Origin: Bacteroidota bacterium
GTDB taxonomy: Bacteria; Bacteroidota; Bacteroidia; 2-12-FULL-35-15
Reading direction: 5' to 3'
DNA length: 64,000 nucleotides
Assembly: GCA_947476185.1 (NCBI GenBank)
Contig: CANJPX010000010.1
Coordinates: 574 to 64,573 of the forward strand
This document shows, piece after piece, positions 1 to 64,000 of the stretch. The notes beneath the pieces were generated by a model, which saw only the letters and a program-made list of their open reading frames with translations, had not been told where the DNA came from and did no database searches. The translations under genes and the position numbers were made by a program. Position 1 is the first letter of the stretch, and every line of letters begins with the position of its first letter.

Positions 1-19
1 TTACTAAAAAAACCGGACC

Positions 20-709
20 ATGAAACGCTATCTCCCAGCTCCTGCTTTTATTAGCTGCGCACTTATCCTTCTTTGCAGCTACGACAAATCAACCAAAGAA
101 TCGGAAGATCTGAACAAACAACTCGCAAACCCATATGATGTGATCATTGTTCCTGGAGTTCCTTATCAGAAGAGATCGATGAAAATGGTTTTGAAAGCAC
201 GTATTCTTTGGGCCAAGTATTTATTTGAAAGGGGGATCACTAAAAATATTATTTTTTCAGGAGCCTCTGTTTACACACCCTACGTGGAGAGTAAAGTAAT
301 GAAGATCTATGCAGATTCTTTGGGGTTGCCGGTAAAAAATATCCATTGTGAAGAGGAAGCAGAACATAGTACCGAAAACGTATTTTACTCGGTACAATTA
401 GCAAAAGAGCAAGGATTTAAAAGGATAGCGCTTGCTACAGATCCTTACCAAGCACATCTTTTAGGTAGATATATCAAAAAGAACTTCCCAGAAATAGAAA
501 TTATTACCATTAAGTATGAAAACATTAATATGAGATCAGAATGGCCTGAAATTAATGCAGAATCAGCCTATGCGGAGAGTTTCGTTTCTTTGGTAAAAAG
601 GGAAAACAGGATAAAAAGATTAAAAGGTACAATGGGTATGAATATTATTGACAATAAAAAAGACTCTTCTAGTTTTTATAGAAGAGTCCCTTTATTTGCC
701 AAGTATTAA
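20..709 (+). CDS. DUF218 (YdcF/SanA/ElyC-like) family protein, probable lipoprotein
   Basis: 229-aa ORF with a lipoprotein-like N-terminus (..ALILLCSYDK). The body (VIIVPGVP.., IIFSGASVY) resembles DUF218-fold proteins. Family call from motif memory only. Confidence 0.5.
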   Translation: MKRYLPAPAFISCALILLCSYDKSTKESEDLNKQLANPYDVIIVPGVPYQKRSMKMVLKARILWAKYLFERGITKNIIFSGASVYTPYVESKVMKIYADSLGLPVKNIHCEEEAEHSTENVFYSVQLAKEQGFKRIALATDPYQAHLLGRYIKKNFPEIEIITIKYENINMRSEWPEINAESAYAESFVSLVKRENRIKRLKGTMGMNIIDNKKDSSSFYRRVPLFAKY

Positions 710-710
710 A

Positions 711-1007
711 CTAACCTTGCAATTTTTCTTTGTGTTTTTTCACCTGAGCCTTTAGTGCATCAATACTTGTATCAACGGCCTCTTCAAAACTCTTACATTG
801 TTTTTTTGCGAACAGATCATTGCCTGCAATATGTAATTTTATTTCAGCAATTTTATTTTCCAAACCTTCTGATTTATCAAGTTTCAGAATAACTTCACTT
901 TTTATTATTCCATCATAATAATGGGTTAATTTATCTACTCGTTCTTCTACGAATGCTAACAATTTTTTGTCTGCATCGAAATGCACGGATTGAATTTTTA
1001 CGGTCAT
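711..1007 (-). CDS. hpf: ribosome hibernation promoting factor / ribosome-associated inhibitor A (sigma-54 modulation protein family)
   Basis: 98 aa. Start MTVKIQSVHFDADKKLLAFVEERVDKL..HYYDGIIKSEVILK is the typical HPF/RaiA fold sequence. Conserved position next to xerC and rpsU as in many Bacteroidota. Confidence 0.85.
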   Translation of the reverse strand: MTVKIQSVHFDADKKLLAFVEERVDKLTHYYDGIIKSEVILKLDKSEGLENKIAEIKLHIAGNDLFAKKQCKSFEEAVDTSIDALKAQVKKHKEKLQG

Positions 1008-1045
1008 GATACTGTCCTCCTATTATTTATTATTATTGATTATTG

Positions 1046-1930
1046 CTACCCCTTAGGATGTGCTTGTTTATGAATGTTTTTTAATTTTTCTACTGTGTTA
1101 TGCGTATATACTTGCGTTGCCGAAAGGTTTGCATGTCCAAGCAATTCTTTTATTGCATTTAAATCGGCCCCATTATTTAACATATGCGTTGCAAAAGTAT
1201 GACGTAAAACGTGCGGACTTTTTTTATCAATTGTTGTGACAAGTGAAAGGTAATTATTAACGAGGCGATAAACTAATTTTTCATACATTTTTTTTCCACT
1301 TTTCATTTCAAAAAGAAATTCATTCGGCAAATCCACTTTTTGAGATATATAATTTTGGAGACTGTTTTTCATCTCATTATTAAATGGTAAGATCCTTTCT
1401 TTATTTCGTTTACCCAACACTTTCAATTGACAGGCATAAAAATCCACATTTGCCTGCTTCAAATTTATCAACTCCGACAAACGGATTCCGGTTGCATAAA
1501 AAAGTTCAATTATTAATTTGTTGCGGACACCATCCACATCGTCTCCGAAATCTACATTATCGATAAGCACATTCATATTGTCCTTTTCAATAAATACAGG
1601 TAATCGTTTTGATGTTTTCGGGGACATGATCTTCAACATCGGATTTTCTTTGACACTATTTTGCCTCAAAAGATATTTGTAGAAGGTTTTAAGAGTAGTG
1701 ATCTTGCGATTGACAGAACGAGGACTGATCTTTTGATCCATCAATTCAACAATCCAGGAACGGACAACTGTATGATTGATCTCTGAAATATTTTTTATAT
1801 TGTATGTGGTTTGTAGAAAGGAACAGAATTGATCCAGATCGGAGGAGTAAGCCAAAATAGTATGGCTTGACAATCGTTTTTCGAATTGAAGGTATTGTAA
1901 AAAACTATCCCGGCTAGCATCCATAAACAA
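1046..1930 (-). CDS. xerC: tyrosine site-specific recombinase, XerC/XerD family
   Basis: 294 aa with the C-terminal catalytic region HVLRHTFATHMLNNGADLNAIKELLGHANLSATQVYTH (R..H..R..Y tyrosine recombinase motifs). Housekeeping synteny rpsU-xerC-hpf. Confidence 0.8.
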   Translation of the reverse strand: MFMDASRDSFLQYLQFEKRLSSHTILAYSSDLDQFCSFLQTTYNIKNISEINHTVVRSWIVELMDQKISPRSVNRKITTLKTFYKYLLRQNSVKENPMLKIMSPKTSKRLPVFIEKDNMNVLIDNVDFGDDVDGVRNKLIIELFYATGIRLSELINLKQANVDFYACQLKVLGKRNKERILPFNNEMKNSLQNYISQKVDLPNEFLFEMKSGKKMYEKLVYRLVNNYLSLVTTIDKKSPHVLRHTFATHMLNNGADLNAIKELLGHANLSATQVYTHNTVEKLKNIHKQAHPKG

Positions 1931-2065
1931 AAAGGAGAATTACACAGATAATCCAAAAAATAAAGAGGAAAAATCTACCTGTTTAACGTTTATAACTGAT
2001 TAAAGTTATAGACAAACCCGTATATTTTTCCTCTTCAGGAAATATTTAACAAATGCAAAGAAGAA

Positions 2066-2260
2066 TTATGCTTCTTCGTTACGTTGCATTTTTTCTTTAT
2101 AGATCGCTTTAATTTTAGCTTCGCGGAAAACTACAGAAGGCTTAATGAACTTTGAACGCTCACGTAATTCTTTAACAACACCCGTTTTTTCAAATTTCTT
2201 TTTGAATTTCTTTAGTGCTTTTTCGATTGCTTCGCCTTCTTTAACTTGTACTATTAACAT
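2066..2260 (-). CDS. rpsU: 30S ribosomal protein S21
   Basis: 64 aa, highly basic. MLIVQVKEGEAIEKALKKFKKKFEKTGVVKELRERS.. matches bS21. Confidence 0.9.
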   Translation of the reverse strand: MLIVQVKEGEAIEKALKKFKKKFEKTGVVKELRERSKFIKPSVVFREAKIKAIYKEKMQRNEEA

Positions 2261-2443
2261 CTTTTAAATTTTTGATTTGTTGATTTATTGAATTGGAGAA
2301 TAAAATAATTCACCAATCTTATTTTCCCAATTACTTAATTGGGGGTGCAAATATAATTAAATTTTCTAAATTATAAATCCAAATCCCTGAATTTTTTCAA
2401 TTTTTTTCTGATTTTGCCAAAAAGATCAAAGAGAAAATGGATC

Positions 2444-3583
2444 TTATTTCATTATTTCCCGAGCAATAACCATCTTTTGAATCTCAGAGGTTCCCTCACC
2501 AATAGTACACAATTTACTATCACGGTAATATTTTTCTGCCGGAAAATCCTTTGTATATCCATAACCACCAAAGATCTGAACAGCTTCGTTTGATGTTCTA
2601 ACAGCTACTTCAGATGCATAATATTTTGCATAAGCACCTTCTTTGGTCATTTTTTCACCTTTATTTTTTTTATCTGCAGCAAAAAGTGTCAATAATTCGG
2701 CGGCTTCAATTTCGGTTGCCATATCTGCCAACTTAAATGAAATTGCCTGAAACTGAGAAATTGGTTTTCCAAATTGCTCACGCTCTTTAGAATATTTAAG
2801 TGCGCAGTCAAAAGCTCCTTTTGCAATTCCAACTGCCAAGGATGCGATGGAAATACGTCCACCATCCAAGACTTTCATCGCTTGAATAAATCCATCTCCT
2901 TCTTTGCCTAACATCTGATCTTTGTGAACACGACAATTATCAAAAATCAACTCTGCTGTTTCAGAAGCACGCATGCCCAATTTATTTTCTTTTTTCCCTG
3001 ATTTAAATCCCGGTGTTCCTTTTTCGATAATGAAAGCAGTCATTCCGTGAGAATCTCCTTTTTCACCAGTACGCGCAATTACAACTGCTACATTTCCACT
3101 GATCGCATGCGTAATAAAATTTTTAGAACCGTTAAGCACATAAAAATCACCCTCCTTTTTTGCAGTTGTGGTCATTCCACCCGAATCAGAACCTGTTCCA
3201 GTTTCTGTTAAGCCCCAAGCACCTATCCATTCTGCCGTTGCCAATTTTGGAAGATATTTTTTCTTTTGTTCTTCATTCCCGAATGCTAAGATATGACCTG
3301 TACACAAAGAGTTGTGAGCCGCCATTGACAATCCGATCGAACCACAGATCTTTGACAATTCAACTATTGCAGTTACGTATTCCGTATAAGAAAAACCTGA
3401 ACCGCCATATTCCTGAGGCACCAAAACGCCCATCAATCCAAGTTCTCCAAGTTTTTTAAAAACTTCGATAGGAAACTCTTGTGATTCATCCCATTCCATC
3501 ATTTTAGGACGAATATGATCCGCTCCAAATTTTTTAATCATATCAGCGATCATTCGCTGATTTTCATTCGTGCTAAAGTCCAT
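2444..3583 (-). CDS. acyl-CoA dehydrogenase (short/branched-chain type)
   Basis: 379 aa with typical ACAD motifs (GLTE..GSD, catalytic C-terminal region ..IYEGTSEIQ..). Confidence 0.85.
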   Translation of the reverse strand: MDFSTNENQRMIADMIKKFGADHIRPKMMEWDESQEFPIEVFKKLGELGLMGVLVPQEYGGSGFSYTEYVTAIVELSKICGSIGLSMAAHNSLCTGHILAFGNEEQKKKYLPKLATAEWIGAWGLTETGTGSDSGGMTTTAKKEGDFYVLNGSKNFITHAISGNVAVVIARTGEKGDSHGMTAFIIEKGTPGFKSGKKENKLGMRASETAELIFDNCRVHKDQMLGKEGDGFIQAMKVLDGGRISIASLAVGIAKGAFDCALKYSKEREQFGKPISQFQAISFKLADMATEIEAAELLTLFAADKKNKGEKMTKEGAYAKYYASEVAVRTSNEAVQIFGGYGYTKDFPAEKYYRDSKLCTIGEGTSEIQKMVIAREIMK

Positions 3584-3684
3584 TGTTGTAGTATTAATTT
3601 CTTAAGAATGACAAAAATATAAATTTTATTGGAATGCAAAATTTTTGACTTCAGATAATATATTTTTGGGGCGGACGCTTTAAT

Positions 3685-3728
3685 CTTTAAAAATTCATAT
3701 AGCACGCAGCAAAGCTGTGTGCTATATG
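3685..3728 (-). terminator. candidate rho-independent terminator downstream of the T9SS cargo gene
   Basis: Inverted repeat catatagcacgcag/ctgtgtgctatatg (one mismatch), followed on the minus strand by a short T-run (aattttt). Confidence 0.4.
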
Positions 3729-3759
3729 AAAAATCAAAAGCAAAAACAAGCTATCTAGA

Positions 3760-5517
3760 TTAATTCCTTATAAGCTTAACTATTTTAGAAGACTCTCCTT
3801 TTACAAAAAGAAAATAAACACCACGATCAAATTCAGACAATGAAATTCTTGTATTTGCATCGTCAATTTTTCCTTGGATAATAACTCTGCCAATATTATC
3901 AGTTACAGTATAGTTCATACCTATGATTCGTTGATCGGCACTAATATTAAATTCACCATTGGAAGGATTAGGGAAAACAACTAAATGATTTAGTACATCT
4001 AATTCATCCACTCCGATATACGTTTCTAAAACAACGATGCTTGAAGCGGTACAGCCAAACGAATTTGTCGCAACTATTGAATAATTGCCGGTAACAGAAA
4101 TAACATAAACAGATGAATCAGCACCTGGTATCGGATTTCCATTTAAATACCATTGCAATTGGAAACCTGTGGTATAACACGTTAAAGTATTGCCACTGAT
4201 TAGAAAAGTTGGATTATACGGGATTGGTGCAACAAAAACATTTTGCTGGTTACTATTAGAACTACAGCCATTGGCATTCGTTAATTGCGCCCAATAATTA
4301 CCTGCTTGATTTACCATAATAGAAGAAGTATCACCATTGACAACGGATGTTGTATCGTTATACCATTGAATAGTACTTGAACCGACACCAGTAACACTTA
4401 GCATAACTGAATCTCCCAGACATATCGTATCGTTTCCTGAAAGAGATATTGCAGATGGGGGTGTAGGTGCAGGATAAACATGGACAGTATCATAATTCAT
4501 AAAGGTTTGGACAACATAACTGGCAACGACTATATTACCCGAAGTTCCAGCTGCTCCACTGAAAGGGATCGTACCAGTTCCAGATACACTAAAAGGAAAA
4601 CTGCCCAAATTATCGTCAGCAGAAATATTATCCTCATCCCAAATTGTAATAGAATATGGGGGGTCAATTAAAATAATATTGAGACTATTCCATGACCCTG
4701 ACTCTGTACCGCTTAATGATGCAGACGTATAGAGGTTTGTGGAAAGTGAATTAAAAATCTGAAAATAGGGGTCAGGACTAAAAAATGTTGAGCTCGGCTC
4801 TTCGACATCTCCACTCCAATTACTATTCACACTAAAGAGATTTACATCGGTTATCTTATATCCTAAAATATCCGTTTGCAAAGAGACAACATAATCACCA
4901 GGTGAAGAATATAATTGCGCAGAAGGATGTTGCAAAGTGCTCGTATTTCCGTTTCCGAAATTCCAATTATAAACAGTTGGATTTGGTGCCCCATCGATAA
5001 GTGCATCAAAATTTACAAGTGCAGTATCGCAGGACATTGCAGGACTGAATGTAAATCCGGAATTTCCACCGGCAACAGGATCTATTTGAACAAAAATCTG
5101 AGTTGTTGAATTCTGGTTTCCTACTGTAGCAAGATTTACAACTAGATTCACATCTATGGTAAAAAAGCCCGATTGTAAAGGAGTTCCACAAATTTTTACA
5201 CAACCTCTAATATTCACATTTGGATCGTATTGGCATCCGGTGGCTGCGTTATTACATTCCCAATGCAATCCAAAAGGCAATCCGGAAACCCCAATAATCT
5301 TGAAATAATTAACAGCAAAACCAGAAGTATCAAGGAACATAACAAAAGTAACATCTTCAGAATAAGGAACTGTTTGTGTTCCGGTGGGAAGGGTGGTTGG
5401 ATATATTCCCGGACTATTTAATGAAGAATCAATATGGCAACCGGGACATTGTCCAAATGAAACATTATAAATAAGAAAAGAGAGAGAAAAGAATAATCCA
5501 AGAGTAATTTTTTTCAT
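3760..5517 (-). CDS. secreted protein with Ig-like/PKD-type repeats and T9SS type A C-terminal sorting domain
   Basis: 585 aa. N-terminal signal peptide, Cys-rich beta-repeat body. C-terminus ..VVFPNPSNGEFNIS..YTVTDNIGRVI..GVYFLFVKGE.. is the characteristic Por/T9SS C-terminal domain. Confidence 0.75.
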   Translation of the reverse strand: MKKITLGLFFSLSFLIYNVSFGQCPGCHIDSSLNSPGIYPTTLPTGTQTVPYSEDVTFVMFLDTSGFAVNYFKIIGVSGLPFGLHWECNNAATGCQYDPNVNIRGCVKICGTPLQSGFFTIDVNLVVNLATVGNQNSTTQIFVQIDPVAGGNSGFTFSPAMSCDTALVNFDALIDGAPNPTVYNWNFGNGNTSTLQHPSAQLYSSPGDYVVSLQTDILGYKITDVNLFSVNSNWSGDVEEPSSTFFSPDPYFQIFNSLSTNLYTSASLSGTESGSWNSLNIILIDPPYSITIWDEDNISADDNLGSFPFSVSGTGTIPFSGAAGTSGNIVVASYVVQTFMNYDTVHVYPAPTPPSAISLSGNDTICLGDSVMLSVTGVGSSTIQWYNDTTSVVNGDTSSIMVNQAGNYWAQLTNANGCSSNSNQQNVFVAPIPYNPTFLISGNTLTCYTTGFQLQWYLNGNPIPGADSSVYVISVTGNYSIVATNSFGCTASSIVVLETYIGVDELDVLNHLVVFPNPSNGEFNISADQRIIGMNYTVTDNIGRVIIQGKIDDANTRISLSEFDRGVYFLFVKGESSKIVKLIRN

Positions 5518-5593
5518 AGTGAGTAGTTTAGTTCAAAAACAAATATATAAAAAATACCATTTTACAAAAAAAAACTTACAACCAGAAATATTC

Positions 5594-6121
5594 CTAATAA
5601 TTGACTAAACTAATAATAGTTGAGGAGTATGGTGCTAATTTTTCTCTACCTTTTAGGAAATCAAGCTCCACAACAAAAGCAAATCCGGCAACATTTCCCT
5701 GTTGCATTTGAATTAACTTAACCGCAGCTTCTGCCGTACCACCTGTAGCCAACAAGTCATCGTGAATCAAAACATTCCAGCCGGGCTGAATTTCATCGAT
5801 CTGCATTTCTACTTTTGCACTCCCATATTCCAGATCATACTCGTATGCAATTTTTTTATACGGCAGCTTTCCCGCTTTTCGCACCAGAATAAAAGGAATA
5901 TTCATTTTGTTCGCCAGTGCAAATCCAAATAAAAAGCCGCGGCTTTCAACTCCAACAATAGCATTGATATTTTTATCAGCAACCCGTTCGGCAAATTCAT
6001 TTACAATTTCGTTGCACAATTGCTGATTATGAAAAATAGGTGTTATGTCTTTAAATAATATTCCCGGTTTTGGAAAGTCTTCGACATCGCGAATGATCCC
6101 TTTTATTTTTTTTTGTAACAT
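5594..6121 (-). CDS. apt: adenine phosphoribosyltransferase
   Basis: 175 aa. ..DFPKPGILFKDITP.. and the PRPP-binding loop VELDFLKG / HDDLLATGGT. Confidence 0.85.
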   Translation of the reverse strand: MLQKKIKGIIRDVEDFPKPGILFKDITPIFHNQQLCNEIVNEFAERVADKNINAIVGVESRGFLFGFALANKMNIPFILVRKAGKLPYKKIAYEYDLEYGSAKVEMQIDEIQPGWNVLIHDDLLATGGTAEAAVKLIQMQQGNVAGFAFVVELDFLKGREKLAPYSSTIISLVNY

Positions 6122-6213
6122 ATCTCGTTTATTAATTATGAGTAACTCATTCTTCCGTTTCCTTGCAAGGAAGAAATTTCTTCGGAATTATAAGCTAGCT
6201 CGTTTTACAAATT

Positions 6214-7173
6214 TTAATCTAAAATTAAATACGGTACAATTTTACGGTATGTTTCGTCATCTACCAAATCTGTTTTTTTTATTTCATCAACCGATTTGTA
6301 TTTACCATGACTTTTACGATAATTTACAATTGCATTTGCAACATTCCATTTGATATAGCCATTTTTAAGATCTGCAACTTCACAAGTATTGATGTTGATC
6401 CTTTTTATTTTTGATGGATCGATCCCAATATATTTTTCAATGACATCCAATTTCTCCTGGTCAAATTTCCATATCTCCAACAACTGTTCTTTTGAAACAA
6501 AGCCTCCGATCGAATTACGGTATTTAATTATATTCTTAGCGTAGAAAGGTCCTATGCCTTTAATGGTTGTAAGTTGAGAAGAATCAGCAGAATTCAATTC
6601 TATTAAAATCACCATTTCTGCTTTTATAGTTTTCAAACTTGCGGCATTTTTAACTTTTCCATTTTGGAAAACTGCTTTTGTATTTTCACTACTTCGATTT
6701 TCGTCACCTGCAGAAGCAAAATGAATGAAGGGTTCCAACGAATCATAGAGCTCTTCCTTGATACAATACATTTTCTTCACATCTTCTTTCTTTCTGAATT
6801 TCCCTCCTTTTGATTCATAGTTTTTAATGGACTTAATTTGTTTTTCATTTAAGCCCAAGCGTTTCCATTCTCCTACCGATAAATTATTCGGGTCAAAATT
6901 GAAACGTTCCACCTTTGTTTTATCAGGAAAAGCATTCTCCAATTTGGGAGTAACTTTCTCAGGACATTCCGAGGAACTTGCTTTTTCTTTTATCGAAGCC
7001 TGAAAGACCTGGACATCTTTATCAAACTTTGTAAAATCCACTTTCTCCTGATTGATAAAACGAGAAGAAATATTCAGATAAAGGATCAATGCGCAAATAA
7101 TTCCTGTCAGAATAAATACGCCGTTACGTTCACGTTTATTAAACGTAAAAAAATCTCGAAAAATGTTTTTCAT
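6214..7173 (-). CDS. ComEA-like helix-hairpin-helix DNA-binding protein with N-terminal membrane anchor
   Basis: 319 aa, one TM helix near the N-terminus. Two HhH motifs (..LNSADSSQLTTIKGIGPFYAKNII.. and ..INTCEVADLKNGYIKWNVANAIV..). Confidence 0.65.
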   Translation of the reverse strand: MKNIFRDFFTFNKRERNGVFILTGIICALILYLNISSRFINQEKVDFTKFDKDVQVFQASIKEKASSSECPEKVTPKLENAFPDKTKVERFNFDPNNLSVGEWKRLGLNEKQIKSIKNYESKGGKFRKKEDVKKMYCIKEELYDSLEPFIHFASAGDENRSSENTKAVFQNGKVKNAASLKTIKAEMVILIELNSADSSQLTTIKGIGPFYAKNIIKYRNSIGGFVSKEQLLEIWKFDQEKLDVIEKYIGIDPSKIKRININTCEVADLKNGYIKWNVANAIVNYRKSHGKYKSVDEIKKTDLVDDETYRKIVPYLILD

Positions 7174-7300
7174 AAATTTACAGCTCCAAATTATTAGTTA
7201 ATAATTTATTATACCATTCAACATTTGTCTTTTTCGACAAGCGTTGCATTAATACGTGTTGGAGCAGTAAGTAAAAATTGGAGCAGTAAAAATTTATTGC

Positions 7301-8767
7301 TTAGTTGAGTGCTGGACGCTTCTGCGTGAGATAATAAACAGGAATGCCTATAAAAACACAAATAAGACCGAATCCGGTATTTCTACCATCATAAATAATT
7401 AATATTGTACAAATAGCCAAAGCCGACAAAATATAAAGTGCGGGAATAACAGGATATCCGAAAGCTTTATAAGGGCGTTCTGTATCAGGTTCTTTTCTTC
7501 TCAACACAAAAAGTCCGGCAATTGTAACGATATAAAAAATCATTGAAGCAAAAGTTGAATAATTCACTAAGTCGCTATATGTACCGGAAAGACAGAGTGC
7601 ACAAGCCCAGGCACATTGTATCCATAAAGCAAAAGAAGGAACATTGTTTGAATTTAAGGTCCCCGCTTTCTTCAAAAATAATTTCTCCTTAGCCATAGCA
7701 TAGTACACTCTTGCTCCAGCCAAAATCAATCCATTATTGCAACCGAAAGTTGAGATCATAATCAATCCGGCCATGATGAACAATGCAACATTTCCAAAGA
7801 TCATCGTAGCAGCGCTTGCTCCTACTCTGTCATTTGTTGCAAACTGGATCCCCTGCCCGAAAGCATCATTTGCCAAAGGGTCTCCCTTCAAAGGAAGTAA
7901 AGCCAGGTAGGCCACATTAGCCAAAATATACAATACGGTTACAAGGAGTGTTCCTAGAAATAAACTTCGTGGAATATTTTTTTTAGGATCTTTTATTTCC
8001 CCTGCAATGAATGTCACATTGTTCCAAGCATCAGCTGAAAAAAGTGAATTTATTATTGTTGACCCCATTGCACCAATCAATGCAAATCCTGCAAGGTGAG
8101 AAATACTTATCGAGCCATCTTTATTTATTGTTGTTGTGCTGGCATCCCATGCATTTTTAAAATTTTCTGCCAAGGTATTGCTTTTGAAAGCCATCGCTAT
8201 TCCAAGAACTATCAATGCAAATAAGGCAAACAACTTTGTAGAAGTGAAAACAAGTTGAATTAATTTCCCATTTCTAATGCCACGAGTATTTGAAAAAGTG
8301 AGCAGCAAAATGGAGATGATTGCTAAGATCTGTTTCCAGGTAATTACAAATGCACCATCAGCAATTGAAATGATCTGTCCTTGTAGTTCAGGAAAAAATA
8401 TTGCGGAATAATTTGCAAAAGCCACGGCAACAGCAGCGATAACGCCTGTTTGAATAACAGTGAAAACTGTCCATCCGTAAAGGAAAGAAATTAAATTACC
8501 AAAAGCTCTTTGAATATAAACGAACTGTCCGCCTGCTTTGGGCATCATACCAGCTAATTCACCATAACTCAATGCCGCCAGCACCGTTATCACTCCTGTA
8601 ATTATCCAAAGTAAAAGTAAATACCCTGCTGAACCAACTGCTCGCGACATACTTGCGCTAACAATAAAAATTCCGGAACCAATCATTGATCCGGCAACGA
8701 TCATTGTTGCATCAACTAAACCTAGTACACGTTTTAATTCCGGTTGCTCTTCTTTCATAATTTTCAC
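7301..8767 (-). CDS. amino acid permease (APC superfamily)
   Basis: 488 aa, about 12 predicted TM segments. N-terminal ..KRVLGLVDATMIVAGSMIGSGIF.. signature of APC transporters. Confidence 0.85.
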   Translation of the reverse strand: MKIMKEEQPELKRVLGLVDATMIVAGSMIGSGIFIVSASMSRAVGSAGYLLLLWIITGVITVLAALSYGELAGMMPKAGGQFVYIQRAFGNLISFLYGWTVFTVIQTGVIAAVAVAFANYSAIFFPELQGQIISIADGAFVITWKQILAIISILLLTFSNTRGIRNGKLIQLVFTSTKLFALFALIVLGIAMAFKSNTLAENFKNAWDASTTTINKDGSISISHLAGFALIGAMGSTIINSLFSADAWNNVTFIAGEIKDPKKNIPRSLFLGTLLVTVLYILANVAYLALLPLKGDPLANDAFGQGIQFATNDRVGASAATMIFGNVALFIMAGLIMISTFGCNNGLILAGARVYYAMAKEKLFLKKAGTLNSNNVPSFALWIQCAWACALCLSGTYSDLVNYSTFASMIFYIVTIAGLFVLRRKEPDTERPYKAFGYPVIPALYILSALAICTILIIYDGRNTGFGLICVFIGIPVYYLTQKRPALN

Positions 8768-8856
8768 CGCTAAGGCACAAATATTTATTTTGAAAAATAT
8801 TAAATCTACGGTTTTAAAAAAAGACGGAATGAACCGCCCTTCCCTAAAATAAATAT

Positions 8857-10356
8857 TTATTTTTTATCCTTATCAGGATTATTCAGTTTACTATTTTTAA
8901 TACTGTATCCGAAATAAATTATGAAACCAATAGCTAACCAAATGATCAATCGTAACCAAGTATCTCCAGGCAAAGCAACCATCATTGCCAAACAAGAAAC
9001 GATTCCTAAGATTGGGACCAATGGAACAAATGGTGTTTTAAATTCTCTAGGCAAGTCAGGTTGTTTTTTGCGCAATACTATTACACCTACACATACAAGC
9101 ACAAAAGCAAGTAAAGTTCCTATGCTAGTCATTTCACCTACAACACGGGCTGGAACGAAAGCGGCAAACAAACTAACGAACAACATGAATAATAAATTTG
9201 ATTTTGAAGGTGTTCCGAATTTAGGATGTACTTTCGAAAATATTTTTGGTAGTAAGCCGTCTTTTGACATTGAAAAAAATACGCGCGACTGCCCCATTAA
9301 CATCACCATGATCACAGAAGAATATCCTGCAAGAATTGCAATAATGATCGCCTTGTTTAACCAAGGATAAGCAGGAACTATCACTCCATCCGCTCCGGCA
9401 GTTCCCATATGGTCAATAGCAACAGCAACGGGTGCAATACCATCTGCACCTTGAAAACTGGTATAGTTTGCCACACCGGTCATAACATGCGCAAACAAAA
9501 TATACAGAACAGTACAAATTGCCAATGAAACCAAGATACCTATCGGCATATCGCGTTTTGGGTTTTTTGCTTCCTGAGCTGCTGTCGAAACAGCATCAAA
9601 ACCAATGTATGCGAAGAAAATTATCCCAGCAGCACGAACAATTCCGCTCCATCCGAAACTTCCAAAATCACCTGTATTTACAGGAATATATGGATGATAG
9701 TTTTCAGAATTAATAAACCCCCAACCAAGAATTATAAAAATAAGTACAACAATAACTTTTAAAGCAACAATAAAATTATTTACCGCAGCGGATTCACGGG
9801 TTCCTTTTATTAGTAATAATGACATTAACACTACGATGAAAATTGCGGGAAAATTAATCATTCCATGCACAACAGTACCATCTGCGAGAGTAGCAGAATC
9901 AAATGGTGACATTGTCATTGATGCAGGCAAATGAATATCATAATATCCTAAAAATTTTACAAAATATCTTGACCAACTAATGGAAACGGTAGCAGCACCA
10001 ACGGCATATTCAAGGACAAGATCCCATCCGATTATCCAAGCAATAAATTCTCCCATGGTAGCATAAGAATATGTATAAGCACTTCCTGCGACAGGGATCA
10101 TGGAAGCAAATTCGGCATAACACAAACCTGCAAAACCACAAGCTACTGCAGCAATAATAAAGGATATTGTAACAGCAGGTCCTGCATTATTTCCAGCAGC
10201 ACCACCTGTAATTGAAAAAAGTCCGGCACCGATAATCGCGCCAATTCCTAAGGCAACAAGAGAACGGGCACCAAGAGTACGCTTCAAACTTCCATGTTCT
10301 TCTGATGCTTCTCCTTGTAAAGAGCTGATCGATTTTTTGATCCAAAGGTTTGCCAT
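8857..10356 (-). CDS. amino acid permease (APC superfamily), tandem paralogue
   Basis: 499 aa polytopic membrane protein. ..LKRTLGARSLVALGIGAIIGAGLF.. APC signature. Adjacent to a second APC permease. Confidence 0.85.
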   Translation of the reverse strand: MANLWIKKSISSLQGEASEEHGSLKRTLGARSLVALGIGAIIGAGLFSITGGAAGNNAGPAVTISFIIAAVACGFAGLCYAEFASMIPVAGSAYTYSYATMGEFIAWIIGWDLVLEYAVGAATVSISWSRYFVKFLGYYDIHLPASMTMSPFDSATLADGTVVHGMINFPAIFIVVLMSLLLIKGTRESAAVNNFIVALKVIVVLIFIILGWGFINSENYHPYIPVNTGDFGSFGWSGIVRAAGIIFFAYIGFDAVSTAAQEAKNPKRDMPIGILVSLAICTVLYILFAHVMTGVANYTSFQGADGIAPVAVAIDHMGTAGADGVIVPAYPWLNKAIIIAILAGYSSVIMVMLMGQSRVFFSMSKDGLLPKIFSKVHPKFGTPSKSNLLFMLFVSLFAAFVPARVVGEMTSIGTLLAFVLVCVGVIVLRKKQPDLPREFKTPFVPLVPILGIVSCLAMMVALPGDTWLRLIIWLAIGFIIYFGYSIKNSKLNNPDKDKK

Positions 10357-10454
10357 ATATTGCGTCTTTTAAATTTGTATGAGTTCCAAATATATACAAG
10401 TTTTAATTAGAAATCCAAATATATCAATTCCGTTTCCCTATTTTTACTAACATT

Positions 10455-11738
10455 ATGAACATTCTTATTATAAGTATTTTTATCCTCGGATACCTTGCAA
10501 TTGCATTTGAACACGTAATCAAAATTAATAAATCTGCAACAGCTTTATTAACAGGTGTAATTTGTTGGGCTGTCTATGTATTAATGATTAGTGACCCACA
10601 ATTGATCGCAGTCAAATTTTCAAATCATATTAATGAAATTTCCGGAATACTTTTCTTTTTGATGGGGGCGATGACGATTGTAGAATTGATAGATGCGCAT
10701 GATGGATTCGATGTAATAACCTCACGAATAACAACTTCAAATAAACGCAGCTTACTTTTTATAATTTGCACAATTACTTTTTTTCTATCCGCAATACTTG
10801 ACAACCTGACTACTACAATCGTCATGGTGTCGTTATTGCGAAAACTGATTGATGACAAGAACGATCGAATGCTATTTATCGGATTGGTTATAATTGCTGC
10901 AAATGCGGGAGGGGCATGGAGTCCAATCGGAGATGTAACAACCACTATGCTATGGATCGGTGGAAAAATCACAGCGACAAACATTATGCTAAAACTATTC
11001 GTTCCCAGTTTAGTGTGTTTATTGACACCTGTAATCATTCTTTCGTTTAAATTAAAAGGAAATGTAGATCGCCCATTAACAAACTCTGAAAAATCATCAA
11101 ACCCAACAAATTTGCTTGAAAGAAACACTGTCTTTATTTTAGGACTAGGAGCACTTTTGTTTGTTCCTGTTTTTAAAACCTTAACTAATTTACCACCATT
11201 TATGGGTGTATTATTCGGATTAGGAATACTTTGGATCGTTACAGAAGTAATACACAGCAAGAAAAATGATGAAGACAAAGACTCATTATCAGTTGTGCAA
11301 GCACTAAGAAAAATTGATGTCCCCAGTATATTGTTTTTCTTAGGAATACTAACTGCTGTTGCTGCGCTGGAATCAACAGGGATATTATCACAATTTGCTC
11401 AATTTATGAATGACAAAATCGGAAACTTAAATATTATTGTACCGACAATTGGTATACTATCCGCCGTTATTGATAATGTCCCTTTAGTGGCAGCTTCTAT
11501 GGGAATGTACGATATTACAAGCTACCCTGCCGATTCTTATTTATGGGAATTCCTTGCCTATTGTTCCGGAACCGGTGGCAGTATTTTGATCATAGGTTCA
11601 GCTGCAGGAGTTGCTGCAATGGGAATGGAAAAAATTGATTTTATGTGGTATTTCAAAAAAATCGCAGGGCTGGCAACAATTGGGTATTTCGCCGGGATAA
11701 TATGCTACATTGGAATTGAATATTTTTTTCATCTTTAA
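10455..11738 (+). CDS. NhaD/ArsB-family ion transporter (putative Na+/H+ antiporter NhaD)
   Basis: 427 aa, 10-12 TM segments. Internal duplication typical of the ArsB/NhaD permease fold. Confidence 0.7.
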   Translation: MNILIISIFILGYLAIAFEHVIKINKSATALLTGVICWAVYVLMISDPQLIAVKFSNHINEISGILFFLMGAMTIVELIDAHDGFDVITSRITTSNKRSLLFIICTITFFLSAILDNLTTTIVMVSLLRKLIDDKNDRMLFIGLVIIAANAGGAWSPIGDVTTTMLWIGGKITATNIMLKLFVPSLVCLLTPVIILSFKLKGNVDRPLTNSEKSSNPTNLLERNTVFILGLGALLFVPVFKTLTNLPPFMGVLFGLGILWIVTEVIHSKKNDEDKDSLSVVQALRKIDVPSILFFLGILTAVAALESTGILSQFAQFMNDKIGNLNIIVPTIGILSAVIDNVPLVAASMGMYDITSYPADSYLWEFLAYCSGTGGSILIIGSAAGVAAMGMEKIDFMWYFKKIAGLATIGYFAGIICYIGIEYFFHL

Positions 11739-11762
11739 TTCTAGATGTTCTATATTTGAATA

Positions 11763-13919
11763 ATGAAAAAAGTAGTCTCTCTCTTTCTGTTTTTTTTACA
11801 CTTTGCTCTTTTTGCCCAGCATGGATCAGAATTTGTAATTACAAAATTTACTGATTCAATTAAGGTACTCCCAATAAACAAATTTTGGAAGTTTCAACCC
11901 GAAGATGATATTGCTTGGGCCAATCCATCCACGAATGATAGTTTATGGCAAAGCACCACCACTGCGATCCAATCATCAGACCTTTCAAAAATAAAATTCA
12001 CAGGAATTGGCTGGTTCAGATTACACTTGTTCATTCCGAAAGAAATGGAGCAAAAAACATTTGTCCTTTTGGTTTCACAACATGGTGCTTCTGAATTTTA
12101 TTTAGACGGAAAACTAATTCATTCCTTTGGAACACCTTCAGCCGAAAAAACGAAAGAAGTAAAAAATTCACCAAACAATAAACCAATTCTCATATCCTTC
12201 GATTCCTCGGGATCACATCTCTTAGCGGTAAGATATTCAAATCAGACAGCTTGGGAAATGTATGATAATTATTTAGAAGATGATGTAGGATTCTCAGTAA
12301 CGGCAGCAGAAGCGGGATTCGGAATAAATAATTACATAGAAGACCTGCATGATCTAACGGTCATTTTTATTTTCCTATTTACCTTTTTCATCACACTCGC
12401 TTTTGTGCACTTTTTACTTTTTCTCTTTTACAGAGCGCAGCAGTCAAATTTATATTACAGCGTATTCATCTTACTTTTCAGTTGTATTTTTCTTTTTCCA
12501 ACCATTACTAGTTATAATTCAAACCCCGACTCTATAAGCAAATTAACATTCATGTTATATTTTATGCTTCCAGTCTTTTTTAACGCTTTGCTCGGTTTTA
12601 TCTTTTCACTTTTTCACACAAAAATTCCAAAATTATTTTGGATAGTCACTGGTATTTTAGGACTTATTCTGATACTTAAACTTCTAAGAGTTGAGCCTCG
12701 TATCCTATCTTTTTCATTCGTATGCATGACCACAATTATATCTTCTATTGAAGTTTTTAAAGCAATTATAAAAAAGAAAAAGGGAGCTTGGGCCGTTGGT
12801 ATTGCTGCAATAAGTTTTTTAATACTTATTCTGATCGTTCTGCTAAAAAACGCTTTAGGATTTGGAACAGGGTTTACAATCGGCAGTGAAGATCCGGGAG
12901 GTGTTTTCCTTATCGGATTACTCGTTCTGACTATTTTAGGGATACCTGTTTCTATGAGTATTTATCTTGCGCGTGATTTCGCTGTAACAAGCAAAAATCT
13001 CTCAAAGAAGCTTCTCGAGGTGGAGGAACTTTCTGAAAAGAGTATCGAGCAAGAGAAAGAAAAACAAAAAATATTATCGTCACAAAATGAATTGTTAGAA
13101 GTACAAGTGAAAGAACGCACTTCAGAAATTGAGGAACAGAAAAAATTAATAGAAGAAAAAAACAAAGATATTACTGACAGTATAAATTATGCTAAAAGGA
13201 TACAAGATTCAATCCTTCCCGAACAATCTTTATTAAACTCCATTTTCACTGACTCGTTTGTATTATTTAAACCAAAAGATATTGTCAGCGGCGATTTTTA
13301 TTGGTTTGCAGAACACAAAGGCGTAAAAATAATCGCTGTTGCTGACTGCACAGGGCATGGTGTTCCTGGTGCATTAATGAGTATGATCGGTAGCAATATT
13401 CTGAATAAATTAGTCCTTGAAAATGGTCTAACACAACCCGATTTGATATTAAACGAATTACACGAAGAAGTAAGAACTGCATTAAAACAAAAGGAAAACG
13501 CCTCAGAAACTCATGACGGAATGGACATTGCCATCATCAGTATCACAAAAGACCAATTGCATTATTCAGGTGCGCACCGCCCTCTTTACCTTATCAAAAA
13601 TAATATTTTGCTGGAGATAAAAGCAGACAAATTTCCTATCGGAGGAATTCAAGAGGAAGAAAAGAGAATTTTTACAAATCATGTATTAACTTTACAGCAC
13701 AATGATAAGACCTATTTATCATCTGATGGATTTGCAGATCAATTTGGCGGAGAAAGCGGGAAGAAATTAATGACAAAAAAATTCAAAGAATTGTTGCAGA
13801 ATATTCAACATGAATCAATGAAAACTCAGAAGATTTTTTTGGATAAGACGATAGAAAATTGGAAAGGATCAAAAGAACAAGTTGACGATATTTTAGTAAT
13901 AGGATTTAAGTACTTATAA
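11763..13919 (+). CDS. 7TM receptor (7TMR-DISM-like extracellular domain + 7 TM helices) fused to intracellular PP2C/SpoIIE-type Ser/Thr phosphatase
   Basis: 718 aa. Signal peptide, about 190-aa extracellular beta-rich domain, 7 hydrophobic helices, coiled-coil (EQEKEKQKILSSQNELLEVQVKERTSEIEEQKKLIEEK). C-terminal PP2C motifs (GDFYWF, ADCTGHGVPGALMSMIG, DGMDIA, SDGFADQFGG). Confidence 0.8.
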   Translation: MKKVVSLFLFFLHFALFAQHGSEFVITKFTDSIKVLPINKFWKFQPEDDIAWANPSTNDSLWQSTTTAIQSSDLSKIKFTGIGWFRLHLFIPKEMEQKTFVLLVSQHGASEFYLDGKLIHSFGTPSAEKTKEVKNSPNNKPILISFDSSGSHLLAVRYSNQTAWEMYDNYLEDDVGFSVTAAEAGFGINNYIEDLHDLTVIFIFLFTFFITLAFVHFLLFLFYRAQQSNLYYSVFILLFSCIFLFPTITSYNSNPDSISKLTFMLYFMLPVFFNALLGFIFSLFHTKIPKLFWIVTGILGLILILKLLRVEPRILSFSFVCMTTIISSIEVFKAIIKKKKGAWAVGIAAISFLILILIVLLKNALGFGTGFTIGSEDPGGVFLIGLLVLTILGIPVSMSIYLARDFAVTSKNLSKKLLEVEELSEKSIEQEKEKQKILSSQNELLEVQVKERTSEIEEQKKLIEEKNKDITDSINYAKRIQDSILPEQSLLNSIFTDSFVLFKPKDIVSGDFYWFAEHKGVKIIAVADCTGHGVPGALMSMIGSNILNKLVLENGLTQPDLILNELHEEVRTALKQKENASETHDGMDIAIISITKDQLHYSGAHRPLYLIKNNILLEIKADKFPIGGIQEEEKRIFTNHVLTLQHNDKTYLSSDGFADQFGGESGKKLMTKKFKELLQNIQHESMKTQKIFLDKTIENWKGSKEQVDDILVIGFKYL

Positions 13920-13959
13920 GGTGCAAATAAGATCTAAATATAGAACACATTTTTTGAAG

Positions 13960-15939
13960 ATGATATATTTTATATTCATCTGCTTACTTTTGACCCCTTC
14001 AACTTCAAAGGCCTCATCAAAAGATTCACTGTTGTTCCAAAGCCGCATTGATTCAATTCAAAAACTTATAGATAATTCAACACTTGATACAGCAAAAATA
14101 ACTTATTTAATTGCCATAGCGAGGGGATATGAAATCAAGGACCGATTAAAAGCATTTGATTACGCAAATACCGCATACGCATTAGCTCAAAAGACCGGGG
14201 ATAAAAACAAGATAGGAGAATGTCTGAATTATCTTGGTGATCTCAATTGGTTCACCGGAGATTATGCAAGTTCCTCCGACTATTATTTCAAGGCATTACA
14301 TATTTACGAAGGGTTGAATGATAAGGCAGGGATGGCAGAATGTTATAGAAACATTGGCTGGATCTATCAGGGACAAGGACTGTATAAAAAGACGATCGAA
14401 TATTATAATAAATCATTGGAAATAAATACTCAGCTCGGATTAAAGCGCAAAATGGTTGCAAATTATGACGACATCGGTATTACAAAAAAAATATTGGGAG
14501 ATTATCCGGAAGCAATTAGATACTGCAAACTCACAATAAAATTAGCCCAAGAGATAAAAAGCACTAAAGGACTGGCTATAGGCTATGGAAATTTGGCGAA
14601 CGTTTATGTCGCAATGGGACAATTTGATCTGGCCATTGAAAACTTTATGCTTGGAATAAAATTTCATGAATTGATAGAGGATCAATTCAATTTCGCAGAA
14701 GGAAATTACGGCTTGGCAGATTGTTATTTTAAAATAGGCAACTATTTCAAGACCATTGAATATGCTGAAAAATCGGCAGCTATTGCAAAAAAATTCGATT
14801 ACAAGACCATCGCTTCTTCCGACTATAAACTATTGGCAGACGCATATTCCCGGAGAGCTGATTTTGCAAATGCATTTAAATATTTAAATCTTTATACTGA
14901 CCTTAAAGATTCAACATACAATGAAAAAAATAGCCGGCAAATAAATGAAATGTCAGCAAAATACGAATCTGAGAAAAAAGAATTGATGATCAATTCCTTA
15001 GAAAAAGATAAAACATTATCTGAGGAAAAATCGGAGCAGGACAAAAAATTCAAACTCTACATGATGATCTTTTGCATGATGATCATTGTTTTTGCAATCA
15101 GCTTATTCAGAAGCAACATGCAAAAGAAGAAGACCAATTCATCCTTATCATTGGCTTATAAAGAAATTGAAGTTAAAAATAAAGACATTACCGATAGTAT
15201 AAATTACGCGAAACAAATTCAAAGAGCAAGACTTCCGAATCCATCGATAATATTAAAACATTTACCTGAAGCTTTTGGATTTTATAAACCTAAGGATGTA
15301 GTAAGCGGAGATTTTTACTGGTTTGCGGAACACGAAAATGGTAAGCTATTATTGGCTGCTGCTGATTGTACAGGACACGGGATCCCCGGTGCATTTATGA
15401 GCTTGATCGGCATTGATGAATTAAATCATGCTACCTTAGAAAAACGATTAAGTCATACATCCACCATTTTATCTTCTGTAAATAAAGGTGTAAAAAAAGC
15501 ATTGCGACAAAACGAACAAAATTCTATGTCGCGAGATGGAATGGATATTGCGCTTTGTATCTTCGATTTGAAACACAATACATTGGAATATTCCGGAGCT
15601 AATCGCCCTTTATATTATATTCGTGATAATAAATTACATGATATAACTCCCACTAAGGCAGCAATAGGTGGAACTACTGATAATGACCAGGAATTTAAAA
15701 GCCATACCATTGAATTAAAAAAACATGACATGATCTACGTTTTTACCGATGGATTCGCTGATCAGTTTGGCGGAGAGAGCGGTAAAAAATTCATGACAAA
15801 ACGTTTCAAAGACTTGCTACTTTCTATACATAACAAGCCTATTCCGGAGCAAGAGGCGCTGTTAGAAAAAAGTTTAAACGATTGGAAAAAAGATATCAGT
15901 CAGGTTGATGATATCCTTGTATTAGGAATTCGTATTTAA
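13960..15939 (+). CDS. TPR-repeat sensor with single TM segment fused to PP2C/SpoIIE-type phosphatase (tandem paralogue of the preceding gene)
   Basis: Signal peptide at MIYFIFICLL.. (the ORF track starts at GTG 13921). About 7 TPR-like repeats, a TM helix (MMIFCMMIIVFAISLF), then the same PP2C motif set (GDFYWFAEHENG, ADCTGHGIPGAFMSLIG, TDGFADQFGG). Confidence 0.8.
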   Translation: MIYFIFICLLLTPSTSKASSKDSLLFQSRIDSIQKLIDNSTLDTAKITYLIAIARGYEIKDRLKAFDYANTAYALAQKTGDKNKIGECLNYLGDLNWFTGDYASSSDYYFKALHIYEGLNDKAGMAECYRNIGWIYQGQGLYKKTIEYYNKSLEINTQLGLKRKMVANYDDIGITKKILGDYPEAIRYCKLTIKLAQEIKSTKGLAIGYGNLANVYVAMGQFDLAIENFMLGIKFHELIEDQFNFAEGNYGLADCYFKIGNYFKTIEYAEKSAAIAKKFDYKTIASSDYKLLADAYSRRADFANAFKYLNLYTDLKDSTYNEKNSRQINEMSAKYESEKKELMINSLEKDKTLSEEKSEQDKKFKLYMMIFCMMIIVFAISLFRSNMQKKKTNSSLSLAYKEIEVKNKDITDSINYAKQIQRARLPNPSIILKHLPEAFGFYKPKDVVSGDFYWFAEHENGKLLLAAADCTGHGIPGAFMSLIGIDELNHATLEKRLSHTSTILSSVNKGVKKALRQNEQNSMSRDGMDIALCIFDLKHNTLEYSGANRPLYYIRDNKLHDITPTKAAIGGTTDNDQEFKSHTIELKKHDMIYVFTDGFADQFGGESGKKFMTKRFKDLLLSIHNKPIPEQEALLEKSLNDWKKDISQVDDILVLGIRI

Positions 15940-16853
15940 TTTTTCAATTGCTCATCCAAAATTTTCAGTCCTTCAAAAAATGTATGTGGAGCATATCCTA
16001 ATTCTTTTCTTGCTTTGCTTATATCAAGGCCGGTACGAGGTGGACGTTTAGCCGCTTGATTAAGAGTATCAGATTTAGATGGCGTAATTACTGATTTATC
16101 GAGCTTCCAAAAATCAGCGACCTTATATACTAAATCCAAAATACTCATTGTTTCAGGACCTGACAAATGGTAGATTCCTTTTGCTTTTTTATCAGCGATC
16201 AAAATACAACCATCTGCAAGATCTTCAGCAAGGGTAGGAGAACGAAATTGATCATCCACCACATTTATTTTTTGTCCTTTTGTTAATGCATCCTTCGCCC
16301 ATAAAACAATATTGGATCGACTCATATTATCAACTATCCCATAAACGATAATGGTACGAGCAATGGCCCAGCTGATGTTACTTTTCTGCAAGACCTTTTC
16401 AGATTCAAATTTAGAAAGTGCATAATAACTTTGTGGCTTAGGAATATCTGTTTCTAAATATTCGCTTCCTTTTTCACCATCAAAAATAAAATCAGTTGAC
16501 AAATGGATAAGATGACAATCACTTTTTTCTTTAGAGGAGAAAATAACACCTGCAATATTTTGAACAGCGGTAACATTCAGTGCCCAACATTCTTCGCGTT
16601 TCGTTTCGCATGCATCAACGTTGGTCATTGCAGCGGTATTGATAATTACATCTGGAAGATATTTATTGAAAACAGATTCTACTTCAGATCTATTTGTGAT
16701 GTCGAGAGATTCGTAGGTATAACCTTCTTTTTTAATCAGGCGATTATTGCCGAGAGAAGTCGCAATTACCTCTACATCATTTCTTTTTATTAATGCATAG
16801 ATTATTTTTTGTCCAAGTAATCCATTACTGCCGGTAATGAGTATTTTTTTCAT
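15936..16853 (-). CDS. rmlD: dTDP-4-dehydrorhamnose reductase
   Basis: 305 aa. N-terminal Rossmann ILITGSNGLLG. Blocks VINTAAMTNVDACE, STDFIFDG, YALSKFESEKVL, VDDQFRSPTLAEDLAD match RmlD block by block. Confidence 0.8.
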   Translation of the reverse strand: MKKILITGSNGLLGQKIIYALIKRNDVEVIATSLGNNRLIKKEGYTYESLDITNRSEVESVFNKYLPDVIINTAAMTNVDACETKREECWALNVTAVQNIAGVIFSSKEKSDCHLIHLSTDFIFDGEKGSEYLETDIPKPQSYYALSKFESEKVLQKSNISWAIARTIIVYGIVDNMSRSNIVLWAKDALTKGQKINVVDDQFRSPTLAEDLADGCILIADKKAKGIYHLSGPETMSILDLVYKVADFWKLDKSVITPSKSDTLNQAAKRPPRTGLDISKARKELGYAPHTFFEGLKILDEQLKN

Positions 16854-16934
16854 AAAAAAATTTATTTTTAAAGTCAGATAACCTTTGATACAATTTTGAT
16901 AATTATCTGATTTTACACAACAAAAAAATCAAAT

Positions 16935-17948
16935 CTATTGTGCAAACAATTCCTTCAATTTACTGATCTGGTCGGAGGTGCCAAGCACAAATAATTTTGC
17001 ATCAGGAATTATTTTCGTATCCGCGCTAGGGTTTATCACATATTCTCCCTGAGCGGTTTTAAATCCAATAATATTAGCACCGGATTTGTTTCTCACTTCC
17101 AGATCACGAATCGTTTTATTTTGGTAAACCTCCGGCAAATTTTCAAACGTAATTTCTTCCAACCGGATATTGTCACCACCTTGACCGGCAATATAATCCA
17201 CAAACTCCATAACATCAGGTTTCATAACCAAGGAGGCCATGTGTGCACCACCTAATTTATCGGGCATGATGACATTGTTAGCACCAGCAATCTTTAATTT
17301 TTTATCCGAATTATCTTCCGAAGCTCTGCTAATGATCGTAAAATTCGGATTTAATGTACGCGCAGAAAGCACGATGAATAAATTATCGGCATCAATAGGT
17401 AAAGTTGTGATCAGGGCTTTCGCTTTTAAAATACCTGCTTTCAAGAGCACCTCATCTAAAGTTGCATCACCTTCCATCACAAGGTCGGCATATTGATGAT
17501 TAATGGCTGCAACAATATCCTTCTTTTGTTCGATGACGACAAAACGCGTATTGTGTTTTTTTAATACATGAGCCGCTTGTTTACCATTTCTTCCGAAACC
17601 ACAAACAATCACATGATTTTCTAATTTCCCAATTGCTGTATTCACTTTCTTATTTTTAAAATAATCTTTAAACTCTCCTTCTGAAATATATTTTGTAATA
17701 GAAGAAACGGCATAGGCAAATGTACCGAAACTAATTATAATTAAAAAAGCTGTAAATAATCGTCCGGCAGGGCCTAAGGGATGAACCTCCTGAAAACCGA
17801 CTGTTGCAACGGTGATTACAGTCATGTAAAAAGCATCTAAAAATCCATAGTGCTCAATTACCATAAATCCTATAATTCCAATACAAATAATCAGAAATAA
17901 AAGGCCAATTGCAATGTAAATTTTAGAAAACTGACGATTGAAGAGCAC
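16935..17948 (-). CDS. two-TM pore-loop cation channel with tandem RCK (TrkA-N/TrkA-C) gating domains
   Basis: 337 aa. TM1, pore helix + filter (FYMTVITVATVGFQEV), TM2, then Rossmann GFGRNG RCK domain. The filter is TVGFQE, not canonical TVGYGD. Confidence 0.75.
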   Translation of the reverse strand: MLFNRQFSKIYIAIGLLFLIICIGIIGFMVIEHYGFLDAFYMTVITVATVGFQEVHPLGPAGRLFTAFLIIISFGTFAYAVSSITKYISEGEFKDYFKNKKVNTAIGKLENHVIVCGFGRNGKQAAHVLKKHNTRFVVIEQKKDIVAAINHQYADLVMEGDATLDEVLLKAGILKAKALITTLPIDADNLFIVLSARTLNPNFTIISRASEDNSDKKLKIAGANNVIMPDKLGGAHMASLVMKPDVMEFVDYIAGQGGDNIRLEEITFENLPEVYQNKTIRDLEVRNKSGANIIGFKTAQGEYVINPSADTKIIPDAKLFVLGTSDQISKLKELFAQ

Positions 17949-18009
17949 TGCTAAGGGATAAGGAATTTATATGAATTTACTAATCTGGGAATTTACTGAA
18001 AAATAAAAG

Positions 18010-18240
18010 TTAAAGATCCCAAACACTTTTGCGCTTACTTTTAAAAGGTTTAAAAAACTCTTTGTGTTCCAAAATAAATGCCATTATAAAATATACAATC
18101 ACAGGAGATCCAACAGTGAAGAATGATAAATAAATAAAATACATGCGGATCTTTGTAGAATTGATACCTAGCTTTTTGCCCCACCATTCACAAACACCAA
18201 ATGCACGTGTTTCGAACCATGTTTGCGTACTTTTTATCAT
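18010..18240 (-). CDS. PspC-domain small membrane protein
   Basis: 76 aa. ..RAFGVCEWWGKKLGINSTKIRMYFIYLSFF.. resembles the PspC domain followed by a TM helix. Confidence 0.5.
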   Translation of the reverse strand: MIKSTQTWFETRAFGVCEWWGKKLGINSTKIRMYFIYLSFFTVGSPVIVYFIMAFILEHKEFFKPFKSKRKSVWDL

Positions 18241-18266
18241 ATTGGATAAGTTTTATCAGCATAAAA

Positions 18267-19541
18267 TTACGAATTTTTTAGTAAATAATTGCCAATAGAA
18301 CAGTTTAAACATTTTTTGTTTGAACAATACTCAGTCTTTAGTTGCAACAAGGCTTGGGTAGAATGAGCTGATCCAACAGAAATGTTCAAGGAACTCCATT
18401 TCTTAACAATCGAGTTTCTTTCACCTGAAGTTTGCTCCAAGAATAATAATGCTCGATCAATGAATCTTTCATCATCCTTTTGTTTCCCATAAACAAACAA
18501 AAATGGCACAATCGTATTAATAATAATGTTATCTATTGCTTCAACACCTAAATGTTTTGCTCTTTTTAATGCTTTTTTATCGAATACAAAATGTGTTTCC
18601 CAATATTCTGAAACGGACACATTCATTAATTTTCGGAGCTCAGCCGGATTCCCCATTTCCAATATTTTTGAAAATAAATGACTAGAATTAAAAATCAGGT
18701 TTGCAAACTGTGCAATACGGACATTTGGGAAATTGACCGGGCGTAACCGTAAATATTTCCATAAATGCTTTTCTATGGAATTCAACTTGAATTTTTGTTT
18801 CAAAAAAGCATATTCATTTTGAAGTTGTTGAGGATATTTTTCTTCAAAATGTTCGGCTAACATTCCTGCTTGTCCGAATAATAAGGCTTCAATTTGCAGC
18901 AAGCTACTTTTATGTTTCCCCAAAAAGTTGGAAGGCAATGATTTTGCCAGCAACTCAAAAGGGTCTGCATTGGTTTTAAAACCAAAATTGCGGGCAAGTT
19001 GATGATAAAATGTTTCTTCCCAATTAGTATTATTTTGTTCTAAACTATTTAAAATAGATCCCGATTTACGTTCTAACCGTTCCAATAAAAGTCTGTCCAA
19101 AGTGCTATTGATTATCACTTGGGGCACTGTTGCGATCTGTTTTTCACAAGGGATCCAATCGTTGCTTGATTTAAAACCAAGGTACTTTTGAAACAGCCTT
19201 TCATGAATGCGATCTTTAATTTCTATGGTCGGAATTTCCTCTCCGGAGCTCCGAAACAAATTTACATCCGCATTATTTACGACATGTAAAATAATATTAT
19301 CGTATGCTTTGTCATTTTGGTGAAAATGTTTTTTCCAGTCGCTGGCATTAATATGAACTTCAATATTACCTGCCCATAACGTATCTCCGACTTTTACTTT
19401 ACCATTAAAAAAATCGGGGCCGGCATCAAAATTATACTCTCCCGGTTTTTCTATTATTACCTCATCTCCATTAGTAGTTTTCAGCTCCAGCTGATCAAAC
19501 AATCTGAATTTCCAGATGTGGTGAAGGAATTCTTCGGTCAT
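18267..19541 (-). CDS. DUF2851 family protein (conserved Bacteroidota protein of unknown function)
   Basis: 424 aa. N-terminus ..LHHIWKFRLF..GDEVIIEKPGEYNFDAGPDFFNGKV..WAGNIEVHINASDWKKHFH..YDNIILHVV matches my memory of the DUF2851 N-terminal signature. Confidence 0.55.
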   Translation of the reverse strand: MTEEFLHHIWKFRLFDQLELKTTNGDEVIIEKPGEYNFDAGPDFFNGKVKVGDTLWAGNIEVHINASDWKKHFHQNDKAYDNIILHVVNNADVNLFRSSGEEIPTIEIKDRIHERLFQKYLGFKSSNDWIPCEKQIATVPQVIINSTLDRLLLERLERKSGSILNSLEQNNTNWEETFYHQLARNFGFKTNADPFELLAKSLPSNFLGKHKSSLLQIEALLFGQAGMLAEHFEEKYPQQLQNEYAFLKQKFKLNSIEKHLWKYLRLRPVNFPNVRIAQFANLIFNSSHLFSKILEMGNPAELRKLMNVSVSEYWETHFVFDKKALKRAKHLGVEAIDNIIINTIVPFLFVYGKQKDDERFIDRALLFLEQTSGERNSIVKKWSSLNISVGSAHSTQALLQLKTEYCSNKKCLNCSIGNYLLKNS

Positions 19542-19839
19542 AATTTAATGCGAATATAGGAGCGAAAATAAACGTTATAATCAAGATGCTAAAAATCAAA
19601 TCAAAGGAATATTAGGAGTCGGAGGTAGAAAAATAAAACTATTTAATAAAGGAAAGGCAAACCGGCAAATTGGCTGCTCATACATTTTCATAAAATGACC
19701 ATGCACCTATACATTTCCTTCAAATAATTTAAATCGAACAGGTGTATGTTCAACGTCACAAACAAATTTGATTTTTGGCATTGAATAAAATACTTTTCAT
19801 CCGTTTTTTTGTGACACAAATTTAATATGGGGAAATATT

Positions 19840-20676
19840 ATGAAAACGATTCTTGTTCCTACTGATTATTCGGAGGTTGCGAATAATGCAGGGCGTTATG
19901 CCATTGAACTAGCGAAGCGATTGGACGCGTCACTTTTACTTTTTCACGCATTTCGGCAGCTCCCATTACTTTCATCTCTACCATTGATCTTCAATCAAGT
20001 TGAGCAAAACAAAATTGCTCTGGAGGAACTAAAAGCGGAAGAGTATACAATGAAACACGAATGCTGTTCTCAGGTAACAACGGAATCTGTTGTTTTTAAA
20101 GGAAGTGTGACCAATGGAATTCTCGAAATAATAAAAACAAGAAAAATAGATTATATTGTGATGGGGATAAATGATTCAAGCTTATTGTCCGAGATCCTGG
20201 TTGGTAGTCATGCCATATCCGTAGTCAATAAAACAAATATCCCGATTTTTATTATTCCCAAAAATTCCAAATTTAAAAAGATCAAAAAATTTGTTTTCGT
20301 GCATAATTATTATGAACCAATTCCAAAAAATGTCTCAGAAGAATTAAAAACACTCTGTACTAAATTAAAAACAGAACTCATGATTTATGGGAAACCAGAG
20401 TTACATGGAGAGGGAAATCTAGCCCAGGCCGTATCACTTATTGAAAAAGAATTTGCAAAGGCCGGCCCTATGGCCCTCAAAGAATTTATTTCCTATATAG
20501 ACGAAGAAGATCTGAGTGGAGAAATTATTTCATACATCGAAGAAACACATGCTGATCTATTAGCAATGCTTCCGAGCCAATCAAAAACACTTTCGAAATT
20601 ATTTCAGCGGGATGATGCAATCCTGATGGCCTACATAAGCAATGTACCGCTGCTTATTTTACATGAGGAAAATTAA
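19840..20676 (+). CDS. universal stress protein, tandem UspA domains
   Basis: 278 aa. MKTILVPTDYSEVANNAGRYAIELAKRLDASLLLFHAF.. is a typical UspA start. A second Usp-like half is present. Confidence 0.8.
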   Translation: MKTILVPTDYSEVANNAGRYAIELAKRLDASLLLFHAFRQLPLLSSLPLIFNQVEQNKIALEELKAEEYTMKHECCSQVTTESVVFKGSVTNGILEIIKTRKIDYIVMGINDSSLLSEILVGSHAISVVNKTNIPIFIIPKNSKFKKIKKFVFVHNYYEPIPKNVSEELKTLCTKLKTELMIYGKPELHGEGNLAQAVSLIEKEFAKAGPMALKEFISYIDEEDLSGEIISYIEETHADLLAMLPSQSKTLSKLFQRDDAILMAYISNVPLLILHEEN

Positions 20677-20689
20677 AAAGATGTGAATA

Positions 20690-21529
20690 CTACAAATATT
20701 TTTCAAGTAATGCTTCCATTTCTTTTTGCAACTTCATCGCTTCCTCTCTTGCTTTTTCAGCAAAATTATCGCCAGTACTTGCATAAATAATTCCGCGAGA
20801 GGAGTTTACTAATAAACCACATTTTTTATTCATTCCGTATTTAGCAACATCACTAAGACTTCCGCCTTGAGCGCCAACACCAGGTACCAGTAAAAAACTA
20901 TCAGGAATAATCTTTCGGATATCAGAAAGCATTTCTGCTTTTGTTGCACCAACAACATACATCATGTTATCGGGACATGACCAGGATTTGGAAATTTCAA
21001 GAACATTCTCAAAATTCCTCCCCCTACCCCCTCCAGAGGGGGACAATATCTCAGTCAGTTGAAAGTCTGAAGCTCCGGAATTGGAAGTCAATGCTAATAA
21101 GATCACCCATTTATTTTTGTATTCCAAAAAGGGTGTCACACTATCTTCTCCCATATATGGAGCAACAGTAATCGAGTCAAAATCTAAGTTCTCCAAAAAT
21201 GCTTTTGCATACATCTTTGATGTGTTGCCTATATCACCACGTTTTGCATCTGCAATTGTAAAAATATCCGGACACGTTTGATTGATATACTTGATCGTTC
21301 TTTCTAAACTGACCCAGCCTTTTGCACCTTGCGTTTCATAAAAAGCCATATTCGGTTTATAAGAAACACAAAAATCTTTCGTGGCGTCAATGATCTGTTT
21401 ATTGAATTCGAAAATTGGGTCTTCAGATTTTAACAGATGCTGAGGGATCTTGGTAATATCAGAATCTAAGCCAACGCATAGAAAGCTTTTTTTCTTTTTT
21501 ATGTTTTCGAAAAGTTCTGTTCTTGTCAT
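20690..21529 (-). CDS. pyrF: orotidine 5'-phosphate decarboxylase (type 2)
   Basis: 279 aa. ..[16 protein letters not shown].. motifs of long-form PyrF. Carries an odd low-complexity stretch [10 protein letters not shown] encoded by a GC-rich palindromic motif (see findings). Confidence 0.85.
21018..21046. repeat. GC-rich palindromic mini-motif (CCCCCTACCCCCTC-CAGA-GGGGG), copy inside pyrF
   Basis: Direct reading. Very unusual G/C runs for this AT-rich sequence. A near-identical motif recurs at 21618-21650. Confidence 0.45.
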
Positions 21530-21617
21530 TTGATTCCGCTACCTCTATTGAAAGAGGAAATTGATTTTTTTATTTGATGTGTATAGCAACTATTATTAAT
21601 TTTAGTTGCGAATATTC

Positions 21618-21650
21618 TTTTACACCCCCCTACCCCTCTCAAGAGGGGAA
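21618..21650. repeat. GC-rich palindromic mini-motif (CCCCCCTACCCCTCTC-AA-GAGGGG), intergenic copy between pyrF and prfA
   Basis: Shares CCCCCTACCCC + TC + AGAGGGG with the 21018-21046 copy. Forms a 6-7 bp G/C stem. Confidence 0.45.
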
Positions 21651-21723
21651 TTAATTAGTTTGTAAATATTAATTTCAGTACTTTGTAGTCATTTCAAAAT
21701 TGAAACATTTCCAAATTTTCAAA

Positions 21724-22800
21724 TTAAACCCCAACACCACCTTCTTTCAATCGTTCTGAATTCTCGGCCAACTGAAGTGCATCGATCATATTTTGAATTT
21801 TGCCATCCATAAAATCTGTAAGATTATACAGTGTCATATTAATACGATGATCAGTAATCCTGTTTTGAGGATAATTATATGTTCTGATCTTTTCGGAACG
21901 ATCACCCGTTGCAACAATGGTTTTTCTACGTTTAGATATTGCATCTAAATGTTTTGTCATTTCGATATCGTACAATTTGGTACGCAACATTTGCATTGCT
22001 ATCTCACGATTTCCAAGTTGAGAACGATCTTGCTGACAAACAACAACGATTCCGGTTGGTTTATGCGTCAACTGCACTTTTGTTTCAACCTTATTTACGT
22101 TCTGTCCACCTGCACCACCGGAGCGCGATGTTTGCATTTCAATATCACCGGGATTTAAAACAACATCCACCTCATCTGCCTCAGGCATAACCAAAACTGA
22201 AGCTGCAGATGTATGCACACGGCCCATTGTTTCGGTCAAAGGAACACGCTGAACACGATGCACACCAGCTTCAAACTTCAACATTCCATAAGCATTGTCT
22301 GAAGTGATCTTGATTATAACCTCTTTGAATCCACCCATTGTTCCATCGTTGGAATCAACTACTTCATACTTTAAGCCTTTTTCATCAAAATAACGACAAT
22401 ACATTCTGAAAAGATCACCTGCAAAAATACTCGCTTCATCACCACCTGTACCGGCACGAATTTCCATAACGGCATTACGTGCATCCTCAGGATCTTTAGG
22501 GACAAGCATTTGACGGATATCATTTTCCATTTGCTCCTTCTTTGGAAGAAGTTCTTCCATATCCATCTTTGCCATCTCTTTCATCTCATCATCTTTTTCG
22601 TTGGCAAAAACGCTCTTATTGAACTCGATATTCTCAACTACATTTTTGTATTCGTGGTAAGCATTTACAACCAATGTAAGATCTTTATATTCTTTATTGA
22701 ATTTTTTAAATTCCTTCATATCGCCAATTACTTTGGGATCCGACAGTTTCTGTTCAACCTCTTCCCAACGTCTTTTTATGGCAGCTAATTTTTCTAACAC
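21724..22800 (-). CDS. prfA: peptide chain release factor 1
   Basis: 358 aa with the GGQ motif ([16 protein letters not shown]) and the RF-1 type PxT-region. N-terminal [22 protein letters not shown]. Confidence 0.9.
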
Positions 22801-22875
22801 TTTTTTTTACTAATTATAAGTTATGAATTATGAGTTGCGAAAGTACAAAAAAAACATGTTAAGAATAGTATTAAT

Positions 22876-23106
22876 TAAAGTCTTCGACTCCGCTCAGACT
22901 GACGTAATCGATTGGAATTTTGTCGTTGTCATGTTGAGCTTAGCCTGTACTGAGCTTTTGTCGAAGTATCGAAACATGTGGGTTAGCTTACGCAAACTCT
23001 TCTACACTTCGTCTGGCTCAGTGCAGGCTAAGCTCAGAGTGACAGCAGCACTTCGACTCCGCTCAGACTGACAATTGTGTTGTTACACTGAGCGGAGTCG
23101 AAGTGC
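22876..23106. repeat. structured non-coding element with nested inverted and direct repeats (possible MITE-like repeat or structured RNA)
   Basis: CTTCGACTCCGCTCAGACTGAC occurs twice (22882 and 23052). Its reverse complement is at 23086-23105, giving an 18-bp perfect stem. Inner inverted repeat TGAGCTTAGCCTGTACTGAGC / GCTCAGTGCAGGCTAAGCTCA (22935 vs 23012). GC content clearly above the local background. Confidence 0.45.
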
Positions 23107-23143
23107 TTTGTAAATTACTTAACTAAATATATTTGCCTCGCCA

Positions 23144-24316
23144 CTAATATTCATAAGTTCCGTTTTCGGAAATGATCGTTAACTGTTTTTTTGTTGATGC
23201 TTCCACTCTACCTACAACTTGTGCATCCACACCAAATGATCTGGAGATAGCAATGATATCATCCGCAATAGATTTGGGAACATATAATTCCATTCGATGT
23301 CCCATATTAAAAACTTTGTACATTTCTTTCCAGTCGGTAGCACTTTGTTCTTGAATCAATTTAAACAAAGGAGGAATAGGAAATAAATTGTCTTTAATAA
23401 TATGTACATTATCTACAAAATGCAAAACCTTTGTTTGTGCACCACCACTGCAATGTACCATTCCATGAATATCTGAACGGTGATGGTCAATTATTTTTTT
23501 TATGATCGGCGCGTATGTACGAGTCGGAGACAAAACTAATTTCCCTGCAGTTACTTCTTCTGTGCCGACATTTATTTTATCGGTCAATTTAATTTTACCG
23601 CTGTAAACAAGCTCTTCAGGAACGGCAGCATCATAACTTTCAGGATATTTTTTTGATACTGATTTTTCAAAAACATCATGACGGGCAGATGTCAAACCGT
23701 TGCTCCCCATTCCGCCATTGTATTCTGTTTCATAATTCGCTTTTCCCGATGACGACAAACCAACGATCACATCACCTGCTTGAATACTTGCATTATCAAT
23801 CACATCACTTCGTTTCATCCGGCAAACAACTGTTGAATCAACAATGATGGTACGAACCAGATCCCCCACATCAGCAGTTTCACCACCGGTGGAATAAATT
23901 CCAATTCCAAAATCTCTAAGTTGCTGCAATACTTCCTCTGTTCCATTAATGATAACAGACAGGACTTCTGCGGGAATATTGTTTTTATTCCTTCCAATAG
24001 TGGATGACAATAATATATTATCAATTGCTCCAACACAAAGAAGGTCATCTGTATTCATAACAATGGCATCCTGAGCGATACCTTTCCAAACGGAGATATC
24101 TCCTGTTTCTTTCCAATAGGTATATGCCAATGAAGATTTTGTACCGGCACCATCAGCATGCATTACGATGCAATAATTTTCGTCACCACTTAAATAGTCG
24201 GGGACAATTTTACAAAATGCTTTCGGGAAAAGTCCTTTGTCGATCTTAGAAATGGCTTTGTGCACATCTTCTTTGGATGCGGAAACGCCACGTTGATTGT
24301 ATCTGTTATCTGTCAT
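23144..24316 (-). CDS. purM: phosphoribosylformylglycinamidine cyclo-ligase (AIR synthase, PurM family)
   Basis: 390 aa. Motifs ADGAGTKS, GGETADVGDL, GLSSSG correspond to PurM GTDGVGTK/GGETAEM/GSSGxHSNG blocks. Confidence 0.8.
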   Translation of the reverse strand: MTDNRYNQRGVSASKEDVHKAISKIDKGLFPKAFCKIVPDYLSGDENYCIVMHADGAGTKSSLAYTYWKETGDISVWKGIAQDAIVMNTDDLLCVGAIDNILLSSTIGRNKNNIPAEVLSVIINGTEEVLQQLRDFGIGIYSTGGETADVGDLVRTIIVDSTVVCRMKRSDVIDNASIQAGDVIVGLSSSGKANYETEYNGGMGSNGLTSARHDVFEKSVSKKYPESYDAAVPEELVYSGKIKLTDKINVGTEEVTAGKLVLSPTRTYAPIIKKIIDHHRSDIHGMVHCSGGAQTKVLHFVDNVHIIKDNLFPIPPLFKLIQEQSATDWKEMYKVFNMGHRMELYVPKSIADDIIAISRSFGVDAQVVGRVEASTKKQLTIISENGTYEY

Positions 24317-24370
24317 TTTTGTTTTCCTGACTTTAAGGTCGGGGCCATATTAAAGACGGGGCCATATTAA

Positions 24371-24410
24371 ATAAAAACATCCCGTAAAAGTACGGGATGT
24401 TTTTTATTTA
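24371..24410. terminator. bidirectional rho-independent terminator (downstream of the OmpA-family gene)
   Basis: Perfect hairpin CATCCCGTA-AAAG-TACGGGATG flanked by AAAAA on one side and TTTTTTATTT on the other. Confidence 0.65.
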
Positions 24411-24425
24411 TTCTATAATAAGAAT

Positions 24426-26537
24426 TTATTTTTCTTCTTCGTCTTCACCTTCTGTTTTAGGAACAACAGGAGCGATCACAGGAACATCTTTAGGTGCATT
24501 AGGATCAACAAAATCCTTACGTAACACTTTAAATACCGTACGTCTGTTCTTCTGCATCAAAGCCTCAAATACTTCTTTCGGCTGCCCTTTAGTTGTTTTA
24601 TTGATATATGATTCAGATAATGTATAATCAACTTTTCCATCCGGCTCAATATCAACTTCTAAAGGACTTTTCTCACCATAACCTTTTGGGGTCATACGTG
24701 CAGCAGGAATTCCTTTTGAAACCAAATAGTCAACGCAAGACTTAGCACGCGCTTCAGACAATTTCTGATTTGCAGGATCGCTACCTCTATAATCCGTATG
24801 AGAACTTAATTCGATAGTGATGTTCGGGTTATCGATCAAAGTTTGATAAAGGAAATTCAATGAATCCTGAGATTCCGGTCTCAAATCTGCTTTACCTAAA
24901 TCGTATAATACATCAGGGAAACGCATTTCTTTTTTGATAGGCGCTAAACAAAAATCATGTTTAAAGATCTTTGCTTCTTCAACACCAACTGTAGTTTCTT
25001 TTACTTTATCAGAACCGTTCAAAAATCCTAATGCAGCTTGTGTGGTTTTAACATCAGGTCCAACCTGAGTAGTAATTACATAAGAAGTATTTGGGATAAC
25101 ATAACGAGCGGTACCATTTTCAGCAAATTTGAAATAACCTGCTGCATCTGTTTTTGTTTCAACAGAAGATCCGTCAGAACCAACTAATTTTACTGTCACA
25201 CCAGGAATTACTTCTTTGTATAAACAATCAGAAACAACACCTTCAATAGTAAACAACAATGGAGGAAGAACGAATGACCAGATATCATCAGCACCTTTTG
25301 TTCCTTCACGGTTTGAAGAAAGATAACCTCTTTCTTTTTTACCTTCGAAAATAATACCGAAATCATCACCAGCAGAGTTGATAGGGTATTTCATATTTGT
25401 AACGTTACCCCATTGGTCATCACCTTTTTTCTCAGCTTTGAAGATATCCAAACCACCCATTCCTAAGTGACCTGTAGAAGAGAAATATAAAGTACCATCT
25501 TCGTGGATGAAAGGATAAACATCATTACCCGGAGTATTGATAGAAGTTCCAAGGTTTATAGGATTTCCCCATTTAGCACCTTTTTTCTCATATTTCACCA
25601 TCCAGATATCATTTTCACCTTGTCCGCCTGGCATGTTAGATGAAAAGAACAATGTCGTACCATCAGCAGAAATACAAGGAGTAGCATATTTTAGTGTATC
25701 GATACAAAATGCCATTTTAACAGGATCTCCCCAACCAGCACTCTTTTTAGTAGCTGACCAAATTTGATTGTAAGTAACATTTTTCTTGTCAACAATACAT
25801 CGAGTAAAGTATATAACATCACCTTTCTTGGTAACGCTACTTAATCCTTCATTATCTTTAGTGTTCACAGGCTCAGGAAGAGATGTCGGAGTATTCCACT
25901 TCCCGTTCTTATCCATCATTGCTTCAAAAATATCACTATAGTTTTCTCCATTTGTACCATCAATTGCAGAACCAATAACTCCGGGACGCATAGATGTGAA
26001 ATAGATCTTATTATATTTTTTATCTGCATATGAAGGAGCGAAATCAGGATCTTTTGTATTCAATAATGCAATGTTCTCAACCTTATAACGGGTTGCGGCA
26101 TCTTTCCATTTTTGAGCCAACTCACATGATTTAGCGCCATCTTCACCACGAGGATCAGAAGGAACTTCTTTTTTATAGTTGTTATACTCGATCAATGCTT
26201 CGTTATATTTCTCCAATGCTTTTTTAGCATCTGCCAAATACAATTTTGCTTTCGGGTCAGTGTAATTAGCCTTTATAGCTTTCAGATACCAAGCTTCTGC
26301 TTGTTTATTGTCGCCAATCAAACGATAACACTCTGCTGTTCTGAATACGATAAAAGCCTTATCTTCCTTCTTCTTTGCCTTTGTATATGCTTTTTTGTAT
26401 AGCTCGATAGAGTTGAAATATTCCTGACTTTCAAATGCTTTTTTTGCATCAGCCATAAAATTTTTCTGTGCAAAAGCGGAAGCTGAAAATAAAAGAGCAA
26501 GAGCTAAAATTGCAGTTAATTTTGTAATTATCTTCAT
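24426..26537 (-). CDS. OmpA-family outer-membrane/peptidoglycan-associated protein with N-terminal TPR repeats and TolB-like beta-propeller
   Basis: 703 aa. Signal peptide, TPR-like helical repeats, WD40-like beta-propeller repeats (..IYFSS..). C-terminal OmpA-like domain (..SSHTDYRGSDPANQKLSEARAKSCVDYLVS..). Confidence 0.75.
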   Translation of the reverse strand: MKIITKLTAILALALLFSASAFAQKNFMADAKKAFESQEYFNSIELYKKAYTKAKKKEDKAFIVFRTAECYRLIGDNKQAEAWYLKAIKANYTDPKAKLYLADAKKALEKYNEALIEYNNYKKEVPSDPRGEDGAKSCELAQKWKDAATRYKVENIALLNTKDPDFAPSYADKKYNKIYFTSMRPGVIGSAIDGTNGENYSDIFEAMMDKNGKWNTPTSLPEPVNTKDNEGLSSVTKKGDVIYFTRCIVDKKNVTYNQIWSATKKSAGWGDPVKMAFCIDTLKYATPCISADGTTLFFSSNMPGGQGENDIWMVKYEKKGAKWGNPINLGTSINTPGNDVYPFIHEDGTLYFSSTGHLGMGGLDIFKAEKKGDDQWGNVTNMKYPINSAGDDFGIIFEGKKERGYLSSNREGTKGADDIWSFVLPPLLFTIEGVVSDCLYKEVIPGVTVKLVGSDGSSVETKTDAAGYFKFAENGTARYVIPNTSYVITTQVGPDVKTTQAALGFLNGSDKVKETTVGVEEAKIFKHDFCLAPIKKEMRFPDVLYDLGKADLRPESQDSLNFLYQTLIDNPNITIELSSHTDYRGSDPANQKLSEARAKSCVDYLVSKGIPAARMTPKGYGEKSPLEVDIEPDGKVDYTLSESYINKTTKGQPKEVFEALMQKNRRTVFKVLRKDFVDPNAPKDVPVIAPVVPKTEGEDEEEK

Positions 26538-26697
26538 AATCGATTTTTAGGTTTTACGTATTAGTGGCTGCTAAAATAAATAAATATTTGGAACAAAAAA
26601 ATTCTTTTTATGTCTATTTTATTTTATAATTCCACTTTTAAAGCCAGATATCACCGCCAAAATTGCTTTTGACAGGGTATCAGGTGCTTTTTTCCTC

Positions 26698-28887
26698 CTA
26701 TTTAGTGAACAATAACTCCCGATATTTTGGCAATGGCCAGCTTTCGTCATCTACCAATATTTCTAGCTTATCTACGTGATAACGAATTACATCGAAATAG
26801 GATTTTACCTTTTCACAATATTCAATCGCCTGTTTTTTAACATCATTAATTGAATTTGCTTTCTTTCGTGCTTCGGTCATCTCATCTACCTTTGTTTTGA
26901 TGGTATTTATATGTTCTGATATCTCAACGATCATTTCCATTTGAATTTGTGCACTTTTCTTAAAATCAGCAGCACTCATGATATCTTTCAATCCTCTTAC
27001 ATTTTCTATCAGCAAACTTTGATATTTTATTGCAGTCGGAATGATGTGATTAAAAGACAGGTCGGCCATTACGCGTGATTCTATCTGGATCTTTTTTGTA
27101 TAGGTTTCTAGGTAAATATCATACCGAGCGTGTTGTTCCCGCTCACTCATAATGTGGTTTCTTTCAAATAAACTCATCGTTTGCTTAGAAACAAAAGCCC
27201 CCAATGCCAACGGTGTTGTTTTAATGTTTGAAAGTCCGCGTTTTTCTGCTTCTTTCACCCATTCCTCACCATAACCATTTCCTTCGAAGCGAATTTTTTT
27301 CGACTCAACGATACACTCTCTCAAAACCTGAAAGATAGCTTCGTCTTTTTCAATACCTTTTGAAATTAATGCATCCACATCTTTTTTGAATTTCACCAAC
27401 TGATCTGCCATGATAGCATTTAACACTGTCATTGGACCGGCACAGTTCTGAGAAGACCCTACAGCGCGGAATTCAAATTTGTTTCCTGTAAAAGCAAATG
27501 GTGACGTTCTGTTTCTATCGGTATTGTCCAATAAAATATCCGGGATCTTACCAATTCCAAGCTTCAAAGCTGTCTTTTCATCCGGACTCATCTTGCCGGA
27601 TTTTACTTTTGTTTCCAACTCATCCAGCACATTGGAAAGTTGCGTTCCAAGGAAAACAGAAACAATTGCAGGAGGCGCTTCGTTTGCTCCCAAACGGTGA
27701 TCGTTGTTTGCAGTTGCGATACATGCACGCAACAGATCGGCATTATCGTGTACTGCTTTTACGGTATTAATAAAGAAGGTTAAGAATTGTAAATTGGTTT
27801 TTGGTGTTTTACCCGGACTCAATAAATTTTTTCCTGTATTGGTGCTCAAACTCCAGTTATTATGTTTACCACTGCCATTCACACCTGCATAAGGCTTCTC
27901 GTGCAACAGTACTCTAAAATTGTGTCTGCGCGCAACTTTCTCCATCACATCCATCAACAATTGATTGTGGTCAACAGCTAAATTACACTCTTCAAAAACG
28001 GGTGCACACTCAAATTGGTTGGGTGCTACTTCATTGTGACGGGTTTTAATAGGTATCCCTAATTTTAATGATTCGATCTCAAAATCACGCATAAAAGAAG
28101 TAGCGCGATCGGGAATAGAACCAAAATAGTGATCATCCAACTGTTGGCCTTTTGCAGGGATATGTCCGAATAATGCTCTGCCGGTCATCGCAAGATCGGG
28201 GCGGGCGTTAAATAAAGCATCGTCTACTAAAAAGTATTCTTGCTCCCAGCCCAATGTTGCGTTCACTTTTGTCACATTCTTATCGAAATACTGGCAAACA
28301 TCAACTGCTGCTTTATCAACTGCAGCCAAGGCTTTTAATAATGGCGTTTTAAAATCCAACGCTTCACCGGTATATGAAACAAAGATGGTTGGAATACATA
28401 ATGTCTTTCCGATAACAAAAGCCGGAGAAGTAGGATCCCAAGCAGTATACCCACGTGCCTCAAAAGTATTGCGGATTCCACCATTCGGGAATGACGAAGC
28501 ATCAGGTTCTTGCTGAACCAATTGTCCGCCTCCGAAACGCTCAATTGCTCTTCCACCTTCTGTAGGTTCAAAAAAAGCATCATGTTTTTCGGCTGTTGTG
28601 CCAGTCAAAGGTTGAAACCAATGTGTATAATGAGTTGCACCTTTAATATTTGCCCATGATTTCATAGATGCTGCTACCTGGTCAGCCATCTTTCTATCAA
28701 TCTGGGTTCCTTGTTCCATTGCAGCCATAACGCTGTTAAATCCTTCTTCCGAAAGATATTCTCTCATGGCATCAATGCCGAAAACATTTTCGCCGAAAAA
28801 TTCTGATACTTTGTTGTTTGGCATGTGAACGTCAAGAGGCACCCTTGAAAGTACTGTTTCTAATGCTTTAAATCTGTGAAAGGCCAT
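26698..28887 (-). CDS. glnA: glutamine synthetase type III
   Basis: 729 aa, the characteristic GSIII length. Conserved GS catalytic region (..NGSGKHNNWS.., ..RLGANEAPPAI..). Confidence 0.9.
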   Translation of the reverse strand: MAFHRFKALETVLSRVPLDVHMPNNKVSEFFGENVFGIDAMREYLSEEGFNSVMAAMEQGTQIDRKMADQVAASMKSWANIKGATHYTHWFQPLTGTTAEKHDAFFEPTEGGRAIERFGGGQLVQQEPDASSFPNGGIRNTFEARGYTAWDPTSPAFVIGKTLCIPTIFVSYTGEALDFKTPLLKALAAVDKAAVDVCQYFDKNVTKVNATLGWEQEYFLVDDALFNARPDLAMTGRALFGHIPAKGQQLDDHYFGSIPDRATSFMRDFEIESLKLGIPIKTRHNEVAPNQFECAPVFEECNLAVDHNQLLMDVMEKVARRHNFRVLLHEKPYAGVNGSGKHNNWSLSTNTGKNLLSPGKTPKTNLQFLTFFINTVKAVHDNADLLRACIATANNDHRLGANEAPPAIVSVFLGTQLSNVLDELETKVKSGKMSPDEKTALKLGIGKIPDILLDNTDRNRTSPFAFTGNKFEFRAVGSSQNCAGPMTVLNAIMADQLVKFKKDVDALISKGIEKDEAIFQVLRECIVESKKIRFEGNGYGEEWVKEAEKRGLSNIKTTPLALGAFVSKQTMSLFERNHIMSEREQHARYDIYLETYTKKIQIESRVMADLSFNHIIPTAIKYQSLLIENVRGLKDIMSAADFKKSAQIQMEMIVEISEHINTIKTKVDEMTEARKKANSINDVKKQAIEYCEKVKSYFDVIRYHVDKLEILVDDESWPLPKYRELLFTK

Positions 28888-29175
28888 TTTTGATTGAGGA
28901 TTTAAGGATTTATGTTTATGGATTTTTATATTTTTTGTTCAGAAAATCAATTTTTCGAGACAAAAGTATAAAAAATAGGGGGTGCATATCAAATAATACC
29001 ACTATTTTTTATTAACACCCCCTAAAAAGTTGGAGATTATGAATTAAAGTTGGAAATAAAAGGATCTGGAAAAGAATTTTGGATGAGAACTTTTAAAAAT
29101 AAGATTTGTGCAAAAAGACTCTCCTATAAATAGTGCGTATTTTTTCAAGCATTAAAATTAATTTCACACCATATA

Positions 29176-29210
29176 AATAAAAAAACGTCTCCGCAATTTT
29201 GCGAAGACGT
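29176..29210 (-). terminator. rho-independent terminator downstream of tatA
   Basis: Hairpin ACGTCTCCGC-AATTTT-GCGAAGACGT (10-bp stem, 1 mismatch), followed on the minus strand by TTTTTTATT. Confidence 0.55.
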
Positions 29211-29244
29211 TTTATTCTATTTCCTAATACTAAAAAACCTAATG

Positions 29245-29574
29245 CTATTTTGTGGTATCCTCTATAGCTTTGCCTTCCACCTCAACCGTTTTTGCAGCAT
29301 CCTCTATTTGCCGTTTCATCCCATCACCTGCTTTTGTAATTTCTGATTGGATCTCTGAAGTATGTTTTTCTAATTCATCTCTGAAACCTTGTGTGCTTTT
29401 TGAAATTTCATTTTCAATTTGAGCTTTCGCATCATTCAATTCCCTCAAACCTTGCCCAAGGCCTTTAGCGATGCCTGGTAATTTATCGGAGCCGAAGAAC
29501 ATAATGACCACCAGGACCACAATGAAAATTTCACCACCGCCAAGATTTAAAAATAAAAAAACTGAATTGAGCAT
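29245..29574 (-). CDS. tatA: twin-arginine translocase subunit TatA/E
   Basis: 109 aa. N-terminal TM helix then amphipathic helix ..GGGEIFIVVLVVIMFFGSDKLPGIAKGLGQGLREL.. typical of TatA. Confidence 0.8.
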   Translation of the reverse strand: MLNSVFLFLNLGGGEIFIVVLVVIMFFGSDKLPGIAKGLGQGLRELNDAKAQIENEISKSTQGFRDELEKHTSEIQSEITKAGDGMKRQIEDAAKTVEVEGKAIEDTTK

Positions 29575-29852
29575 GAATAATTGTTGATTGTTAGTTGCAG
29601 GCTTTTAAAGCTCCAACAAATAAAATTACATTACAAAGTTACATAATTATTTGTATCATGATACCTCTGCAAAAACACTATTCCACGAAAAAAAAATTCT
29701 TTTGGCGAGATCTTTTTTTACCCCGCTTCGTCGTCCCTTTACAAATAAGAAATAAAAACAAATTTTAATTCCTTTCCTTTCGCTCCGCATAAAAGGAATG
29801 GTTTATTGAAGATCATTTGATCTGAGGGTTTGCCAATACGTTTAAATTTGGT

Positions 29853-29888
29853 AATAAAAAAACCGATAAATTTCTTCATCGGTTTTTC
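29853..29888 (-). terminator. rho-independent terminator downstream of secDF
   Basis: Hairpin AAAACCGAT-GAAGAAATTT-ATCGGTTTT, followed on the minus strand by TTTTTTTATT. Confidence 0.5.
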
Positions 29889-29905
29889 AAAATATTATTT
29901 ATTAA

Positions 29906-32900
29906 TTATGCCTTTTTCTCTGCGTCAGGCTTTTCTCTTTCAAGATCAATTACAATTGGAGTAGCAATACAGATCGAAGAATAGGTTCCGATCGCGATAC
30001 CGATCAACAATGCGAATGCAAAGCCTTTGATCGTTTCTCCACCGAAAATAAAGATCGCCATCATTACAAAGAAAATAGTCAATGCAGTATTGATAGTACG
30101 ACTTAATGTACTGTTCAATGCATAGTTGATCACTTTCACGCGTTCGTTCTTATCAAGATCCGCCTTATTACGTTCTGTCAAGTATTCACGAATACGGTCA
30201 AACACAACTACTGAATCCACCATCGAATAACTCATTACAGTTAAAATTGCAGCGATAAAATCCTGTGTGATCTCTAATGAGAAAGGTAAAACACCATCAA
30301 ATATAGAGTATACAGACAATACAATAAATACGTCATGAAACAAAGCCACAACCGCACCTAAACCATATTGCCATTTTTTGAATCGAATAAAAATGAAGAC
30401 AAACATCACCAAACAAGATAATAAAATAGCCCAGATAGCTTTTGTTTTAATATCACGCGAAACAGTTTCTCCCACTTTCTGAGAACTCATTACCTGATAT
30501 TTTTCATTCAAAGTAGTTAAGCCTTCATTCAACTTCGCCTCTACTGATCCTTCTGCATTTTCTGAAGCATCTTCAATTAAATAAGTTGTTGTGATACGAA
30601 CCTGAGAACCTCCTTCACCGTATGTTTTTACTTCGGGAGCATCACCAAAACTCACTGTTAATGCTTTACGGATATCCTCAGTAGATTTTGGATTATCGAA
30701 ACGAACCACATACGAACGACCACCTTTAAAATCCACCCCTAAGCTAAAACCACCTTTGTGCACATAAGAGAAAACACCAGCAGCAATTACCAAAGAAGAA
30801 AATATATAATACCATTTTCTTTTCCCTACGAAATTGATATTGATATTTTTAAATGCATGAGCAGTATATTTATTACCAAAAGTAATTTCTTTATTTTTTC
30901 CTAACCAACGATCAAACACCAAACGTGTGATAAAGATCGCGCAAAATAAAGATGAAACAATACCAATGATCAATGTAGTAGCAAACCCTTGAATTGGCCC
31001 TGTACCGAATACATATAAGATAATACCCAACAATAATCCGGTGATGTGGGAATCGATCACAGATGACATCGCGTTTCTATAACCTTCTTTTATTGAAACA
31101 GAAACTGCTTTGCCCAGATTCAACTCCTCCCGTACACGTTCGAAGATCAAAATGTTGGCATCCACTGACATGGCAATTGTTAATACGATACCCGCAATAC
31201 CAGGCAATGTTAACACCGCACCGAAAGAGGCAAGAATTCCAATTACAAAAAAGTTATTGATGATCATGGCAAAATCTGCTACTAAACCAGCTTTGCTGTA
31301 ATACAAGACCATAAATACAAATACTAATAGCAACGCTATAATAGTTGAGAAAAAACCTTTTGAAATGGCTTCAGCACCTAATACCGGACCTACAGTTTCT
31401 TCAGCAACAATACGTGCAGGAGCTGGTAATTTACCGGCTTTTAAGATCGTCACTAAGTCGGTTGCTTCTGCCATTGAAAAATGACCGGTAATGGAAGTTG
31501 AACCACCTGCAATTTCTCCATTTATGACAGGATAAGAATAAACGCTATTATCTAAAACGATCGCCACACATTTGCCGACATTATCGCGCGTTAATTTTTT
31601 CCAAATATTTGCGGCATCGGTATTCATTGTCATCGAAATATTCGGAGAACCACCACTTGACTGATCAAATACAACGCGGGCATCAGTAATAATATCACCT
31701 GATAAGGGAGCTGTCCCTCTTGTAACTGAACCATCCATCGCCAATAACATTAATACTTTTTCTGCCTGATCGGATGTTTTAAAGGTCCAGAAGAAACGTG
31801 TATAAGGTTTAAACAATGATCTGATCTTTGGCATACGCAAATATTCACCAATTTGAGCAGTATCTGTGATCAAGGCGTATCCAACAACAGGTCCTTCACC
31901 TAAACCCTGTATCTCATTTTTTTCGTTGTATTTATAAGAAGGATTCATCAAAGAGAACAATGGATTTTCCATTCTCAATTTTTTTGCTGAATCGGCAGCA
32001 GTTGTAGCGACAACTGCAGTAGTGTCCTTCTTAGCATCTCCAAGGTTCTCTGCTAATGAAGTAGATGTAGCTTTTTTAACAGAGTCTTTTGCAACAGCCG
32101 GTGTTTTTCCTTTCACAACAGCTTCTGTAGAATCTTTTGCAGTACTGTCTTTTACTAGAGACGGTGACAATATTTCTTTGAGACGCTTATTTGCTTTTGA
32201 AAAAGCCAATGCAATTCCATTTTTTTCATCGCTATTATCATAAGCGATCCAAAACTCAAGATTTGCTGTTCCTTGCAAAAGTTTACGAACACGTTTTTTA
32301 TCTGTAACACCCGGCAATTCAATAAGGATACGACCAGAAGAAGCTAAACGCTGAATATTCGGTTGAGTAACACCAAATTTATCGATACGCGTACGTAATG
32401 TTTTTTCTGATGTTTCGATGGCTTCATCCATACGGGCACGTAAAAATTTCAACACATCTTCATCGGATGTATTAAAATCTATTTTCCCTTTCAATTCAAT
32501 TGTTTGGAAATTAATTGACAAACGACCTGTTGGATTCAATTTTTTATATTCCTCACCAAACAAGGTCACATAATCTTTAGAAGAAGTTTTCTGAGCAGCT
32601 GTAGCATTTTCCAATGCTTTTGTAAAACTAGGATCATTGCTGTTATTTGATAGTCCGCGAATGATCTCCGGTACAGAGATCTCCAAAGTAACGTTCATAC
32701 CACCTTTCAAATCCAAACCAAGATTTAACTCCCGACTTCTTACTTCCTCGTATTTATATTTAAAAATACCAAGATCAATAACCGGAAGCTTTTTCAGCGA
32801 ATCCAAATAACTATTTTTTCTTGAATTTTTAACAGAATCCAAATACGTTTTTTGTTCAACTTCAGAAGTTGAGATTTTCTTAGATGCCTCTACAACCTCT

Positions 32901-33037
32901 TTCCCCGTTATATAATCTTCAGAATATCTTTTTGCATCCTTTTCGATATTAACGCCTACATAAGTAAACATTAAATAATAAGCACAGGCAAGAGCCAGTA
33001 AAATCGCAAATAGCCTAATTGCACCTTTGTTCTGCAT
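29906..33037 (-). CDS. secDF: protein translocase subunit SecDF (fused SecD-SecF)
   Basis: 1043 aa with two 6-TM SecD/SecF-type membrane modules and a large periplasmic domain. The fused form is typical of Bacteroidota. Confidence 0.9.
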   Translation of the reverse strand: MQNKGAIRLFAILLALACAYYLMFTYVGVNIEKDAKRYSEDYITGKEVVEASKKISTSEVEQKTYLDSVKNSRKNSYLDSLKKLPVIDLGIFKYKYEEVRSRELNLGLDLKGGMNVTLEISVPEIIRGLSNNSNDPSFTKALENATAAQKTSSKDYVTLFGEEYKKLNPTGRLSINFQTIELKGKIDFNTSDEDVLKFLRARMDEAIETSEKTLRTRIDKFGVTQPNIQRLASSGRILIELPGVTDKKRVRKLLQGTANLEFWIAYDNSDEKNGIALAFSKANKRLKEILSPSLVKDSTAKDSTEAVVKGKTPAVAKDSVKKATSTSLAENLGDAKKDTTAVVATTAADSAKKLRMENPLFSLMNPSYKYNEKNEIQGLGEGPVVGYALITDTAQIGEYLRMPKIRSLFKPYTRFFWTFKTSDQAEKVLMLLAMDGSVTRGTAPLSGDIITDARVVFDQSSGGSPNISMTMNTDAANIWKKLTRDNVGKCVAIVLDNSVYSYPVINGEIAGGSTSITGHFSMAEATDLVTILKAGKLPAPARIVAEETVGPVLGAEAISKGFFSTIIALLLVFVFMVLYYSKAGLVADFAMIINNFFVIGILASFGAVLTLPGIAGIVLTIAMSVDANILIFERVREELNLGKAVSVSIKEGYRNAMSSVIDSHITGLLLGIILYVFGTGPIQGFATTLIIGIVSSLFCAIFITRLVFDRWLGKNKEITFGNKYTAHAFKNININFVGKRKWYYIFSSLVIAAGVFSYVHKGGFSLGVDFKGGRSYVVRFDNPKSTEDIRKALTVSFGDAPEVKTYGEGGSQVRITTTYLIEDASENAEGSVEAKLNEGLTTLNEKYQVMSSQKVGETVSRDIKTKAIWAILLSCLVMFVFIFIRFKKWQYGLGAVVALFHDVFIVLSVYSIFDGVLPFSLEITQDFIAAILTVMSYSMVDSVVVFDRIREYLTERNKADLDKNERVKVINYALNSTLSRTINTALTIFFVMMAIFIFGGETIKGFAFALLIGIAIGTYSSICIATPIVIDLEREKPDAEKKA

Positions 33038-33309
33038 AATTGTAATAATTAAATTGTTTTATTATTAATTTGATTCTAAATAAAAATTACTCAAAACCAC
33101 TATTCAGTATTTAGTTTTCCTGAATTTAAGGGTGCAAATATAGAATAACAATTATTATTTACCAATTTTAAGATGATTTGGTTGATTTTATGATTTTCGA
33201 GGTTTATTAGATGGGTAATTTTTCTGCAAAAAAAACCAATGAAGCACAATCATAAAGAACCCCTTTCAATGATATATTGCTTATATTTGTGAGTATTAAT
33301 TCCGTTGTC

Positions 33310-35586
33310 ATGAAGTCGTTCAAACAATTTTTCATTCTCACCCTTCTGTTTTTTTCAATCCGCACAGGCATTGCTCAACCCTACATGGAGTGGAACGACA
33401 GCATTCCGGTAAAGATCGGCGCCACCACTCTATTAAATGCATGGGCTGGAGGATTAAATTTTATCCAGACTTCCAACATCGACCTGAATATGGATGGTAT
33501 CAAGGATCTGTTTTTGTTCGACCGGACCGGAAATAAAATACGTACCTATATTAATAAAGGGATTGCAGGTACGGTTGATTACAAATATGATCCTCAATAT
33601 GAAAGCAAATTCCCAAAGCTACACGACTGGGCATTACTGGTGGATTATAACTGTGACGGGAAAGAGGATATTTTCGGATATTCAAATTATGGCGGCGGAT
33701 TCATGGTTTATAAGAACACCTCTTCCATCGCCACAGGATTGCAATTTACCTTGGTTACGAATTTGCAATATTCGATGTACAATCCTCCTACCGGATCGCT
33801 CATTAACTTATATGTAAGTTCTGCCGATATTCCTGCGATCAGCGATATTGATAACGATGGAGACATGGATATAGTAACCTTTGCCATTACCGGAACCTAT
33901 ATGGAATATCATAAAAACATGAGTATGGAGCTTTATGGCACGTGCGACAGTTTGAAATTCCAGATGGCAAACCGATGCTGGGGATACGCTGCAGAAAATG
34001 CATTAAGTAACGATTATACCTTATTCGACACGTGTTTTGGAAATGTACCCGTACCTGAATTCACTCCTTCCAATCCGTCAAACAAATCTGCCGAAAGACA
34101 TTCCGGTTCCTGTCAGCTCTGCATCGATTTGGATAATGATGGTGATAAAGAATTTATTGTAGGTGATATCTCATTTAATAATCTGACAATGCTCACAAAT
34201 GGAGGGGCAATAAACGATGGAAGTTTTGTTGCCAAAGACATTGCATTTCCGGCAAACAACACCAGCACAGCGGCTGTTGACCTGGCTGTTTTCCCATGTG
34301 CATATTATGTTGATGTAAATTACGATGGTATAAAAGATCTTGTCGTGAGTCCGAATGCACCTAGCATTTCTGAAAATTTCAATAGTGTGGTCTATTATAA
34401 GAACAACGGAACAAATAGTTTTCCCGTTTTTCAATTCCAACAAGCAAATCTTTTGCAGGATAATATGATCGATGTTGGTGAAGGAGCTTATCCAGTATTT
34501 TTCGATTATGATAATGACGGATTGAAAGATCTCTTTATTGGGAATAATGGCTATTACGGAGCGACGGTTTATTCGCATCAGATAGCTTTATTTAAAAATA
34601 CAGGCACAGCAACTGTTCCAAAATATGACCTTGTTACACGTGATTATGCAGGATTAAGTTCATTAGGATTAACCAACATGGTTCCCGCATTCGGTGATCT
34701 GGACGGGGATACAGATGCAGATATGATGATAGGCTCTGCGGATGGAAAATTGCAATATTTTGAAAATACCGCCACGATCGGTTCAACAGCAAATTTTGTT
34801 TTGACTGCTGCAAACTTCAAAAACTCTTTTAACCGTGTTATCGATGTTGGGGATTTTGCTGTTCCACAAATTGTGGATATGGATAATAGCGGAACAAACG
34901 ATCTGGTAATAGGAGCAAGAAATGGAAAACTTGCATACTACCGTCATACGGGCACTACTCCTATTCCAATAATGGATTCCATCACTCATTTTTTCGGAAA
35001 TGTGAAAGTGAATCTTCCCGGATATTTTACAGGATATAGTTATCCTTATGTCTTCAAGCAGGGTGGTGTCACAAATATGTTGGTTGGTACAGAAAGCGGT
35101 TATATCCGCAGATACAATAACATTGATGGAAACTTAGGCGGAATTTTCACAATGGCCGATTCTACCTTTTTGGATATTTTTCAAGGCAGCAGAGTTGCAC
35201 CAAATGGTGCTGACATTAATAATGATGGTTTACTGGATCTCATAGTTGGAAATTATCAAGGCGGAGTATCCTTCTATAAAGGCGTTTCCGCTCTTACGAC
35301 TTCTAACATCGACAATTTAATTCATTTCAATTTCAATCTATTTCCAAATCCGGCTAACAATAATTTCAGCATTCATATTCTGAATGAAGAAAATAAAATG
35401 TATGTATTGGAATTGTATAATGTAATGGGGCAAATCATCAGTTCAGAAAAAATCATGAACAATATCGCTACGTTCAGCACCGAAAAACTTTCACCGGGAA
35501 TGTATATTTGTAAAGTTTCTGAAATAAATTCTGAAGGACAAAAACAATCCGGCTCATTGACAAAAAGAATTATTATTCAACATTAA
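33310..35586 (+). CDS. FG-GAP/VCBS-repeat beta-propeller protein with T9SS type A C-terminal sorting domain
   Basis: Signal peptide MKSFKQFFILTLLFFSIRTGIAQ. Many ..DxDxDGxxD.. FG-GAP-like calcium-binding repeats. C-terminus ..LFPNPANNNFSIHIL..YVLELYNVMGQII..GMYICKV.. is the T9SS C-terminal domain. Confidence 0.75.
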   Translation: MKSFKQFFILTLLFFSIRTGIAQPYMEWNDSIPVKIGATTLLNAWAGGLNFIQTSNIDLNMDGIKDLFLFDRTGNKIRTYINKGIAGTVDYKYDPQYESKFPKLHDWALLVDYNCDGKEDIFGYSNYGGGFMVYKNTSSIATGLQFTLVTNLQYSMYNPPTGSLINLYVSSADIPAISDIDNDGDMDIVTFAITGTYMEYHKNMSMELYGTCDSLKFQMANRCWGYAAENALSNDYTLFDTCFGNVPVPEFTPSNPSNKSAERHSGSCQLCIDLDNDGDKEFIVGDISFNNLTMLTNGGAINDGSFVAKDIAFPANNTSTAAVDLAVFPCAYYVDVNYDGIKDLVVSPNAPSISENFNSVVYYKNNGTNSFPVFQFQQANLLQDNMIDVGEGAYPVFFDYDNDGLKDLFIGNNGYYGATVYSHQIALFKNTGTATVPKYDLVTRDYAGLSSLGLTNMVPAFGDLDGDTDADMMIGSADGKLQYFENTATIGSTANFVLTAANFKNSFNRVIDVGDFAVPQIVDMDNSGTNDLVIGARNGKLAYYRHTGTTPIPIMDSITHFFGNVKVNLPGYFTGYSYPYVFKQGGVTNMLVGTESGYIRRYNNIDGNLGGIFTMADSTFLDIFQGSRVAPNGADINNDGLLDLIVGNYQGGVSFYKGVSALTTSNIDNLIHFNFNLFPNPANNNFSIHILNEENKMYVLELYNVMGQIISSEKIMNNIATFSTEKLSPGMYICKVSEINSEGQKQSGSLTKRIIIQH

Positions 35587-35679
35587 TAAATAGAACTCAG
35601 TTCACCCTACCATCGGGATATTGAAACAAGTTCAGAATAACCACTAGATCAAAAAAACATTCCTACCTTTGTAGAATAA

Positions 35680-35994
35680 ATGCATACGCAGTTAAAAAAA
35701 TATTTTTCAATCCTATTCCTTTTCCTACTGTTATTTCCAATAATAGAAAAAGGATTACACTCCTATGAGCATCAGAAAGATCTTCATTGCACCGCGACAG
35801 AAAAACATTTTCACGACCTTGAACACGCTTGTTCCATTTGCGATTTTACGACCACAGACTCTAATAACTCACCGGAATCGGGCGTACAATTTATTATTAG
35901 CGCTAAAGAATTTTCCTTTTTTCCGTTTACTCAACAATTAAAAATTCCATACCCGTATTCTAATCTTCCTTCACGGGCACCTCCTGTAGCTTAG
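35680..35994 (+). CDS. hypothetical small membrane-anchored His/Cys-rich protein
   Basis: 104 aa. N-terminal hydrophobic segment then HSYEHQKDLHCTATEKHFHDLEHACSICDF. No family recognised. Coding status uncertain. Confidence 0.3.
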   Translation: MHTQLKKYFSILFLFLLLFPIIEKGLHSYEHQKDLHCTATEKHFHDLEHACSICDFTTTDSNNSPESGVQFIISAKEFSFFPFTQQLKIPYPYSNLPSRAPPVA

Positions 35995-36081
35995 TTTTTT
36001 TTAAATAATTCTTTTTGTTGATTTCTGTCCATGACAAGGGATCAATAATTAATATTTGCATTTTGAAAACTAAGTGATCTT

Positions 36082-37224
36082 ATGAAAAAAAATTTATTGC
36101 TTGCATTGATGCTTTTTGCAAGGCAACTATTCGCACAAACAGATAGTTTAAATTCTGACTCATTGCTGCTTCTGCAGATCCAGAACGACATGAAGGAAGC
36201 TGCTGCTCCACCAACAATTCAACAACGAATTGCGGCTTCCGCAAATCCTGATATAAGCGCAATTGGCGATTTTAGGGGATATTACAGAAGTTATGGCAAA
36301 CATAATTTTGATGCTGCACTTCACGAAACCGAATTCTCTTTTCAATCTGTGGTCGATCCATATGCCCGTGCCGATTTCTTTTATTCTGTTGCCGAAGATG
36401 AAAAAACAGGGGAATTTTCAGGTGAGATCGAAGAAGGATATTTGACAACTCTATCTCTGCCGGGGCATTTACAATTAAAAGCAGGAAGATTCAAAGAACA
36501 AATGGGGCGCATAAATCCTGTTCATGCGCATGCACTTCCATTCATTGATATGCCCGATGCGTATGTAAATTTTTTCGGAGAAGATGGATTCAAAGGAGAT
36601 GGTCTTTCCTTAAGTTGGTTATTACCGAATCATTCATTTTTCCAGGAACTAACTGTGGAAGCAACTAATGTAAGCGAGGGTCCGAGTTTTGAAAGAAGTG
36701 CCGGAAATAATTATTTATACAATGCACATCTAAAAAATTTCTGGGACCTTACGGATAATGCAACTTTGGAATTAGGCTTGTCAGGAATGACAGGAGAAAA
36801 TCTGATGAAAAAAATCACCAATATCGGAGCGATCGATCTTACCTATAAATGGAAACCTATCCGTTATAACACCTATAAATCTGTCACATTTCAGAATGAG
36901 TTGTATTATAGTCAGGCAGCACTCGACAGCTCAACAGTTAACGCAATTGGATTTTACTCTTTGCTGAATGTGCAAATTGCAAAACGAAGTTTCCTTGCAG
37001 GAAGATTTGATTATTCAAACAATCCTTACTCAGCAAAATTTGTGCAAGAGTCAGGCTCTTTAACGCTAGGATTTCTGGCAACAGAATTTCAAAAAATTGA
37101 GATAGAAGGGAAATACACAACGATGAATACGGCACTTGCAGAAAATGACAATCAGAAAAAATTTGTCTCAGCATATCTGAGATGGATCTTCGTCATTGGA
37201 TCTCATGGAGCACATACTTATTAA
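36082..37224 (+). CDS. hypothetical secreted outer-membrane (porin-like) beta-rich protein upstream of znuA
   Basis: 380 aa. Signal peptide (..LFAQ). Alternating amphipathic beta-strand pattern with aromatic girdles. No specific family recognised. Confidence 0.4.
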   Translation: MKKNLLLALMLFARQLFAQTDSLNSDSLLLLQIQNDMKEAAAPPTIQQRIAASANPDISAIGDFRGYYRSYGKHNFDAALHETEFSFQSVVDPYARADFFYSVAEDEKTGEFSGEIEEGYLTTLSLPGHLQLKAGRFKEQMGRINPVHAHALPFIDMPDAYVNFFGEDGFKGDGLSLSWLLPNHSFFQELTVEATNVSEGPSFERSAGNNYLYNAHLKNFWDLTDNATLELGLSGMTGENLMKKITNIGAIDLTYKWKPIRYNTYKSVTFQNELYYSQAALDSSTVNAIGFYSLLNVQIAKRSFLAGRFDYSNNPYSAKFVQESGSLTLGFLATEFQKIEIEGKYTTMNTALAENDNQKKFVSAYLRWIFVIGSHGAHTY

Positions 37225-37258
37225 AAAAATAAAAACAATTTTAAAAAAACAAAAAAAA

Positions 37259-38209
37259 ATGAAATCAATTATTAAAAAATACCTGAACTTTAAAAATAAA
37301 GTAAAGCGTAATTCAAAGATCATTACCTCTATATGTATCCTATTTTCAATTAATTCGGCCATTGCGGGTACGATTCATGTTGTCACTACAACACAGGATA
37401 CCAAAAGCATTGCAGAAATAATTGGAGGAACGAAAGTGGATCTTTTTGCCATCGCAACAGGTTATCAGAATCCGCATTTTGTGGATCCAAAACCAAGTTA
37501 TATCATCAAACTTTCGAATGCTGATCTGTATGTAACACTTGGTCTTGATCTGGAAGCAGGATGGTCACCATCGTTGCTGACAAGTTCTAAAAATAAAAAA
37601 ATCCAAAAAGGCAGTGATGGTTATGTTGATGCTTCTGTTGGCGTAAATCTGATGCAAGTACCTTCTTCCATAAATCGTGCGGAAGGTGATATCCATGTAT
37701 TTGGAAACCCTCATTATTGGCTCGATCCATTGAATGGAAAAATTATTGCAAGAAATATTTGTAATGGACTTGAAAAAATATCTCCTGAGAATAAAGATTA
37801 TTTCGAAGCGAATCTAAAAACATTTGACGCACAGATAGATGCAAAAATAAAAGTGTGGACCGCTGCAATGGAGGGGTTTAAAGGAGCGAAAATAATCGCA
37901 TATCACAATGAATGGTGTTACTTCGAAAACCGTTTCGGTTTAAAGATCGTTGATTTTATGGAACCAAAACCGGGCATTCCTCCCTCACCATCACAACTGG
38001 TGAAGATCATAAAAGAGGTAAAAGAAAATAGCATCAAAGTGATCATTACATCGCCTTACTTTACAACCTCTTCATCTGATGTTGTTTCAAAACAGACCGG
38101 TTCAAAAACTGTGGTGTTGGCAACTTCTGTCGGAGCTTTTGATGGAATAAAAAACTATTTCGACTTGTTCGACTACAACATAAAACTATTAAGCGCATCA
38201 CTAAAATAA
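37259..38209 (+). CDS. metal ABC transporter substrate-binding protein (ZnuA/TroA cluster-9 family)
   Basis: About 316 aa from the MKSIIKK start. Signal peptide. Typical cluster A-I SBP organisation (..AEGDIHVFGNPHYWLDP.., ..KIIAYHNEWCYF..). Confidence 0.75.
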   Translation: MKSIIKKYLNFKNKVKRNSKIITSICILFSINSAIAGTIHVVTTTQDTKSIAEIIGGTKVDLFAIATGYQNPHFVDPKPSYIIKLSNADLYVTLGLDLEAGWSPSLLTSSKNKKIQKGSDGYVDASVGVNLMQVPSSINRAEGDIHVFGNPHYWLDPLNGKIIARNICNGLEKISPENKDYFEANLKTFDAQIDAKIKVWTAAMEGFKGAKIIAYHNEWCYFENRFGLKIVDFMEPKPGIPPSPSQLVKIIKEVKENSIKVIITSPYFTTSSSDVVSKQTGSKTVVLATSVGAFDGIKNYFDLFDYNIKLLSASLK

Positions 38210-38251
38210 TCAATACAAATTTTTATTTATTAATTTCTAATTCTATTTATT

Positions 38252-39100
38252 ATGTTCGACATGTTTCAATTGGATTTTATGCTTCTTGCATTTGTGATAA
38301 GCATTATAATAGGTATCTTACTGTCTTATCTTGGCGTGCATGTAGTGGGAAGAGGAATTGTTTTTGTGGATCTTGCACTCGGTCAGATCTCCTCACTTGG
38401 CGTTGCATTTTCTGATTATGTAGGTTATGGCAAAACGATCATCCCGATATTATTTGCTTTGTTCGGAGCATTGCTGATGTCGCTCATCAACATTAAAGAC
38501 AAGCGGCTGAAGCTTGAAGCAGTAATTGGAATTATTTATGCTGTTTCATCTGCAGTAACAGTAATGTTAATCTCCAAAACCCCACATGGTGATTCGGACA
38601 TTCAAGAGGTACTTTTTGGAAATATCCTTTCTATTGATTGGACACAAATAACGATCATCGGAAGTATTTTCGGAGCAATTGCCTTGTTTCATCTTATCTT
38701 TTACAAGAAGTTCTTTTTATTGACCGAATGTTTTGAAACAGAAAACAGCCAACTGGGACAAACAGTCTTTAAGAAAAAAGGCGAATTCAGTTTCTGGAAT
38801 TTCATGTTCTATTTATCAATCGGATTAGCAATTGTATTTGCGGTGAGGGTGAGCGGAGTAATTCCGGTTTTTGCCTTTCTGATAATTCCGGCAGTTGCAT
38901 CGATCATGCTTTTCAAAAATAATCTTGGTCTTGTAATTTCTTCTATACTGATAAGTATCATAGGTGCATTTTTCGGATTGAACGTTTCCTATCATTTTGA
39001 TTTCCCTGCTGGCTCATCATTAGTAGCAGTATTAGGGGGTATTTTCTTCATGATCTCCTTGTTCTATATATTCAAAAGCATGATGAAAAAGAAAAACTGA
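38252..39100 (+). CDS. metal ABC transporter permease (ZnuB/ABC-3 family)
   Basis: 282 aa with 8-9 TM segments, ABC-3 type. Directly follows the SBP gene. No ATPase gene adjacent. Confidence 0.75.
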   Translation: MFDMFQLDFMLLAFVISIIIGILLSYLGVHVVGRGIVFVDLALGQISSLGVAFSDYVGYGKTIIPILFALFGALLMSLINIKDKRLKLEAVIGIIYAVSSAVTVMLISKTPHGDSDIQEVLFGNILSIDWTQITIIGSIFGAIALFHLIFYKKFFLLTECFETENSQLGQTVFKKKGEFSFWNFMFYLSIGLAIVFAVRVSGVIPVFAFLIIPAVASIMLFKNNLGLVISSILISIIGAFFGLNVSYHFDFPAGSSLVAVLGGIFFMISLFYIFKSMMKKKN

Positions 39101-39216
39101 ATTCTAACCGATCATCAAATAAGGAGTATGTGAATAAGTTTCAAATTCGGATACAAATGTTTCAATTTGGCTTTTTCAATAATTAAATATACATTTGTTA
39201 GTATAAAAGTTTAAAA

Positions 39217-39606
39217 TTGAAAAAGTCACTGATCTTATTTTTGACATTCATTTACCTGGTTGTAGCATCAGGCGTGGCTTTTAATTTCCATTACTGCCGA
39301 GGTAAGATCAGCAGCATCTCTCTTGCATTTGTCAGCAACCACGATAATTGTTGTGGAAAAAAGAAAATGACAAAGAAAAACTGTTGTAAAAACAAAACCT
39401 CAGTTTTAAAAATAAACGACAATCAACATTCTTCAACAAATATCAAAGCGCCTTCAACAATCATTACGGCTATTGACGCTAGTTTTACACAGATCAACTT
39501 CAGTGTTGCATCTATCATTGAAGCGAAAACCATTTCAAGAATTCACGCCCCCCCTGATATTTATCAGGATTCGATATACCTGCAATATCGCGTATTGATC
39601 ATTTAG
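39217..39606 (+). CDS. hypothetical small Cys-rich membrane-anchored/secreted protein
   Basis: 129 aa. Hydrophobic N-terminus then HYCRGK..NHDNCCGKKKMTKKNCCKNK. No family recognised. Confidence 0.35.
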   Translation: MKKSLILFLTFIYLVVASGVAFNFHYCRGKISSISLAFVSNHDNCCGKKKMTKKNCCKNKTSVLKINDNQHSSTNIKAPSTIITAIDASFTQINFSVASIIEAKTISRIHAPPDIYQDSIYLQYRVLII

Positions 39607-39763
39607 AATTTTCCTTTTTGTCATTTCCATACTAATTTTCAGTAATGGGAATTTTATGCTTTTGCATATGCCTATGACAACAATTTCTGTATTTCTATTT
39701 CGGGAATAATTACAAACTTATTTTTACAATTTCAATATTTATTAATCATAAAATACAACGCTA

Positions 39764-39997
39764 ATGAAAACTAAAATCATTCTATCAAGTTTCGTACTTT
39801 CAACAATAATTATTTTTTCTTGTAACGGTGAAGCAAAGAAAGATGCCACCGCAACTGAAAATGCGAGTCAGCCTGTAGCAGCTTTTGCTTATACCTGTCC
39901 GATGCATCCTGATGTAAAAAGCGATAAACCGGCACAATGCCCTGATTGTGGAATGGATCTGGAAAAAGTAGAAAAGACAGATAGTATCAGCCATTAG
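39764..39997 (+). CDS. small lipoprotein consisting of a heavy-metal-binding domain (HMBD; YxCPMHP...CPxCGMxL motif)
   Basis: 77 aa. Lipobox ..IIFSC. Motif AYTCPMHPDVKSDKPAQCPDCGMDLEKV matches the HMBD found at N-termini of CusB-like and other metal efflux proteins. Confidence 0.65.
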   Translation: MKTKIILSSFVLSTIIIFSCNGEAKKDATATENASQPVAAFAYTCPMHPDVKSDKPAQCPDCGMDLEKVEKTDSISH

Positions 39998-40099
39998 ATC
40001 CTATAAAATAAATTGTTTTTATGATTCGTCAAATAAAATATTTTAATCATGTTATATAGATTACTATTTTTTCTTCTTCCATTAGGATATCTATTTTCA

Positions 40100-40107
40100 C
40101 CCCCCCC
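40100..40107. repeat. poly-C homopolymer (8 C) at the junction between a signal-peptide ORF and a cytochrome c domain ORF
   Basis: Direct reading of ttttcaCCCCCCCCactt. Frames 40049..40234 and 40150..40470 differ by one position. Confidence 0.9.
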
Positions 40108-40149
40108 ACTTACTTTGCTAAGAGGTTTGAAAAAGAACAGAAAGATACC

Positions 40150-40470
40150 TTGGTTACAATTTCACCAATTGAAAAAATTAAAAAAGGAAAATTATTATTT
40201 GAACAAAACTGTTTGTTGTGTCACGGTGCTTTAGGAAAAGGAGATGGATATGCCGGCATTTATCTAAATCCAAGACCCTTTGACATCAGTTCCGAAAAGG
40301 TACAAATACAAAGTGATTCCACCCTTTTTTTTAAAATCACTCTTGGAAAAGCACCTATGCCAACTTTCAAAGCACTGCCTTTTGAATCAAGATTATATCT
40401 ATTAATGTATGTCAGAGAACTTGGGAAAAATAATAATAAACAGACCGCTAAAAATGATTCGAAGAACTAA
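40150..40470 (+). CDS. class I c-type cytochrome domain (CxxCH); apparently frameshifted from its signal peptide at the poly-C tract
   Basis: ..KLLFEQNCLLCHGALGKGDGYAGIYLNPRPFD.. heme-binding CLLCH. As it stands the ORF starts at a TTG with no export signal. The upstream frame-2 ORF (40049..) encodes MLYRLLFFLLPLGYLFSPPP. Confidence 0.6.
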   Translation: MVTISPIEKIKKGKLLFEQNCLLCHGALGKGDGYAGIYLNPRPFDISSEKVQIQSDSTLFFKITLGKAPMPTFKALPFESRLYLLMYVRELGKNNNKQTAKNDSKN

Positions 40471-41674
40471 CTACTGCATATGGATAATTATTTTTTCTTT
40501 TTTAATAGTTGAAAAAGGAGAAGCAATAAATAATGACACCATTTCAAAAAAAGAAAACTTTAAATTCTCCCGAATTGTATTTTCCGGAAACGGTTATTGT
40601 GGAGTCGATGTACATTTAAATAAGTCTCTAAAAGACAGTACGGGAATGGAATCTACATCCCTTCCAATTGGTTTGGCTCCAATCATATTATGGAAGCTCA
40701 CACCTCAGTTATTTATTGAAAGTGAATTCGATTTTATGATGGATCATGGAATGTTAAGTGGAGAAATTGGATATGCAAATTTATGCTACTCCACGAATAA
40801 ATTGGGCACGATACAAATAGGAAAATTTCTTAGTCCGTTCGGAATTTATTCAGAACGCTATCACCCATTTTGGATAAATAATGCTCCAAATACACCGTTG
40901 GGATTCGCACATGAAGGATCTTCACCTGAATCAGAGTTAGGTGTTTGTTATAAAGTAGGTTCCAAACATTTTACATATGCTATGTATGCATCTTTGAGTC
41001 CAAAAATAGATGGAGGGAGTGAAAATGTAAAAAATGCAGGTAAAATTATTTTCCACATTGATCTGAGAGAAAAGTTCAATAAAAAAATTGGTTTGGGCGC
41101 TCGAGTAGGAATTTTGCCATTTAAAAACCCTTCTATAGAACTGGGACTTTCCTATAAATGGATGCAATTGGAAGTTGGCGAACATTACGATGGAACAGCG
41201 GTCACACACACGCATCCATCTGGCGAGCAATCAAAATATTACATTGGGAATATGTATGCTGTTGATCTTACGATTGAAAAAATCCTTGCCCGATTGAAAG
41301 GTAAGATTGATATAAAAGCACAAGTAAATTACACAGATGTTGGAACTAATAATTTTATAAAAACTAGTCCAAGTGGAATTACTGAAATTGATTATTCTTA
41401 TTCAAATAAGAGTGAAATTGGATTTGCAATGCTATCCTTTAAACCAATATTAGTTGACAATTACATCCTAAAAAGATCAGGAATATTTGTACGTGGAGGG
41501 ACCTTACAATTGCCTATTGGTTCTTTATGGTACGAGACAACCTATGAAATCACAGCTGGATTAAATTATTCATTTAATTGGCAAAATATCCTGAAAATAG
41601 GATACCAGCAGATTTCAACTGCAAAAAAAGGTTATACAAATAATATATTGTTACAATGGGCTGTAGGTTTTTAA
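40454..41674 (+). CDS. hypothetical outer-membrane beta-barrel protein
   Basis: About 406 aa from MIRRTNYCIWIIIFSFLIV. Amphipathic beta-strand pattern. C-terminal ..LLQWAVGF ends in Phe (OM barrel signature). Confidence 0.45.
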   Translation: MIRRTNYCIWIIIFSFLIVEKGEAINNDTISKKENFKFSRIVFSGNGYCGVDVHLNKSLKDSTGMESTSLPIGLAPIILWKLTPQLFIESEFDFMMDHGMLSGEIGYANLCYSTNKLGTIQIGKFLSPFGIYSERYHPFWINNAPNTPLGFAHEGSSPESELGVCYKVGSKHFTYAMYASLSPKIDGGSENVKNAGKIIFHIDLREKFNKKIGLGARVGILPFKNPSIELGLSYKWMQLEVGEHYDGTAVTHTHPSGEQSKYYIGNMYAVDLTIEKILARLKGKIDIKAQVNYTDVGTNNFIKTSPSGITEIDYSYSNKSEIGFAMLSFKPILVDNYILKRSGIFVRGGTLQLPIGSLWYETTYEITAGLNYSFNWQNILKIGYQQISTAKKGYTNNILLQWAVGF

Positions 41675-41688
41675 ATAGAAAATTCGTA

Positions 41689-41940
41689 ATGCTAACAATT
41701 TGCTTTGCGCTTGCATTTATTATTCATAGTTGCAAAACAAAAAATGAGCTAATAATAGAAAAAAGCGGAGCTCAACTTTGGGGAGAAAATTGTGGCCGCT
41801 GTCATAACACACCTGACCCAACAACATATACAGATGAAAAATGGGAAACTGTTGCCATGCATATGAAAGTCAGGGCAAATATATCTTCCAAAGAAATCGT
41901 TTTGATCAAGGAATTTTTGAAATCAGCAAATGGCGATTAA
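41689..41940 (+). CDS. small lipoprotein with a single CxxCH heme-binding motif
   Basis: 83 aa from MLTICFALAFIIHSC (lipobox). ..LWGENCGRCHNTPDP.. Ends 11 nt before the TonB-dependent receptor gene. Confidence 0.55.
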   Translation: MLTICFALAFIIHSCKTKNELIIEKSGAQLWGENCGRCHNTPDPTTYTDEKWETVAMHMKVRANISSKEIVLIKEFLKSANGD

Positions 41941-41950
41941 AAATTAAATA

Positions 41951-44185
41951 ATGAAAAAACTATATTATAAATATATCATCCTTCTTGGAATCCTGTTCAT
42001 TACTATTCTGAGCACAAATGCTCAAAATATTGCAGGAACTGTATTTGGAATAAATGATAAAGGGTTAAATGAAATTCTTCCAGGTGCAAATGTATATTGG
42101 AAAGGAACATCCATTGGCACTTCAACAGATATTAATGGCAAATTTCAAGTTCCAAACCCTGAAGCGGTTCCCTCCAAATTAATTATCAGCATGATTGGTT
42201 TTATGAGCGACACAATGACAATTGAAAAACCAGATCAATTGAATATAAAAGTTGTATTAAAAAGCAGCATCACATTAAAAACTGTCAATATTGAAGCGAA
42301 ACAAAATTCCACAATGTATTCAACTTTTAACCCAATCAATTCTGAAGTAATTAGTGGAAAGGAATTACTTAAAGCTGCCTGCTGCAACCTTTCGGAAAGT
42401 TTCAGCACGAATGCCTCTGTTGATGTCGCATTTACCGATGCAGTCTCTGGAGCAAAAAAAATTCAAATGCTTGGACTTGATGGTGTGTATACACAAGTGT
42501 TATCTGAGAATATGCCGATGTTAAGAGGATTGTCAGCGGCTTACGGTTTAAATTATATTCCAGGCACATGGATTGACAACATCTTAGTTACCAAAGGAAC
42601 AGGATCTGTAGTGAATGGATATGAAAGTATATCAGGACAAATCAATCTTGAGTTTTTAAAACCACAAAATCAAAAAAAACGTTTGTTTATTAATTTGTAT
42701 GCAAATGAAAAAGGGCGGGATGAAATAAATGTCCATTTGGCAAAAAAATTTAATACAAAATGGACAACACTTCTATTTACCCATTTGAGTGATATGAGCA
42801 TGAAGAATGATGCTAATAAAGATGGATTTTTAGATATGCCCTTAACTCGTCAATACAATATTTTTAACCGATGGGATTATCATAATCAGAAAAATTTCGA
42901 ACAGCAGTTTGGAATAAAAGCACTTTATGAAATGCGTCAAGGAGGACAAACAAATTTCAATTACAACAGAGATCATGATAGCACAAGTGCTTATGGTATA
43001 GGTATCAATACTACTGCTTTAGAATATTTTTCAAAAACAGGATTCATGTTTCCATCAAGACCTTTAAAGAGCGTTGGTATTCAAACTTCAGGAAAATGGC
43101 AACAACAAGAAATGTATTTTGGTATAAGAAAATACAATGGAGAACAAAAGAATTTTTATACAAATATCATTTATGCAAACTTCATCAACAATACAGATCA
43201 CAAATATAAATTGGGTGCAAGCTATATGTTAGATGATTATTCAGAAAAGTACAACGACTCATCTTTTACCAGAACAGAAAGTGTTCCCGGAGTATTTGCC
43301 GAATATACTTATACACACCCTGATAATTTTTCTATCGTTATCGGCGGCCGCGCAGATTACCATAACATGTATGGAATACAATATACACCACGTTTGCATT
43401 TACGTTTCAATGCAACAAAAACAACTACTTTTAGGCTATCAGGAGGCAGAGGCTTCAGAACATCAAACATTTTTGTGGAAAACCAATCTGTATTCGCAAG
43501 TTCAAGAAAGGTCGTAATCGCAGAAAAGCTTAAGCCTGAAATTGCTTGGAACTATGGCGTTTCGGCTAATCAAAAATTTACTTTATTCGATAATGAAGCT
43601 TCTGTAAATGTTGATTTTTTCAGAACCGATTTTCAGAATCAAGTAATCGTTGATATTGATCAAAGCGTAAACAAAGTGGTGTTTTATAATTTAAATGGAA
43701 GATCTTATTCCAATAGTTTGCAAATTGATTGTGGTTATTCTCCCATAAAAATGTTTGACATAAAGGTTGCCTATAAATGGTACGATGTTAAAACAACATA
43801 TAATTATGAATTACTCGACAAGCCCTATATTCCAAAGCATCGCGTGATGTTCAATATGGCATATTCAACATATATGGATATTTGGAAATTTGATTTTACA
43901 ACAAATTGGCTAGGAGAAAGCAGATTGCCAAGTACAGAATTATCTCCTATTGAATATAAATTACCAAAACATTCAAACCCTTACTTTTTACTAAATGCGC
44001 AGATTACAAAAAAATTTAAAACATTTGAACTTTACTTGGGTTGCGAAAACATTTTGAATTACACGCAGAGAAATCCAATCATTGCCTCAGAAAACCCATT
44101 TGGCAGCAACTTCGATGCTTCAATGATCTATGCACCTATTGAAGGTCGAAATATTTATGGGGGATTCAGAATGAGTATCAAATAA
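41951..44185 (+). CDS. TonB-dependent outer-membrane receptor with N-terminal carboxypeptidase-regulatory-like domain
   Basis: 744 aa. Signal peptide, CarbopepD_reg-like start (..NIAGTVFGINDKGLNEILPGANVYW..), plug, 22-strand barrel length. Contains a CC pair (..LLKAACCNLSESF..). Confidence 0.85.
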   Translation: MKKLYYKYIILLGILFITILSTNAQNIAGTVFGINDKGLNEILPGANVYWKGTSIGTSTDINGKFQVPNPEAVPSKLIISMIGFMSDTMTIEKPDQLNIKVVLKSSITLKTVNIEAKQNSTMYSTFNPINSEVISGKELLKAACCNLSESFSTNASVDVAFTDAVSGAKKIQMLGLDGVYTQVLSENMPMLRGLSAAYGLNYIPGTWIDNILVTKGTGSVVNGYESISGQINLEFLKPQNQKKRLFINLYANEKGRDEINVHLAKKFNTKWTTLLFTHLSDMSMKNDANKDGFLDMPLTRQYNIFNRWDYHNQKNFEQQFGIKALYEMRQGGQTNFNYNRDHDSTSAYGIGINTTALEYFSKTGFMFPSRPLKSVGIQTSGKWQQQEMYFGIRKYNGEQKNFYTNIIYANFINNTDHKYKLGASYMLDDYSEKYNDSSFTRTESVPGVFAEYTYTHPDNFSIVIGGRADYHNMYGIQYTPRLHLRFNATKTTTFRLSGGRGFRTSNIFVENQSVFASSRKVVIAEKLKPEIAWNYGVSANQKFTLFDNEASVNVDFFRTDFQNQVIVDIDQSVNKVVFYNLNGRSYSNSLQIDCGYSPIKMFDIKVAYKWYDVKTTYNYELLDKPYIPKHRVMFNMAYSTYMDIWKFDFTTNWLGESRLPSTELSPIEYKLPKHSNPYFLLNAQITKKFKTFELYLGCENILNYTQRNPIIASENPFGSNFDASMIYAPIEGRNIYGGFRMSIK

Positions 44186-44220
44186 TAATAAACACAATTA
44201 AAAATCAAAAACTAAAAAAA

Positions 44221-44580
44221 ATGAAAAGAAAACTATTTACGGGAATCATAGCCGTGCTTTTGCTATTTTCTTCAAACGTAAAAGCACAAGATTTAAAAAG
44301 TGCGGAAATAAAAATTAAGACTTCTGCAACTTGCGACATGTGCAAAAAAACAATAGAAAGTGCTCTCGCATTCGAAAAAGGCGTAAAAAAATCAACGTTG
44401 GATGTACCTACAAAAATAGTTACAGTTGTATACAACCCAAAGAAAACAACGCCAGAAAAAATTCGACTGGCAATTTCCAATGCAGGATATGAAGCTGACA
44501 GCTTAAAAGCTAATCCTAAAGCATGGAGCAACTTAGAGGATTGTTGCAAAAAAGGCACCACTTGTGAAGAAAAAAAATAA
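44221..44580 (+). CDS. periplasmic heavy-metal-associated (HMA) domain protein (copper-chaperone-like)
   Basis: 119 aa. Signal peptide. HMA fold with metal-binding ..TSATCDMCKKTIESAL.. (CxxC). C-terminal ..EDCCKKGTTCEEKK Cys cluster. Confidence 0.75.
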   Translation: MKRKLFTGIIAVLLLFSSNVKAQDLKSAEIKIKTSATCDMCKKTIESALAFEKGVKKSTLDVPTKIVTVVYNPKKTTPEKIRLAISNAGYEADSLKANPKAWSNLEDCCKKGTTCEEKK

Positions 44581-44785
44581 TTGTTGAAGTTCTCTATTTT
44601 CAATAACGATTGAATACTAATAATTGTAGCATTTTAGAGCAATTTTAAAAATAATTTTAGTAAATTTGATTCAATGAATACGTGGATATTCAAATAAATG
44701 GGATTAAGAATAACAAAACCCTAACAAAATATCAAAATCACTAGAAACTCTTTTAAAATAAAATAATCGCAAATAAATAAAACCA

Positions 44786-45559
44786 ATGAAAAAAATAATA
44801 CTAATCACTCTTGCCGGCATTATCTCTAGTTTTGGCTTTGCACAAACGACAGCAACAGACTTCACAGTAAATGATTGTTCCGGAACTTCACATCATCTTT
44901 TCGCTGAATTGGATGCAGGTAAAGTTATTGTAATTGCTTTTGTAATGCCATGCACTTCTTGTATCGCACCATCTGTTTCTGCTTATTCGGAAGTACAAAA
45001 CTATGCAAGCACTTATCCTGGACGTGTTTTATTTTATTTATCCGATGACCTGGGAACTGCTACCTGTTCATCAATAACAAACTGGGGAACAACAAATGGA
45101 ATAACCGGAGTTCCAGTGTTTTGCAATACCGCTGTCAAACAAGCAGATTATGGTGCAGCAGCAATGCCTAAAATTGTAGTTTTAGGTGGTCCTACTCATA
45201 CTGTTCTTTTTTCGCAAGACAATGGATTGAATGTAACAAATTTCAATGCTGCTATTAATTTAGGATTAGTTGCAGGCATCTTTGAAAATTCAAAATCCGA
45301 CTTCGAATTGTCAGTTTTCCCTAATCCTTCAAAGACAGATAAAACCACTATAAACTACACTCTGAAAGAAGGTTCTGATGTCACCGTTGACATTTATAAT
45401 ACAATTGGTGAAAAAGTTAAGACCATCGCGCTTGAAAAGCAAGCTGCAGGAAAACACGAATCAATATTAGATTTTGAATCATTGACCAATGGAATTTATT
45501 TCATAAAGTTGAATGCGGGAGAATCATCTCAAGTACTCAAATTCAGTGTTTCACATTAA
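44786..45559 (+). CDS. thioredoxin-fold (TlpA/redoxin-like, CxxC) protein with T9SS type A C-terminal sorting domain
   Basis: 257 aa. Signal peptide. ..GKVIVIAFVMPCTSCIAPS.. redoxin-type active site. C-terminal ..LSVFPNPSKTDKTTINYTL..GIYFIKLNAG.. T9SS C-terminal domain. Confidence 0.65.
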   Translation: MKKIILITLAGIISSFGFAQTTATDFTVNDCSGTSHHLFAELDAGKVIVIAFVMPCTSCIAPSVSAYSEVQNYASTYPGRVLFYLSDDLGTATCSSITNWGTTNGITGVPVFCNTAVKQADYGAAAMPKIVVLGGPTHTVLFSQDNGLNVTNFNAAINLGLVAGIFENSKSDFELSVFPNPSKTDKTTINYTLKEGSDVTVDIYNTIGEKVKTIALEKQAAGKHESILDFESLTNGIYFIKLNAGESSQVLKFSVSH

Positions 45560-45584
45560 GATTTTATTTTGATTGTTATTTTAC

Positions 45585-45626
45585 AACCTGATATTATCTT
45601 TTAATAATATCAGGTTGTTTTTTTTA
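45585..45626 (+). terminator. rho-independent terminator after the first thioredoxin-T9SS gene
   Basis: Perfect hairpin AACCTGATATTAT-CTTTTA-ATAATATCAGGTT followed by GTTTTTTTTAATT. Confidence 0.7.
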
Positions 45627-45646
45627 ATTATTAAATTTTAAATTCT

Positions 45647-46756
45647 ATGCGTTCTCTTATTTTTATTGCAACGACAATTCTATTCGCAAATAATATTTAT
45701 TCGCAAGGATGTTGTTCAGGTGGCAGTGGCAGTCCAATTGCAGGAGGAGCTTCACAGGGAGTCCTTCAAGACAGACAGGTTGAAGTTGCAGCAAATTATC
45801 AATACATCAACACGAATAAATTTAAATCCGGTGACAAAGATACGGCAGCTTTATTCGATGGATTCACAAGTAACTACATGTATCTTCGATTAGCATATGG
45901 CCTGACAAAAAACCTGACCATGTCTGTTGAATCAGGATATTATTTAAATAAAACACAAATCGGATTAAACAGAGTCGATACATTTAGTTCAGCCGGAATT
46001 GGCGACCTGATTTTATTTCCAAGATATGATGTATTAAACAGAACATCAGAAAAAAAACGCACAGAAATCACCTTGGGTATCGGACTAAAAATTCCATTAG
46101 GCATGTATGACGACTCAACTCTTTTTTACACAAACCCATATACAAGAAAACAGCTTTTCAGACCGTCACCTCCTTCAGTACAACCCTCTACAGGAGCGAA
46201 TGATTTTATTTTTTACGGCTTCTTTTACAGAGGTTATCCTGAAAAAAAATTCAGAGTATTCATGAATACATTATACGTTCGCAAAGGCTGGAGTCCAATT
46301 GGAGCGAAATTCGGGGATTACGCAAGTGTCGGTTTATTTGCCGGTCAAACCTTCTTTAAAAAATTAGGAGTTACCATACAGGTAAAAGGAGAATGGATCG
46401 GAAAAATGAAAGCCAGCCAAAATGCAGATGATATGATGAATATGTATAATGTGGATATCGTTTCAACAGGCAGCCGAAAAATATTATTTGTGCCTCAGCT
46501 TAGTTATAGCTATAACAGCTTCTCTATTTATGCCTTGACAGAAATTCCGCTTTACCAATATGTCAACAAAGTACAAGTAGCATCGCAAGTTCAGGCAACT
46601 GTGGGGATTTCATATCGATTTAATGCGTATAAAAAAATAGCCGTTAAAAGTGATTCGCAAAGTCTTTATGTTTGTCCGATGGGCTGTGTTGGAAGCGAAA
46701 GCAATGAACCTGGAAAATGCAAAGAATGCGGAATGGAATTAATAAAAAGAAAATAA
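45647..46756 (+). CDS. outer-membrane beta-barrel protein with N-terminal Cys-rich stretch and C-terminal heavy-metal-binding domain (HMBD) extension
   Basis: 369 aa. Signal peptide then QGCCSGGSGSP. Barrel body ending ..VGISYRF. C-terminal tail ..YVCPMGCVGSESNEPGKCKECGMELIKRK is the same YxCPM...CxxCGMxL motif as the 39764 lipoprotein. Confidence 0.55.
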   Translation: MRSLIFIATTILFANNIYSQGCCSGGSGSPIAGGASQGVLQDRQVEVAANYQYINTNKFKSGDKDTAALFDGFTSNYMYLRLAYGLTKNLTMSVESGYYLNKTQIGLNRVDTFSSAGIGDLILFPRYDVLNRTSEKKRTEITLGIGLKIPLGMYDDSTLFYTNPYTRKQLFRPSPPSVQPSTGANDFIFYGFFYRGYPEKKFRVFMNTLYVRKGWSPIGAKFGDYASVGLFAGQTFFKKLGVTIQVKGEWIGKMKASQNADDMMNMYNVDIVSTGSRKILFVPQLSYSYNSFSIYALTEIPLYQYVNKVQVASQVQATVGISYRFNAYKKIAVKSDSQSLYVCPMGCVGSESNEPGKCKECGMELIKRK

Positions 46757-46767
46757 AAAATAATCGA

Positions 46768-47544
46768 ATGAAAAAATTATTGACACTTATTTCTGTATTC
46801 TTATTTGTTTCAGTGTCTTTATACGGGCAAACAGCAATTGACTGGACCAAACTAGATTGTTCAGGAATCAGCCATAATCTTTATACGTATTTAAATAATG
46901 AGGATGTTGTAATTATGGAATTTGCTATGGGTTGTAGCAGTTGTACCAATGCCGGAGCACGACTACTTAGTATAAAAGACAAATATGCAATTTCTAATCC
47001 TGGGAAAGTAAACGTATTCTATATGGATTACTGGCCTGGAAATACCTGTGCAACTGTTGTTTTACCTACAACTACGCCTTATGCCTTTGATGCTGTATTT
47101 GATCATTCACTTGCAGAAAAAGATAATTATTTTGCTAGCTCCTCTCCAATGCCCGGTATTGCAATTGCTGCGGGAAGTTCACATCAGATAATTTATCAGG
47201 TAAATAGTTTTGTTGATGCTGATACTACATTAATTGAACAAGCAATCACTGCATTTTTCGCAACAGCAAACATTAAAGAAAACCTTTTCGAAAATACAAT
47301 AACACTTTCTCCAAATCCCTCCACTGGAGATGTAATAATTAATTTTACAAATACAGAAACAGAAAACATTAATATTTCACTTTTTAATTTAAATGGTCAA
47401 TTGATTAAAGGACTCTTTAATGAGAAAGTATCAGTTGGAGATTTCAAAAAAATAATTGATATCCGATCCTATCCTAAAGGCTTATATTACATTAACATTT
47501 CCAATTCAAAATACTCAATTAACAAAAAGATAGTTGTAAATTAA
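46768..47544 (+). CDS. thioredoxin-fold (CxxC) protein with T9SS type A C-terminal sorting domain, paralogue of 44786..45559
   Basis: Signal peptide MKKLLTLISVFLFVSVSLYGQ. ..DVVIMEFAMGCSSCTNAG.. C-terminal ..TLSPNPSTGDVIINF..GLYYINIS.. T9SS C-terminal domain. Collinear similarity with the 44786 protein (..DCSG.SH.L...L.....V.I..F.M.C.SC..). Confidence 0.65.
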   Translation: MKKLLTLISVFLFVSVSLYGQTAIDWTKLDCSGISHNLYTYLNNEDVVIMEFAMGCSSCTNAGARLLSIKDKYAISNPGKVNVFYMDYWPGNTCATVVLPTTTPYAFDAVFDHSLAEKDNYFASSSPMPGIAIAAGSSHQIIYQVNSFVDADTTLIEQAITAFFATANIKENLFENTITLSPNPSTGDVIINFTNTETENINISLFNLNGQLIKGLFNEKVSVGDFKKIIDIRSYPKGLYYINISNSKYSINKKIVVN

Positions 47545-47580
47545 GTCCCTTATCAGATTTCTTCTGATTATGTTGTACAT

Positions 47581-47970
47581 TTGTTTCATAACGAAATACT
47601 ATTGAAATCATTTATTGCACTATTAATTGCTTTTGCCATTATTTTCCAATCAGCCGGAAAGCTAATTATTATTGTGCATTACTCCTTAAACAAAGAATAC
47701 ATTTCAAAAAACTTATGTGAAAACAGAGCAAAGCCAAAAATGCATTGCAACGGTAAATGTCATTTAAAAAAGGAATTACAAAAAGAAGACAAGAAAGATA
47801 ATTCTCCATCAAATAATTTAAAAGAAAAGTATGAAGTACAATTTTTCGAAAAATTTAAAAAAATAATAAATATCCTGCCTTTCAGCGAAAGAGAAAAAGC
47901 TACAACAACTTATTTGTTTCCATTCTCATCTGAGGACCTGAGCGCCATATTTCACCCACCACAATCATAA
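47581..47970 (+). CDS. hypothetical small membrane-anchored Cys/His-rich protein
   Basis: 129 aa. N-terminal TM segment then ..HYSLNKEYISKNLCENRAKPKMHCNGKCHLKK... Loosely similar layout to the 39217 protein. Confidence 0.3.
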   Translation: MFHNEILLKSFIALLIAFAIIFQSAGKLIIIVHYSLNKEYISKNLCENRAKPKMHCNGKCHLKKELQKEDKKDNSPSNNLKEKYEVQFFEKFKKIINILPFSEREKATTTYLFPFSSEDLSAIFHPPQS

Positions 47971-48165
47971 TTAACGATAAAATTTAATTTTCCGTGTTGC
48001 CTTTTTGCAGATGGCATAAACTATTAACATTTCTGTTGATGGATGTTTTTTTACATGCAATTATTTGGTTACGGGAAAAAGTTCACATTTTTAGAACTAC
48101 TTTTTAGAAAAACAAATCAATTATCGATTTGTTATATTTTTATTTATCTAATAATTATAAATATT

Positions 48166-48954
48166 ATGAAACCACATAAAATATTTTTCGCATTTTTTTT
48201 ATCAGTTACACTTCTTGCTTCATCTTGTAAAAAAGACAAAGATGAAGAAACGCCAACACCTTCAGTTCCCGCTGCCACATCTGGAAGCCTGGCACTTCAT
48301 TTTGAAAATATGGTGGGAGATAGTGCCTTGGTAATGAATACCGAATCATATGTAACTGCAAACAATGATACAATTACTGTTTCTGCATTTAAATATTATA
48401 TCAGCAACATTGTATTAACTAAAAGCGGTGGAGGAACATATGTTGAAAATGAGAGTTACCATTTAATTGATGCTTCTGACTTATTAACCGGTGAATTTAC
48501 TCTTCCAAATGTTCCTTTCGGGGATTACACAGGAATTACATTTATGATCGGTGTTGACAGTACACGGAATGTTTCAGGTGCACAAACCGGAGCATTAGAT
48601 CCTGTAAATGGAATGTACATGGGAATGGGTGCAGGTTATATCCAAGCAACCTTGGAAGGATTATCTCCACAGTCAACATCTGGAGGGCACATGTTCATGT
48701 ACCAAGTTGCTGGATTCCAAGGAATATACAACCCTCTTAAAACTATTTCTCCAACTTTTTCAGGTGGTATCGCCACTGTCACATCAAGTGTTATTCCAGA
48801 AATTCACTTCAAAACGAATTTATTAGAATGGTTCACAACGCCTAACAACATTAGCATTTCCGCTGTGAGTATGGTAATGTCTGTTAACTCAACAAGTCTA
48901 AATTTCGCTGACAACTATGCAGACATGATAAGCGTTGAACACATACACAATTAA
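48166..48954 (+). CDS. lipoprotein, possibly MbnP-like (copper-associated periplasmic protein family)
   Basis: From MKPHKIFFAFFLSVTLLASSC (lipobox). ..FKYYISNIVLTKSGGGTYVENESYHLIDAS.. and C-terminal ..NFADNYADMISVEHIHN resemble what I recall of Bacteroidota MbnP-family proteins. Tentative. Confidence 0.4.
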   Translation: MKPHKIFFAFFLSVTLLASSCKKDKDEETPTPSVPAATSGSLALHFENMVGDSALVMNTESYVTANNDTITVSAFKYYISNIVLTKSGGGTYVENESYHLIDASDLLTGEFTLPNVPFGDYTGITFMIGVDSTRNVSGAQTGALDPVNGMYMGMGAGYIQATLEGLSPQSTSGGHMFMYQVAGFQGIYNPLKTISPTFSGGIATVTSSVIPEIHFKTNLLEWFTTPNNISISAVSMVMSVNSTSLNFADNYADMISVEHIHN

Positions 48955-48961
48955 TAAATAT

Positions 48962-49021
48962 AGTATCATATAGTCGCTTCGTGGATCTTTCTATTACGGC
49001 TATATGATACTTTTATAATTT
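48962..49021 (+). terminator. rho-independent terminator after the MbnP-like gene
   Basis: 15-bp inverted repeat AGTATCATATAGTCG / CGGCTATATGATACT (1 mismatch) followed by TTTTATAATTT. Confidence 0.5.
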
Positions 49022-49161
49022 CTAAAAGGAGTCAATTGCAATTTGATAATCTGACTAATAATTTATAGGCATAAAAAATATTTTTATAAGAAAAAAACTA
49101 ACAAAAGAAATATCATTTTATATCAAGAAAAGAACCTTAACTTTAACTTAAATTAAAAAAA

Positions 49162-49545
49162 ATGAAACATTCATTTAGGTATTTAGCAATTCTTTATTTC
49201 GTTACTTTAATTGCAATGACTATCACGTCATGTAAAAAAGAAGGAACCGGTGGAAAATCTAGTGTAAGTGGAAGTGTAAAGCACCATTCCAGACTTATTC
49301 CCAACGCTATTGTTTACATAAAATATGGTGCAACAGAATTTCCGGGAACAGATATTAGTAAGTATGATGACCACGTAACTTCGGATGCGGATGCACATTA
49401 TGAATTCAAAGACCTGCGCAAAGGTGATTATTATTTGTATGGAGCTGGATACGACACGTATGGCCTTTTTAATGTTACCGGAGGCGTTGGTATAAAATTA
49501 AAATACAACAAGTCAATTACCATAGATGTTCCGGTAACGGAGTAA
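49162..49545 (+). CDS. hypothetical lipoprotein with beta-sandwich (carboxypeptidase-regulatory/transthyretin-like) features
   Basis: 127 aa. Lipobox ..MTITSC. ..GSVKHHSRLIPNAIVYIKYG.. pattern. Confidence 0.4.
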   Translation: MKHSFRYLAILYFVTLIAMTITSCKKEGTGGKSSVSGSVKHHSRLIPNAIVYIKYGATEFPGTDISKYDDHVTSDADAHYEFKDLRKGDYYLYGAGYDTYGLFNVTGGVGIKLKYNKSITIDVPVTE

Positions 49546-49645
49546 AAAAATTTGAAGCTCAAATCGATTTGACATCACGTTTTATTTTTTAAAGAACTAC
49601 GATTAACGAAAAACTTAACCATTCCGATTTTTATTATTTATTAAA

Positions 49646-51106
49646 ATGAAGCGTAAACAAAAAATACTATTTTTTATTCCATTAACAATTTTTATTGTTT
49701 GCTTCTTAACGACATGCACCAACGATAAAGGAATACCTGATTACAATCAATTTCCTGATGATGTCGGAAAAATAATTTTCACTAAATGTGCTACGCCCGG
49801 CTGTCACACAGATATAAGCAAAGGTGCAACAGGAGGTCTTTCACTGGAAAGTTGGGATAAAATGTTTGATGGAGGGAAAACCAGTGCCTGTGTTATCCCC
49901 TACAGAAATGACTACAGCACATTTTTTTCCTATATAAATACATATTCAGATCTAGGTGTAACACTTTTACCGGTTATGCCATACAATAAAAATCCTTTAA
50001 CGCGTGAGGAAGTTATACTATTAGGAAACTGGATCAATGCAGGGGCGCCCAGCAGAGATGGCACTATAAAATTTGCAGACGATCCTAATCGTAAAAAGTT
50101 TTATGTCACAAACCAAGGTTGTGATGTTGTAACTGTGTTTGATCAAAAAACACAATTACCAATGCGTTACATCAATGTAGGAAACTCCGCAGCTACGGAA
50201 TCTCCGCATGACATAAAAGTTTCACCTGATGGACAATATTGGTATGTTGTATTTTTACAAGGAAATTCAATCCAAAAATATAAAACGAGTGATGACACTT
50301 TTGTGGGTGAAGCTTTTTTAGGTGTAAAGAGTTGGAATTCTTTTACGATGACAAGTGATGGTTCTAAGGCCTATGTGGTTGACTGGAGCAGCAGTGGCGA
50401 TGTTGCAGTGGTAGACCTTAACACATTTGCTGTAACACATAATATTGGTTTTAATTATCCACATGGTTCTTGTCTTAATCCAACAGAAGATACTTTATAT
50501 GTAACGGAACAAAACAATAGCAGCAAAATGTATAAAGTTCCCGTAAATGATTTTTCTGCATTCTCAGAAATAAATTTATTTACAACACCGCCTCCCTCTT
50601 TTCTGAATTCACATCTTGTAGACTTTTCCCCTGATGGAACAGAATATTTTGTGACTTGTCAAGGAACATCAGAAGTCAGAGTTTTTCAACAAGGAACAGA
50701 TCAATTATTAGCGACAATACCGGTTGGAGGACTTCCTTCTGAAATGGCAATTTCAGATCTTCACAATTATTTATTTGTTACCTGTGAAGAGGATACACTT
50801 TCCTTTCCAGGCAAAAGAGGAAGCATCGCTGTAATCGACATTGCAAGTAATTCATTAATAAAAACAATTTATTCGGGCCATCAACCGCATGGAATTGATG
50901 TTGACGATGAAAAAAATCTGGTTTATATCGCCAACAGAAATAAAACGAATGATGGCCCGGCACCTCATCACACAAGCGTTTGCGGCGGCAGGAATGGGTA
51001 TGTTACTTTTATTGATATGAATAGTTTAGAATTGATTCAAGCGGGTGCCGGCGCAAAAAAAACCGAGGTTTCCGTGGATCCATATGAAGTAGCTGTCCGT
51101 CACTGA
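49646..51106 (+). CDS. lipoprotein with N-terminal mono-heme cytochrome c domain fused to a YVTN-type beta-propeller (cd1-like architecture)
   Basis: 486 aa. Lipobox ..FLTTC. ..IIFTKCATPGCHTD.. (CxxCH) and ..LTREEVILLGNWINAGAP cytochrome c C-terminal helix. Repeated propeller blades (FYVTNQG, AYVVDWSS, LYVTEQNN, YFVTCQG, LFVTCEED, VYIANRN). Confidence 0.7.
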   Translation: MKRKQKILFFIPLTIFIVCFLTTCTNDKGIPDYNQFPDDVGKIIFTKCATPGCHTDISKGATGGLSLESWDKMFDGGKTSACVIPYRNDYSTFFSYINTYSDLGVTLLPVMPYNKNPLTREEVILLGNWINAGAPSRDGTIKFADDPNRKKFYVTNQGCDVVTVFDQKTQLPMRYINVGNSAATESPHDIKVSPDGQYWYVVFLQGNSIQKYKTSDDTFVGEAFLGVKSWNSFTMTSDGSKAYVVDWSSSGDVAVVDLNTFAVTHNIGFNYPHGSCLNPTEDTLYVTEQNNSSKMYKVPVNDFSAFSEINLFTTPPPSFLNSHLVDFSPDGTEYFVTCQGTSEVRVFQQGTDQLLATIPVGGLPSEMAISDLHNYLFVTCEEDTLSFPGKRGSIAVIDIASNSLIKTIYSGHQPHGIDVDDEKNLVYIANRNKTNDGPAPHHTSVCGGRNGYVTFIDMNSLELIQAGAGAKKTEVSVDPYEVAVRH

Positions 51107-51519
51107 TGTCTCCATTACCCGAAAATAGCAACATTATACTTTTTGATGGCATCTGTAATCTCTGCAATTCATATGTCAATAAAACTATCAAGCTCGACAA
51201 AAAAAATAAATTTAAATTTGCTACACTTCAATCAGAAGTTGGAAAAAAAATATTACGTGAATGCTTGATTGACCCTTCAGTAACTGACAGCATTATTTTA
51301 TTTGAAAACAAAACTGCCTATTCAAAATCAACGGCCGTACTTAAGATTGCAAAACTCATTGGCGGACTTTATTCATTAGCCTTCGCTTTTATTATTATCC
51401 CACCATTCATTCGAAATGCTGTTTACGATTTCATTGCAAAAAACAGGTATAAATGGTTTGGAAAAAAGGAAACATGTATGGTTCCTACAGAAGAAATAAA
51501 GTCAAAATTTATTTCTTAA
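51106..51519 (+). CDS. thiol-disulfide oxidoreductase, DCC family (DUF393)
   Basis: 137 aa. ..IILFDGICNLCNSYVN.. is the DCC-family DGxCxLC signature. Its ATG overlaps the upstream TGA (TGATG), suggesting translational coupling. Confidence 0.75.
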   Translation: MSPLPENSNIILFDGICNLCNSYVNKTIKLDKKNKFKFATLQSEVGKKILRECLIDPSVTDSIILFENKTAYSKSTAVLKIAKLIGGLYSLAFAFIIIPPFIRNAVYDFIAKNRYKWFGKKETCMVPTEEIKSKFIS

Positions 51520-51949
51520 TTTTTGGAAGTTTTAATTTCAAAATCTTTTTCTCATAATCTATTACTCCATTATATTTCAAAAGCAGATCGCTTCCCAAAA
51601 CACCATCAACAGGCTTCAATCCAATTTGTTTATACGATTGGTTCACATGAGAAAGGTCGAGTAAAATAGTTTTATAATCTTCGATCTGGAGTTCTCCGAT
51701 CTTCATTTTTTTTATGACAACAAGTTCGCTCTTCATTGTATTCGTACCCAAACCACTTGATAAACTACTATGCTTTTCAAATGTTTTTTTTGCAACGTAT
51801 TTCTCAATTCTTGTTTTATCGAATACCGTCTTTGAAGCACCAGTATCAACGATCAAATGGGCTACTTTTTTATTGATATACAATTTTATCATCAGATGAA
51901 AACCATCACCTGCGATATCTAAAATTTTTAATGGAATTGTTGTAATCAT
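51509..51949 (-). CDS. retropepsin-like (clan AA) aspartic protease domain protein
   Basis: 146 aa with ..AHLIVDTGASKTVFD.. (DTG active-site motif). Confidence 0.6.
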   Translation of the reverse strand: MITTIPLKILDIAGDGFHLMIKLYINKKVAHLIVDTGASKTVFDKTRIEKYVAKKTFEKHSSLSSGLGTNTMKSELVVIKKMKIGELQIEDYKTILLDLSHVNQSYKQIGLKPVDGVLGSDLLLKYNGVIDYEKKILKLKLPKIKK

Positions 51950-51951
51950 GG

Positions 51952-51988
51952 GAGTAAAAAAAAGGCGATCGAATAATCAGATCGCCTT
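51952..51988 (-). terminator. rho-independent terminator downstream of mdh
   Basis: Perfect 10-bp stem AAAGGCGATC-GAATAATCA-GATCGCCTTT followed on the minus strand by TTTTTTTACT. Confidence 0.6.
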
Positions 51989-52008
51989 TAAAATAAAATT
52001 AATTAATA

Positions 52009-52944
52009 TTAAACAGCAAGAGTACTTAAAATGCTATTCATGTTTCTTACTGCATCTGCACTTTTAGCAAAAGCAGCTTTTTCTTCGTCATTCAATTTTA
52101 CATCTACAATTTTCTCCCAACCATTTTTTCCAATGATAACAGGAACTCCAATACAAATATCTTTTTGTCCATATTCACCATCTAAATAAACGCAGCAAGA
52201 AAATAATTTTTTCTGATCGTTCAAAATACTATCAACTAAAGCGGCAACAGCTGCTCCAGGAGCATACCAAGCAGAAGTACCTAGCATACCTGTTAATGTA
52301 GCACCACCAACCATTGTATCTGCAGCAACTTTTTTCAATTTTTCAGCATCAAGTAATTGTGAAACTGGAACTCCTTTGTAGGAAGCCATTCTTGTTAACG
52401 GAATCATTGTAGTATCACCGTGACCACCAATAACCATTCCTTCAATATCATTCGGAGAAGCGTTCAAGGCTAAAGATAAATAACATTTAAAACGAGCGCT
52501 ATCCAAGATTCCGCCCATTCCGATAATTCTATTTTTCGGTAATTTGCTATCTTTCAATGCAAGGTAAGTCATTGTATCCATTGGATTACTCACAACCACA
52601 ACAATTGCATTTGGAGAATGTTTTAATAAATTTTCTGTAACACCTTTTACGATGCCCGCATTTATTCCGATCAATTCTTCTCTTGTCATTCCAGGCTTAC
52701 GAGGAACTCCACTTGTAATAACAACAACATCACTGTTAGCCGTTTTTGAATAATCATTTGTGCTACCGCTAACACGGGTATCAAACCCATTTAATGTTGC
52801 AGTTTGCATCATGTCCAATGCCTTTCCTTCAGCAAAATTTTCTCTGATATCTAGCAATACTACCTCTGAAGCGATTTTACGAAATGCTAATACATCTGCT
52901 GATGTAGCGCCAACATTTCCAGCTCCTACTACTGTTACTTTCAT
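52009..52944 (-). CDS. mdh: malate dehydrogenase (LDH-like MDH family)
   Basis: Start taken at MKVTVVGAGNVGATSADVL (the ORF track extends 22 codons upstream). Typical ..ITSGVPRKPGMTREEL.. and substrate-binding blocks. Confidence 0.85.
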   Translation of the reverse strand: MKVTVVGAGNVGATSADVLAFRKIASEVVLLDIRENFAEGKALDMMQTATLNGFDTRVSGSTNDYSKTANSDVVVITSGVPRKPGMTREELIGINAGIVKGVTENLLKHSPNAIVVVVSNPMDTMTYLALKDSKLPKNRIIGMGGILDSARFKCYLSLALNASPNDIEGMVIGGHGDTTMIPLTRMASYKGVPVSQLLDAEKLKKVAADTMVGGATLTGMLGTSAWYAPGAAVAALVDSILNDQKKLFSCCVYLDGEYGQKDICIGVPVIIGKNGWEKIVDVKLNDEEKAAFAKSADAVRNMNSILSTLAV

Positions 52945-53155
52945 ATTTTTTTTGATTTTTAGGTTATCGAAATTTTCGAGGGCTAATTTAGAAAAGAAAA
53001 ACATATTCAACTATGTTTTTTTGAACAGTTTTAGCAATTTAATAGCATTTTTAAAAAAATCACTTTTTTGATGCAACTTAAATTTAACTTTTTGCATCTG
53101 CCTGAAAGGCAGATTATAATATTTGCATTATATTAGTAGCGATAAAACTTTCTTT

Positions 53156-55789
53156 ATGAAAAAGACGACACTTCTTCTTCTCGTTTTTGCAATTGTATTT
53201 TTTATACCAAATTTGGTAATAGCACAAGGTGGTGATTGCACAACAGCCGATCCATTTTGTACAGGTGTAAGCTATACTTTCCCTGCTTCTACAACAACTG
53301 CTGCGGCGACAGGCCCGGATTATGGTTGCTTGCTTTCGCAACCAAATCCGGCATTTTATTATGTGCAGATTGCTACTCCGGGAACGCTGATCATCGATAT
53401 TTCTCAACAAACTGCTGCCGGCTTAGGTACCGATGTAGACTTTATTTGTTGGGGACCTTTTACTTCTCCTTCAGCCGGATGTGCTTCCGGATTAATAGGC
53501 TCAGCAGTTGATTGCAGTTTTTCAACTGCAGCAAATGAAACATGTACTATCCCATCTGCCTTAACAGGGCAATTCTATATTTTGCTTTTAACAAATTTTG
53601 AAGGCGTTGCTGCAGACATAACTTTTGCCTCCAACGGTTCCAGTACTGCAACGACCAATTGTGCTATCCTATGTAACATGACAGGATTAACAGCAGTTCC
53701 CGGACCTTGTAATCCTGCCACAAATACGTATACATTGAGTGGCGTCATAACCTATGCCGACCCGCCTACCACCGGCACGTTAACCGTCACGAACAGTTGT
53801 AGTGGGGTCACGCAAGTCTTTAATCCACCATTTCCAGCTACATCGGTCAGTTACTCACTGGCCGGAATGCCTGCCACAGGAGCGGGCTGTACAGTAACGG
53901 CCGTGTTTTCTGGCGACCCATTGTGTACATTAACAACTCCTTTCACAGCTACGGCCCCTTGTACAGTTTCCTGTTTGATTTCTGCAGTTACAGCAACGCC
54001 GACAGCTTGTAATGCTGTAACTCAACAATATGATGTGAGCGGGAACGTTACTTTTGTGAATGCTCCTGCTTCAGGGACATTAACAATTACGAATTCTTGC
54101 GGAGGAACACCGGTAGTTTTCAACGCACCATTTACAAGTCCTGCTGCCTATAGCTTCCCGGGATTAATTTCAAACGGCGCATCCTGTAATGTAACTGCTG
54201 TTTTTTCTGCAGATCCTGCTTGTACTTTCACGCAAGCGTATATTGCTCCAGCACCTTGTCCGGTTTCATGTTCGATAACGGCATTAACTGCAACACCATC
54301 GGCATGTGATCCTGTAACAAACAATTATTCAGTTACAGGAAGTATCTCCTTTGTAAATCCGCCAGCAACAGGAACCTTAACGGTTTCAAGTTCTTGCGGA
54401 GGTACGGTGCAAATTTTGAGTCCACCATTTGTGAGTCCGCTCGCATACGCCTTAAACGGACTAACGTCTAACGGTTCTGCCTGTGTTGTTACAGCCGTAT
54501 TTTCTGCAGATCCTTTGTGTATCTTAACTCAAAACTATACAGCCCCAGCCTCTTGTACGTTATGCCCTGTAACTGCAGCTAACAATGGTCCATTATGTGC
54601 CGGACAAACATTAAACCTCACAGCAACAACTGTTGCAGGCGCAACCTATAGCTGGACAGGTCCCGGTGGATTTGTTTCAACACTGCAAAACCCTACAATT
54701 CCTGCAACTACCGCGGCAATGTCAGGAGTTTACACTGTTACAATTAATATAGTAACACCAGCCTGCAGCGGAGCTTCCAGCACCACAGTTACAATAAATG
54801 CCCTTCCTGTTGTTATAGTGAATTCTCCGACAACATGTACAGGCATTTCGACAACACTTACAGCAAGCGGAGCTACAACTTATTCCTGGTCTTCCGGTGA
54901 AATAACCAATCCAATAACAGTTCCAGGAACATCCACAAGCTATACCGTAACAGGAACGACAGCAGGTTGCACAGGAACTGCGGTAGCAGTTGTAACAAGC
55001 TCCCCTCCACCTATCGTTAGTTTTGCTGGAGTAAATTTAAGCGGTTGCAATCCTGTTTCGGCAAGTTTCACTGCTGACCAAACAGGGAATCCGGGAGCAA
55101 CATATACTTGGAATTTTGGTGATGGGACAACAGGAACAGGTCCTACTACTTCACATGTCTATTTGACCAATGGATGCCACACTGTAACATTAACAGTAAG
55201 TTTCGGAGCGGGATGTTCAACCACAGATTCCATACCTTGTATGGTAAATGTTTTTGCTCAACCGACTGCAAATTTCACATTTGCTCCTACTACTATTGAT
55301 ATCTTAAATCCAACAGCATTCTTTACAAACGCTTCTGCTAATTCTACTATTTGGGCCTGGGATTTTGGAGACAACACTTCCTCGACAACAGAAAACCCTA
55401 TTCATACCTGGGGAGAAATGGGGGCCTATCCTGTAACCTTATACGCTTCAACAGCAAATGGCTGTATCGACTCAATTACCTATATTATCTACATTGAAGA
55501 TATTGTTACCGCTTATATTCCAAATACATTTTCTCCGAATGCTGATGGAGTGAATGATATTTTTAATATTTATTCCCACGGTATTTCTCCAGACAATTTT
55601 GAAATGTTGATCTTCGACAGATGGGGAAATAAAATATATACTTCACGAAATATTAATGAAGGATGGAATGGCGCGGTAAATAATCGTGGAGAAGTTGTTG
55701 AAATTGATGTTTATGTATACCATTTTAATTACAGAGATTTCAAAGGCGGAAAACACAAAGCCATTGGACATGTAACAATTATAAAATAA
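53156..55789 (+). CDS. large cell-surface adhesin-like protein with gliding-motility-associated (T9SS type B) C-terminal domain
   Basis: About 877 aa from MKKTTLLLLVFAIVFFIPNLVIAQ. Cys-rich N-terminal domain shared with the next gene, three about 95-aa repeats (..TAVPGPCNPATNTYTLSG..), Ig-like and PKD (..YTWNFGDGTTGTGPTTSHVY..) domains. C-terminal ..YIPNTFSPNADGVNDIFNIY..LIFDRWGNKIY..GWNG.. CHU_C-type domain. Confidence 0.8.
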   Translation: MKKTTLLLLVFAIVFFIPNLVIAQGGDCTTADPFCTGVSYTFPASTTTAAATGPDYGCLLSQPNPAFYYVQIATPGTLIIDISQQTAAGLGTDVDFICWGPFTSPSAGCASGLIGSAVDCSFSTAANETCTIPSALTGQFYILLLTNFEGVAADITFASNGSSTATTNCAILCNMTGLTAVPGPCNPATNTYTLSGVITYADPPTTGTLTVTNSCSGVTQVFNPPFPATSVSYSLAGMPATGAGCTVTAVFSGDPLCTLTTPFTATAPCTVSCLISAVTATPTACNAVTQQYDVSGNVTFVNAPASGTLTITNSCGGTPVVFNAPFTSPAAYSFPGLISNGASCNVTAVFSADPACTFTQAYIAPAPCPVSCSITALTATPSACDPVTNNYSVTGSISFVNPPATGTLTVSSSCGGTVQILSPPFVSPLAYALNGLTSNGSACVVTAVFSADPLCILTQNYTAPASCTLCPVTAANNGPLCAGQTLNLTATTVAGATYSWTGPGGFVSTLQNPTIPATTAAMSGVYTVTINIVTPACSGASSTTVTINALPVVIVNSPTTCTGISTTLTASGATTYSWSSGEITNPITVPGTSTSYTVTGTTAGCTGTAVAVVTSSPPPIVSFAGVNLSGCNPVSASFTADQTGNPGATYTWNFGDGTTGTGPTTSHVYLTNGCHTVTLTVSFGAGCSTTDSIPCMVNVFAQPTANFTFAPTTIDILNPTAFFTNASANSTIWAWDFGDNTSSTTENPIHTWGEMGAYPVTLYASTANGCIDSITYIIYIEDIVTAYIPNTFSPNADGVNDIFNIYSHGISPDNFEMLIFDRWGNKIYTSRNINEGWNGAVNNRGEVVEIDVYVYHFNYRDFKGGKHKAIGHVTIIK

Positions 55790-55814
55790 GAAACATTTTT
55801 TATAAAAAAATCCT

Positions 55815-56234
55815 ATGAATTCTACTTCTAAATTTGAAAGATCAATAAAAATAGGGATTTCTATTTTTATTTTATTTTTATTTTCGAATAAAATATCTGC
55901 ACAAAGCAGCATTCAAGTAATGAGTGCAGATGCTGTAAAAATGGCAATAACAACAAATCTGAATCATGGGTTGCCAAGATTTCAAGGGTTAAATGTTCAA
56001 TATGTTATTTCAGCAGATCAATTAGAAGGAGCCAAACAAAACCCTTCAAAATTTATTACGGTAATCAAAAATATTCCGGGAGTCTTTGATTGTACTATTG
56101 ATGCAAAAAATTTATTAGTCTATGTGAATTGTCCAAAAGATGATGGCTCGGATTATCTAGCAGCAATAAAATCAAAATTAGCTGAACACAATGTAAAAAT
56201 GATCTCTTATAAAGAGTTTATTTATAAAAAATAA
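55815..56234 (+). CDS. hypothetical small secreted protein between the two adhesin genes
   Basis: 139 aa with signal peptide (..LFSNKISAQ). No family recognised. Confidence 0.35.
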   Translation: MNSTSKFERSIKIGISIFILFLFSNKISAQSSIQVMSADAVKMAITTNLNHGLPRFQGLNVQYVISADQLEGAKQNPSKFITVIKNIPGVFDCTIDAKNLLVYVNCPKDDGSDYLAAIKSKLAEHNVKMISYKEFIYKK

Positions 56235-56279
56235 TATTTAATGATACTCAAACTGAAACGAATAAAAACGCTCCCTTGC

Positions 56280-59200
56280 ATGAAAAAAAAATTACATAAA
56301 ACAAGTTTTCGAAAAATTCTACAAATTTCAATTTCAAAAAAACTAATTGAAATTTTTTTAGGATTATTTCTGCTTGTATCAGGTCAAATATTCGGGCAAG
56401 GAAATAACCCATGTGCTGCAACCCCTTTGGCAACAAATGCAACTTGTATTGTTACAAATGGCACTACCGTGGGTGCAACTTATGCTAGCAATGCTGCAAA
56501 TGGAGGAAGCCCAACATGTGCCTCACCGGGAGCGCCAGATGTATGGTATAGTATTGTCGCTCCAGCTAGTGGAAGTATAACACTTACTATGTCAGGTGGA
56601 GGTATTACAGATGGAGGAATGGCATTATATAACGGCCCTTGTGGCGGCCCAACACAAATTGCCTGCAGTGATGACGCAATTGGTTTAATGCCTCAAATCG
56701 TTCAATCAGGTTTAACACCAGGTGCAACATACTATGTAAGGGTGTGGTCTTATTTTAGCGGCACAGGAACTTTTGGTATTTGTGATGTTGCAAATCCGGC
56801 CCCGCCTCCTCCTCCCGCAAATGACAATCCATGTGCAGCAACAGTTTTAACTCCAGGGGTGGCTTGTACATATACTGCAGGAACTACTTCAGGTGCAACA
56901 CAAACCTTAGCTGGTTGTGTTGGTACTGCCAATGATGATGTTTGGTATTCCTTCGTAGCGGCAGGAACTTCTCAAGTAATAACGGTAGCAGCATCGGCAG
57001 GTTTTGATCCTGTTGTTGAGGTATTCTCTGGAACGTGTGGCGGACTAACAGCTATGAGTTGTAATGACTTTGCATATTTGAGTGGATCTACTGGTGGCAG
57101 CACAATAGCGGGTCTAACAATAGGACAAACCTATTGGGTAAGAATTTATGATTACTTTTCAGGTGTTCCTGCAACTAGTACTTTTAATATTTGTATTACA
57201 ACTCCTCCTCCTCCTCCTCCTCCAGGACCGGGAGATGATTGTTCTCAGGCTATACCATTTTGTACAGGAACAACTTATACCTTCCCAAATAATACAGGGA
57301 TTGCATCTTTAGGAAGCGGTGGAACTTATGGTTGTTTATTATCCACTCCTAATCCCGTTTGGTATTTTATGCAAGCAGCTACTGCTGGAAATCTTAGTAT
57401 AGGGATCAACCAAGGTACAACTGCTGGTGCTGGAAATTTAGATCTTGACTATTGCTTATGGGGTCCATTTTCAAGTCAGGCAGCGGGTTGTGCAGGAATT
57501 TCAGCAGCAAATATTTTAAGTTGTAGTTATTCTATTGCTGCAACAGAAACAGCAAATATTCCAAACGCAATAGTAGGTCAATTTTATCTTTTATTACTAA
57601 CAAATTTCTCTAACTCTGCCGGGGTTATTCAATTCAGTCAGACACTAGGGCCGGGAAGTACAAACTGTGCAGTACTTTGCGGGATGTCAGCTTTAACAGC
57701 AGTTCCCGGAGCATGTGTCCCTGCTACTAACACATATTCCGTTACAGGATCTGTAACATTCGTTTACCCTCCTGCCACCGGAAATCTAGTGATCTCTAGC
57801 AGTTGTGGAGGAAGTGTTACTGTGCCAAGTGCTGGTCTGGCAAGTCCTTATAACTATACAATTTCTGGTATTACACCTACCGGTGGCCCCTGCACAATTA
57901 CTGCAGCCTTTACTGCTGATGCAACGTGCGCACTGAATCAAACATACACTGCACCTGCCCCCTGTACCTCATGTGTTGCAACGGCCACTAATACTGGGCC
58001 CTATTGCGCCGGAGCAACTATTCAACTGAATGCCACAGGTGGCGGAACATACAGTTGGAGCGGCCCTGGAGCTTTTACTTCAACCTTACAAAACCCTACC
58101 CGGCCAGCTTCTACAGTAGCCATGAGTGGCACCTATACAGTTACTGTTACAAATGGAGCTTCCACTTGTACAGCAATAACTGCTGTTACAGTAAACCCTA
58201 TACCAGTAATTACAGCACCGGCCAATATAGCTGTTTGTGCTGGCACAGCGATTGCCGCAACAAATTTTGTAAGTATACCAGCCGGGGCAACATATACCTG
58301 GTCTAATTCAAATGTGGCAATTGGCTTAACAGCTTCAGGTATAGGAAATGTCCCGGGATTCACGGGAACAAATGCTACTACGGCCGCAATTACAGGTACA
58401 ATTACGGTAACACCTACTTTGTCAGGTTGTGTTGGTTTACCAATTATCTATACAATCACCATAAATCCACAACCTACATCAGCCTTCACTCAAACAGCGA
58501 ATACTTGTTTGACTGGAAATTCGTTTACTTTTACAAGTGCCCCAGTTATACCTTTAGGTTATACACAATCATGGACTTTTGGTGGTGGTGGTGCCAGTCC
58601 GGCAACTTCAATAACTAGTCCTGTTACTGTTACTTATACCACTCCAGGCACATATACAATTACACATATTGTAACAGGACCGGGTGCTTGTACATCAACC
58701 ACAACATCAACGGTTACCATTTATCCAATGCCAATAGTAACGGTCAATTCAGTTACTATTTGTGCAGGACAAACTACTGTGTTAACGGCGGGCGGTGCAT
58801 CAACATATACCTGGAGCGCTGGAGCAACATCAGGAGGCGGAGCAACTGCAACAGCCTCTCCATTAACAACGACGACTTATACCGTAACTGGAACAAGCAC
58901 TGACGGGTGTACAGCAACAGCAATAGCAACAGTTACAGTTACTCCTCTTCCAATAGTAACTGTCAATTCTCCTACCATTTGTTTTGGAGCTACAGCTACA
59001 CTTAATGCTGCCGGCGGGACTACTTACCTTTGGTCAACTGGTGCAATAATAAACCCAATCACTGTTACCCCTGCAGGAACAACAACTTATACTGTAACAG
59101 GAACAACAGCAGCTTGCACGAACTCGGCAGTTTCAACTGTAACCGTTACGCCATTAACGACAGTTACGGCAGTGGCTAACCTCACATTTTGTCCTGGTGC

Positions 59201-62200
59201 AGCTGTACCTCTAAACACATTTACCAGTGCGCCTGCCGGAGCAACATTTACATGGACGAACTCTAATATTAATATAGGATTGGTTGCAAGTGGAGCTACA
59301 AGTGTTCCTGCATTTACAGCAACCAATGCTACTGCTGCCGCAATTACCGGCACAATTACCATTACACCAACATTATTAGGTTGTGTAGGAACTCCAAGTA
59401 CTTATTCAATTACCGTTAATCCTTCACCAATAACAACAGTCACATCTGCAACTATTTGTCCGGGTGGAACCGCAACATTAACTGCCGGAGGGGCCTCCAC
59501 TTATTCTTGGAGTGCCGGTGTAACAGTAACAGGAATAACTACTGCAACAGCAACACCTGCTTCAACAACTTCATACACAGTAACAGGAACTTCGGCTGCA
59601 GGTTGTACGAGCACAGCTGTGGCAACAGTTACTGTTTCTCCGGTATTAGTTATAACGGTTAACTCTCCGACAATTTGTGCGGGAGTAGCGACAACATTAA
59701 CTGCCGGTGGCGGAACAACCTATACTTGGAGTGCAGGCGCTACATCTACCGGAGCAAATACAGCAACCGCTTCACCTGTGACCACAACATCCTATACCGT
59801 AACAGGAACAACAGCAGGCTGTACAAATACTGCTGTTTCGATAATTACAGTAAATCCTTTACCAACAGTTACCGCTGAAGCGAACGAGGTAGTTTGTGCC
59901 GGGGCTTCCTTGCCTGCAAACACATTCGCCAGCACACCTGCCGGGGCAACATTTGCCTGGACAAATTCTGATCCCTCAATTGGATTAGCTGCTAATGGTA
60001 CAGTTAGCACTCCTGTTTTCATAGCGGTAAATGCTACTGCTAGTCCTATTGTTTCAACTGTTACGATCACTCCTACTTTAGCTGGATGTATTGGTACGCC
60101 AATAACATATACGATTACTGTTAATCCATTACCTATTGTTACAGTAAACTCTCCAACTATTTGTCCTGGAGGAACGGCATCACTTTCAGCTAGTGGAGCC
60201 ACATCCTACACTTGGACTGCTGGGGTAATTGTTACAGGTGTAAATACTGCAACATCAACACCAGCAACAACAGCCTCTTATACAGTTACAGGAACATCAG
60301 CTGCAGGCTGTACAAGCACTGCAGTTGCGACAGTTACTGTTGCTTCAACATTAACGGTAACAGTAAATTCTCCAACAATTTGTAACGGACAAGTTGCAAC
60401 ATTGACCGGAGCGGGTGCTGCAACCTATACCTGGAGTGCCGGAGCTTCAACAACCGGAGTTAATACGGCATCTGCTTCACCTTCAACAACTACATCTTAT
60501 ACTGTGACGGGAACATCTGCAGGTTGCAGTAATACTGCTGTTGCAACTGTTACTGTCAACCCATTACCAACAGTTACTGTTACATCACCTACTATCTGTG
60601 CAGGATCGACTGCTACATTAACCGGTGGTGGAGCTACTTCCTATTCATGGAGTGCAGGAGCAACATCTTCAGGTGTTAATACAGCTACAGCCTCTCCTAT
60701 TACCACTACATCTTATACCGTTACAGGAACAACTGCAGGTTGTACCAATACGGCTGTTAGTTTAGTTACCGTTAATCCGATACCTGTAGTTGCTGTTAAC
60801 TCGCCCACTATTTGTTCGGGAGCAACTGCTGCACTAACTGCTACCGGAGCTACAACCTATACTTGGAGTGCCGGTGCCGTTTCTTCCGGAGTTAATACGG
60901 CAAACGCTACTCCTGCTTCAACGACTTCCTACACAGTCACGGGAACACTTGCTGGTTGTACAGCAACTGCTATATCTACTGTAACCGTAACTCCTTTACC
61001 TGTCGTTTCAGTTAATTCACCTACTATTTGTAATGGACAAACAGCTGCCTTAACTGCTGCCGGAGCTGCCACCTATACGTGGAGCGGTGGAGCTTCCTCA
61101 ACCGGAGTAAACACAGCTACTGCGACTCCTGCGGTTACCACGACTTATACTGTTACAGGGACCACTTCCGGTTGTACCGGAACAGCAATATCTACGGTTA
61201 CCGTTAATCCTTTACCGATTGTTACTGTTAACTCTCCGACTATTTGTGCAGGAGCTACTGCCTCATTGACTGCTGGAGGAGCAGCAACTTATGTTTGGAG
61301 TGCAGGCGCAACAGCAACAGGAGTAAATACTGCAACAGCAACACCGGCAGGAACTACTTCATACACAGTTACAGGAACAACTGCAGGCTGCACAGGTTCT
61401 GCCGTTTCAACAGTTACTGTAAATCCTTTACCTGTTTTAACTGTTAACTCTCCAACGGTCTGTCCTGGACAAACCGCAACTTTAACTGCAAGTGGTGCTG
61501 CTACTTACACATGGAGTGCTGGTGCAACATCAACTGGAGTAAATACAGCAAGTGCTACACCGGCAGGAACAACTACCTATACTGTTACAGGTACTTCTTT
61601 GGGTTGTACCGGAACAGCTGTTGCAACAGTTACTATTGGAGGATCAATCACTGTAACCGTGAACTCTCCTACAATTTGTCCGGGTGGGACTGCTGCCTTA
61701 ATTGCTACCGGTGGTGCAACATATGTGTGGAGTGCTGGTGCCGTGCCATCAGGTGTTAGCACAGCTAATGCTAGTCCTGGTGTAACAACATCCTATACTG
61801 TCACGGGGACATCCGGTGGATGTACAGGATCAGCAGTAGCTACAGTTATTGTTGAAGTTCCTGTTGCTGTTACAGTAAATTCACCTACCATTTGTAACGG
61901 TCAAGTCGCGACATTAACTGCTTCTGGAGCAACTACTTATTCATGGACAGCCGGGGCTTCTTCTACCGGTATAAATACTGCTTCGGCATCGCCTTCAGCA
62001 ACCACATCTTATACTGTTACAGGTACTACAGCAGGTTGTACAGGAACTGCAGTCGCCTCAGTCACAGTAAATGCTATTCCAACTGTTACTGTCACTTCAC
62101 CTACTATTTGTGCTGGATCAACAGCAACATTAACAGGTGGAGGTGCTACAACTTATTCTTGGAGCGCAGGTGCTACCTCCTCCGGAGTAAATACAGCAAC

Positions 62201-64000
62201 AGCTTCTCCTGCAACAACAACATCATATACCGTTACAGGAACAACGGTAGGCTGTACCAATAGTGCTGTTAGTTTAGTTACTGTAAATCCAATTCCTGTA
62301 GTTGCGGTTAACTCGCCTACTATCTGTGCGGGAGCAACTGCTGCATTAACTGCTATAGGAGCTACTACTTATACATGGAGTGCTGGTGCTGTTTCTTCAG
62401 GAGTTAGTACTGCAAACGCTACTCCTGCTACAACGACTTCCTATACCGTTACGGGAACACTTTCTGGTTGTACAGCAACTGCTGTATCTACTGTAACCGT
62501 GACTCCTTTACCTGTTGTATCTGTTAATTCACCTACTATTTGTAATGGTCAAATTGCTTCATTAACTGCGGCAGGGGCTACAACTTATACATGGAGTGGT
62601 GGAGCATCAACAACAGGAGTAAATACTGCAGATGCCGTACCTTCCACTACCACTACATATACAGTTACAGGTACGAACTCAGGCTGCACCAATACAGCAG
62701 TTTCTACTGTTACTGTTAACCCTTTACCTGTTGTTACAGTAAGTTCACCAACTATTTGTGCAGGATCAGTCGCGACATTAACTGCTGGTGGGGCAGTGTC
62801 ATATACTTGGAGTGCAGGAGCAACTACCAGTGGCGTTAATACTGCAACAGCTTCGCCCGCAACAACAACATCCTATACTGTTACAGGTACAACTTCCGGA
62901 TGTACAGGTACAGCTGTTTCAACAGTGACCGTTAATCCTTTACCAGTTATTTCAGTCAACTCACCTACAGTTTGTCCGGGACAAACCGCAACATTGACTG
63001 CAAGTGGCGCGGCTACATATACTTGGAGTGCCGGTGCCACTTCGACCGGTGTTAACACTGCGACTGCTAGTCCAGGTGCTACTACCTCATATACTGTTAC
63101 AGGAACCTCGGCAGGTTGTACAGGAACTGCTATTGCAACAGTTACAATTGGAGGATCAATTTCAGTCACAGTTAATTCACCAACTATTTGTCCTGGAGGA
63201 ACAGCAACCTTGACAGCTGCTGGTGGTGCTACATATGTTTGGACAGCAGGTGCGACACCTTCCAGTGTAAGCACAGCGACTGCTAGTCCGGGTGCTACTA
63301 CGACCTATACTGTTACCGGAACAATGGGCGGATGCACAGGTTCTGCTGTTGCAACGGTTACTGTCGCCGCTTCTATTGCAATAACGGTCAATTCACCAAC
63401 AATATGTAACGGTCAAACAGCGAACTTAATCGCTTCAGGTGCTACAACATACGCATGGACCGCAGGAGCATCAAGTACCGGAGTAAACACAGCTGATGCA
63501 AGTCCGGCTACAACCACTTCTTATACTGTTACCGGGACCTTAGCAGGTTGTACAGGAACAGCCGTTACTATAGTTACTGTTACACCATTGCCTACCGTTA
63601 CAGTAACATCTCCTACAATTTGTATTGGAACAAGTGCAACAATAACTGCTGGAGGTGCAACAACATATTCATGGAGTGCGGGAGCAACTTCGACAGGTGT
63701 CACTACTGCTACGGCTTCCCCACTAGCAACAACAACTTACACGGTAACAGGTACAGCATCAGGCTGTACAAATACTGCAATATCTACAGTAACTGTTACA
63801 CCTTTACCAATCATTACAGTTAATTCACCAACTATTTGTGCAGGTGCAACAGCCGCATTGACAGCTCTAGGAGGATCTACATACTCTTGGAGTGCAGGAG
63901 CCGTTTCTACCGGTGTAAATACTGCGAATGCTTCACCTTTAGTAACAACAACGTATACTGTTACAGGAACAGCTACAGGTTGCAGTAACACTGCTGCCGC
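56280..64000 (+). CDS. giant repetitive cell-surface adhesin-like protein (SprB-like tandem Ig-like repeats), truncated at the window end
   Basis: ATG at 56280 ([40 protein letters not shown]). I read it by eye as one stop-free frame through 64000 (over 2570 codons). Two N-terminal NPCAAT.. domains with poly-Pro linkers. A domain paralogous to the 53156 protein N-terminus. Then dozens of about 72-aa units (..[69 protein letters not shown]..). Confidence 0.8.
57201..57221 (+). repeat. (TCC)7 trinucleotide repeat encoding a poly-proline linker in the giant adhesin
   Basis: Direct reading of tcctcctcctcctcctcctcc. A less pure CCG/CCT tract encodes the first PPPPP linker at about 56796-56818. 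Confidence 0.85.
58690..64000 (+). repeat. coding tandem repeat array (unit about 216-222 nt, 72 aa) with higher-order about 1.5-kb (7-unit) periodicity
   Basis: Unit-by-unit comparison. The block about 60580-62088 is repeated at about 62089-63600, with equivalent units in the same order at roughly 85-90% nucleotide identity. A third copy begins about 63600. A longer about 88-aa unit (..VTAxANxxxCxGAxxxxxxFxSxPAGATFxWTNS..) recurs at about 58200, 59160 and 59870. Confidence 0.8.

Follow-up and report, generated by a model that had tools for sequence, protein, structure and literature searches.

A one-base difference in a poly-C run splits the reading frame of a small cytochrome c gene in an uncultured freshwater Bacteroidota

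The poly-G/C contingency loci of Campylobacter jejuni, Neisseria, Haemophilus and Helicobacter, as portrayed in PMC3025981 and PMC5084427, occur in sets within a genome, have conserved tracts of variable length, and mostly affect surface structures or restriction-modification. Poly-C tracts are likewise found in ordinary, non-surface genes, as reports on the glpK homopolymer of Mycobacterium tuberculosis (bioRxiv 10.1101/717272) and the homopolymeric tracts of Bordetella pertussis (PMC1891110) describe. The locus presented here lies in the window, the whole stretch of 64,000 nucleotides that was analysed, and its host is an uncultured freshwater Bacteroidota. It shares with the contingency loci a run of 8-9 nt near the 5′ end of an open reading frame in an AT-rich genome. 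A change of ±1 nt toggles the gene between an intact and a truncated form, and both lengths are probably natural. The locus is a case of a homopolymer-length frameshift for which the in-frame allele is documented elsewhere in the organism. Events of this sort are known, and no new mechanism is involved.

Window positions 40090-40115 read TCTATTTTCACCCCCCCCACTTACTT, which is TCTATTTTCA-CCCCCCCC-ACTTACTT across the same positions with the eight Cs in the middle. An earlier note on this DNA had placed a C8 tract between an N-terminal export segment in frame 2 and a haem-binding CxxCH domain in frame 1 whose first start is a TTG. The tract is confirmed at 40100-40107, and so are the two reading frames (Table 1). 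Frame 1 is closed upstream by a TAG at 40057-40059, and no ATG, GTG or TTG occurs from there to 40150. The addition of one C gives a fused product, and the proposal that nine Cs restore a single protein stands, except that its length is 140 aa and not 141. The TTG-started product had been described as lacking an export signal, and its best 12-aa Kyte-Doolittle window is indeed just 0.74, against 2.32 for the fused N-terminus (LLFFLLPLGYLF) and 2.7-3.5 for the orthologues. This assessment is one of hydropathy only, and the N-terminal segment is a putative Sec signal. A frame-1 start at the ATT at 40060 (MTIFSSSIRISIF) was rejected, with a hydropathy of 1.27 that is far below that of the frame-2 N-terminus and no counterpart among the orthologues. 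A mini-ORF at 40021-40059 (MIRQIKYFNHVI*) lacks conservation: the sister-lineage locus L001 has AGG in place of the ATG.

The C8 tract is the longest G/C run of the window, which has 36.7% GC. Next in length come a C7 (39548-39554) and then a single C6 and a single G6. The statement that G/C homopolymers are nearly absent is roughly right, with the correction that the C7 sits 550 bp upstream of the C8. A C8 or G8 is present in 23 of 100 dinucleotide-preserving shuffles of the window. The run by itself is statistically unremarkable, and the tract is notable for its location and not for its existence. It is more than a chance feature because it falls at the exact frame break of a gene that is unbroken in orthologues, and because its length varies between otherwise identical independent assemblies.

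Table 1. Coordinates of the cytochrome c gene, its parts, and the surrounding genes in the window
Feature	Position	Strand	Basis or remark
Small exported class I monohaem cytochrome c gene, 140 aa with C9, split by a 1-nt shortfall	40049..40470	+	ORFs, Pfam, orthologue alignment, intact P0001/L001
Export signal or anchor at the N-terminus, MLYRLLFFLLPLGYLFS in frame 2	40049..40099	+	Hydropathy, orthologue alignment; putative Sec role
C8 homopolymer, frameshift site	40100..40107	+	Codons 18-20, Pro-Pro-Pro in the C9 allele
Frame-2 ORF, ATG start, 61 aa, MLYRLLFFLLPLGYLFSPPPLTLL...	40049..40234	+	ORF listing
TAG at which frame 2 ends in the C8 allele, after 61 codons	40232..40234	+	ORF listing
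Frame-1 ORF, TTG start, 106 aa, contains CLLCH	40150..40470	+	ORF listing
TTG, earliest possible frame-1 start; 106-aa product without hydrophobic N-terminus	40150..40152	+	ORFs, hydropathy
CLLCH haem-attachment motif, frame 1	40210..40224	+	C55, C58 and H59 invariant in orthologue alignment
Met104 of GKAPMP, probable sixth haem ligand	40357..40359	+	Nearly invariant in orthologue alignment
406-aa protein, no family match; outer-membrane label without direct evidence	40454..41674	+	ATG overlaps cytochrome end by 17 nt
94-aa CxxCH protein (CGRCH), third cassette gene	41656..41940	+	ORFs, synteny
TonB-dependent receptor, fourth cassette gene	41951..44185	+	PF00593, PF07715, PF13715; synteny
77-aa heavy-metal-binding-domain (HMBD) protein, directly upstream of cytochrome	39764..39997	+	PF19335, E = 2.5e-13
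HYC_CC_PP family protein, PP motif encoded in the C7 run	39217..39606	+	NF047658
Metal-acquisition island (putative)	36082-51106		Gene content
ZnuA-like gene	37196-38209		Upstream of cytochrome
ABC-3 transporter gene	38252-39100		Upstream of cytochrome
369-aa protein with C-terminal HMBD	45647-46756		Downstream of cassette
MbnP	48043-48954		Downstream of cassette
486-aa beta-propeller protein	49646-51106		Island

The fused 140-aa product matches the Pfam family PF00034 (Cytochrom_C) with 24.0 bits at a cut-off of 21.3. With PF13442 it scores 25.2 bits, slightly below the cut-off of 27, and its orthologues are annotated with both families. In addition to the CxxCH motif and the profile match, the product has the distal methionine of class I c-type cytochromes; its role as haem ligand is presumed from class I cytochromes c generally. 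In a PDB profile search the best solved relative is 6h5l_B, a 'conserved hypothetical cytochrome protein' (E = 2.2e-14), and the matches are cytochromes c552 and cytochrome c subunits of bc1 complexes.

Relatives were sought among 5.8 billion proteins, and ten were returned. P0001 and the L001 protein are intact counterparts that are 99% identical to the window cytochrome c, while eight orthologues (P0002-P0009) of 132-153 aa, mostly 133, have 53-61% identity. All orthologues have a hydrophobic N-terminus of the form M-x-Y/F-R/K-x-L (MxYRxL) that aligns with the frame-2 N-terminus of the window, and all run in frame from it into KKGK-LYEKNC-x-x-CHG. Orthologues that start internally had been named beforehand as the case that would speak against a joint gene; the comparison found none, and all N-termini are in frame. 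Because every orthologue has the in-frame hydrophobic N-terminus, the two ORFs belong to one gene and not two. The claim that they are the halves of one exported cytochrome c is borne out both by these orthologues and by two natural C9 alleles (L022 and L023). Export signal and domain are in separate frames in the C8 allele, whereas the C9 allele and all orthologues have them in one. Haem is attached to c-type cytochromes after export, in the Ccm and the system II maturation pathways alike. Since haem attachment follows export, the split form is unable to give a holo-cytochrome, and the C8 allele would be without function.

The source of the C9 alleles is a pair of independent public assemblies, found via neighbouring window proteins, of the organism that the window comes from. 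L022 (Logan SRR6787038) matches the window without a difference (100%) for 1611 bp (38497-40107) and continues with C9 and then AC. L023 (ENA ERZ27263733, contig k141_730489) also has C9 and is 99.7% identical, with one SNP at 40000 in addition to the extra C. Both encode the intact 140-aa protein with a Ser-Pro-Pro-Pro-Thr junction. L023 and L024, which are from different ENA assemblies, both begin at 39368, and L024 stops at 39994, just before the C/T SNP at 40000. This shared start, together with the end of L024 near the SNP, suggests that strain micro-diversity in lake populations breaks the assemblies.

The sister lineage L001 (MAG LacPavin_0920_WC57_MAG_35_7) has 94.2% DNA identity to the window. 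Its run is interrupted (CCCCCCTCC), the junction reads Ser-Pro-Pro-Ser, the gene is intact, and the product is on record as cytochrome c (MCX6295574.1). The Logan contig L009, with cytochrome DNA that is 97% identical to the window, likewise has CCCCCCTCC. Over the 4.3 kb compared between L001 and the window, the tract is the sole frame-breaking indel; the remaining gaps lie between genes, or in the linker part of the HMBD gene, where their net effect keeps the frame. In six more distant loci (L002, L003, L004, L010-L012) the cytochrome gene has no G/C run of at least 5 nt. The interruption in L001 and the absence from more distant orthologues indicate that the tract is young and lineage-specific, as judged from the alleles compared. 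C8 itself is known from a single assembly, and its 106-aa product occurs on two contigs (NCBI and ENA; 74,072 bp) that are probably one record mirrored. A scan of JGI metagenomes for further tract alleles gave distant orthologues only and no close relative, and a look-up with the 406-aa gene gave L020 only, which begins at 40336, 3′ of the tract. Exact look-ups with the TonB receptor, the 106-aa product and the HYC_CC_PP protein brought in no further sequence.

P0002 and P0009 have a serine at the corresponding alignment position, a weak hint that TCC is ancestral. Starting from C6TC2, either order of the two lengths (first C9 and then C8, or first C8 and then C9) takes two steps, and the SNP at 40000 favours neither. 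The competing paths are a TCC to CCC change with a later step from C9 to C8, and deletion of the T with a later step from C8 to C9.

The cytochrome c gene is the first gene of a conserved cassette. The order of cytochrome c, 406-aa protein and 94-aa CxxCH protein is kept in seven loci at 49-78% identity, with the TonB-dependent receptor coming next in the closer loci. The 406-aa protein is always the next gene after the cytochrome in orthologous loci. It belongs to a family of 405-421 aa (window 40454-41674; L002-L004, L010-L013) that always lies between small cytochromes and before a TonB receptor, and searches of this family against Pfam and NCBIfam gave no match. The gene overlaps at 40454/40470 and 41656/41674 suggest an operon, in which a stop in the first gene might also reduce expression of the genes downstream.

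The surrounding genes look like a metal (perhaps copper) acquisition island. In addition to the genes of Table 1, two T9SS-tailed proteins are present in its downstream part, and no di-haem MbnH partner was identified within 36082-51106. The C7 run of the HYC_CC_PP gene reads the same in four independent assemblies (L017, L022, L023, L024); L001 has no C7 there. Relatives of the HMBD protein occur in L025 (3001-4226) and L026, at 64-74% identity, where they follow a DUF8199 protein and precede an RND heavy-metal efflux pump (ACR_tran). These different contexts suggest that the small HMBD gene moves between uptake-like and efflux-like metal loci. L025 and L026 had been considered as contigs reaching the tract and were rejected, as the HMBD gene ahead of the efflux pump marks a different locus. 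At the far end of the window (56235-64000, + strand), an ORF with 2,588 codons or more continues past the last letter without a stop, and for that reason it does not figure in the ORF tables. It has a GC content of 0.41-0.46, against about 0.35 elsewhere. T, A, G and V abound in its translation, which also shows repeated modules, and it probably encodes a giant repetitive surface protein, to judge by its composition.

The explanation preferred here, with moderate confidence, is a genuine slipped-strand -1 allele (OFF, or null) at an accidental and recently created mutational hot spot, and not an evolved switch. The lineage-specific unbroken C run (CCC CCC CCC, Pro-Pro-Pro) would join the export signal to the mature domain, and a 9-nt G/C homopolymer is prone to slipped-strand mispairing at replication, of which the window would carry the -1 product, C8. 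In this allele, translation from the ATG at 40049 would depart from the cytochrome frame after codon 20 and end at the TAG at 40232. The haem domain would be made solely from the internal TTG, lacking an export signal, and no holo-cytochrome would form. The C9 of other populations of the same organism would be the ON state, and the change would be reversible in principle. That C8 is real in the source DNA and arose by slippage is inferred from the company it keeps. Across 9,186 bp of independent contigs (L017-L024) compared with the window, the differences are one SNP and the tract only, and the C7, the T8 and two A8 runs agree throughout. Elsewhere in the window the genes are long and uninterrupted, although it contains 34 A/T runs of 8-9 nt. 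These unbroken genes and agreeing homopolymers point to an assembly free of systematic homopolymer errors. The otherwise intact reading frame and the 97% DNA identity to L009 point to a frameshift of very recent date. From work on contingency loci, the mutation rate of a 9-nt G/C run should exceed that of single bases by orders of magnitude, and a length difference between lineages that are alike elsewhere is what such a run would produce.

Three options had been left standing, namely a sequencing error, a pseudogene and a phase switch, and the evidence narrows this choice, in that the switch and a generally error-prone assembly are both disfavoured. A miscount confined to this one tract, in which the gene of the source organism is truly intact with C9 and one C was lost in sequencing or assembly, is rather unlikely but is the rival with most in its favour. 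Homopolymer length is a classic indel error on several platforms, C9 is seen in two of the three independent observations of the lineage, and the cytochrome gene is undamaged apart from the tract. The C9 contigs end 3 and 23 nt past the tract, and L020 begins 4 nt after a T8 at 40325-40332; such contig ends beside homopolymers show that homopolymers disturb these assemblies, possibly as a technical effect. The ends beside the tract were also considered as a sign of mixed reads, which was rejected as ambiguous with L020 starting in the same way after the T8. Against a miscount, the 9.2 kb common to the independent assemblies contains no further indel, and no second split gene turns up in the 64 kb, although it offers 34 A/T runs of 8 nt or more as well as a C7. 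Short-read assemblies, moreover, rarely get the consensus of a 9-mer wrong. The idea that C8 is the functional form, with the full-length protein made by -1 ribosomal frameshifting on C_CCC_CCA or by transcriptional slippage, is highly improbable. The formally slippery C_CCC_CCA is present, and a -1 shift on CCC CCA would yield the exact C9 product, S-P-P-P-T-Y-F. However, programmed shifts are normally conserved among orthologues, and here the orthologues and the same-lineage C9 alleles encode the protein in one frame. A frameshift-stimulating RNA structure was sought in the 83 nt 3′ of the tract, and none beyond shuffled controls was found (MFE -7.9 kcal/mol, z = +0.58; 149 of 200 shuffles fold as well).

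It is also improbable, in the analysts' estimate, that the C tract is kept by selection as a high-frequency reversible ON/OFF switch of cytochrome c, possibly with control of the downstream outer-membrane protein, cytochrome and TonB-receptor genes through translational coupling. The tract does have the classical position of a switch, near the start of the ORF (codons 18-20), with ±1 toggling the frame, and the two lengths seen correspond to ON (C9, in frame) and OFF (C8, out of frame). The tract length differs between the window and L022 (100%) and L023 (99.7%), which may be a polymorphism or a sequencing error in one assembly. Long G/C runs are rare in this AT-rich genome, CCC is the rarest proline codon (11.5%) yet occurs three times in succession here, and the cassette is tightly packed, with the next gene's start overlapping the cytochrome stop by 17 nt. 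In contrast, the tract is not conserved, being interrupted at 94% identity in the sister lineage and replaced by sequence free of G/C runs of 5 nt or more in the six farther loci. Nor does it belong to a genomic set: the 64 kb has no second G/C run as long as 8 nt, and the C7 close by keeps its length. Of the shuffled sequences, 23% contain a C8 or G8, and a periplasmic electron carrier is an atypical phase-variable target. A working switch in a free-living freshwater Bacteroidota, in which C9/C8 slippage toggles cytochrome c and, with translational coupling lost, lowers the downstream genes of a copper or metal uptake cassette, is doubtful; if true, it would give a standing mix of receptor-ON and receptor-OFF cells, e.g. 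against phage or metal toxicity.

Whichever of the two leading explanations holds, slippage in nature to an 'off' form or a miscounted base, the event is an ordinary one. The 106-aa 'cytochrome c' on record is a truncated call; the real gene encodes 140 aa from 40049, and its annotation should carry a flag for a frameshift at the homopolymer. If C8 is real, the locus is a small natural example of how one T-to-C change creates a hypermutable run that then disables a gene. The gene affected would encode an electron carrier and stand first in a conserved, uncharacterised cytochrome/TonB-receptor cassette for metal uptake in an uncultured lake bacterium, and allele frequencies over lake samples could then reveal when the cassette is dispensable.

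The intact allele resembles the class I monohaem c-type cytochromes (c552/c55x-like) in its CxxCH motif, the methionine of GKAPMP, the domain of about 90 aa, and the N-terminal export segment. It differs in that it lies, outside any respiratory operon, in a cassette with a putative outer-membrane protein, a second small cytochrome and a TonB-dependent receptor, near HMBD, HYC_CC_PP and MbnP genes. The C8 allele resembles homopolymer-length assembly errors, as a 1-base difference confined to the longest G/C run splits an otherwise perfect gene and other assemblies show the in-frame length, but no other homopolymer is affected in the window or in the 9.2 kb cross-checked. Unlike the contingency loci, the 64 kb has a single tract, which relatives either lack or have in interrupted form, and which lies in the gene of a periplasmic cytochrome c. 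For the tracts of M. tuberculosis glpK and B. pertussis, variation was demonstrated in cultured clonal isolates and tied to a phenotype, whereas the present one is seen only as a difference between metagenome assemblies. What the locus has in common with them is a poly-C run in an ordinary, non-surface gene, in which the gain or loss of one C would give revertible null alleles that vary between near-identical genomes.

Follow-up and report, generated by a model that had tools for sequence, protein, structure and literature searches.

Comparisons of sequence and gene neighbourhood indicate that four adjacent genes in the window (the whole 64,000-nt stretch of DNA that was analysed) are parts of two separate conserved modules and do not form a single ancestral unit. 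We read them as a composite operon within a soft-metal island of about 16 kb, in which an outer-membrane redox module was inserted into a widespread importer for a thiophilic metal, probably copper. We place the probability of this reading somewhat below one half (roughly 0.45). The first-pass annotation had described the four genes as one compact operon. The four ORFs were recovered at the coordinates listed in Table 1, with spacers of 14, 10 and 35 nt as described there. The idea of a single unit did not hold, since genes 1 and 2 come from a separate three-gene cassette, here called the trio. Two genes had also been left out, the conserved upstream partner HYC_CC_PP and the cytochrome c gene, which is the third member of the trio.

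Table 1. Features of the gene run and of the surrounding island, with positions in the window.
Feature	Position	Strand	Remarks
Upstream island part	35680..39100	+	His/Cys-rich 104-aa protein, 380-aa barrel candidate, ZnuA-type binding protein, ABC-3 permease
Candidate Bacteroidota -7 promoter element TACATTTG	39190..39197	+	27 nt before the HYC_CC_PP start codon
HYC_CC_PP protein, 129 aa	39217..39606	+	NCBIfam NF047658
Small HMBD protein, 77 aa, YTCPMHPD...CPDCGM	39764..39997	+	Pfam PF19335, E 2.5e-13
Class I cytochrome c (CLLCH), first trio gene	40049..40470	+	Overlaps the start of gene 1
Gene 1, 16-strand OprP-like outer-membrane porin, 406 aa	40454..41674	+	AF2 model, beta-signal
Gene 2, mini-cytochrome c lipoprotein, 83 aa	41689..41940	+	CGRCH, HM
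Gene 3, TonB-dependent receptor, 744 aa	41951..44185	+	Pfam; CarboxypepD_reg N-terminal domain
Gene 4, secreted (periplasmic) HMA protein, 119 aa	44221..44580	+	CxxC and C-terminal CC
T9SS-sorted surface protein, 257 aa, PCTSC (CxxC)	44786..45559	+	Por_Secre_tail E 5.9e-13
Terminator-like hairpin	45583..45618	+	15-bp stem, then T run
Outer-membrane barrel candidate, 369 aa, N-terminal GCCSGGSGSP, C-terminal HMBD	45647..46756	+	HMBD E 5e-7
Downstream island part	46768..51519	+	Six genes

The tight run of genes on the plus strand starts upstream of gene 1 with the genes for HYC_CC_PP, the small HMBD protein and cytochrome c, and the operon probably extends from HYC_CC_PP to the HMA gene. The motif of the candidate promoter element, TAnnTTTG, recurs at other loci, 10-25 nt ahead of HYC-like genes, and a scan of the window revealed no match on the plus strand between 39243 and 44661. 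Over the whole window 95 matches were counted against 91 expected; because the motif is not enriched, the element is weak evidence. No regulator or operator was found.

Gene 3 shows the arrangement that defines TonB-dependent transporters, a Plug (PF07715, E 1.7e-7) followed by a 22-strand beta-barrel (PF00593, E 9.7e-25). The N-terminal CarbopepD_reg domain seen in the first pass was confirmed (CarbopepD_reg_2, E 7.7e-16), as was the vicinal cysteine pair in the plug region. This pair, C144-C145, lies inside the Plug match in the invariant motif KAACCNLSESFSTNASVDV (family form KAACCN.SESF); all 56 aligned homologs have it, as do 73 of 74 receptor ORFs at identities down to 40%. This large Bacteroidota family comprises more than 8000 homologs. 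In the structural model the barrel reached a pLDDT of about 80 and the plug of about 30; a candidate TonB box strand, TLKTVNIEAKQ (residues 107-117), was picked by eye in a region with pLDDT below 50. The nearest structures are generic transporters (Foldseek matches to Cir, BtuB and others, E 1e-21 to 1e-17).

Two assignments of the receptor to known classes were rejected. A passage of PMC11213822 gives the OprC/NosA copper site as CxxxM-HxM, and a site of this Cys/Met/His type had been suggested for the receptor. Its sequence contains no C...M pattern anywhere, and only 2 of 56 homologs contain both patterns at any position. No OprC entry appears among the PDB sequence matches of the receptor, and OprC takes rank 41 among its Foldseek matches with 12% identity, no closer than other TonB-dependent transporters, and the low plug pLDDT applies to the region concerned. 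As a SusC/RagA protein the receptor scored 43.9 bits against a cutoff of 368.25 (TIGR04056), with a match to the N-terminal domain only, and no SusD-like or HmuY gene was detected among its neighbours. This agrees with the earlier statement that the architecture is not of the Hmu or Sus type.

The receptor has two conserved partners. Gene 4 encodes a signal peptide and an HMA domain (PF00403, E 1.4e-12, 48.3 bits against a cutoff of 24.8). Its CxxC (C38xxC41) is conserved in 97-98% and its C-terminal pair C108-C109 in 94-95% of the homologs; both had been recognised before, together with a third cysteine, C115, which is conserved in 37%. The best NCBIfam matches are CopZ, MerP and MerTP models, all below the family cutoffs, so that an equivalog-level assignment was not reached (CopZ 39.2 bits against 91, MerP 34.8 against 92.55). 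The HMA gene adjoins the receptor gene in 66 of 80 loci, or 66 of 72 if contigs ending at the receptor are left out; the 14 loci without it include 8 such contigs. HYC_CC_PP passed its family model (56.8 bits against a cutoff of 28); its hydrophobic N-terminal stretch leads into HYC, two CC pairs and PP. The receptor module regularly begins with this gene: in 71 of 77 loci the receptor is directly preceded by an HYC-like gene. The cysteines of the protein are conserved in 97% (C27), 92% (C45), 78% (C46) and 100% (CC56-57). At other loci HYC-like genes head Cus-type RND/HMBD operons. The frequent pairing with an HMA gene and the surrounding metal genes bear out the earlier view of a metal-related TonB-dependent system with an HMA hand-off partner.

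The second module is a free-standing trio composed of a cytochrome c of about 140 aa, a 16-strand OprP-like porin and a mini-cytochrome lipoprotein of about 90 aa, represented in hundreds of clusters from Bacteroidota and Marinimicrobia. The cytochrome c of the window (Cytochrome_CBB3 E 1.1e-5, Cytochrom_C E 5.7e-5) is frameshifted at a run of eight C (40100-40107), which places its signal peptide in another frame; the 97%-identical locus L031 reads CCCCCCTCC and encodes an intact protein of 140 aa. Of 40 trio loci, 37 have a CxxCH ORF ahead of the barrel. That gene 1 is an outer-membrane barrel, as first annotated, was confirmed by an AF2 model with 16 strands (pLDDT 85.8) and a C-terminal beta-signal ending in QWAVGF. 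In its L3 loop the motif GKFLSPFG..ERYHPFWIN is conserved; the extracellular L5 loop is His-rich (GEHYDGTAVTHTHPSGE) in close homologs as well. Gene 1 gave no Pfam match to Porin_O_P (PF07396), and weak matches occurred only in the distant relatives P0271 and P0267; its likeness to these porins is at the level of the fold only. Natural fusions of a cytochrome with the porin were found in 16 of the top 149 relatives of gene 1, where the fused part is an ordinary class I domain of about 80 aa (Cytochrome_CBB3).

Gene 2 is the 83-aa lipoprotein with a single CGRCH that had been described before. Throughout the family, the cysteine that follows the signal peptide (IIHSC), the residues C35, C38, H39, H58 and M59 and the core KSGAQLWGENCxRCHN do not vary; the match to Cytochrome_CBB3 (PF13442) is below the cutoff (17.9 bits against 27). 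More than 334 clusters of homologs were obtained, and the barrel gene is located directly upstream of the mini-cytochrome in 45 of 48 loci.

The trio adjoins the receptor in 4 of 80 receptor loci, each time between the HYC gene and the receptor, and the insertion point is the same although the barrels are only 52-58% identical. The genes of the joined modules lie on one strand with spacers of 10-35 nt; locus L017 is without the cytochrome c of about 140 aa altogether. Since the cassette accompanies the receptor in just these four loci, it is dispensable for the importer. Of the partners expected to co-occur with the receptor, the HMA protein did so, whereas the heme protein and the barrel were missing in 76 of 80 loci (tblastn and HMM searches).

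The genes around the operon point to soft metals. The 77-aa HMBD protein, which is probably a lipoprotein, is also present at L031, L065 and L017. In the upstream island part, with its ZnuA-type and ABC-3 genes, no ATPase gene was seen. The T9SS-sorted CxxC protein is paired with the gene for the 369-aa barrel candidate with the HMBD; the pair is located 3' of the HMA gene at L050 and L053 and occurs also at L017 and L107. The six downstream genes encode a second T9SS CxxC protein, a 129-aa protein, MbnP, a 127-aa protein, a cytochrome c with a beta-propeller (486 aa) and a DCC1-like thiol-disulfide oxidoreductase. The MbnP family is linked to copper. At other loci HYC-like, HMBD and HMA genes are found together with RND pumps of the Cus type, a multicopper oxidase and P-type ATPases with YHS/HMBD domains, all of copper/silver type.

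We propose that HYC_CC_PP, the receptor and the HMA protein act together as an importer, through which a thiophilic metal, most likely Cu(I), would cross the outer membrane on TonB energy. A cysteine relay could run over the CC pair in the plug of the receptor, both the CxxC and the C-terminal CC in the HMA protein, and the CC pairs of HYC_CC_PP, with a logic resembling the hand-off from the CxxC of MerP to the CC of MerT. Cysteine ligands would also suit Zn, Cd or Hg. The trio may represent a minimal outer-membrane porin-cytochrome unit, in which the fused logic of Cyc2 is split over three genes. In this sub-lineage, where its genes were inserted between those for HYC_CC_PP and the receptor, the trio would adjust the metal's redox state at the outer membrane, reducing Cu(II) to Cu(I) ahead of import, for instance. 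That a redox partner takes part, as proposed at the outset, is still plausible. The trio might even be an undescribed minimal outer-membrane electron conduit, a split Cyc2 analogue with a different motif that acts on copper instead of iron, wired in this lineage into a cysteine-relay TonB importer, and the whole a bacterial counterpart of Fre1-Ctr1-Atx1, the eukaryotic route of surface reductase, Cu(I) permease and Cu(I) chaperone; we regard this extension as improbable. A literature search found no paper on the receptor/HYC_CC_PP/HMA module or on the trio.

The importer might carry a cargo other than ionic copper, such as zinc, a different thiophilic metal (Cd, Hg, Co, Ni) or a metal bound to a thiol or metallophore, which we consider rather unlikely. 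The receptor module is also found in Bacteroidales MAGs (L059-L064, L071-L078), which are expected to represent anaerobes with little copper demand, and the ZnuA/ABC-3 system of the window has its best matches among zinc models (AztC, ZnuA). For gene 4 the MerP and MerTP models score nearly as high as CopZ, MerP-type HMA domains bind Hg, and ZnuD is structurally as close to the receptor as OprC. Copper is favored by the association of HYC-like, HMBD and HMA genes with copper/silver-type pumps, multicopper oxidase and P-type ATPases and by MbnP inside the island; moreover, the candidate sites in the receptor and its partners are all cysteine, unlike the zinc sites of uptake proteins, which are usually rich in His, Asp or Glu. 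These pumps would also fit a copper-resistance island, in which the cytochromes would convert Cu(I) in the periplasm or at the cell surface into less toxic Cu(II) by oxidation, and the HMA and HYC proteins would buffer the metal or direct it to efflux pumps. The same building blocks stand beside CusCBA-type pumps and HMBD adaptors at L017, L065, L091, L107, L138 and L143, and a P-type ATPase that carries both YHS and HMBD domains is encoded at L085. Detoxification nevertheless appears quite unlikely to us: TonB-dependent receptors are, to our knowledge, importers, more than 60 of the 80 receptor loci have housekeeping neighbours and no efflux genes, and the island of the window contains uptake-type ZnuA/ABC-3 and MbnP genes and neither an RND pump nor a P-type ATPase.

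It is also doubtful, if about as conceivable as another cargo, that the modules are functionally independent and their adjacency incidental, with the trio performing a separate redox job such as Cyc2-like Fe(II) oxidation or the oxidation or reduction of an anion that crosses an OprP-like pore. None of 91 trio loci has a TonB receptor nearby, just as 76 of 80 receptor loci are without the trio; a metal marker is near 12 of 37 trio loci and missing at about two thirds, and Crp/FNR-type regulators and Usp proteins recur in the vicinity. OprP-type porins select anions, and the closest relative of the window comes from a Lac Pavin MAG. Incidental adjacency is harder to reconcile with the single insertion point in four diverged genomes and the tight same-strand spacing, with the enrichment of HMBD proteins around trio loci, with the His-rich extracellular L5 loop of the porin's close homologs and with the missing Cyc2 signature motif.

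If it imports copper, a very large and highly conserved Bacteroidota receptor family without known substrate, defined by its plug Cys-Cys pair and its HMA and HYC_CC_PP partners, would fill a gap in the copper route over the Bacteroidota outer membrane, with a chemistry unlike that of OprC. With the trio cassette, the Cyc2-type concept of a small, single-heme porin reaches past the known iron oxidisers and becomes tied to metal-homeostasis genes.

Several known systems resemble parts of this arrangement. SusC/SusD and HmuR/HmuY likewise combine a Bacteroidota TonB-dependent receptor, carrying an N-terminal CarboxypepD_reg domain, with a small partner lipoprotein encoded nearby, but in the window this lipoprotein is a c-type cytochrome from another module. 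OprC/NosA of Pseudomonas is also a TonB-dependent receptor with a 22-strand barrel and plug, proposed to import a soft metal via sulfur ligands, whereas the window family is marked by the Bacteroidota-type CarboxypepD_reg domain, by two adjacent cysteines in the plug and by HMA and HYC_CC_PP proteins as dedicated partners. In the MerP-MerT relay and the CopZ chaperones a secreted CxxC HMA protein acts beside vicinal Cys-Cys partners; here the partner is an outer-membrane TonB receptor in place of the inner-membrane MerT, the HMA protein has an additional conserved C-terminal CC, and mer genes are absent. MtrCAB and the Geobacter Pcc system OmaB-OmbB-OmcB encode a periplasmic cytochrome, an outer-membrane barrel and a lipoprotein cytochrome together, as the trio does, but they are multiheme with barrels of 20-26 strands, in contrast to one CxxCH per cytochrome and 16 strands. 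Cyc2, the iron oxidase of Acidithiobacillus and Zetaproteobacteria, joins a monoheme c-type cytochrome to a 16-strand OprO/OprP-like outer-membrane barrel, a barrel structure that gene 1 shares, and carries PXFAR[Q/K][T/Y] upstream of CXXCH (PMC8406198). This motif was found in none of 149 barrel representatives, none of 16 fusions and neither cytochrome of the window. Unlike in Cyc2, the cytochromes and the barrel of the window are separate genes, a second cytochrome is present as a lipoprotein, and the context consists of copper-type genes rather than iron oxidation.

The open reading frames of the four genes were found exactly where the first-pass annotation had placed them, on the same strand and with the same spacers of 14, 10 and 35 nt. 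The motifs that it had named are also present in the gene products: CGRCH in the mini-cytochrome lipoprotein (gene 2), a CarbopepD_reg domain and a plug CC pair in the TonB-dependent receptor (gene 3), and CxxC plus a C-terminal CC..C in the HMA protein (gene 4). Conservation speaks against chance for the plug CC pair, for CxxC and the C-terminal CC of the HMA protein, and for the lipoprotein cysteine, CxxCH and HM of gene 2, which are invariant across the mini-cytochrome family; the Pfam match of gene 2 to cytochrome c is sub-threshold. The annotation had proposed one four-gene operon for uptake of a metal or metallophore. However, analysis of 80 receptor loci revealed that the barrel (gene 1) and the mini-cytochrome adjoin the receptor in only four (L017, L026, L027 and L031; tblastn and HMM agree), and the cluster is the junction of two independent modules. 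Part of the proposal is supported, namely the metal theme and the hand-off to the HMA protein; the heme partner is no general feature of the receptor.

Features of the gene run containing the four genes, with window coordinates
Feature	Position	Strand	Remarks
ZnuA-type binding protein and ABC-3 permease	within 35680-39100	+	
HYC_CC_PP family protein	39217-39606	+	
Small HMBD protein		+	between HYC_CC_PP and cytochrome c
Class I cytochrome c	40049-40470	+	overlaps start of gene 1
Gene 1, barrel	40454-41674	+	ORF
Gene 2, 83-aa mini-cytochrome	41689-41940	+	ORF; CGRCH motif
Gene 3, 744-aa receptor	41951-44185	+	Pfam CarbopepD_reg_2, Plug, TonB-dependent barrel
Gene 4, 119-aa HMA protein	44221-44580	+	Pfam HMA; CxxC, C-terminal CC..C
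T9SS-sorted protein	44786-45559	+	Por_Secre_tail, CxxC
Terminator-like hairpin, strong	45583-45618		after the gene next to the HMA gene
Barrel candidate with C-terminal HMBD	45647-46756	+	starts GCCSGGSGSP
Second T9SS-sorted protein	46768-47544	+	Por_Secre_tail, CxxC
MbnP (E 1.1e-46), 127-aa protein, 486-aa cytochrome c + beta-propeller protein (YncE/NHL-like), DCC1-like thiol-disulfide oxidoreductase	48166-51519	+	

The first module consists of the HYC_CC_PP protein, the receptor and the HMA protein. The receptor family is very large and strongly conserved in Bacteroidota, with at least ~8000 matches, the best 120 of them at 66-80% identity. The 80 loci, all from named genomes, cover receptors of 40-97% identity. 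The HMA gene adjoins the receptor in 66 of them, mostly ~60 nt downstream and now and then just upstream; in eight of the 14 loci without it, the contig stops at the receptor. Clustering of the neighboring ORFs brought out another constant partner: of the 77 loci with enough flank, 71 encode a HYC-like protein of ~134 aa on the receptor strand, ending ~100 nt before the receptor. The window protein reaches 56.8 bits with the HYC_CC_PP model, whose cutoff is 28. Its family conserves C27 (97%), C45 (92%), C46 (78%) and the CC pair at 56-57 (100%). The HMA protein conserves CxxC at 97-98% and the C-terminal CC at 94-95%. In the receptor, C144-C145 lies inside the Plug match, is invariant in 56 aligned homologs and is kept in 73/74 receptor ORFs down to ~40% identity. 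Cysteines that are vicinal or paired are thus common to all three proteins of the module. In the AF2 model of the receptor the barrel and the N-terminal domain are good, and plug residues 107-232 reach a pLDDT of only ~30 despite an alignment of 56 sequences.

The receptor is a TonB-dependent transporter, but it belongs to neither the SusC nor the HmuR type, in agreement with the earlier view that the architecture is not Hmu or Sus. A search of PDB sequences gave no close solved relative and only weak matches to CirA, and OprC ranked 41st among the generic transporters that Foldseek matched. The suggested OprC/NosA-like site was rejected, as the CxxxM-HxM motif is absent and OprC shows no special closeness in sequence or structure; the receptor is not of the OprC/NosA type. 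Gene 4 encodes an HMA-domain protein, but it scores below the equivalog cutoffs of both CopZ and MerP.

The second module is a trio to which genes 1 and 2 belong. The mini-cytochrome family comprises more than 334 clusters, and all five sampled contexts contained, without a TonB receptor, a ~140-aa cytochrome c (Cytochrome_CBB3 type), a protein of ~390-406 aa without Pfam match and the ~90-aa mini-cytochrome. Of 91 independent loci, 48 leave room for a barrel before the mini-cytochrome, and 45 of these have it immediately upstream; 37 of 40 trio loci have a CxxCH ORF upstream of the barrel. This conserved order identifies the cytochrome c upstream of gene 1 in the window as the third member of the cassette. 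A C8 run (40100-40107) puts its signal peptide into another frame. The contig of locus L031, 97% identical, reads CCCCCCTCC at this position and encodes an intact secreted cytochrome of 140 aa. Possible explanations of the frameshift are an error of the assembly, a pseudogene and a tract of variable length. L031 (JAPLDC010000190.1), the closest relative of the window, is a MAG from the water column of Lac Pavin, with 97% identity over the receptor and 96-100% over the cassette. A literature search retrieved nothing on the trio or on the receptor-HMA-HYC module; HYC_CC_PP has an NCBIfam model, and a paper on its function was not found.

A word-indexed search gave 10 clusters of gene 1 relatives versus 953 by profile search of every representative protein, so the apparent rarity of gene 1 is a sensitivity limit of the former method. 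The AF2 model of gene 1 has 16 strands (pLDDT 85.8). Sixteen of its best 149 representatives are 491-639 aa long with a single N-terminal CxxCH, and in each of the six scanned with Pfam a Cytochrome_CBB3 domain is fused to the barrel. These natural fusions argue for a functional link between the upstream cytochrome and the porin; the signature CxxCHG..GKGDG is common to the fused domain and the window cytochrome. Judging from standard porin topology, the conserved motif GKFLSPFG..ERYHPFWIN would sit in constriction loop L3. A His-rich loop, GEHYDGTAVTHTHPSGE (window 41180-41230, residues ~243-259, low model confidence), would by prediction be L5, an extracellular loop, and is a possible candidate for a surface metal-binding site; most close homologs have a variable form of it.

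Recurrent neighbors of the trio are HMBD proteins, small His-rich proteins, RND pump and TolC-like genes, HYC-like proteins, DUF302, SHOCT, an HMA-AraC regulator and Crp-type regulators. Single loci add a multicopper oxidase, YHS proteins and a P-type ATPase with YHS and HMBD domains. HMBD proteins were found close to the trio at 8 of the 37 loci that had sufficient context versus 2 of 62 loci of the comparison set (Fisher p = 0.005), and any metal marker (HMBD, HMA or HYC) in 12/37 versus 9/62 (p = 0.04). The link of the trio to soft-metal homeostasis is real but partial. In the RIFCSPLOWO2_12_FULL_35_15 genome (loci L065/L110, MEPB01000077.1) the trio and the receptor module are located on one contig, ~12 kb apart and not interleaved.

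In the window, the four genes lie in an unbroken + strand gene run from ~35.7 to 51.5 kb in which metal-related families prevail. Within 35680-39100, the ZnuA/ABC-3 genes come after those for a 104-aa protein rich in His and Cys and for a 380-aa barrel candidate without family match. An ABC ATPase gene is not visible in the run. The CxxC motifs of the two T9SS-sorted proteins (PCTSC and GCSSC) sit in an N-terminal domain without Pfam match. The first of these proteins pairs with the HMBD barrel candidate, and the pair, which recurs beside HMA genes in L017, L050, L053 and L107, may serve in metal capture at the surface. No MbnH-type di-heme peroxidase adjoins MbnP. Paralogy of the three barrel candidates of the island (36082, 40454 and 45647) was rejected, BLASTP showing no similarity between them, and assignment of the Cys/His-rich small proteins at 35680 and 47581 to the HYC family was unsupported. 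After ~52 kb the GC content climbs from ~0.33 to 0.46 (52000-64000). This part encodes an 888-aa repetitive surface protein (53123-55789). A giant ORF, with many repeats of Thr, Ala and Gly, begins near 56241 and exceeds the window end, its length being over 2586 codons; the short minus-strand ORFs there are probably antisense frames of it.

The receptor family was absent from 91/91 trio loci, even at E < 1e-3, and the modules could be functionally independent, which we consider unlikely. All four receptor loci with the cassette carry it at one and the same position, flanked by the HYC-like gene and the receptor, although the barrels are only 52-58% identical and the receptors ~70%. L017 is without the ~140-aa cytochrome. 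The window genes from 39217 to 44580 are packed on one strand. TAnnTTTG is the -7 promoter element of Bacteroidota; one match is found 27 nt ahead of HYC_CC_PP, and no further + strand match occurs up to 44661. As the element is not enriched in the window overall, this is weak evidence. Upstream of the HYC-like genes we found no conserved palindrome that could be a shared operator, only the generic promoter-like element, and a sigma-70 scan is uninformative for Bacteroidota. We interpret the arrangement as one transcription unit of six or seven genes, in which the importer operon of a single small sub-lineage has taken up an accessory redox cassette.

The gene content and context, the folds, the motifs and their conservation, and the fusions are demonstrated; for the function of the whole system we favor, tentatively and with a probability of about 0.45, the following mechanism. 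The receptor would import a thiophilic metal, most likely copper, with TonB energy. A cysteine relay would be formed by the CC pair of the plug, CxxC and CC of the periplasmic HMA protein and the CC pairs of HYC_CC_PP, and the porin-cytochrome trio would move electrons at the outer membrane, setting the redox state of the metal. HYC-like genes are also first in Cus-type RND/HMBD efflux operons (L107, L138 and L143, also L091 and L110), which independently connects this family to copper/silver-type systems and, by way of the family, the receptor module too. HYC_CC_PP-like genes seem to be a general part of soft-metal operons in Bacteroidota. Import of a different metal, such as zinc, is a minor possibility beside copper, and it is quite improbable that the system serves detoxification. 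These readings, and that of functionally independent modules, overlap and are not mutually exclusive. An outer-membrane copper redox conduit coupled to the cysteine-relay importer appears as doubtful as a detoxification role.

We regard the system as a variation on two established themes, metal uptake by TonB-dependent receptors and porin-cytochrome modules. The proposed relay may be likened to MerP, which hands metal to the CC pair of MerT. Cyc2 has been described as a 16-strand barrel of the OprO/OprP kind together with a monoheme cytochrome (PMC8406198), and the cassette follows this plan. Membership in the Cyc2 family was rejected, since PXFAR[Q/K][T/Y] is absent from 149/149 representatives, from 16/16 fusions and from both window cytochromes. 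With its secreted cytochrome, barrel and lipoprotein cytochrome the cassette is a miniature parallel of multiheme porin-cytochrome complexes, and although it is without the defining features of the Mtr/Pcc complexes, the principle is the same.

Follow-up and report, generated by a model that had tools for sequence, protein, structure and literature searches.

The passage of copper across the outer membrane (OM) is poorly understood, and almost nothing is known about it in Bacteroidota, a dominant group in many communities of fresh water, soil and gut. The OM copper barrel PcoB/CopB possesses an appended metal-binding region, an N-terminal disordered stretch rich in His and Met, and its transport direction is disputed, which shows how hard direction is to infer. 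Cysteine-based passage of a thiophilic metal is known from the Mer system, in which the periplasmic HMA-type carrier MerP acts together with MerT or MerF, alpha-helical inner-membrane proteins for Hg(II) with an essential vicinal Cys pair, and in which the flexible C-terminal Cys-Cys tail of MerA delivers the metal. MerT/MerF and the MerA C-terminus are thus a precedent for vicinal Cys pairs as metal hand-off stations. Relays leading from DsbD or ScsB to CcmG, ResA, TlpA or ScsC cross the inner membrane via helical proteins with an essential Cys pair and end at a CxxC protein of the ResA/TlpA fold; through the Scs system such proteins are connected with copper tolerance, and Cu(I) binding is known for ScsC. 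Two further systems have to be considered: the COG4313/PF13557 channels (Pput2725, PDB 4RL8; SphA, TcpY), 12-stranded barrels tied to hydrophobic substrates and not to metals, and SprF/PorP, whose gene adjoins that of its T9SS-secreted cargo with a type-B sorting tail.

The locus described here is located in the window, i.e. the whole analysed stretch of 64,000 nucleotides from a Bacteroidota genome, and resembles each of these systems in part. Like PcoB its barrel bears a metal-binding appendage; however, this is a folded C-terminal Cys/Met HMBD accompanied by an N-terminal Cys-Cys, the mature protein contains no histidine at all, and PcoB is unrelated in sequence and has no T9SS partner. As in the DsbD/ScsB relays, a CxxC protein of the ResA/TlpA fold is combined with a membrane protein carrying a Cys pair, but here the thioredoxin is exported by T9SS and the membrane protein is an OM beta-barrel. 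The barrel gene adjoins the gene of an exported protein as in SprF/PorP, whereas this partner has a type-A sorting tail and many partners in distant relatives are lipoproteins. A COG4313-like fold and the HMBD are already known, as is, from PcoB, the idea of a copper barrel in the OM that carries a region for metal binding. In contrast, an invariant pGlu-(Gly)-Cys-Cys N-terminus, interchangeable HMBD/HMA tails and obligate pairing with a thioredoxin exported by T9SS, or with some other surface protein bearing a Cys pair, are undescribed in the searchable literature, and no paper was found that links T9SS, thioredoxin and copper in the sense of this module.

The barrel and its secreted partner suggest an undescribed cysteine-based OM route for copper or silver (or electrons). 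In our main reading, to which a probability of about 0.5 is assigned, the module passes a soft metal ion, most likely Cu(I) or Ag(I), through the outer membrane along a thiolate hand-off path. Its features are as follows:

44786-45559, + strand: partner, a T9SS-exported ResA/TlpA-like thioredoxin-fold protein with a type-A sorting tail
45583-45618, + strand: hairpin with a 15-bp stem and T-run between the partner and barrel genes
45647-46756, + strand: whole barrel ORF of 369 aa, a QCC-barrel with a C-terminal HMBD
45647-45703, + strand: signal peptide (aa 1-19), seen in the sequence, with predicted cleavage before Q20
45704-45775, + strand: invariant N-terminal segment QGCCSGGSGSPIAGGASQGVLQDR (aa 20-43) with vicinal Cys22 and Cys23, from homolog conservation
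45776-46624, + strand: 12-stranded beta-barrel (aa 44-326) of COG4313/FapF-like fold, free of Cys and His
46625-46666, + strand: low-confidence linker (aa 327-340; pLDDT <50 for aa 329-337)
46667-46747, + strand: HMBD (PF19335; aa 341-367), C343-P-M345-G-C347 ... C358-K-E-C361-G-M363
46768-47544, + strand: divergent second partner paralog (Por_Secre_tail, E 1.3e-13)

An AlphaFold2 (AF2) model of the barrel protein, built on 31 homologs (pLDDT 69, pTM 0.68), contains 12 transmembrane strands across aa 44-326. The first-pass annotation had described a signal peptide followed by QGCCSGGSGSP, a barrel-like body closing with ..VGISYRF and a continuation of about 40 residues carrying the motif of the lipoprotein encoded at 39764, and had proposed a profile search and a structure prediction as checks. 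All of these are borne out: QGCCSGGSGSP forms aa 20-30 directly after the signal peptide, ..VGISYRF (aa 319-325) lies inside the last predicted strand (E316-326), and the extension past the barrel is 43 aa long (..LYVCPMGCVGSESNEPGKCKECGMELIKRK). In the model the tail forms a small beta module (aa 340-368) which is separated from the 12 strands by the linker and therefore stands outside the barrel; a strand number of 12 puts it on the periplasmic side, as the annotation had assumed. PF19335 matches the whole protein with 30.0 bits (E 5e-7; gathering cut-off 23.6), the isolated tail with 35.1 bits (E 1.3e-8) and the lipoprotein with 50.1 bits. All six cysteines of the mature barrel protein are terminal, C22 and C23 at one end and C343, C347, C358 and C361 at the other.

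In fold comparison the closest match of the barrel is the COG4313 channel, at about 10 % sequence identity. The polar, lumen-facing register of the strands is more conserved than the apolar one (0.86 vs 0.72, p 2e-6). Assignment of the window protein to PF13557 was rejected, as there is no match at E<=1; its relatives reach 15-23 bits, and solely P0194 (23.3) exceeds the cut-off of 22. This best structural match and the weak PF13557 scores of some relatives would suit an ordinary channel of the COG4313 type, with small hydrophobic or amphipathic substrates like those proposed for SphA and TcpY; the Cys-Cys would then be a structural vicinal disulfide and the HMBD incidental. Such a channel is very improbable here: the missing PF13557 match of the window protein speaks against it, no catabolic genes are linked to the module, and HMBD/HMA fusions, Cys-pair partners and the metal-gene context would stay unexplained. 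COG4313 channels themselves have neither a Cys-Cys N-terminus nor a metal-binding tail or an exported Cys-pair partner. Other identities were rejected as well. A comparison with PcoB/CopB revealed no sequence similarity and no His/Met-rich disordered N-terminal domain in the window barrel, and Pfam and NCBIfam models of T9SS OM components (PorP/SprF, PorV/PorQ) gave zero matches. Outside the HMBD tail the ORF has no match to any Pfam or NCBIfam family, and neither collection holds a model for the barrel family.

A database search yielded 1,358 relatives, all unnamed or called 'hypothetical' and all from metagenome-assembled genomes of Bacteroidota. An exhaustive profile search with the barrel only returned 672 cluster representatives (301 at E<=1e-10), so that the superfamily comprises about 670 clusters at 50 % identity, and the clade of the window alone is present in 190 GTDB species. 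The architecture had been called unusual in the first-pass annotation; as it recurs in a family with over 1,300 members, this description no longer holds. The N-terminal CC motif, noted there in passing, is indeed present but is far more than a side feature. It is identical in 31/31 aligned homologs, and in an alignment of tailed and tailless forms the block QGCCSGGSGSPIAGG.SQGVL is invariant. With a mean conservation of 0.95, compared to 0.77 for the barrel, the N-terminal segment is the most conserved part of the protein. Q(x)CC directly follows the signal peptide in 69/89 full-length superfamily representatives; nearly all of the remaining 20 show QC.C or QC, and a Cys at mature position 2 occurs in essentially all 89. 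Judged from these alignments, the glycine-rich Q(G)CC N-terminus, rather than the tail, is the hallmark of the whole superfamily. One gene call, P0148, which in a single frame retains the barrel signal peptide and the partner sorting tail, was rejected as a partner-barrel fusion and is probably a read-through or a stop-codon error.

The N-terminal Cys might be taken for a lipoprotein anchor, and the S-Q-G-C of the window protein, taken alone, is ambiguous as a lipobox. However, most relatives have ..[AS]-Q-C-C with Q at -1 and without a lipobox, and since Q usually stands directly before Cys-Cys across the superfamily, a lipoprotein was rejected in favour of signal peptidase I and the Bacteroidetes Q-rule, according to which this enzyme cuts before Gln and an N-terminal pyroglutamate results (PMC5837995). 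With cleavage before Q20 the mature N-terminus would be pGlu-Gly-Cys-Cys. In the structure of a COG4313 channel the N-terminal segment is inserted in the barrel lumen (PMC4493636), and by analogy the Cys-Cys segment may sit in or thread the lumen as a relay or plug segment; the invariance of the N-terminus and the higher conservation of the lumen-facing register support this indirectly. Its low confidence in the AF2 model (pLDDT 44-56 for aa 15-43) counts against the hand-off path. Moreover, a vicinal CC reportedly prefers Hg(II) to other metals (PMC5500634), so the metal of the barrel may not be copper. The vicinal pair and MerP-like HMA matches prompted us to consider a mercury system; it was discarded, as no mer genes are found among the recurrent neighbours and neither merA nor merT is linked to the module. 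Hg(II) itself is nevertheless a possible substrate.

The tail aligns to the N-terminal metal-binding core of Legionella CopA (LpCopA; PDB 8OVL, E 0.012), in which Ag+/Cu+ is bound through M44, C59 and M61 according to NMR (PMC11970713). In the alignment these ligands correspond to M345, C361 and M363, and C343, M345, C358, C361 and M363 repeat the LpCopA pattern C42/M44/C56/C59/M61 (C-x-M ... C-x-x-C-x-M). The tail keeps the M/C/M ligands for Cu(I)/Ag(I) and is a putative metal-binding site. The window clade differs from HMBD members elsewhere in that Gly346 replaces the His after CPM (His45 in LpCopA) and an extra Cys347 is added (CPMGC). Whereas the same profile describes LpCopA and HMBD-CusB fusions, and in related loci an HMBD is found at the head of periplasmic CusB-like adaptors too, in the window it is placed at the C-terminus of an OM barrel. 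Literature searchable under PF19335 contained nothing relevant; unrelated plant work uses the accession loosely.

The same tail is present in 72 of the best 120 homologs, which together with the 31 identical N-termini argues that the observation is not due to chance. Two barrel lengths exist, about 367 aa with HMBD and about 330-340 aa without. At the level of species, in 85 genomic loci, an HMBD is found on about 25 % of the barrels, and the absence of a metal-binding tail from about 75 % of the members is a point against the hand-off path. In a neighbour-joining tree of 140 members the tail state changes at least 15 times. HMBD tails are of two kinds, canonical CPMH and a Cys variant CPM.C, to which the window belongs. 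The barrels of other clades have, in place of the HMBD, a C-terminal HMA domain that ends in ..CC.Y; it was confirmed by Pfam in P0125, P0143 and P0147 and is seen again in the very distant barrels of L147, L152 and L167. Being optional, gained or lost so often and exchanged for HMA, the HMBD tail is a labile accessory and not the basis of pore selectivity. The repeated recruitment of two unrelated metal-binding folds to the periplasmic end of the barrel argues for a metal-related function, and we rate it as the strongest evidence. Along with the gene context, these fusions back the link to metal handling that the first-pass annotation had made; the partner encoded upstream had escaped it.

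This partner is a ~257-aa T9SS type-A protein encoded immediately upstream on the same strand in about 78 of the 85 loci, with a distance to the barrel gene of -46 to 182 nt and irrespective of whether the barrel has a tail. In structure predictions of its homologs the thioredoxin fold, a CxxC at the start of helix 1 and the cis-Pro loop are all present; the residues concerned are C56/C59 (CxxC), M127-P128 and H138, with C31/C94 as additional cysteines. The C-terminus matches PF18962 (49.4 bits, cut-off 27) and TIGR04183 (43.4 bits, cut-off 23) and is structurally similar to the sorting domains of mirolase and NucA. The T9SS-exported thioredoxin-fold protein is an obligate partner of the barrel, and with it a multi-protein cysteine relay or complex is likely, rather than a self-contained selective pore. 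The second paralog begins 12 nt past the barrel stop, with M18 of the listed ORF as probable start, and keeps every invariant partner residue (alignment A4); the same layout, barrel followed by second paralog, occurs in L001. The hairpin lies in the 87-nt gap between partner and barrel, has a perfect stem followed by a T7 run, and no other like it occurs in the window. A role as partial terminator or attenuator, which would set the partner:barrel stoichiometry, is conceivable. A scan for sigma-70 promoters gave nothing above the shuffled expectation; the sigma-70 consensus is not appropriate for Bacteroidota.

The classical role of ResA/TlpA-like proteins is that of redox enzymes, not of metal carriers, which weakens the hand-off path and brings a thiol-redox relay into consideration. 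Here the mobile Cys-Cys N-terminus would carry reducing equivalents to keep the surface thioredoxin reduced, as an OM counterpart of DsbD/ScsB feeding CcmG/ScsC, allowing the repair of copper-oxidised surface proteins or the reduction of Cu(II); HMBD/HMA tails would then be periplasmic Cys-pair entry points or copper sensors. Such a relay is somewhat unlikely. For HMBD and HMA, both acquired by the barrels time and again, no role other than metal binding is known; the module lacks a consistently linked periplasmic reductase; in distant clades many of the partners are small Ig-like proteins rather than oxidoreductases; and there is no precedent for a peptide arm that transfers electrons through an OM barrel.

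Remote relatives were collected in 80 metagenomic loci with alignment A6 as query, which had been narrowed from a too diverse alignment. In these distant clades, too, an exported protein is encoded directly upstream of the barrel, and a Cys pair occurs in every class. Small lipoproteins with an Ig/PKD-like domain ending in ..CC.G.N.I.C.. (variants C.SC and CHA..C) account for 38/59 partners, about 10 belong to the T9SS thioredoxin family of the window and about 7 are T9SS proteins with LCF.GC.GD. The others include TC.SC proteins and an RCC1-repeat T9SS protein with NCCSG, and in L132, L153, L168 and L169 HMA proteins with a T9SS tail are encoded just upstream. T9SS sorting tails are carried by these HMA proteins (~3800-4560 in the four loci) and by a multicopper oxidase of L001 (3879-5609); it seems that in Bacteroidota T9SS brings copper-handling proteins to the cell surface.

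Upstream exported proteins of such different folds (thioredoxin, Ig/PKD-like lipoprotein, FN3-like, RCC1) throughout the superfamily, and genes that often overlap that of the barrel by 4 bp, would also be expected of a cargo-specific anchor or docking barrel which holds or assembles the exported protein at the surface, SprF/PorP-like and possibly by disulfides to the N-terminal Cys-Cys. Next after COG4313 and FapF in the fold comparison come autotransporter barrels, whose lumen is crossed by an N-terminal segment on its way to the surface, and this points in the same direction. The HMBD would be a regulatory copper sensor in an anchor of this kind, and in LpCopA it is indeed a sensor and not a delivery site (PMC11970713). 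Nevertheless, we consider an anchor quite unlikely, because the barrel has no sequence relation to PorP/SprF, PorV or other T9SS component models, cargo with a type-A sorting tail is normally attached by the general T9SS route, and neither the recruitment of two metal-binding folds nor the copper-island context would be explained.

The gene neighbourhood was counted within 10 kb in 74-80 non-redundant close loci:

CusB-like adaptors, often headed by an HMBD: 21-22 loci
HMA-CC proteins: 20-22 loci
TolC-like factors: 17 loci
CusA: 14-17 loci
TonB-dependent receptors: 15 loci
AraC regulators with an HMA-like N-terminus: 11-15 loci
multicopper oxidases (MCO): 10-14 loci
HMBD lipoproteins: 10-14 loci

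Genes for Cus pumps, multicopper oxidases and HMA/HMBD proteins are overrepresented in the flanks of the module, and in L003 and L004 the partner-barrel pair closes a same-strand Cus/MCO array. About 70 % of the close loci are devoid of Cus or MCO genes within 10 kb, and Cus genes are rare in the distant clades (2/40); both counts argue against the hand-off path. In the window one strand carries genes for ZnuA/ABC-3, an HMBD lipoprotein, c-type cytochromes, a TonB-dependent receptor, an HMA protein and the module, followed by MbnP, a cytochrome/beta-propeller protein and a DCC1-like thiol oxidoreductase. Two of these proteins are candidate partners on the periplasmic side:

39764-39997, + strand: stand-alone HMBD lipoprotein (PF19335, E 2.5e-13), a candidate periplasmic metal carrier
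44221-44580, + strand: HMA protein (CopZ/MerP-like) with signal peptide, ending in ..EDCCKKG (PF00403, E 1.4e-12; NCBIfam CopZ/MerP matches), a candidate periplasmic metal donor or acceptor

The HMA gene lies two genes upstream of the barrel, and its product resembles the HMA extension fused to other barrels. Signal-peptide HMA proteins, in the window as well as in the 20-22 loci, all end in a vicinal Cys pair (..CC.YE / ..CCKKG), comparable to the C-terminus of MerA; this C-terminal CC, which is also found on barrel-fused HMA domains, lies outside the classical HMA domain.

For the thiolate hand-off the following path can be proposed, with a conserved two-gene Bacteroidota module that consists of a surface CxxC thioredoxin-fold protein and an OM 12-stranded barrel. 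The periplasmic HMBD tail (M345/C361/M363) would exchange metal with the vicinal Cys22-Cys23 in the lumen; in tailless barrels free HMA/HMBD carriers might take its place. Cys22-Cys23, on a glycine-rich arm, would in turn exchange the metal with the CxxC/Met/His site of the surface thioredoxin-like protein. From the observed architecture, folds, conservation, fusions and gene linkage we infer the lumenal place of the N-terminus, metal binding at any of these sites, and the order and direction of the hand-off. The Cus pumps, multicopper oxidases and AraC-HMA regulators encoded nearby favour a role in removing or detoxifying periplasmic Cu(I), and such export would be downhill if Cu(I) were oxidised outside the cell. 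The TonB receptor and MbnP in the window would equally fit acquisition, and a passive barrel alone cannot set the direction of flux, which is a further argument against the path. Extended to QCC barrels in general, the proposal is more tentative but has a fair chance of being right. These barrels may form a new class of OM device, in which a flexible pGlu-capped Cys-Cys arm inside the 12-stranded barrel would pass Cu(I)/Ag(I) or reducing equivalents between a periplasmic HMBD/HMA and a surface Cys-pair protein (T9SS or lipoprotein).

If true, this would be a cysteine-based OM route with a chemistry unlike that of the known His/Met/carboxylate pores and the first cysteine relay known across a bacterial outer membrane, a functional OM counterpart of MerT or DsbD. 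By way of a dedicated surface thioredoxin, T9SS would also be linked to the homeostasis of metals or of redox state, and T9SS-exported thioredoxins would gain a supply line. The invariant Cys-Cys, the tail and the partner CxxC are clear and cheap targets for mutation, which makes the hypothesis directly testable.

Several other genes of the window deserve mention. A 129-aa membrane or secreted protein (39217-39606) with HYCRGK and the vicinal-Cys motifs NCCGKKKM and NCCKN has no Pfam match; its family is found alongside the module in about 16/80 loci, often near HMA genes, and it may correspond to the DUF8199 proteins in L001 and L003. Two signal-peptide proteins of barrel-like appearance, 36082-37224 (380 aa) and 40409-41674 (421 aa), belong to no Pfam or NCBIfam family and are encoded within the same metal-related same-strand array as the module; the family of the latter is also present in 5-6 related loci. 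Downstream, an MbnP-family copper-binding protein (48043-48954, E 1.6e-46) without an adjacent MbnH, a CxxCH cytochrome/beta-propeller (NHL/lactonase-like) protein (49646-51106) and a DCC1-like thiol-disulfide oxidoreductase (51106-51519) are encoded, and in L001 and L002 all three keep synteny with the module. Further downstream there are very large Cys-rich repeat surface proteins of the PKD/CHU_C type (53123-55789 and 56241-64000); L001 and L004 likewise have homologs of these downstream of the module.

Follow-up and report, generated by a model that had tools for sequence, protein, structure and literature searches.

The last 7.7 kb of the window, that is, of the whole 64,000-nt stretch of DNA analyzed here, very probably encode the N-terminal half of a giant fibrillar protein that an uncultured freshwater Bacteroidota bacterium exports to its surface by the Sec and type IX secretion systems (T9SS). 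The Ig-like array in this protein contains a 7-unit super-repeat that results from one tandem block duplication. The duplication is old and both blocks are under purifying selection, as nearly all synonymous sites have diverged while the encoded protein is still 78-92% identical. We therefore regard the gene as an ordinary example of stalk growth, and a currently unstable repeat is not indicated. Indeed, the domains of the array are individualized by position and behave as a stable set, in contrast to a hypervariable contingency repeat.

A single frame of the plus strand is open from the stop codon at 56232-56234 through the window end. The likely start is the ATG at 56280, which gives the 5' part of the gene (56280-64000, plus strand) at least 2573 codons before it runs off the window. 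The full product is predicted to reach about 5,000 aa, because the complete syntenic orthologues found in three relatives measure 4506 aa (L045), 4331 aa (L001), and 4311 aa (L003); by the same comparison, about 2,400 residues are predicted beyond the window part. The preliminary description, which held that the gene may be much longer than assembled, was right in that the gene extends past the window. The additional length would nevertheless consist of unique SprB, PKD, and C-terminal domain (CTD) sequence, without further copies of the block. No RNA families were found in an Rfam scan of the window, and a promoter/terminator scan of the 55.7-56.4 kb region returned nothing informative.

The gene lies in a conserved order comprising mdh, a CHU_C paralogue of about 877 aa, the giant gene, and, in the orthologues, another large Ig_7 protein. 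In the window, the paralogue (53156-55789, plus strand) carries a Cys-rich module, PKD, and a CHU_C type B domain, as established by Pfam/NCBIfam and BLASTP, and its position is conserved in L045, L001, L003, L002, and L005. A 139-aa ORF (55815-56234), which could not be assigned to a family, also neighbors the giant gene. The downstream gene encodes another Ig_7 protein in L001 and L003, while its L045 counterpart had no NCBIfam match in the one scan applied to it, that of NCBIfam. The three complete orthologues carry 19-21 SprB repeats, PKD, and a CHU_C/TIGR04131 type B C-terminus, with TIGR04131 scoring 42-47 bits in all three against a cutoff of 35. Since they continue in this way, the window gene appears to be a giant surface protein of the SprB-repeat type, although no SprB repeats (PF13573) were detected by Pfam in its 2573 window residues. 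Its C-terminal half, with the SprB repeats and the sorting domain, is predicted from these orthologues at about 70-75% nucleotide identity. Three further sequences (L004, L009, and L015) matched the query and were left out of the orthologue set, as they had no units of this Ig_7 subtype. A search of a 5.8-billion-protein collection with the N-terminal 580 aa returned only proteins of at most 1015 aa and at most 65% identity, and no full-length relative. We advise annotating the gene, which is incomplete in the window, as encoding a protein of about 5,000 aa that belongs to the SprB-repeat family and has a T9SS type B sorting domain.

The window part opens with a putative Sec signal peptide (56280-56399, plus strand), judged by eye from the translation and with approximate boundaries. 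It is followed by two galactose-binding-like domains (56466-57239, plus strand), which match GBD_T9SS_assoc (PF23759) in two stretches at 48.9-54 bits against a Pfam cutoff of 27. The first stretch spans aa 63-157, and the limits of the second were judged from the repeated NDNPCAAT motif; a poly-Pro linker lies between the two domains, which are presumed to form the distal binding head of the protein. The adjoining Cys-rich module (57231-58001, plus strand) has no Pfam match; by BLASTP it is shared with the upstream paralogue at 53156-55789 (48% identity over 260 aa, E = 1e-63) and is also common to many T9SS cargo proteins. Three variant units of about 88 aa, already noticed in the preliminary description, are PKD_5 (PF19406) domains by Pfam, located on the plus strand at 58233-58475, 59190-59429 (31.5 bits against a cutoff of 25), and 59889-60134 (best stretch aa 1204-1285). 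They are interleaved with the Ig_7 units W_01 to W_06 (58716-60554, plus strand) in an old 3-domain PKD_5/Ig_7 period of 696/705 nt, which has diverged to 59-66% identity over the whole period and to 61% and 72% in a 300-nt core.

At least 22 Ig_7 (PF19081) units of 72 aa with one Cys pair each are present in the window. They follow an exact 216-nt register from 60339 to 64000, and C15 and C63 are invariant across every unit, in agreement with the array of 72-aa, one-Cys-pair units first proposed. The whole-protein Ig_7 score is 75.5 bits against a Pfam cutoff of 27.3, and the unit profile matches the solved Ig-like chains 9ncf_S (E = 6e-10) and 9c2d_S (E = 2e-9). The Ig-like fold is assigned from Pfam and from this solved-chain sequence match because AlphaFold2, run on two consecutive units with an alignment of window sequences only, gave an unreliable model (mean pLDDT 40.7). 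The Pfam Ig_7, PKD_5, and GBD_T9SS_assoc matches, together with the SprB repeats and CHU_C/TIGR04131 C-termini of the syntenic orthologues, uphold the original view of a giant adhesin-type surface gene made of Ig-like, CHU_C-associated units. Minus-strand ORFs also occur within the array (59087-59362, 59792-60202, 62873-63274, and 63737-63991); they were treated as by-products of the Thr/Ala/Gly-rich codon composition.

The super-repeat consists of seven units, or 1512 nt. Block A (60555-62066, plus strand, units W_07 to W_13) is defined by the register and by seven Pfam Ig_7 stretches, and block B (62067-63578, plus strand, units W_14 to W_20) is its tandem copy, with 77.2% nucleotide identity to A. 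Unit pairs seven positions apart average 75.6% nucleotide identity, compared with 67.4 +/- 3.7% for all other pairs (Mann-Whitney p = 1.7e-5), and the block limits fall within about 25 nt of the coordinates given before, so the 7-unit super-repeat with one-to-one corresponding units is borne out. Window units map one-to-one to orthologue units, the exception being W_07-13 and W_14-20, which share one counterpart, p7-p13, in L001 and L003 (p denotes the unit-position numbering of the orthologues); the single-block counterpart is units 06-12 in L045 and 02-06 in L010. As these four orthologous contigs carry the block once, the duplication appears to be lineage-specific. Together with L005, which has three units fewer in one array segment, they support the earlier proposal that the super-repeat represents a length change.

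The two units that follow block B (W_21 and W_22, 63579-64000, plus strand, the latter cut by the window end) had been taken for the start of a third block at about 63600. This did not hold: W_14/W_21 (70%) and W_15/W_22 (68%) are at background identity, and W_21 and W_22 correspond by position to their orthologues, the array-tail units p14 and p15, which come next after the single block in L001, L003, and L045. An older origin of the period was also considered, in which p5-11 and p12-18 would form an ancestral 2 x 7 arrangement and the tail an older third block. It was rejected because the lag-7 excess was not significant (p = 0.18-0.26) in L001, L003, L045, their average, and the cross-species paralogue matrices.

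The blocks are much more diverged than was first thought. Over 1512 ungapped nt, identity at codon positions 1, 2, and 3 is 89, 92, and 50%, respectively, and the 85-90% nucleotide identity initially attributed to the blocks is reached only in a patch of 323 nt (60714-61036 versus 62226-62548, plus strand, 89.5% identical), outside of which identity drops to 73.9%. At 4-fold sites, A and B are identical at a frequency of 0.48, compared with 0.37 expected by chance and 0.42 between the window gene and its L045 orthologue; their synonymous sites are thus close to saturation. Selected synonymous divergence (codon scrambling) was rejected, since non-homologous unit pairs have a 4-fold-site identity of 0.39, no lower than the 0.37 expected from codon usage, and plain saturation suffices. 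The patch is probably a later gene-conversion tract between the blocks: W_08/W_15, with a 4-fold-site identity of 0.75, stands apart from the other six unit pairs (0.33-0.52).

For units 9-13, the A-B, A-L045, and B-L045 identities form a near trichotomy, and the duplication dates to roughly the time at which the L045 lineage split off, a timing that is imprecise; it could also have preceded that split and been followed by loss in L045. Unit W_13 (61851-62066, plus strand) mixes residues diagnostic of p6 and p13 and, on a handful of such residues, is tentatively proposed as the crossover junction. In addition, the VNAIP linker found after p6 in L001 and L003 is retained in W_14. The duplication most likely arose when two similar "ICNGQ" units seven positions apart crossed over out of register. 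That domain arrays grow by duplication of multi-domain blocks is established (PMC1553488). The event added 504 residues to the stalk, or about 20-28 nm by our estimate, and one probable conversion tract of about 320 nt is the only later exchange seen between the blocks.

A wider interpretation, in which block duplication is a general and still active route of length change for Bacteroidota T9SS stalks, is doubtful at present. It would place the old 7-unit block described here and a young 3-unit super-repeat (88-95% identity between copies over 300 nt) in a gene neighboring the L001 orthologue at different ages of a single process, a link that is similarly doubtful. If the interpretation were true, retention of both diverged blocks under purifying selection would imply functional tuning, either of the stalk length or of a seven-domain period with Pro-less hinge pairs. 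It would also bring environmental Bacteroidota and T9SS cargo under the "periscope" idea, the main basis of which has been proteins from cultured pathogens.

It is improbable that the locus itself is an active, "periscope"-type site of recombinational length variation, at which 1.5-kb blocks would vary between strains and the assembly would under-represent their number. Several observations are in line with such activity: Ig_7 units number 17 in L045, 18 in L001 and in L003, and at least 22 in the window gene, with the shortened segment of L005 as a further case; the 89.5% tract probably represents a later inter-block exchange; the young super-repeat beside the L001 orthologue implies that the process operates in the gene family; and the short-read orthologue contigs of L002, L005/L050, and L010 break inside the array. 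These length differences were observed among species-level orthologues only, and the contig of the closest relative (L002, 92% nucleotide identity) ends at window position 59815, short of the blocks. The high inter-repeat DNA identity of the proposed periscope mechanism (PMC8201768) is, however, absent here, as are the third block and concerted evolution. A given unit resembles its positional orthologues in other species as closely as its own array paralogues, and there is therefore no sign of concerted evolution or ongoing homogenization. The preliminary description had also envisaged long near-identical direct repeats prone to unequal recombination and assembly collapse, but exact direct repeats in the 58.6-64.0 kb region reach 26 nt at most. 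As the copies are not near-identical, with 77% identity and near-saturated synonymous sites, they are a poor substrate for either event today.

That the super-repeat reflects a selected seven-domain structural period, comparable to the super-repeats of nebulin and titin, is decidedly improbable. According to this explanation, Pro-less pairs ("IGGSI.. PGG" then "ICNGQ") would return at seven-domain intervals and act as hinges or docking sites, and PGG/NGQ pairs lacking the usual NPLP linker do occur at W_05-06, W_12-13, and W_19-20, as well as at p5-6 and p12-13 in L001, L003, and L045; the retention of both blocks by purifying selection would also fit. Nevertheless, ancestral lag-7 periodicity in the 14-unit arrays of these three orthologues is not significant (permutation p ~0.2), and in L005 only three units, with p7-p11 down to two, separate the two PGG/NGQ pairs, compared with five in L001, L003, and L045.

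Most improbable is an assembly chimera in which block B came from a co-occurring population and was joined through a short k-mer shared by "ICNGQ" units, the true gene having one block: the A-B divergence (23%) does resemble that of the window gene from L045 or L001, the block is single in 4/4 orthologous contigs covering that part of the array, W_13 looks hybrid, and small join artefacts are known in the L044 and L045 assemblies of the giant gene, but the frame and the 216-nt register are perfectly kept across both junctions, the 323-nt tract is more easily explained by paralogue conversion within one genome, inter-unit exact matches of at most 26 nt are too short for usual final k-mer joins, purifying selection leaves the same codon-position pattern in both blocks, and the collections searched hold no close match to either block.

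A single old block duplication thus remains the preferred reading, and it fits into the following architecture. The signal peptide, the two galactose-binding-like heads, and the Cys-rich module would precede a stalk in which PKD and PKD_5 domains are combined with disulfide-containing Ig_7 domains. Past the window end, the syntenic orthologues predict three more Ig_7 units, about 20 SprB repeats, PKD, and a type B (CHU_C) CTD. By analogy with SprB/SprF, the type B domain would tether the protein to the outer membrane via a PorP-like protein, and the N-terminal head would then project away from the cell.

The source organism appears to use a T9SS. Indeed, type A sorting domains are found in the window ORFs at 3760-5517, 33277-35586, 44786-45559, and 46717-47544, the ORF at 53156-55789 has a type B sorting domain, and a PorE-like ORF (PD40 + CarboxypepD_reg + OmpA) is located at 24426-26537. 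Core genes such as sprA and gldKLMN do not occur in the window. No match to PorP_SprF was found among the scanned window ORFs of at least 150 aa plus three shorter ones, nor was a PorP/SprF-like gene found adjoining the orthologues (for the downstream gene of L045, by NCBIfam scan). Such a cognate neighbor is frequent, not obligatory, for type B CTD cargo. Type B CTD proteins are known to be anchored by PorP-like proteins (PMC9143113).

For the duplication of multi-domain blocks in bacterial T9SS stalks, the gene provides a clean and dated example. It also serves as a calibration, in that a striking super-repeat at the protein level corresponds to an ancient duplication with saturated synonymous sites. 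Because this super-repeat proved ancient, repetition at the protein level alone is no proof of present instability or of an assembly artefact. In addition, single Ig_7 units keep their positional orthology across genus-level relatives, which suggests that they are more than interchangeable spacers.

Among known systems, the 7-module repeats of nebulin and those of titin (Bjorklund et al. 2006) are similar to the window array, in which seven consecutive domains were duplicated together in mid-array, leaving a lag-7 autocorrelation peak (PMC1553488). In contrast to these, the window gene is bacterial and intron-less, has only two block copies, and has no indicated periodic partner. Periscope proteins (SasG, Aap, Rib, and Sgo_0707, among others) share with it a rod-like stalk of tandem domains, a terminal binding head (putative here), and a domain number that differs between relatives. 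Their repeats are highly identical in DNA, which has been proposed as the cause of length variation, whereas the window units are 67% and the blocks 77% identical at the nucleotide level, with a longest exact match of 26 nt. In the periscope screen, tandem repeats had to be longer than 50 aa and at least 80% identical in protein sequence (PMC8201768); adjacent window units (67% nucleotide and 73% aa identity on average) fall below this value, while six of the seven lag-7 pairs (78-92% aa) are above it.

The giant, highly repetitive SprB of Flavobacterium johnsoniae is a further relative in kind. SprB is a gliding-motility adhesin that moves along the cell surface and is needed for gliding. The orthologues of the window gene resemble it and other type B cargo in their 19-21 SprB repeats (PF13573) and CHU_C/TIGR04131 CTD, and the genome encodes other T9SS cargo and a PorE-like gene; PorP-like anchoring is expected (PMC9143113). 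Unlike sprB, the window gene is outside an sprCDBF-like operon; its neighbors are mdh, the 877-aa CHU_C paralogue, and the 139-aa ORF, with no sprF/porP-like gene, and its orthologues lie next to a large Ig_7 protein. The N-terminal half in the window is an Ig_7/PKD_5 array with galactose-binding-like heads rather than SprB repeats, the SprB-repeat part falls beyond the window, and no link to gliding is in evidence. The domain types of the giant protein suggest an adhesive function. Fibrillar adhesins, reportedly described by Monzon et al. 2022 (PMC9210967) as combining a stalk with an adhesive domain, are similar to the giant protein with its putative N-terminal binding head, long stalk of Ig-like, PKD, and predicted SprB repeats, and predicted surface anchoring signal, the difference being that a T9SS type B CTD is predicted to provide the anchoring here instead of an LPXTG motif or an autotransporter.

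The giant gene of the window, for which an adhesin-type product had been proposed, is predicted to encode a fibrillar type IX secretion system (T9SS) surface protein, of the kind that carries SprB repeats and a type B C-terminal sorting domain (CTD). On the + strand, 2588 codons are open between the stop at 56232-56234 and the window end, and the likely start ATG at 56280 opens a typical-looking putative signal peptide ([12 protein letters not shown]...[11 protein letters not shown]). According to Pfam, the 2573-aa product contains two galactose-binding-like domains (GBD_T9SS_assoc, PF23759), three PKD_5 domains (PF19406), and Ig_7 domains (PF19081, 'Ig-like domain CHU_C associated', 75.5 bits vs. 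a cutoff of 27.3), with seven separate Ig_7 stretches recognized in one 504-aa block; an NCBIfam scan of the same 2573-aa part gave no match. A Cys-rich module for which Pfam has no model spans residues 318-574; it shares 48% identity with the N-terminal part of the product of the upstream 877-aa ORF. The profile of the 72-aa unit matched two solved chains, 9ncf_S ('Immunoglobulin-like domain protein', E = 6e-10) and 9c2d_S (a tail protein, E = 2e-9). An AlphaFold2 model built from a window-only alignment was all-beta and unreliable (pLDDT 41). The G+C content rises to 0.45-0.48 in the Ig_7 array because of its Thr/Ala/Gly codons.

Tandem Repeats Finder detected a 216-nt period, and, in a unit-by-unit identity matrix, the units keep exact register from 60339 through to the end of the window. 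Each unit has the Cys pair noted in the preliminary description, C15 and C63 being invariant. The nine unit pairs at lag 7 were 69, 80, 89, 76, 75, 76, 74, 70, and 70% identical in nucleotides (mean 75.6%), compared with 67.4 ± 3.7% for the remaining pairs (Mann-Whitney p = 1.7e-5), so the proposed seven-unit super-repeat does exist, as block A (60555-62066, + strand) and block B (62067-63578, + strand). Its identity had, however, been overestimated at 85-90%: the blocks align without gaps over 1512 nt at 77.2% (89, 92, and 50% at codon positions 1, 2, and 3). The sole stretch reaching 89.5% is a 323-nt tract (60714-61036 vs. 62226-62548), the other 1189 nt being 73.9% identical. The variant units of about 88 aa are the PKD_5 domains (58233-58475, 59190-59429, and 59889-60134, + strand), which together with Ig_7 unit pairs make up an older three-domain period of 696/705 nt, 59-66% identical over its full length and 61% and 72% over a 300-nt core. 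Two subtypes of units were observed, of 72 aa ('[17 protein letters not shown]') and of 69/70 aa ('WSTGS..NP(I/L).V.P'), and the subtype at one array position can differ between orthologues (L003 units 10 and 12, L005 unit 08, L045 unit 06, and window unit W_02 at 58938-59144). Such switching may be a trace of conversion that occasionally takes place between units or between genes.

The source genome of the window has no exact protein match on record and was absent from the genome and metagenome contig collections; orthologues were obtained by scanning the contigs of both. They share a synteny consisting of malate dehydrogenase (opposite strand), a CHU_C paralogue of about 877 aa, the giant gene, and another large Ig_7 protein. 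Three orthologues are complete, on contigs L045 (4506 aa), L001 (4331 aa), and L003 (4311 aa); downstream of the Ig_7 array, they encode 19-21 SprB repeats as well as PKD domains and, at the C-terminus, a type B T9SS sorting domain (CHU_C/TIGR04131). As 2412 residues follow the equivalent of unit W_22 in L045 (calculated from the L045_14 coordinates), the window's gene is predicted to encode about 5,000 aa in full and to end near 71 kb. The head of the L045 protein comprises two GBD domains, as in the window. In L001 (12994-13500) and L003 (9548-10000), a single different N-terminal domain of about 150 aa replaces the two galactose-binding-like heads and precedes the same Cys-rich module; the head has therefore been swapped between lineages while the stalk was conserved.

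Units were extracted with a profile built from those of the window (W_01 to W_22) and were matched by position and signature residues. W_01-06 correspond one to one to L001_01-06, and W_21-22 to L001_14-15. Between them, W_07-13 (block A) and W_14-20 (block B) both correspond to one single series in the orthologues (L001_07-13, L003_07-13, L045_06-12, and L010_02-06). The lineage of the window therefore has a seven-unit tandem duplication, which is missing from these four orthologous contigs. The closest relative, L002, is 92.1% identical in nucleotides and colinear across 7.25 kb; its contig stops at window position 59815, ahead of both blocks. The third block that had been read at the array end was not recovered, as W_14/W_21 (70%) and W_15/W_22 (68%) are at background level and no unit of its own array is as near to W_21 as L045_13 (79%) and L001_14 (77%) are. 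W_21 and W_22 are instead the conserved array tail.

W_13 has p13-type residues (orthologue numbering) in its 5' part and p6-type residues in its 3' part. The linker after it is VNAIP, which in L001 and L003 comes after p6. The duplication may thus have arisen by an out-of-register crossover between similar 'ICNGQ' units seven positions apart, which the hybrid W_13 fits, with few diagnostic sites. No significant lag-7 excess (p about 0.2) indicative of an older 2 x 7 repeat was found in the 14-unit arrays of the orthologues.

The age of the duplication was assessed from the identity at 4-fold degenerate sites of identical residues. This identity was 0.48 for block A vs. block B overall, compared with 0.37 expected from codon usage, 0.39 for non-homologous unit pairs inside the array, and 0.405 and 0.42 for positional orthologues in L001 and L045, respectively. 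It reached 0.75 for W_08/W_15, in the probable conversion tract, and was 0.33-0.40 for W_11-13 vs. W_18-20. In units 9-13, A-B, A-L045, and B-L045 are almost equally identical (a near trichotomy), which puts the duplication at about the age of the separation from the L045 lineage. A chimeric join, in which block B would be the orthologous segment of a co-occurring relative, has a low probability. Both duplicated blocks have been retained under purifying selection, with an amino acid identity of 78-92%, and the 323-nt tract is the sole later exchange visible between them. Units resemble their positional orthologues in other species as much as the paralogues of their own array; concerted evolution is absent.

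The recombinational length variation put forward for this array is thus supported as history, by one unequal-exchange event plus unit insertions and deletions in relatives, but not as a present-day property. The equivalent segment is three units shorter in L005, and in L045 one upstream Ig_7 unit is missing and one extra PKD_5 domain is present; such changes in array length occur between relatives just 70-75% identical in DNA. Assembly collapse, also feared, is unlikely because the longest exact direct repeat within 58.6-64.0 kb is 26 nt, though short-read MAG contigs of three orthologues (L002, L005/L050, and L010) begin or end within the Ig_7 array. The L005 contig ends right after p13, and L010 is an 8.8-kb contig covering the gene interior only; the usual assembly problem seems to be fragmentation rather than collapse. 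The sister-sample contigs L044 and L045 are 98.8-99.7% identical and differ by 47-63 nt overlaps where HSPs join within the SprB-repeat region (L044:7015-7386 and L044:11343), which give L044 an early stop (2347 aa, then a 1366-aa ORF). This stop looks like an assembly join artefact, not a genuine truncation.

When all fetched loci were scanned for lag structure, one young higher-order repeat was found, next to the L001 orthologue on its downstream side. The gene there (L001:26337-29870) encodes a second large Ig_7 protein and has a three-unit period of about 639 nt; its copies share 88-95% identity over 300 nt, with values as high as 99% for single units. It is a much closer match than the array of the window to the picture of a recombination-prone repeat. 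Somewhere in this gene family, then, blocks are still being duplicated.

The window as a whole is ordinary chromosomal DNA (SecDF, type III glutamine synthetase, RF-1, pyrF, and transporters), with a XerC/D-like tyrosine recombinase (Phage_integrase and SAM-like N-terminal domains; 1046-1930, - strand) near its start and no family detected by an Rfam scan. Directly upstream of the giant gene, the 877-aa CHU_C paralogue (53156-55789, + strand; type B CTD, CHU_C/TIGR04131) holds the same position in L045, L001, L003, L002, and L005 and contains the C-terminal subdomain of the Cys-rich module (about 110 aa) three times in tandem (residues about 170-282, 269-381, and 368-485). Between the two genes lies a 139-aa ORF (55815-56234, + strand) with a signal-peptide-like start, for which neither a Pfam family nor an exact match on record was found. 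Four ORFs are predicted to encode type A (Por_Secre_tail) T9SS cargo (3760-5517, - strand; 33277-35586, 44786-45559, and 46717-47544, + strand), one combining a single Ig_7 with a PKD domain and another bearing FG-GAP repeats. A heavy-metal-binding-domain ORF (45647-46756, + strand) and an MbnP-family ORF (48043-48954, + strand) suggest a small copper-related cluster beside two of these cargo genes. A 703-aa ORF (24426-26537, - strand) with PD40 beta-propeller repeats, CarboxypepD_reg, and a C-terminal OmpA domain is PorE-like, PorE being a T9SS component that partners PorP (PMC9143113); among the scanned window ORFs, a porP-like gene was found neither beside this ORF nor near the giant gene.

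Models for type B CTD anchoring are provided by SprB/SprF and PG1035/PorP (PMC9143113). By analogy, a PorP-like outer-membrane protein would retain the giant protein through its CTD, and the lectin-like head at the N-terminus would face outward. The giant gene is without the sprCDBF context and so should not be named SprB. In periscope proteins, length variation has been ascribed to repeats being highly identical in DNA (PMC8201768), a feature that the window's array, in contrast, lacks. It is well documented that domain arrays grow when several domains are duplicated together, frequently in mid-array (PMC1553488).
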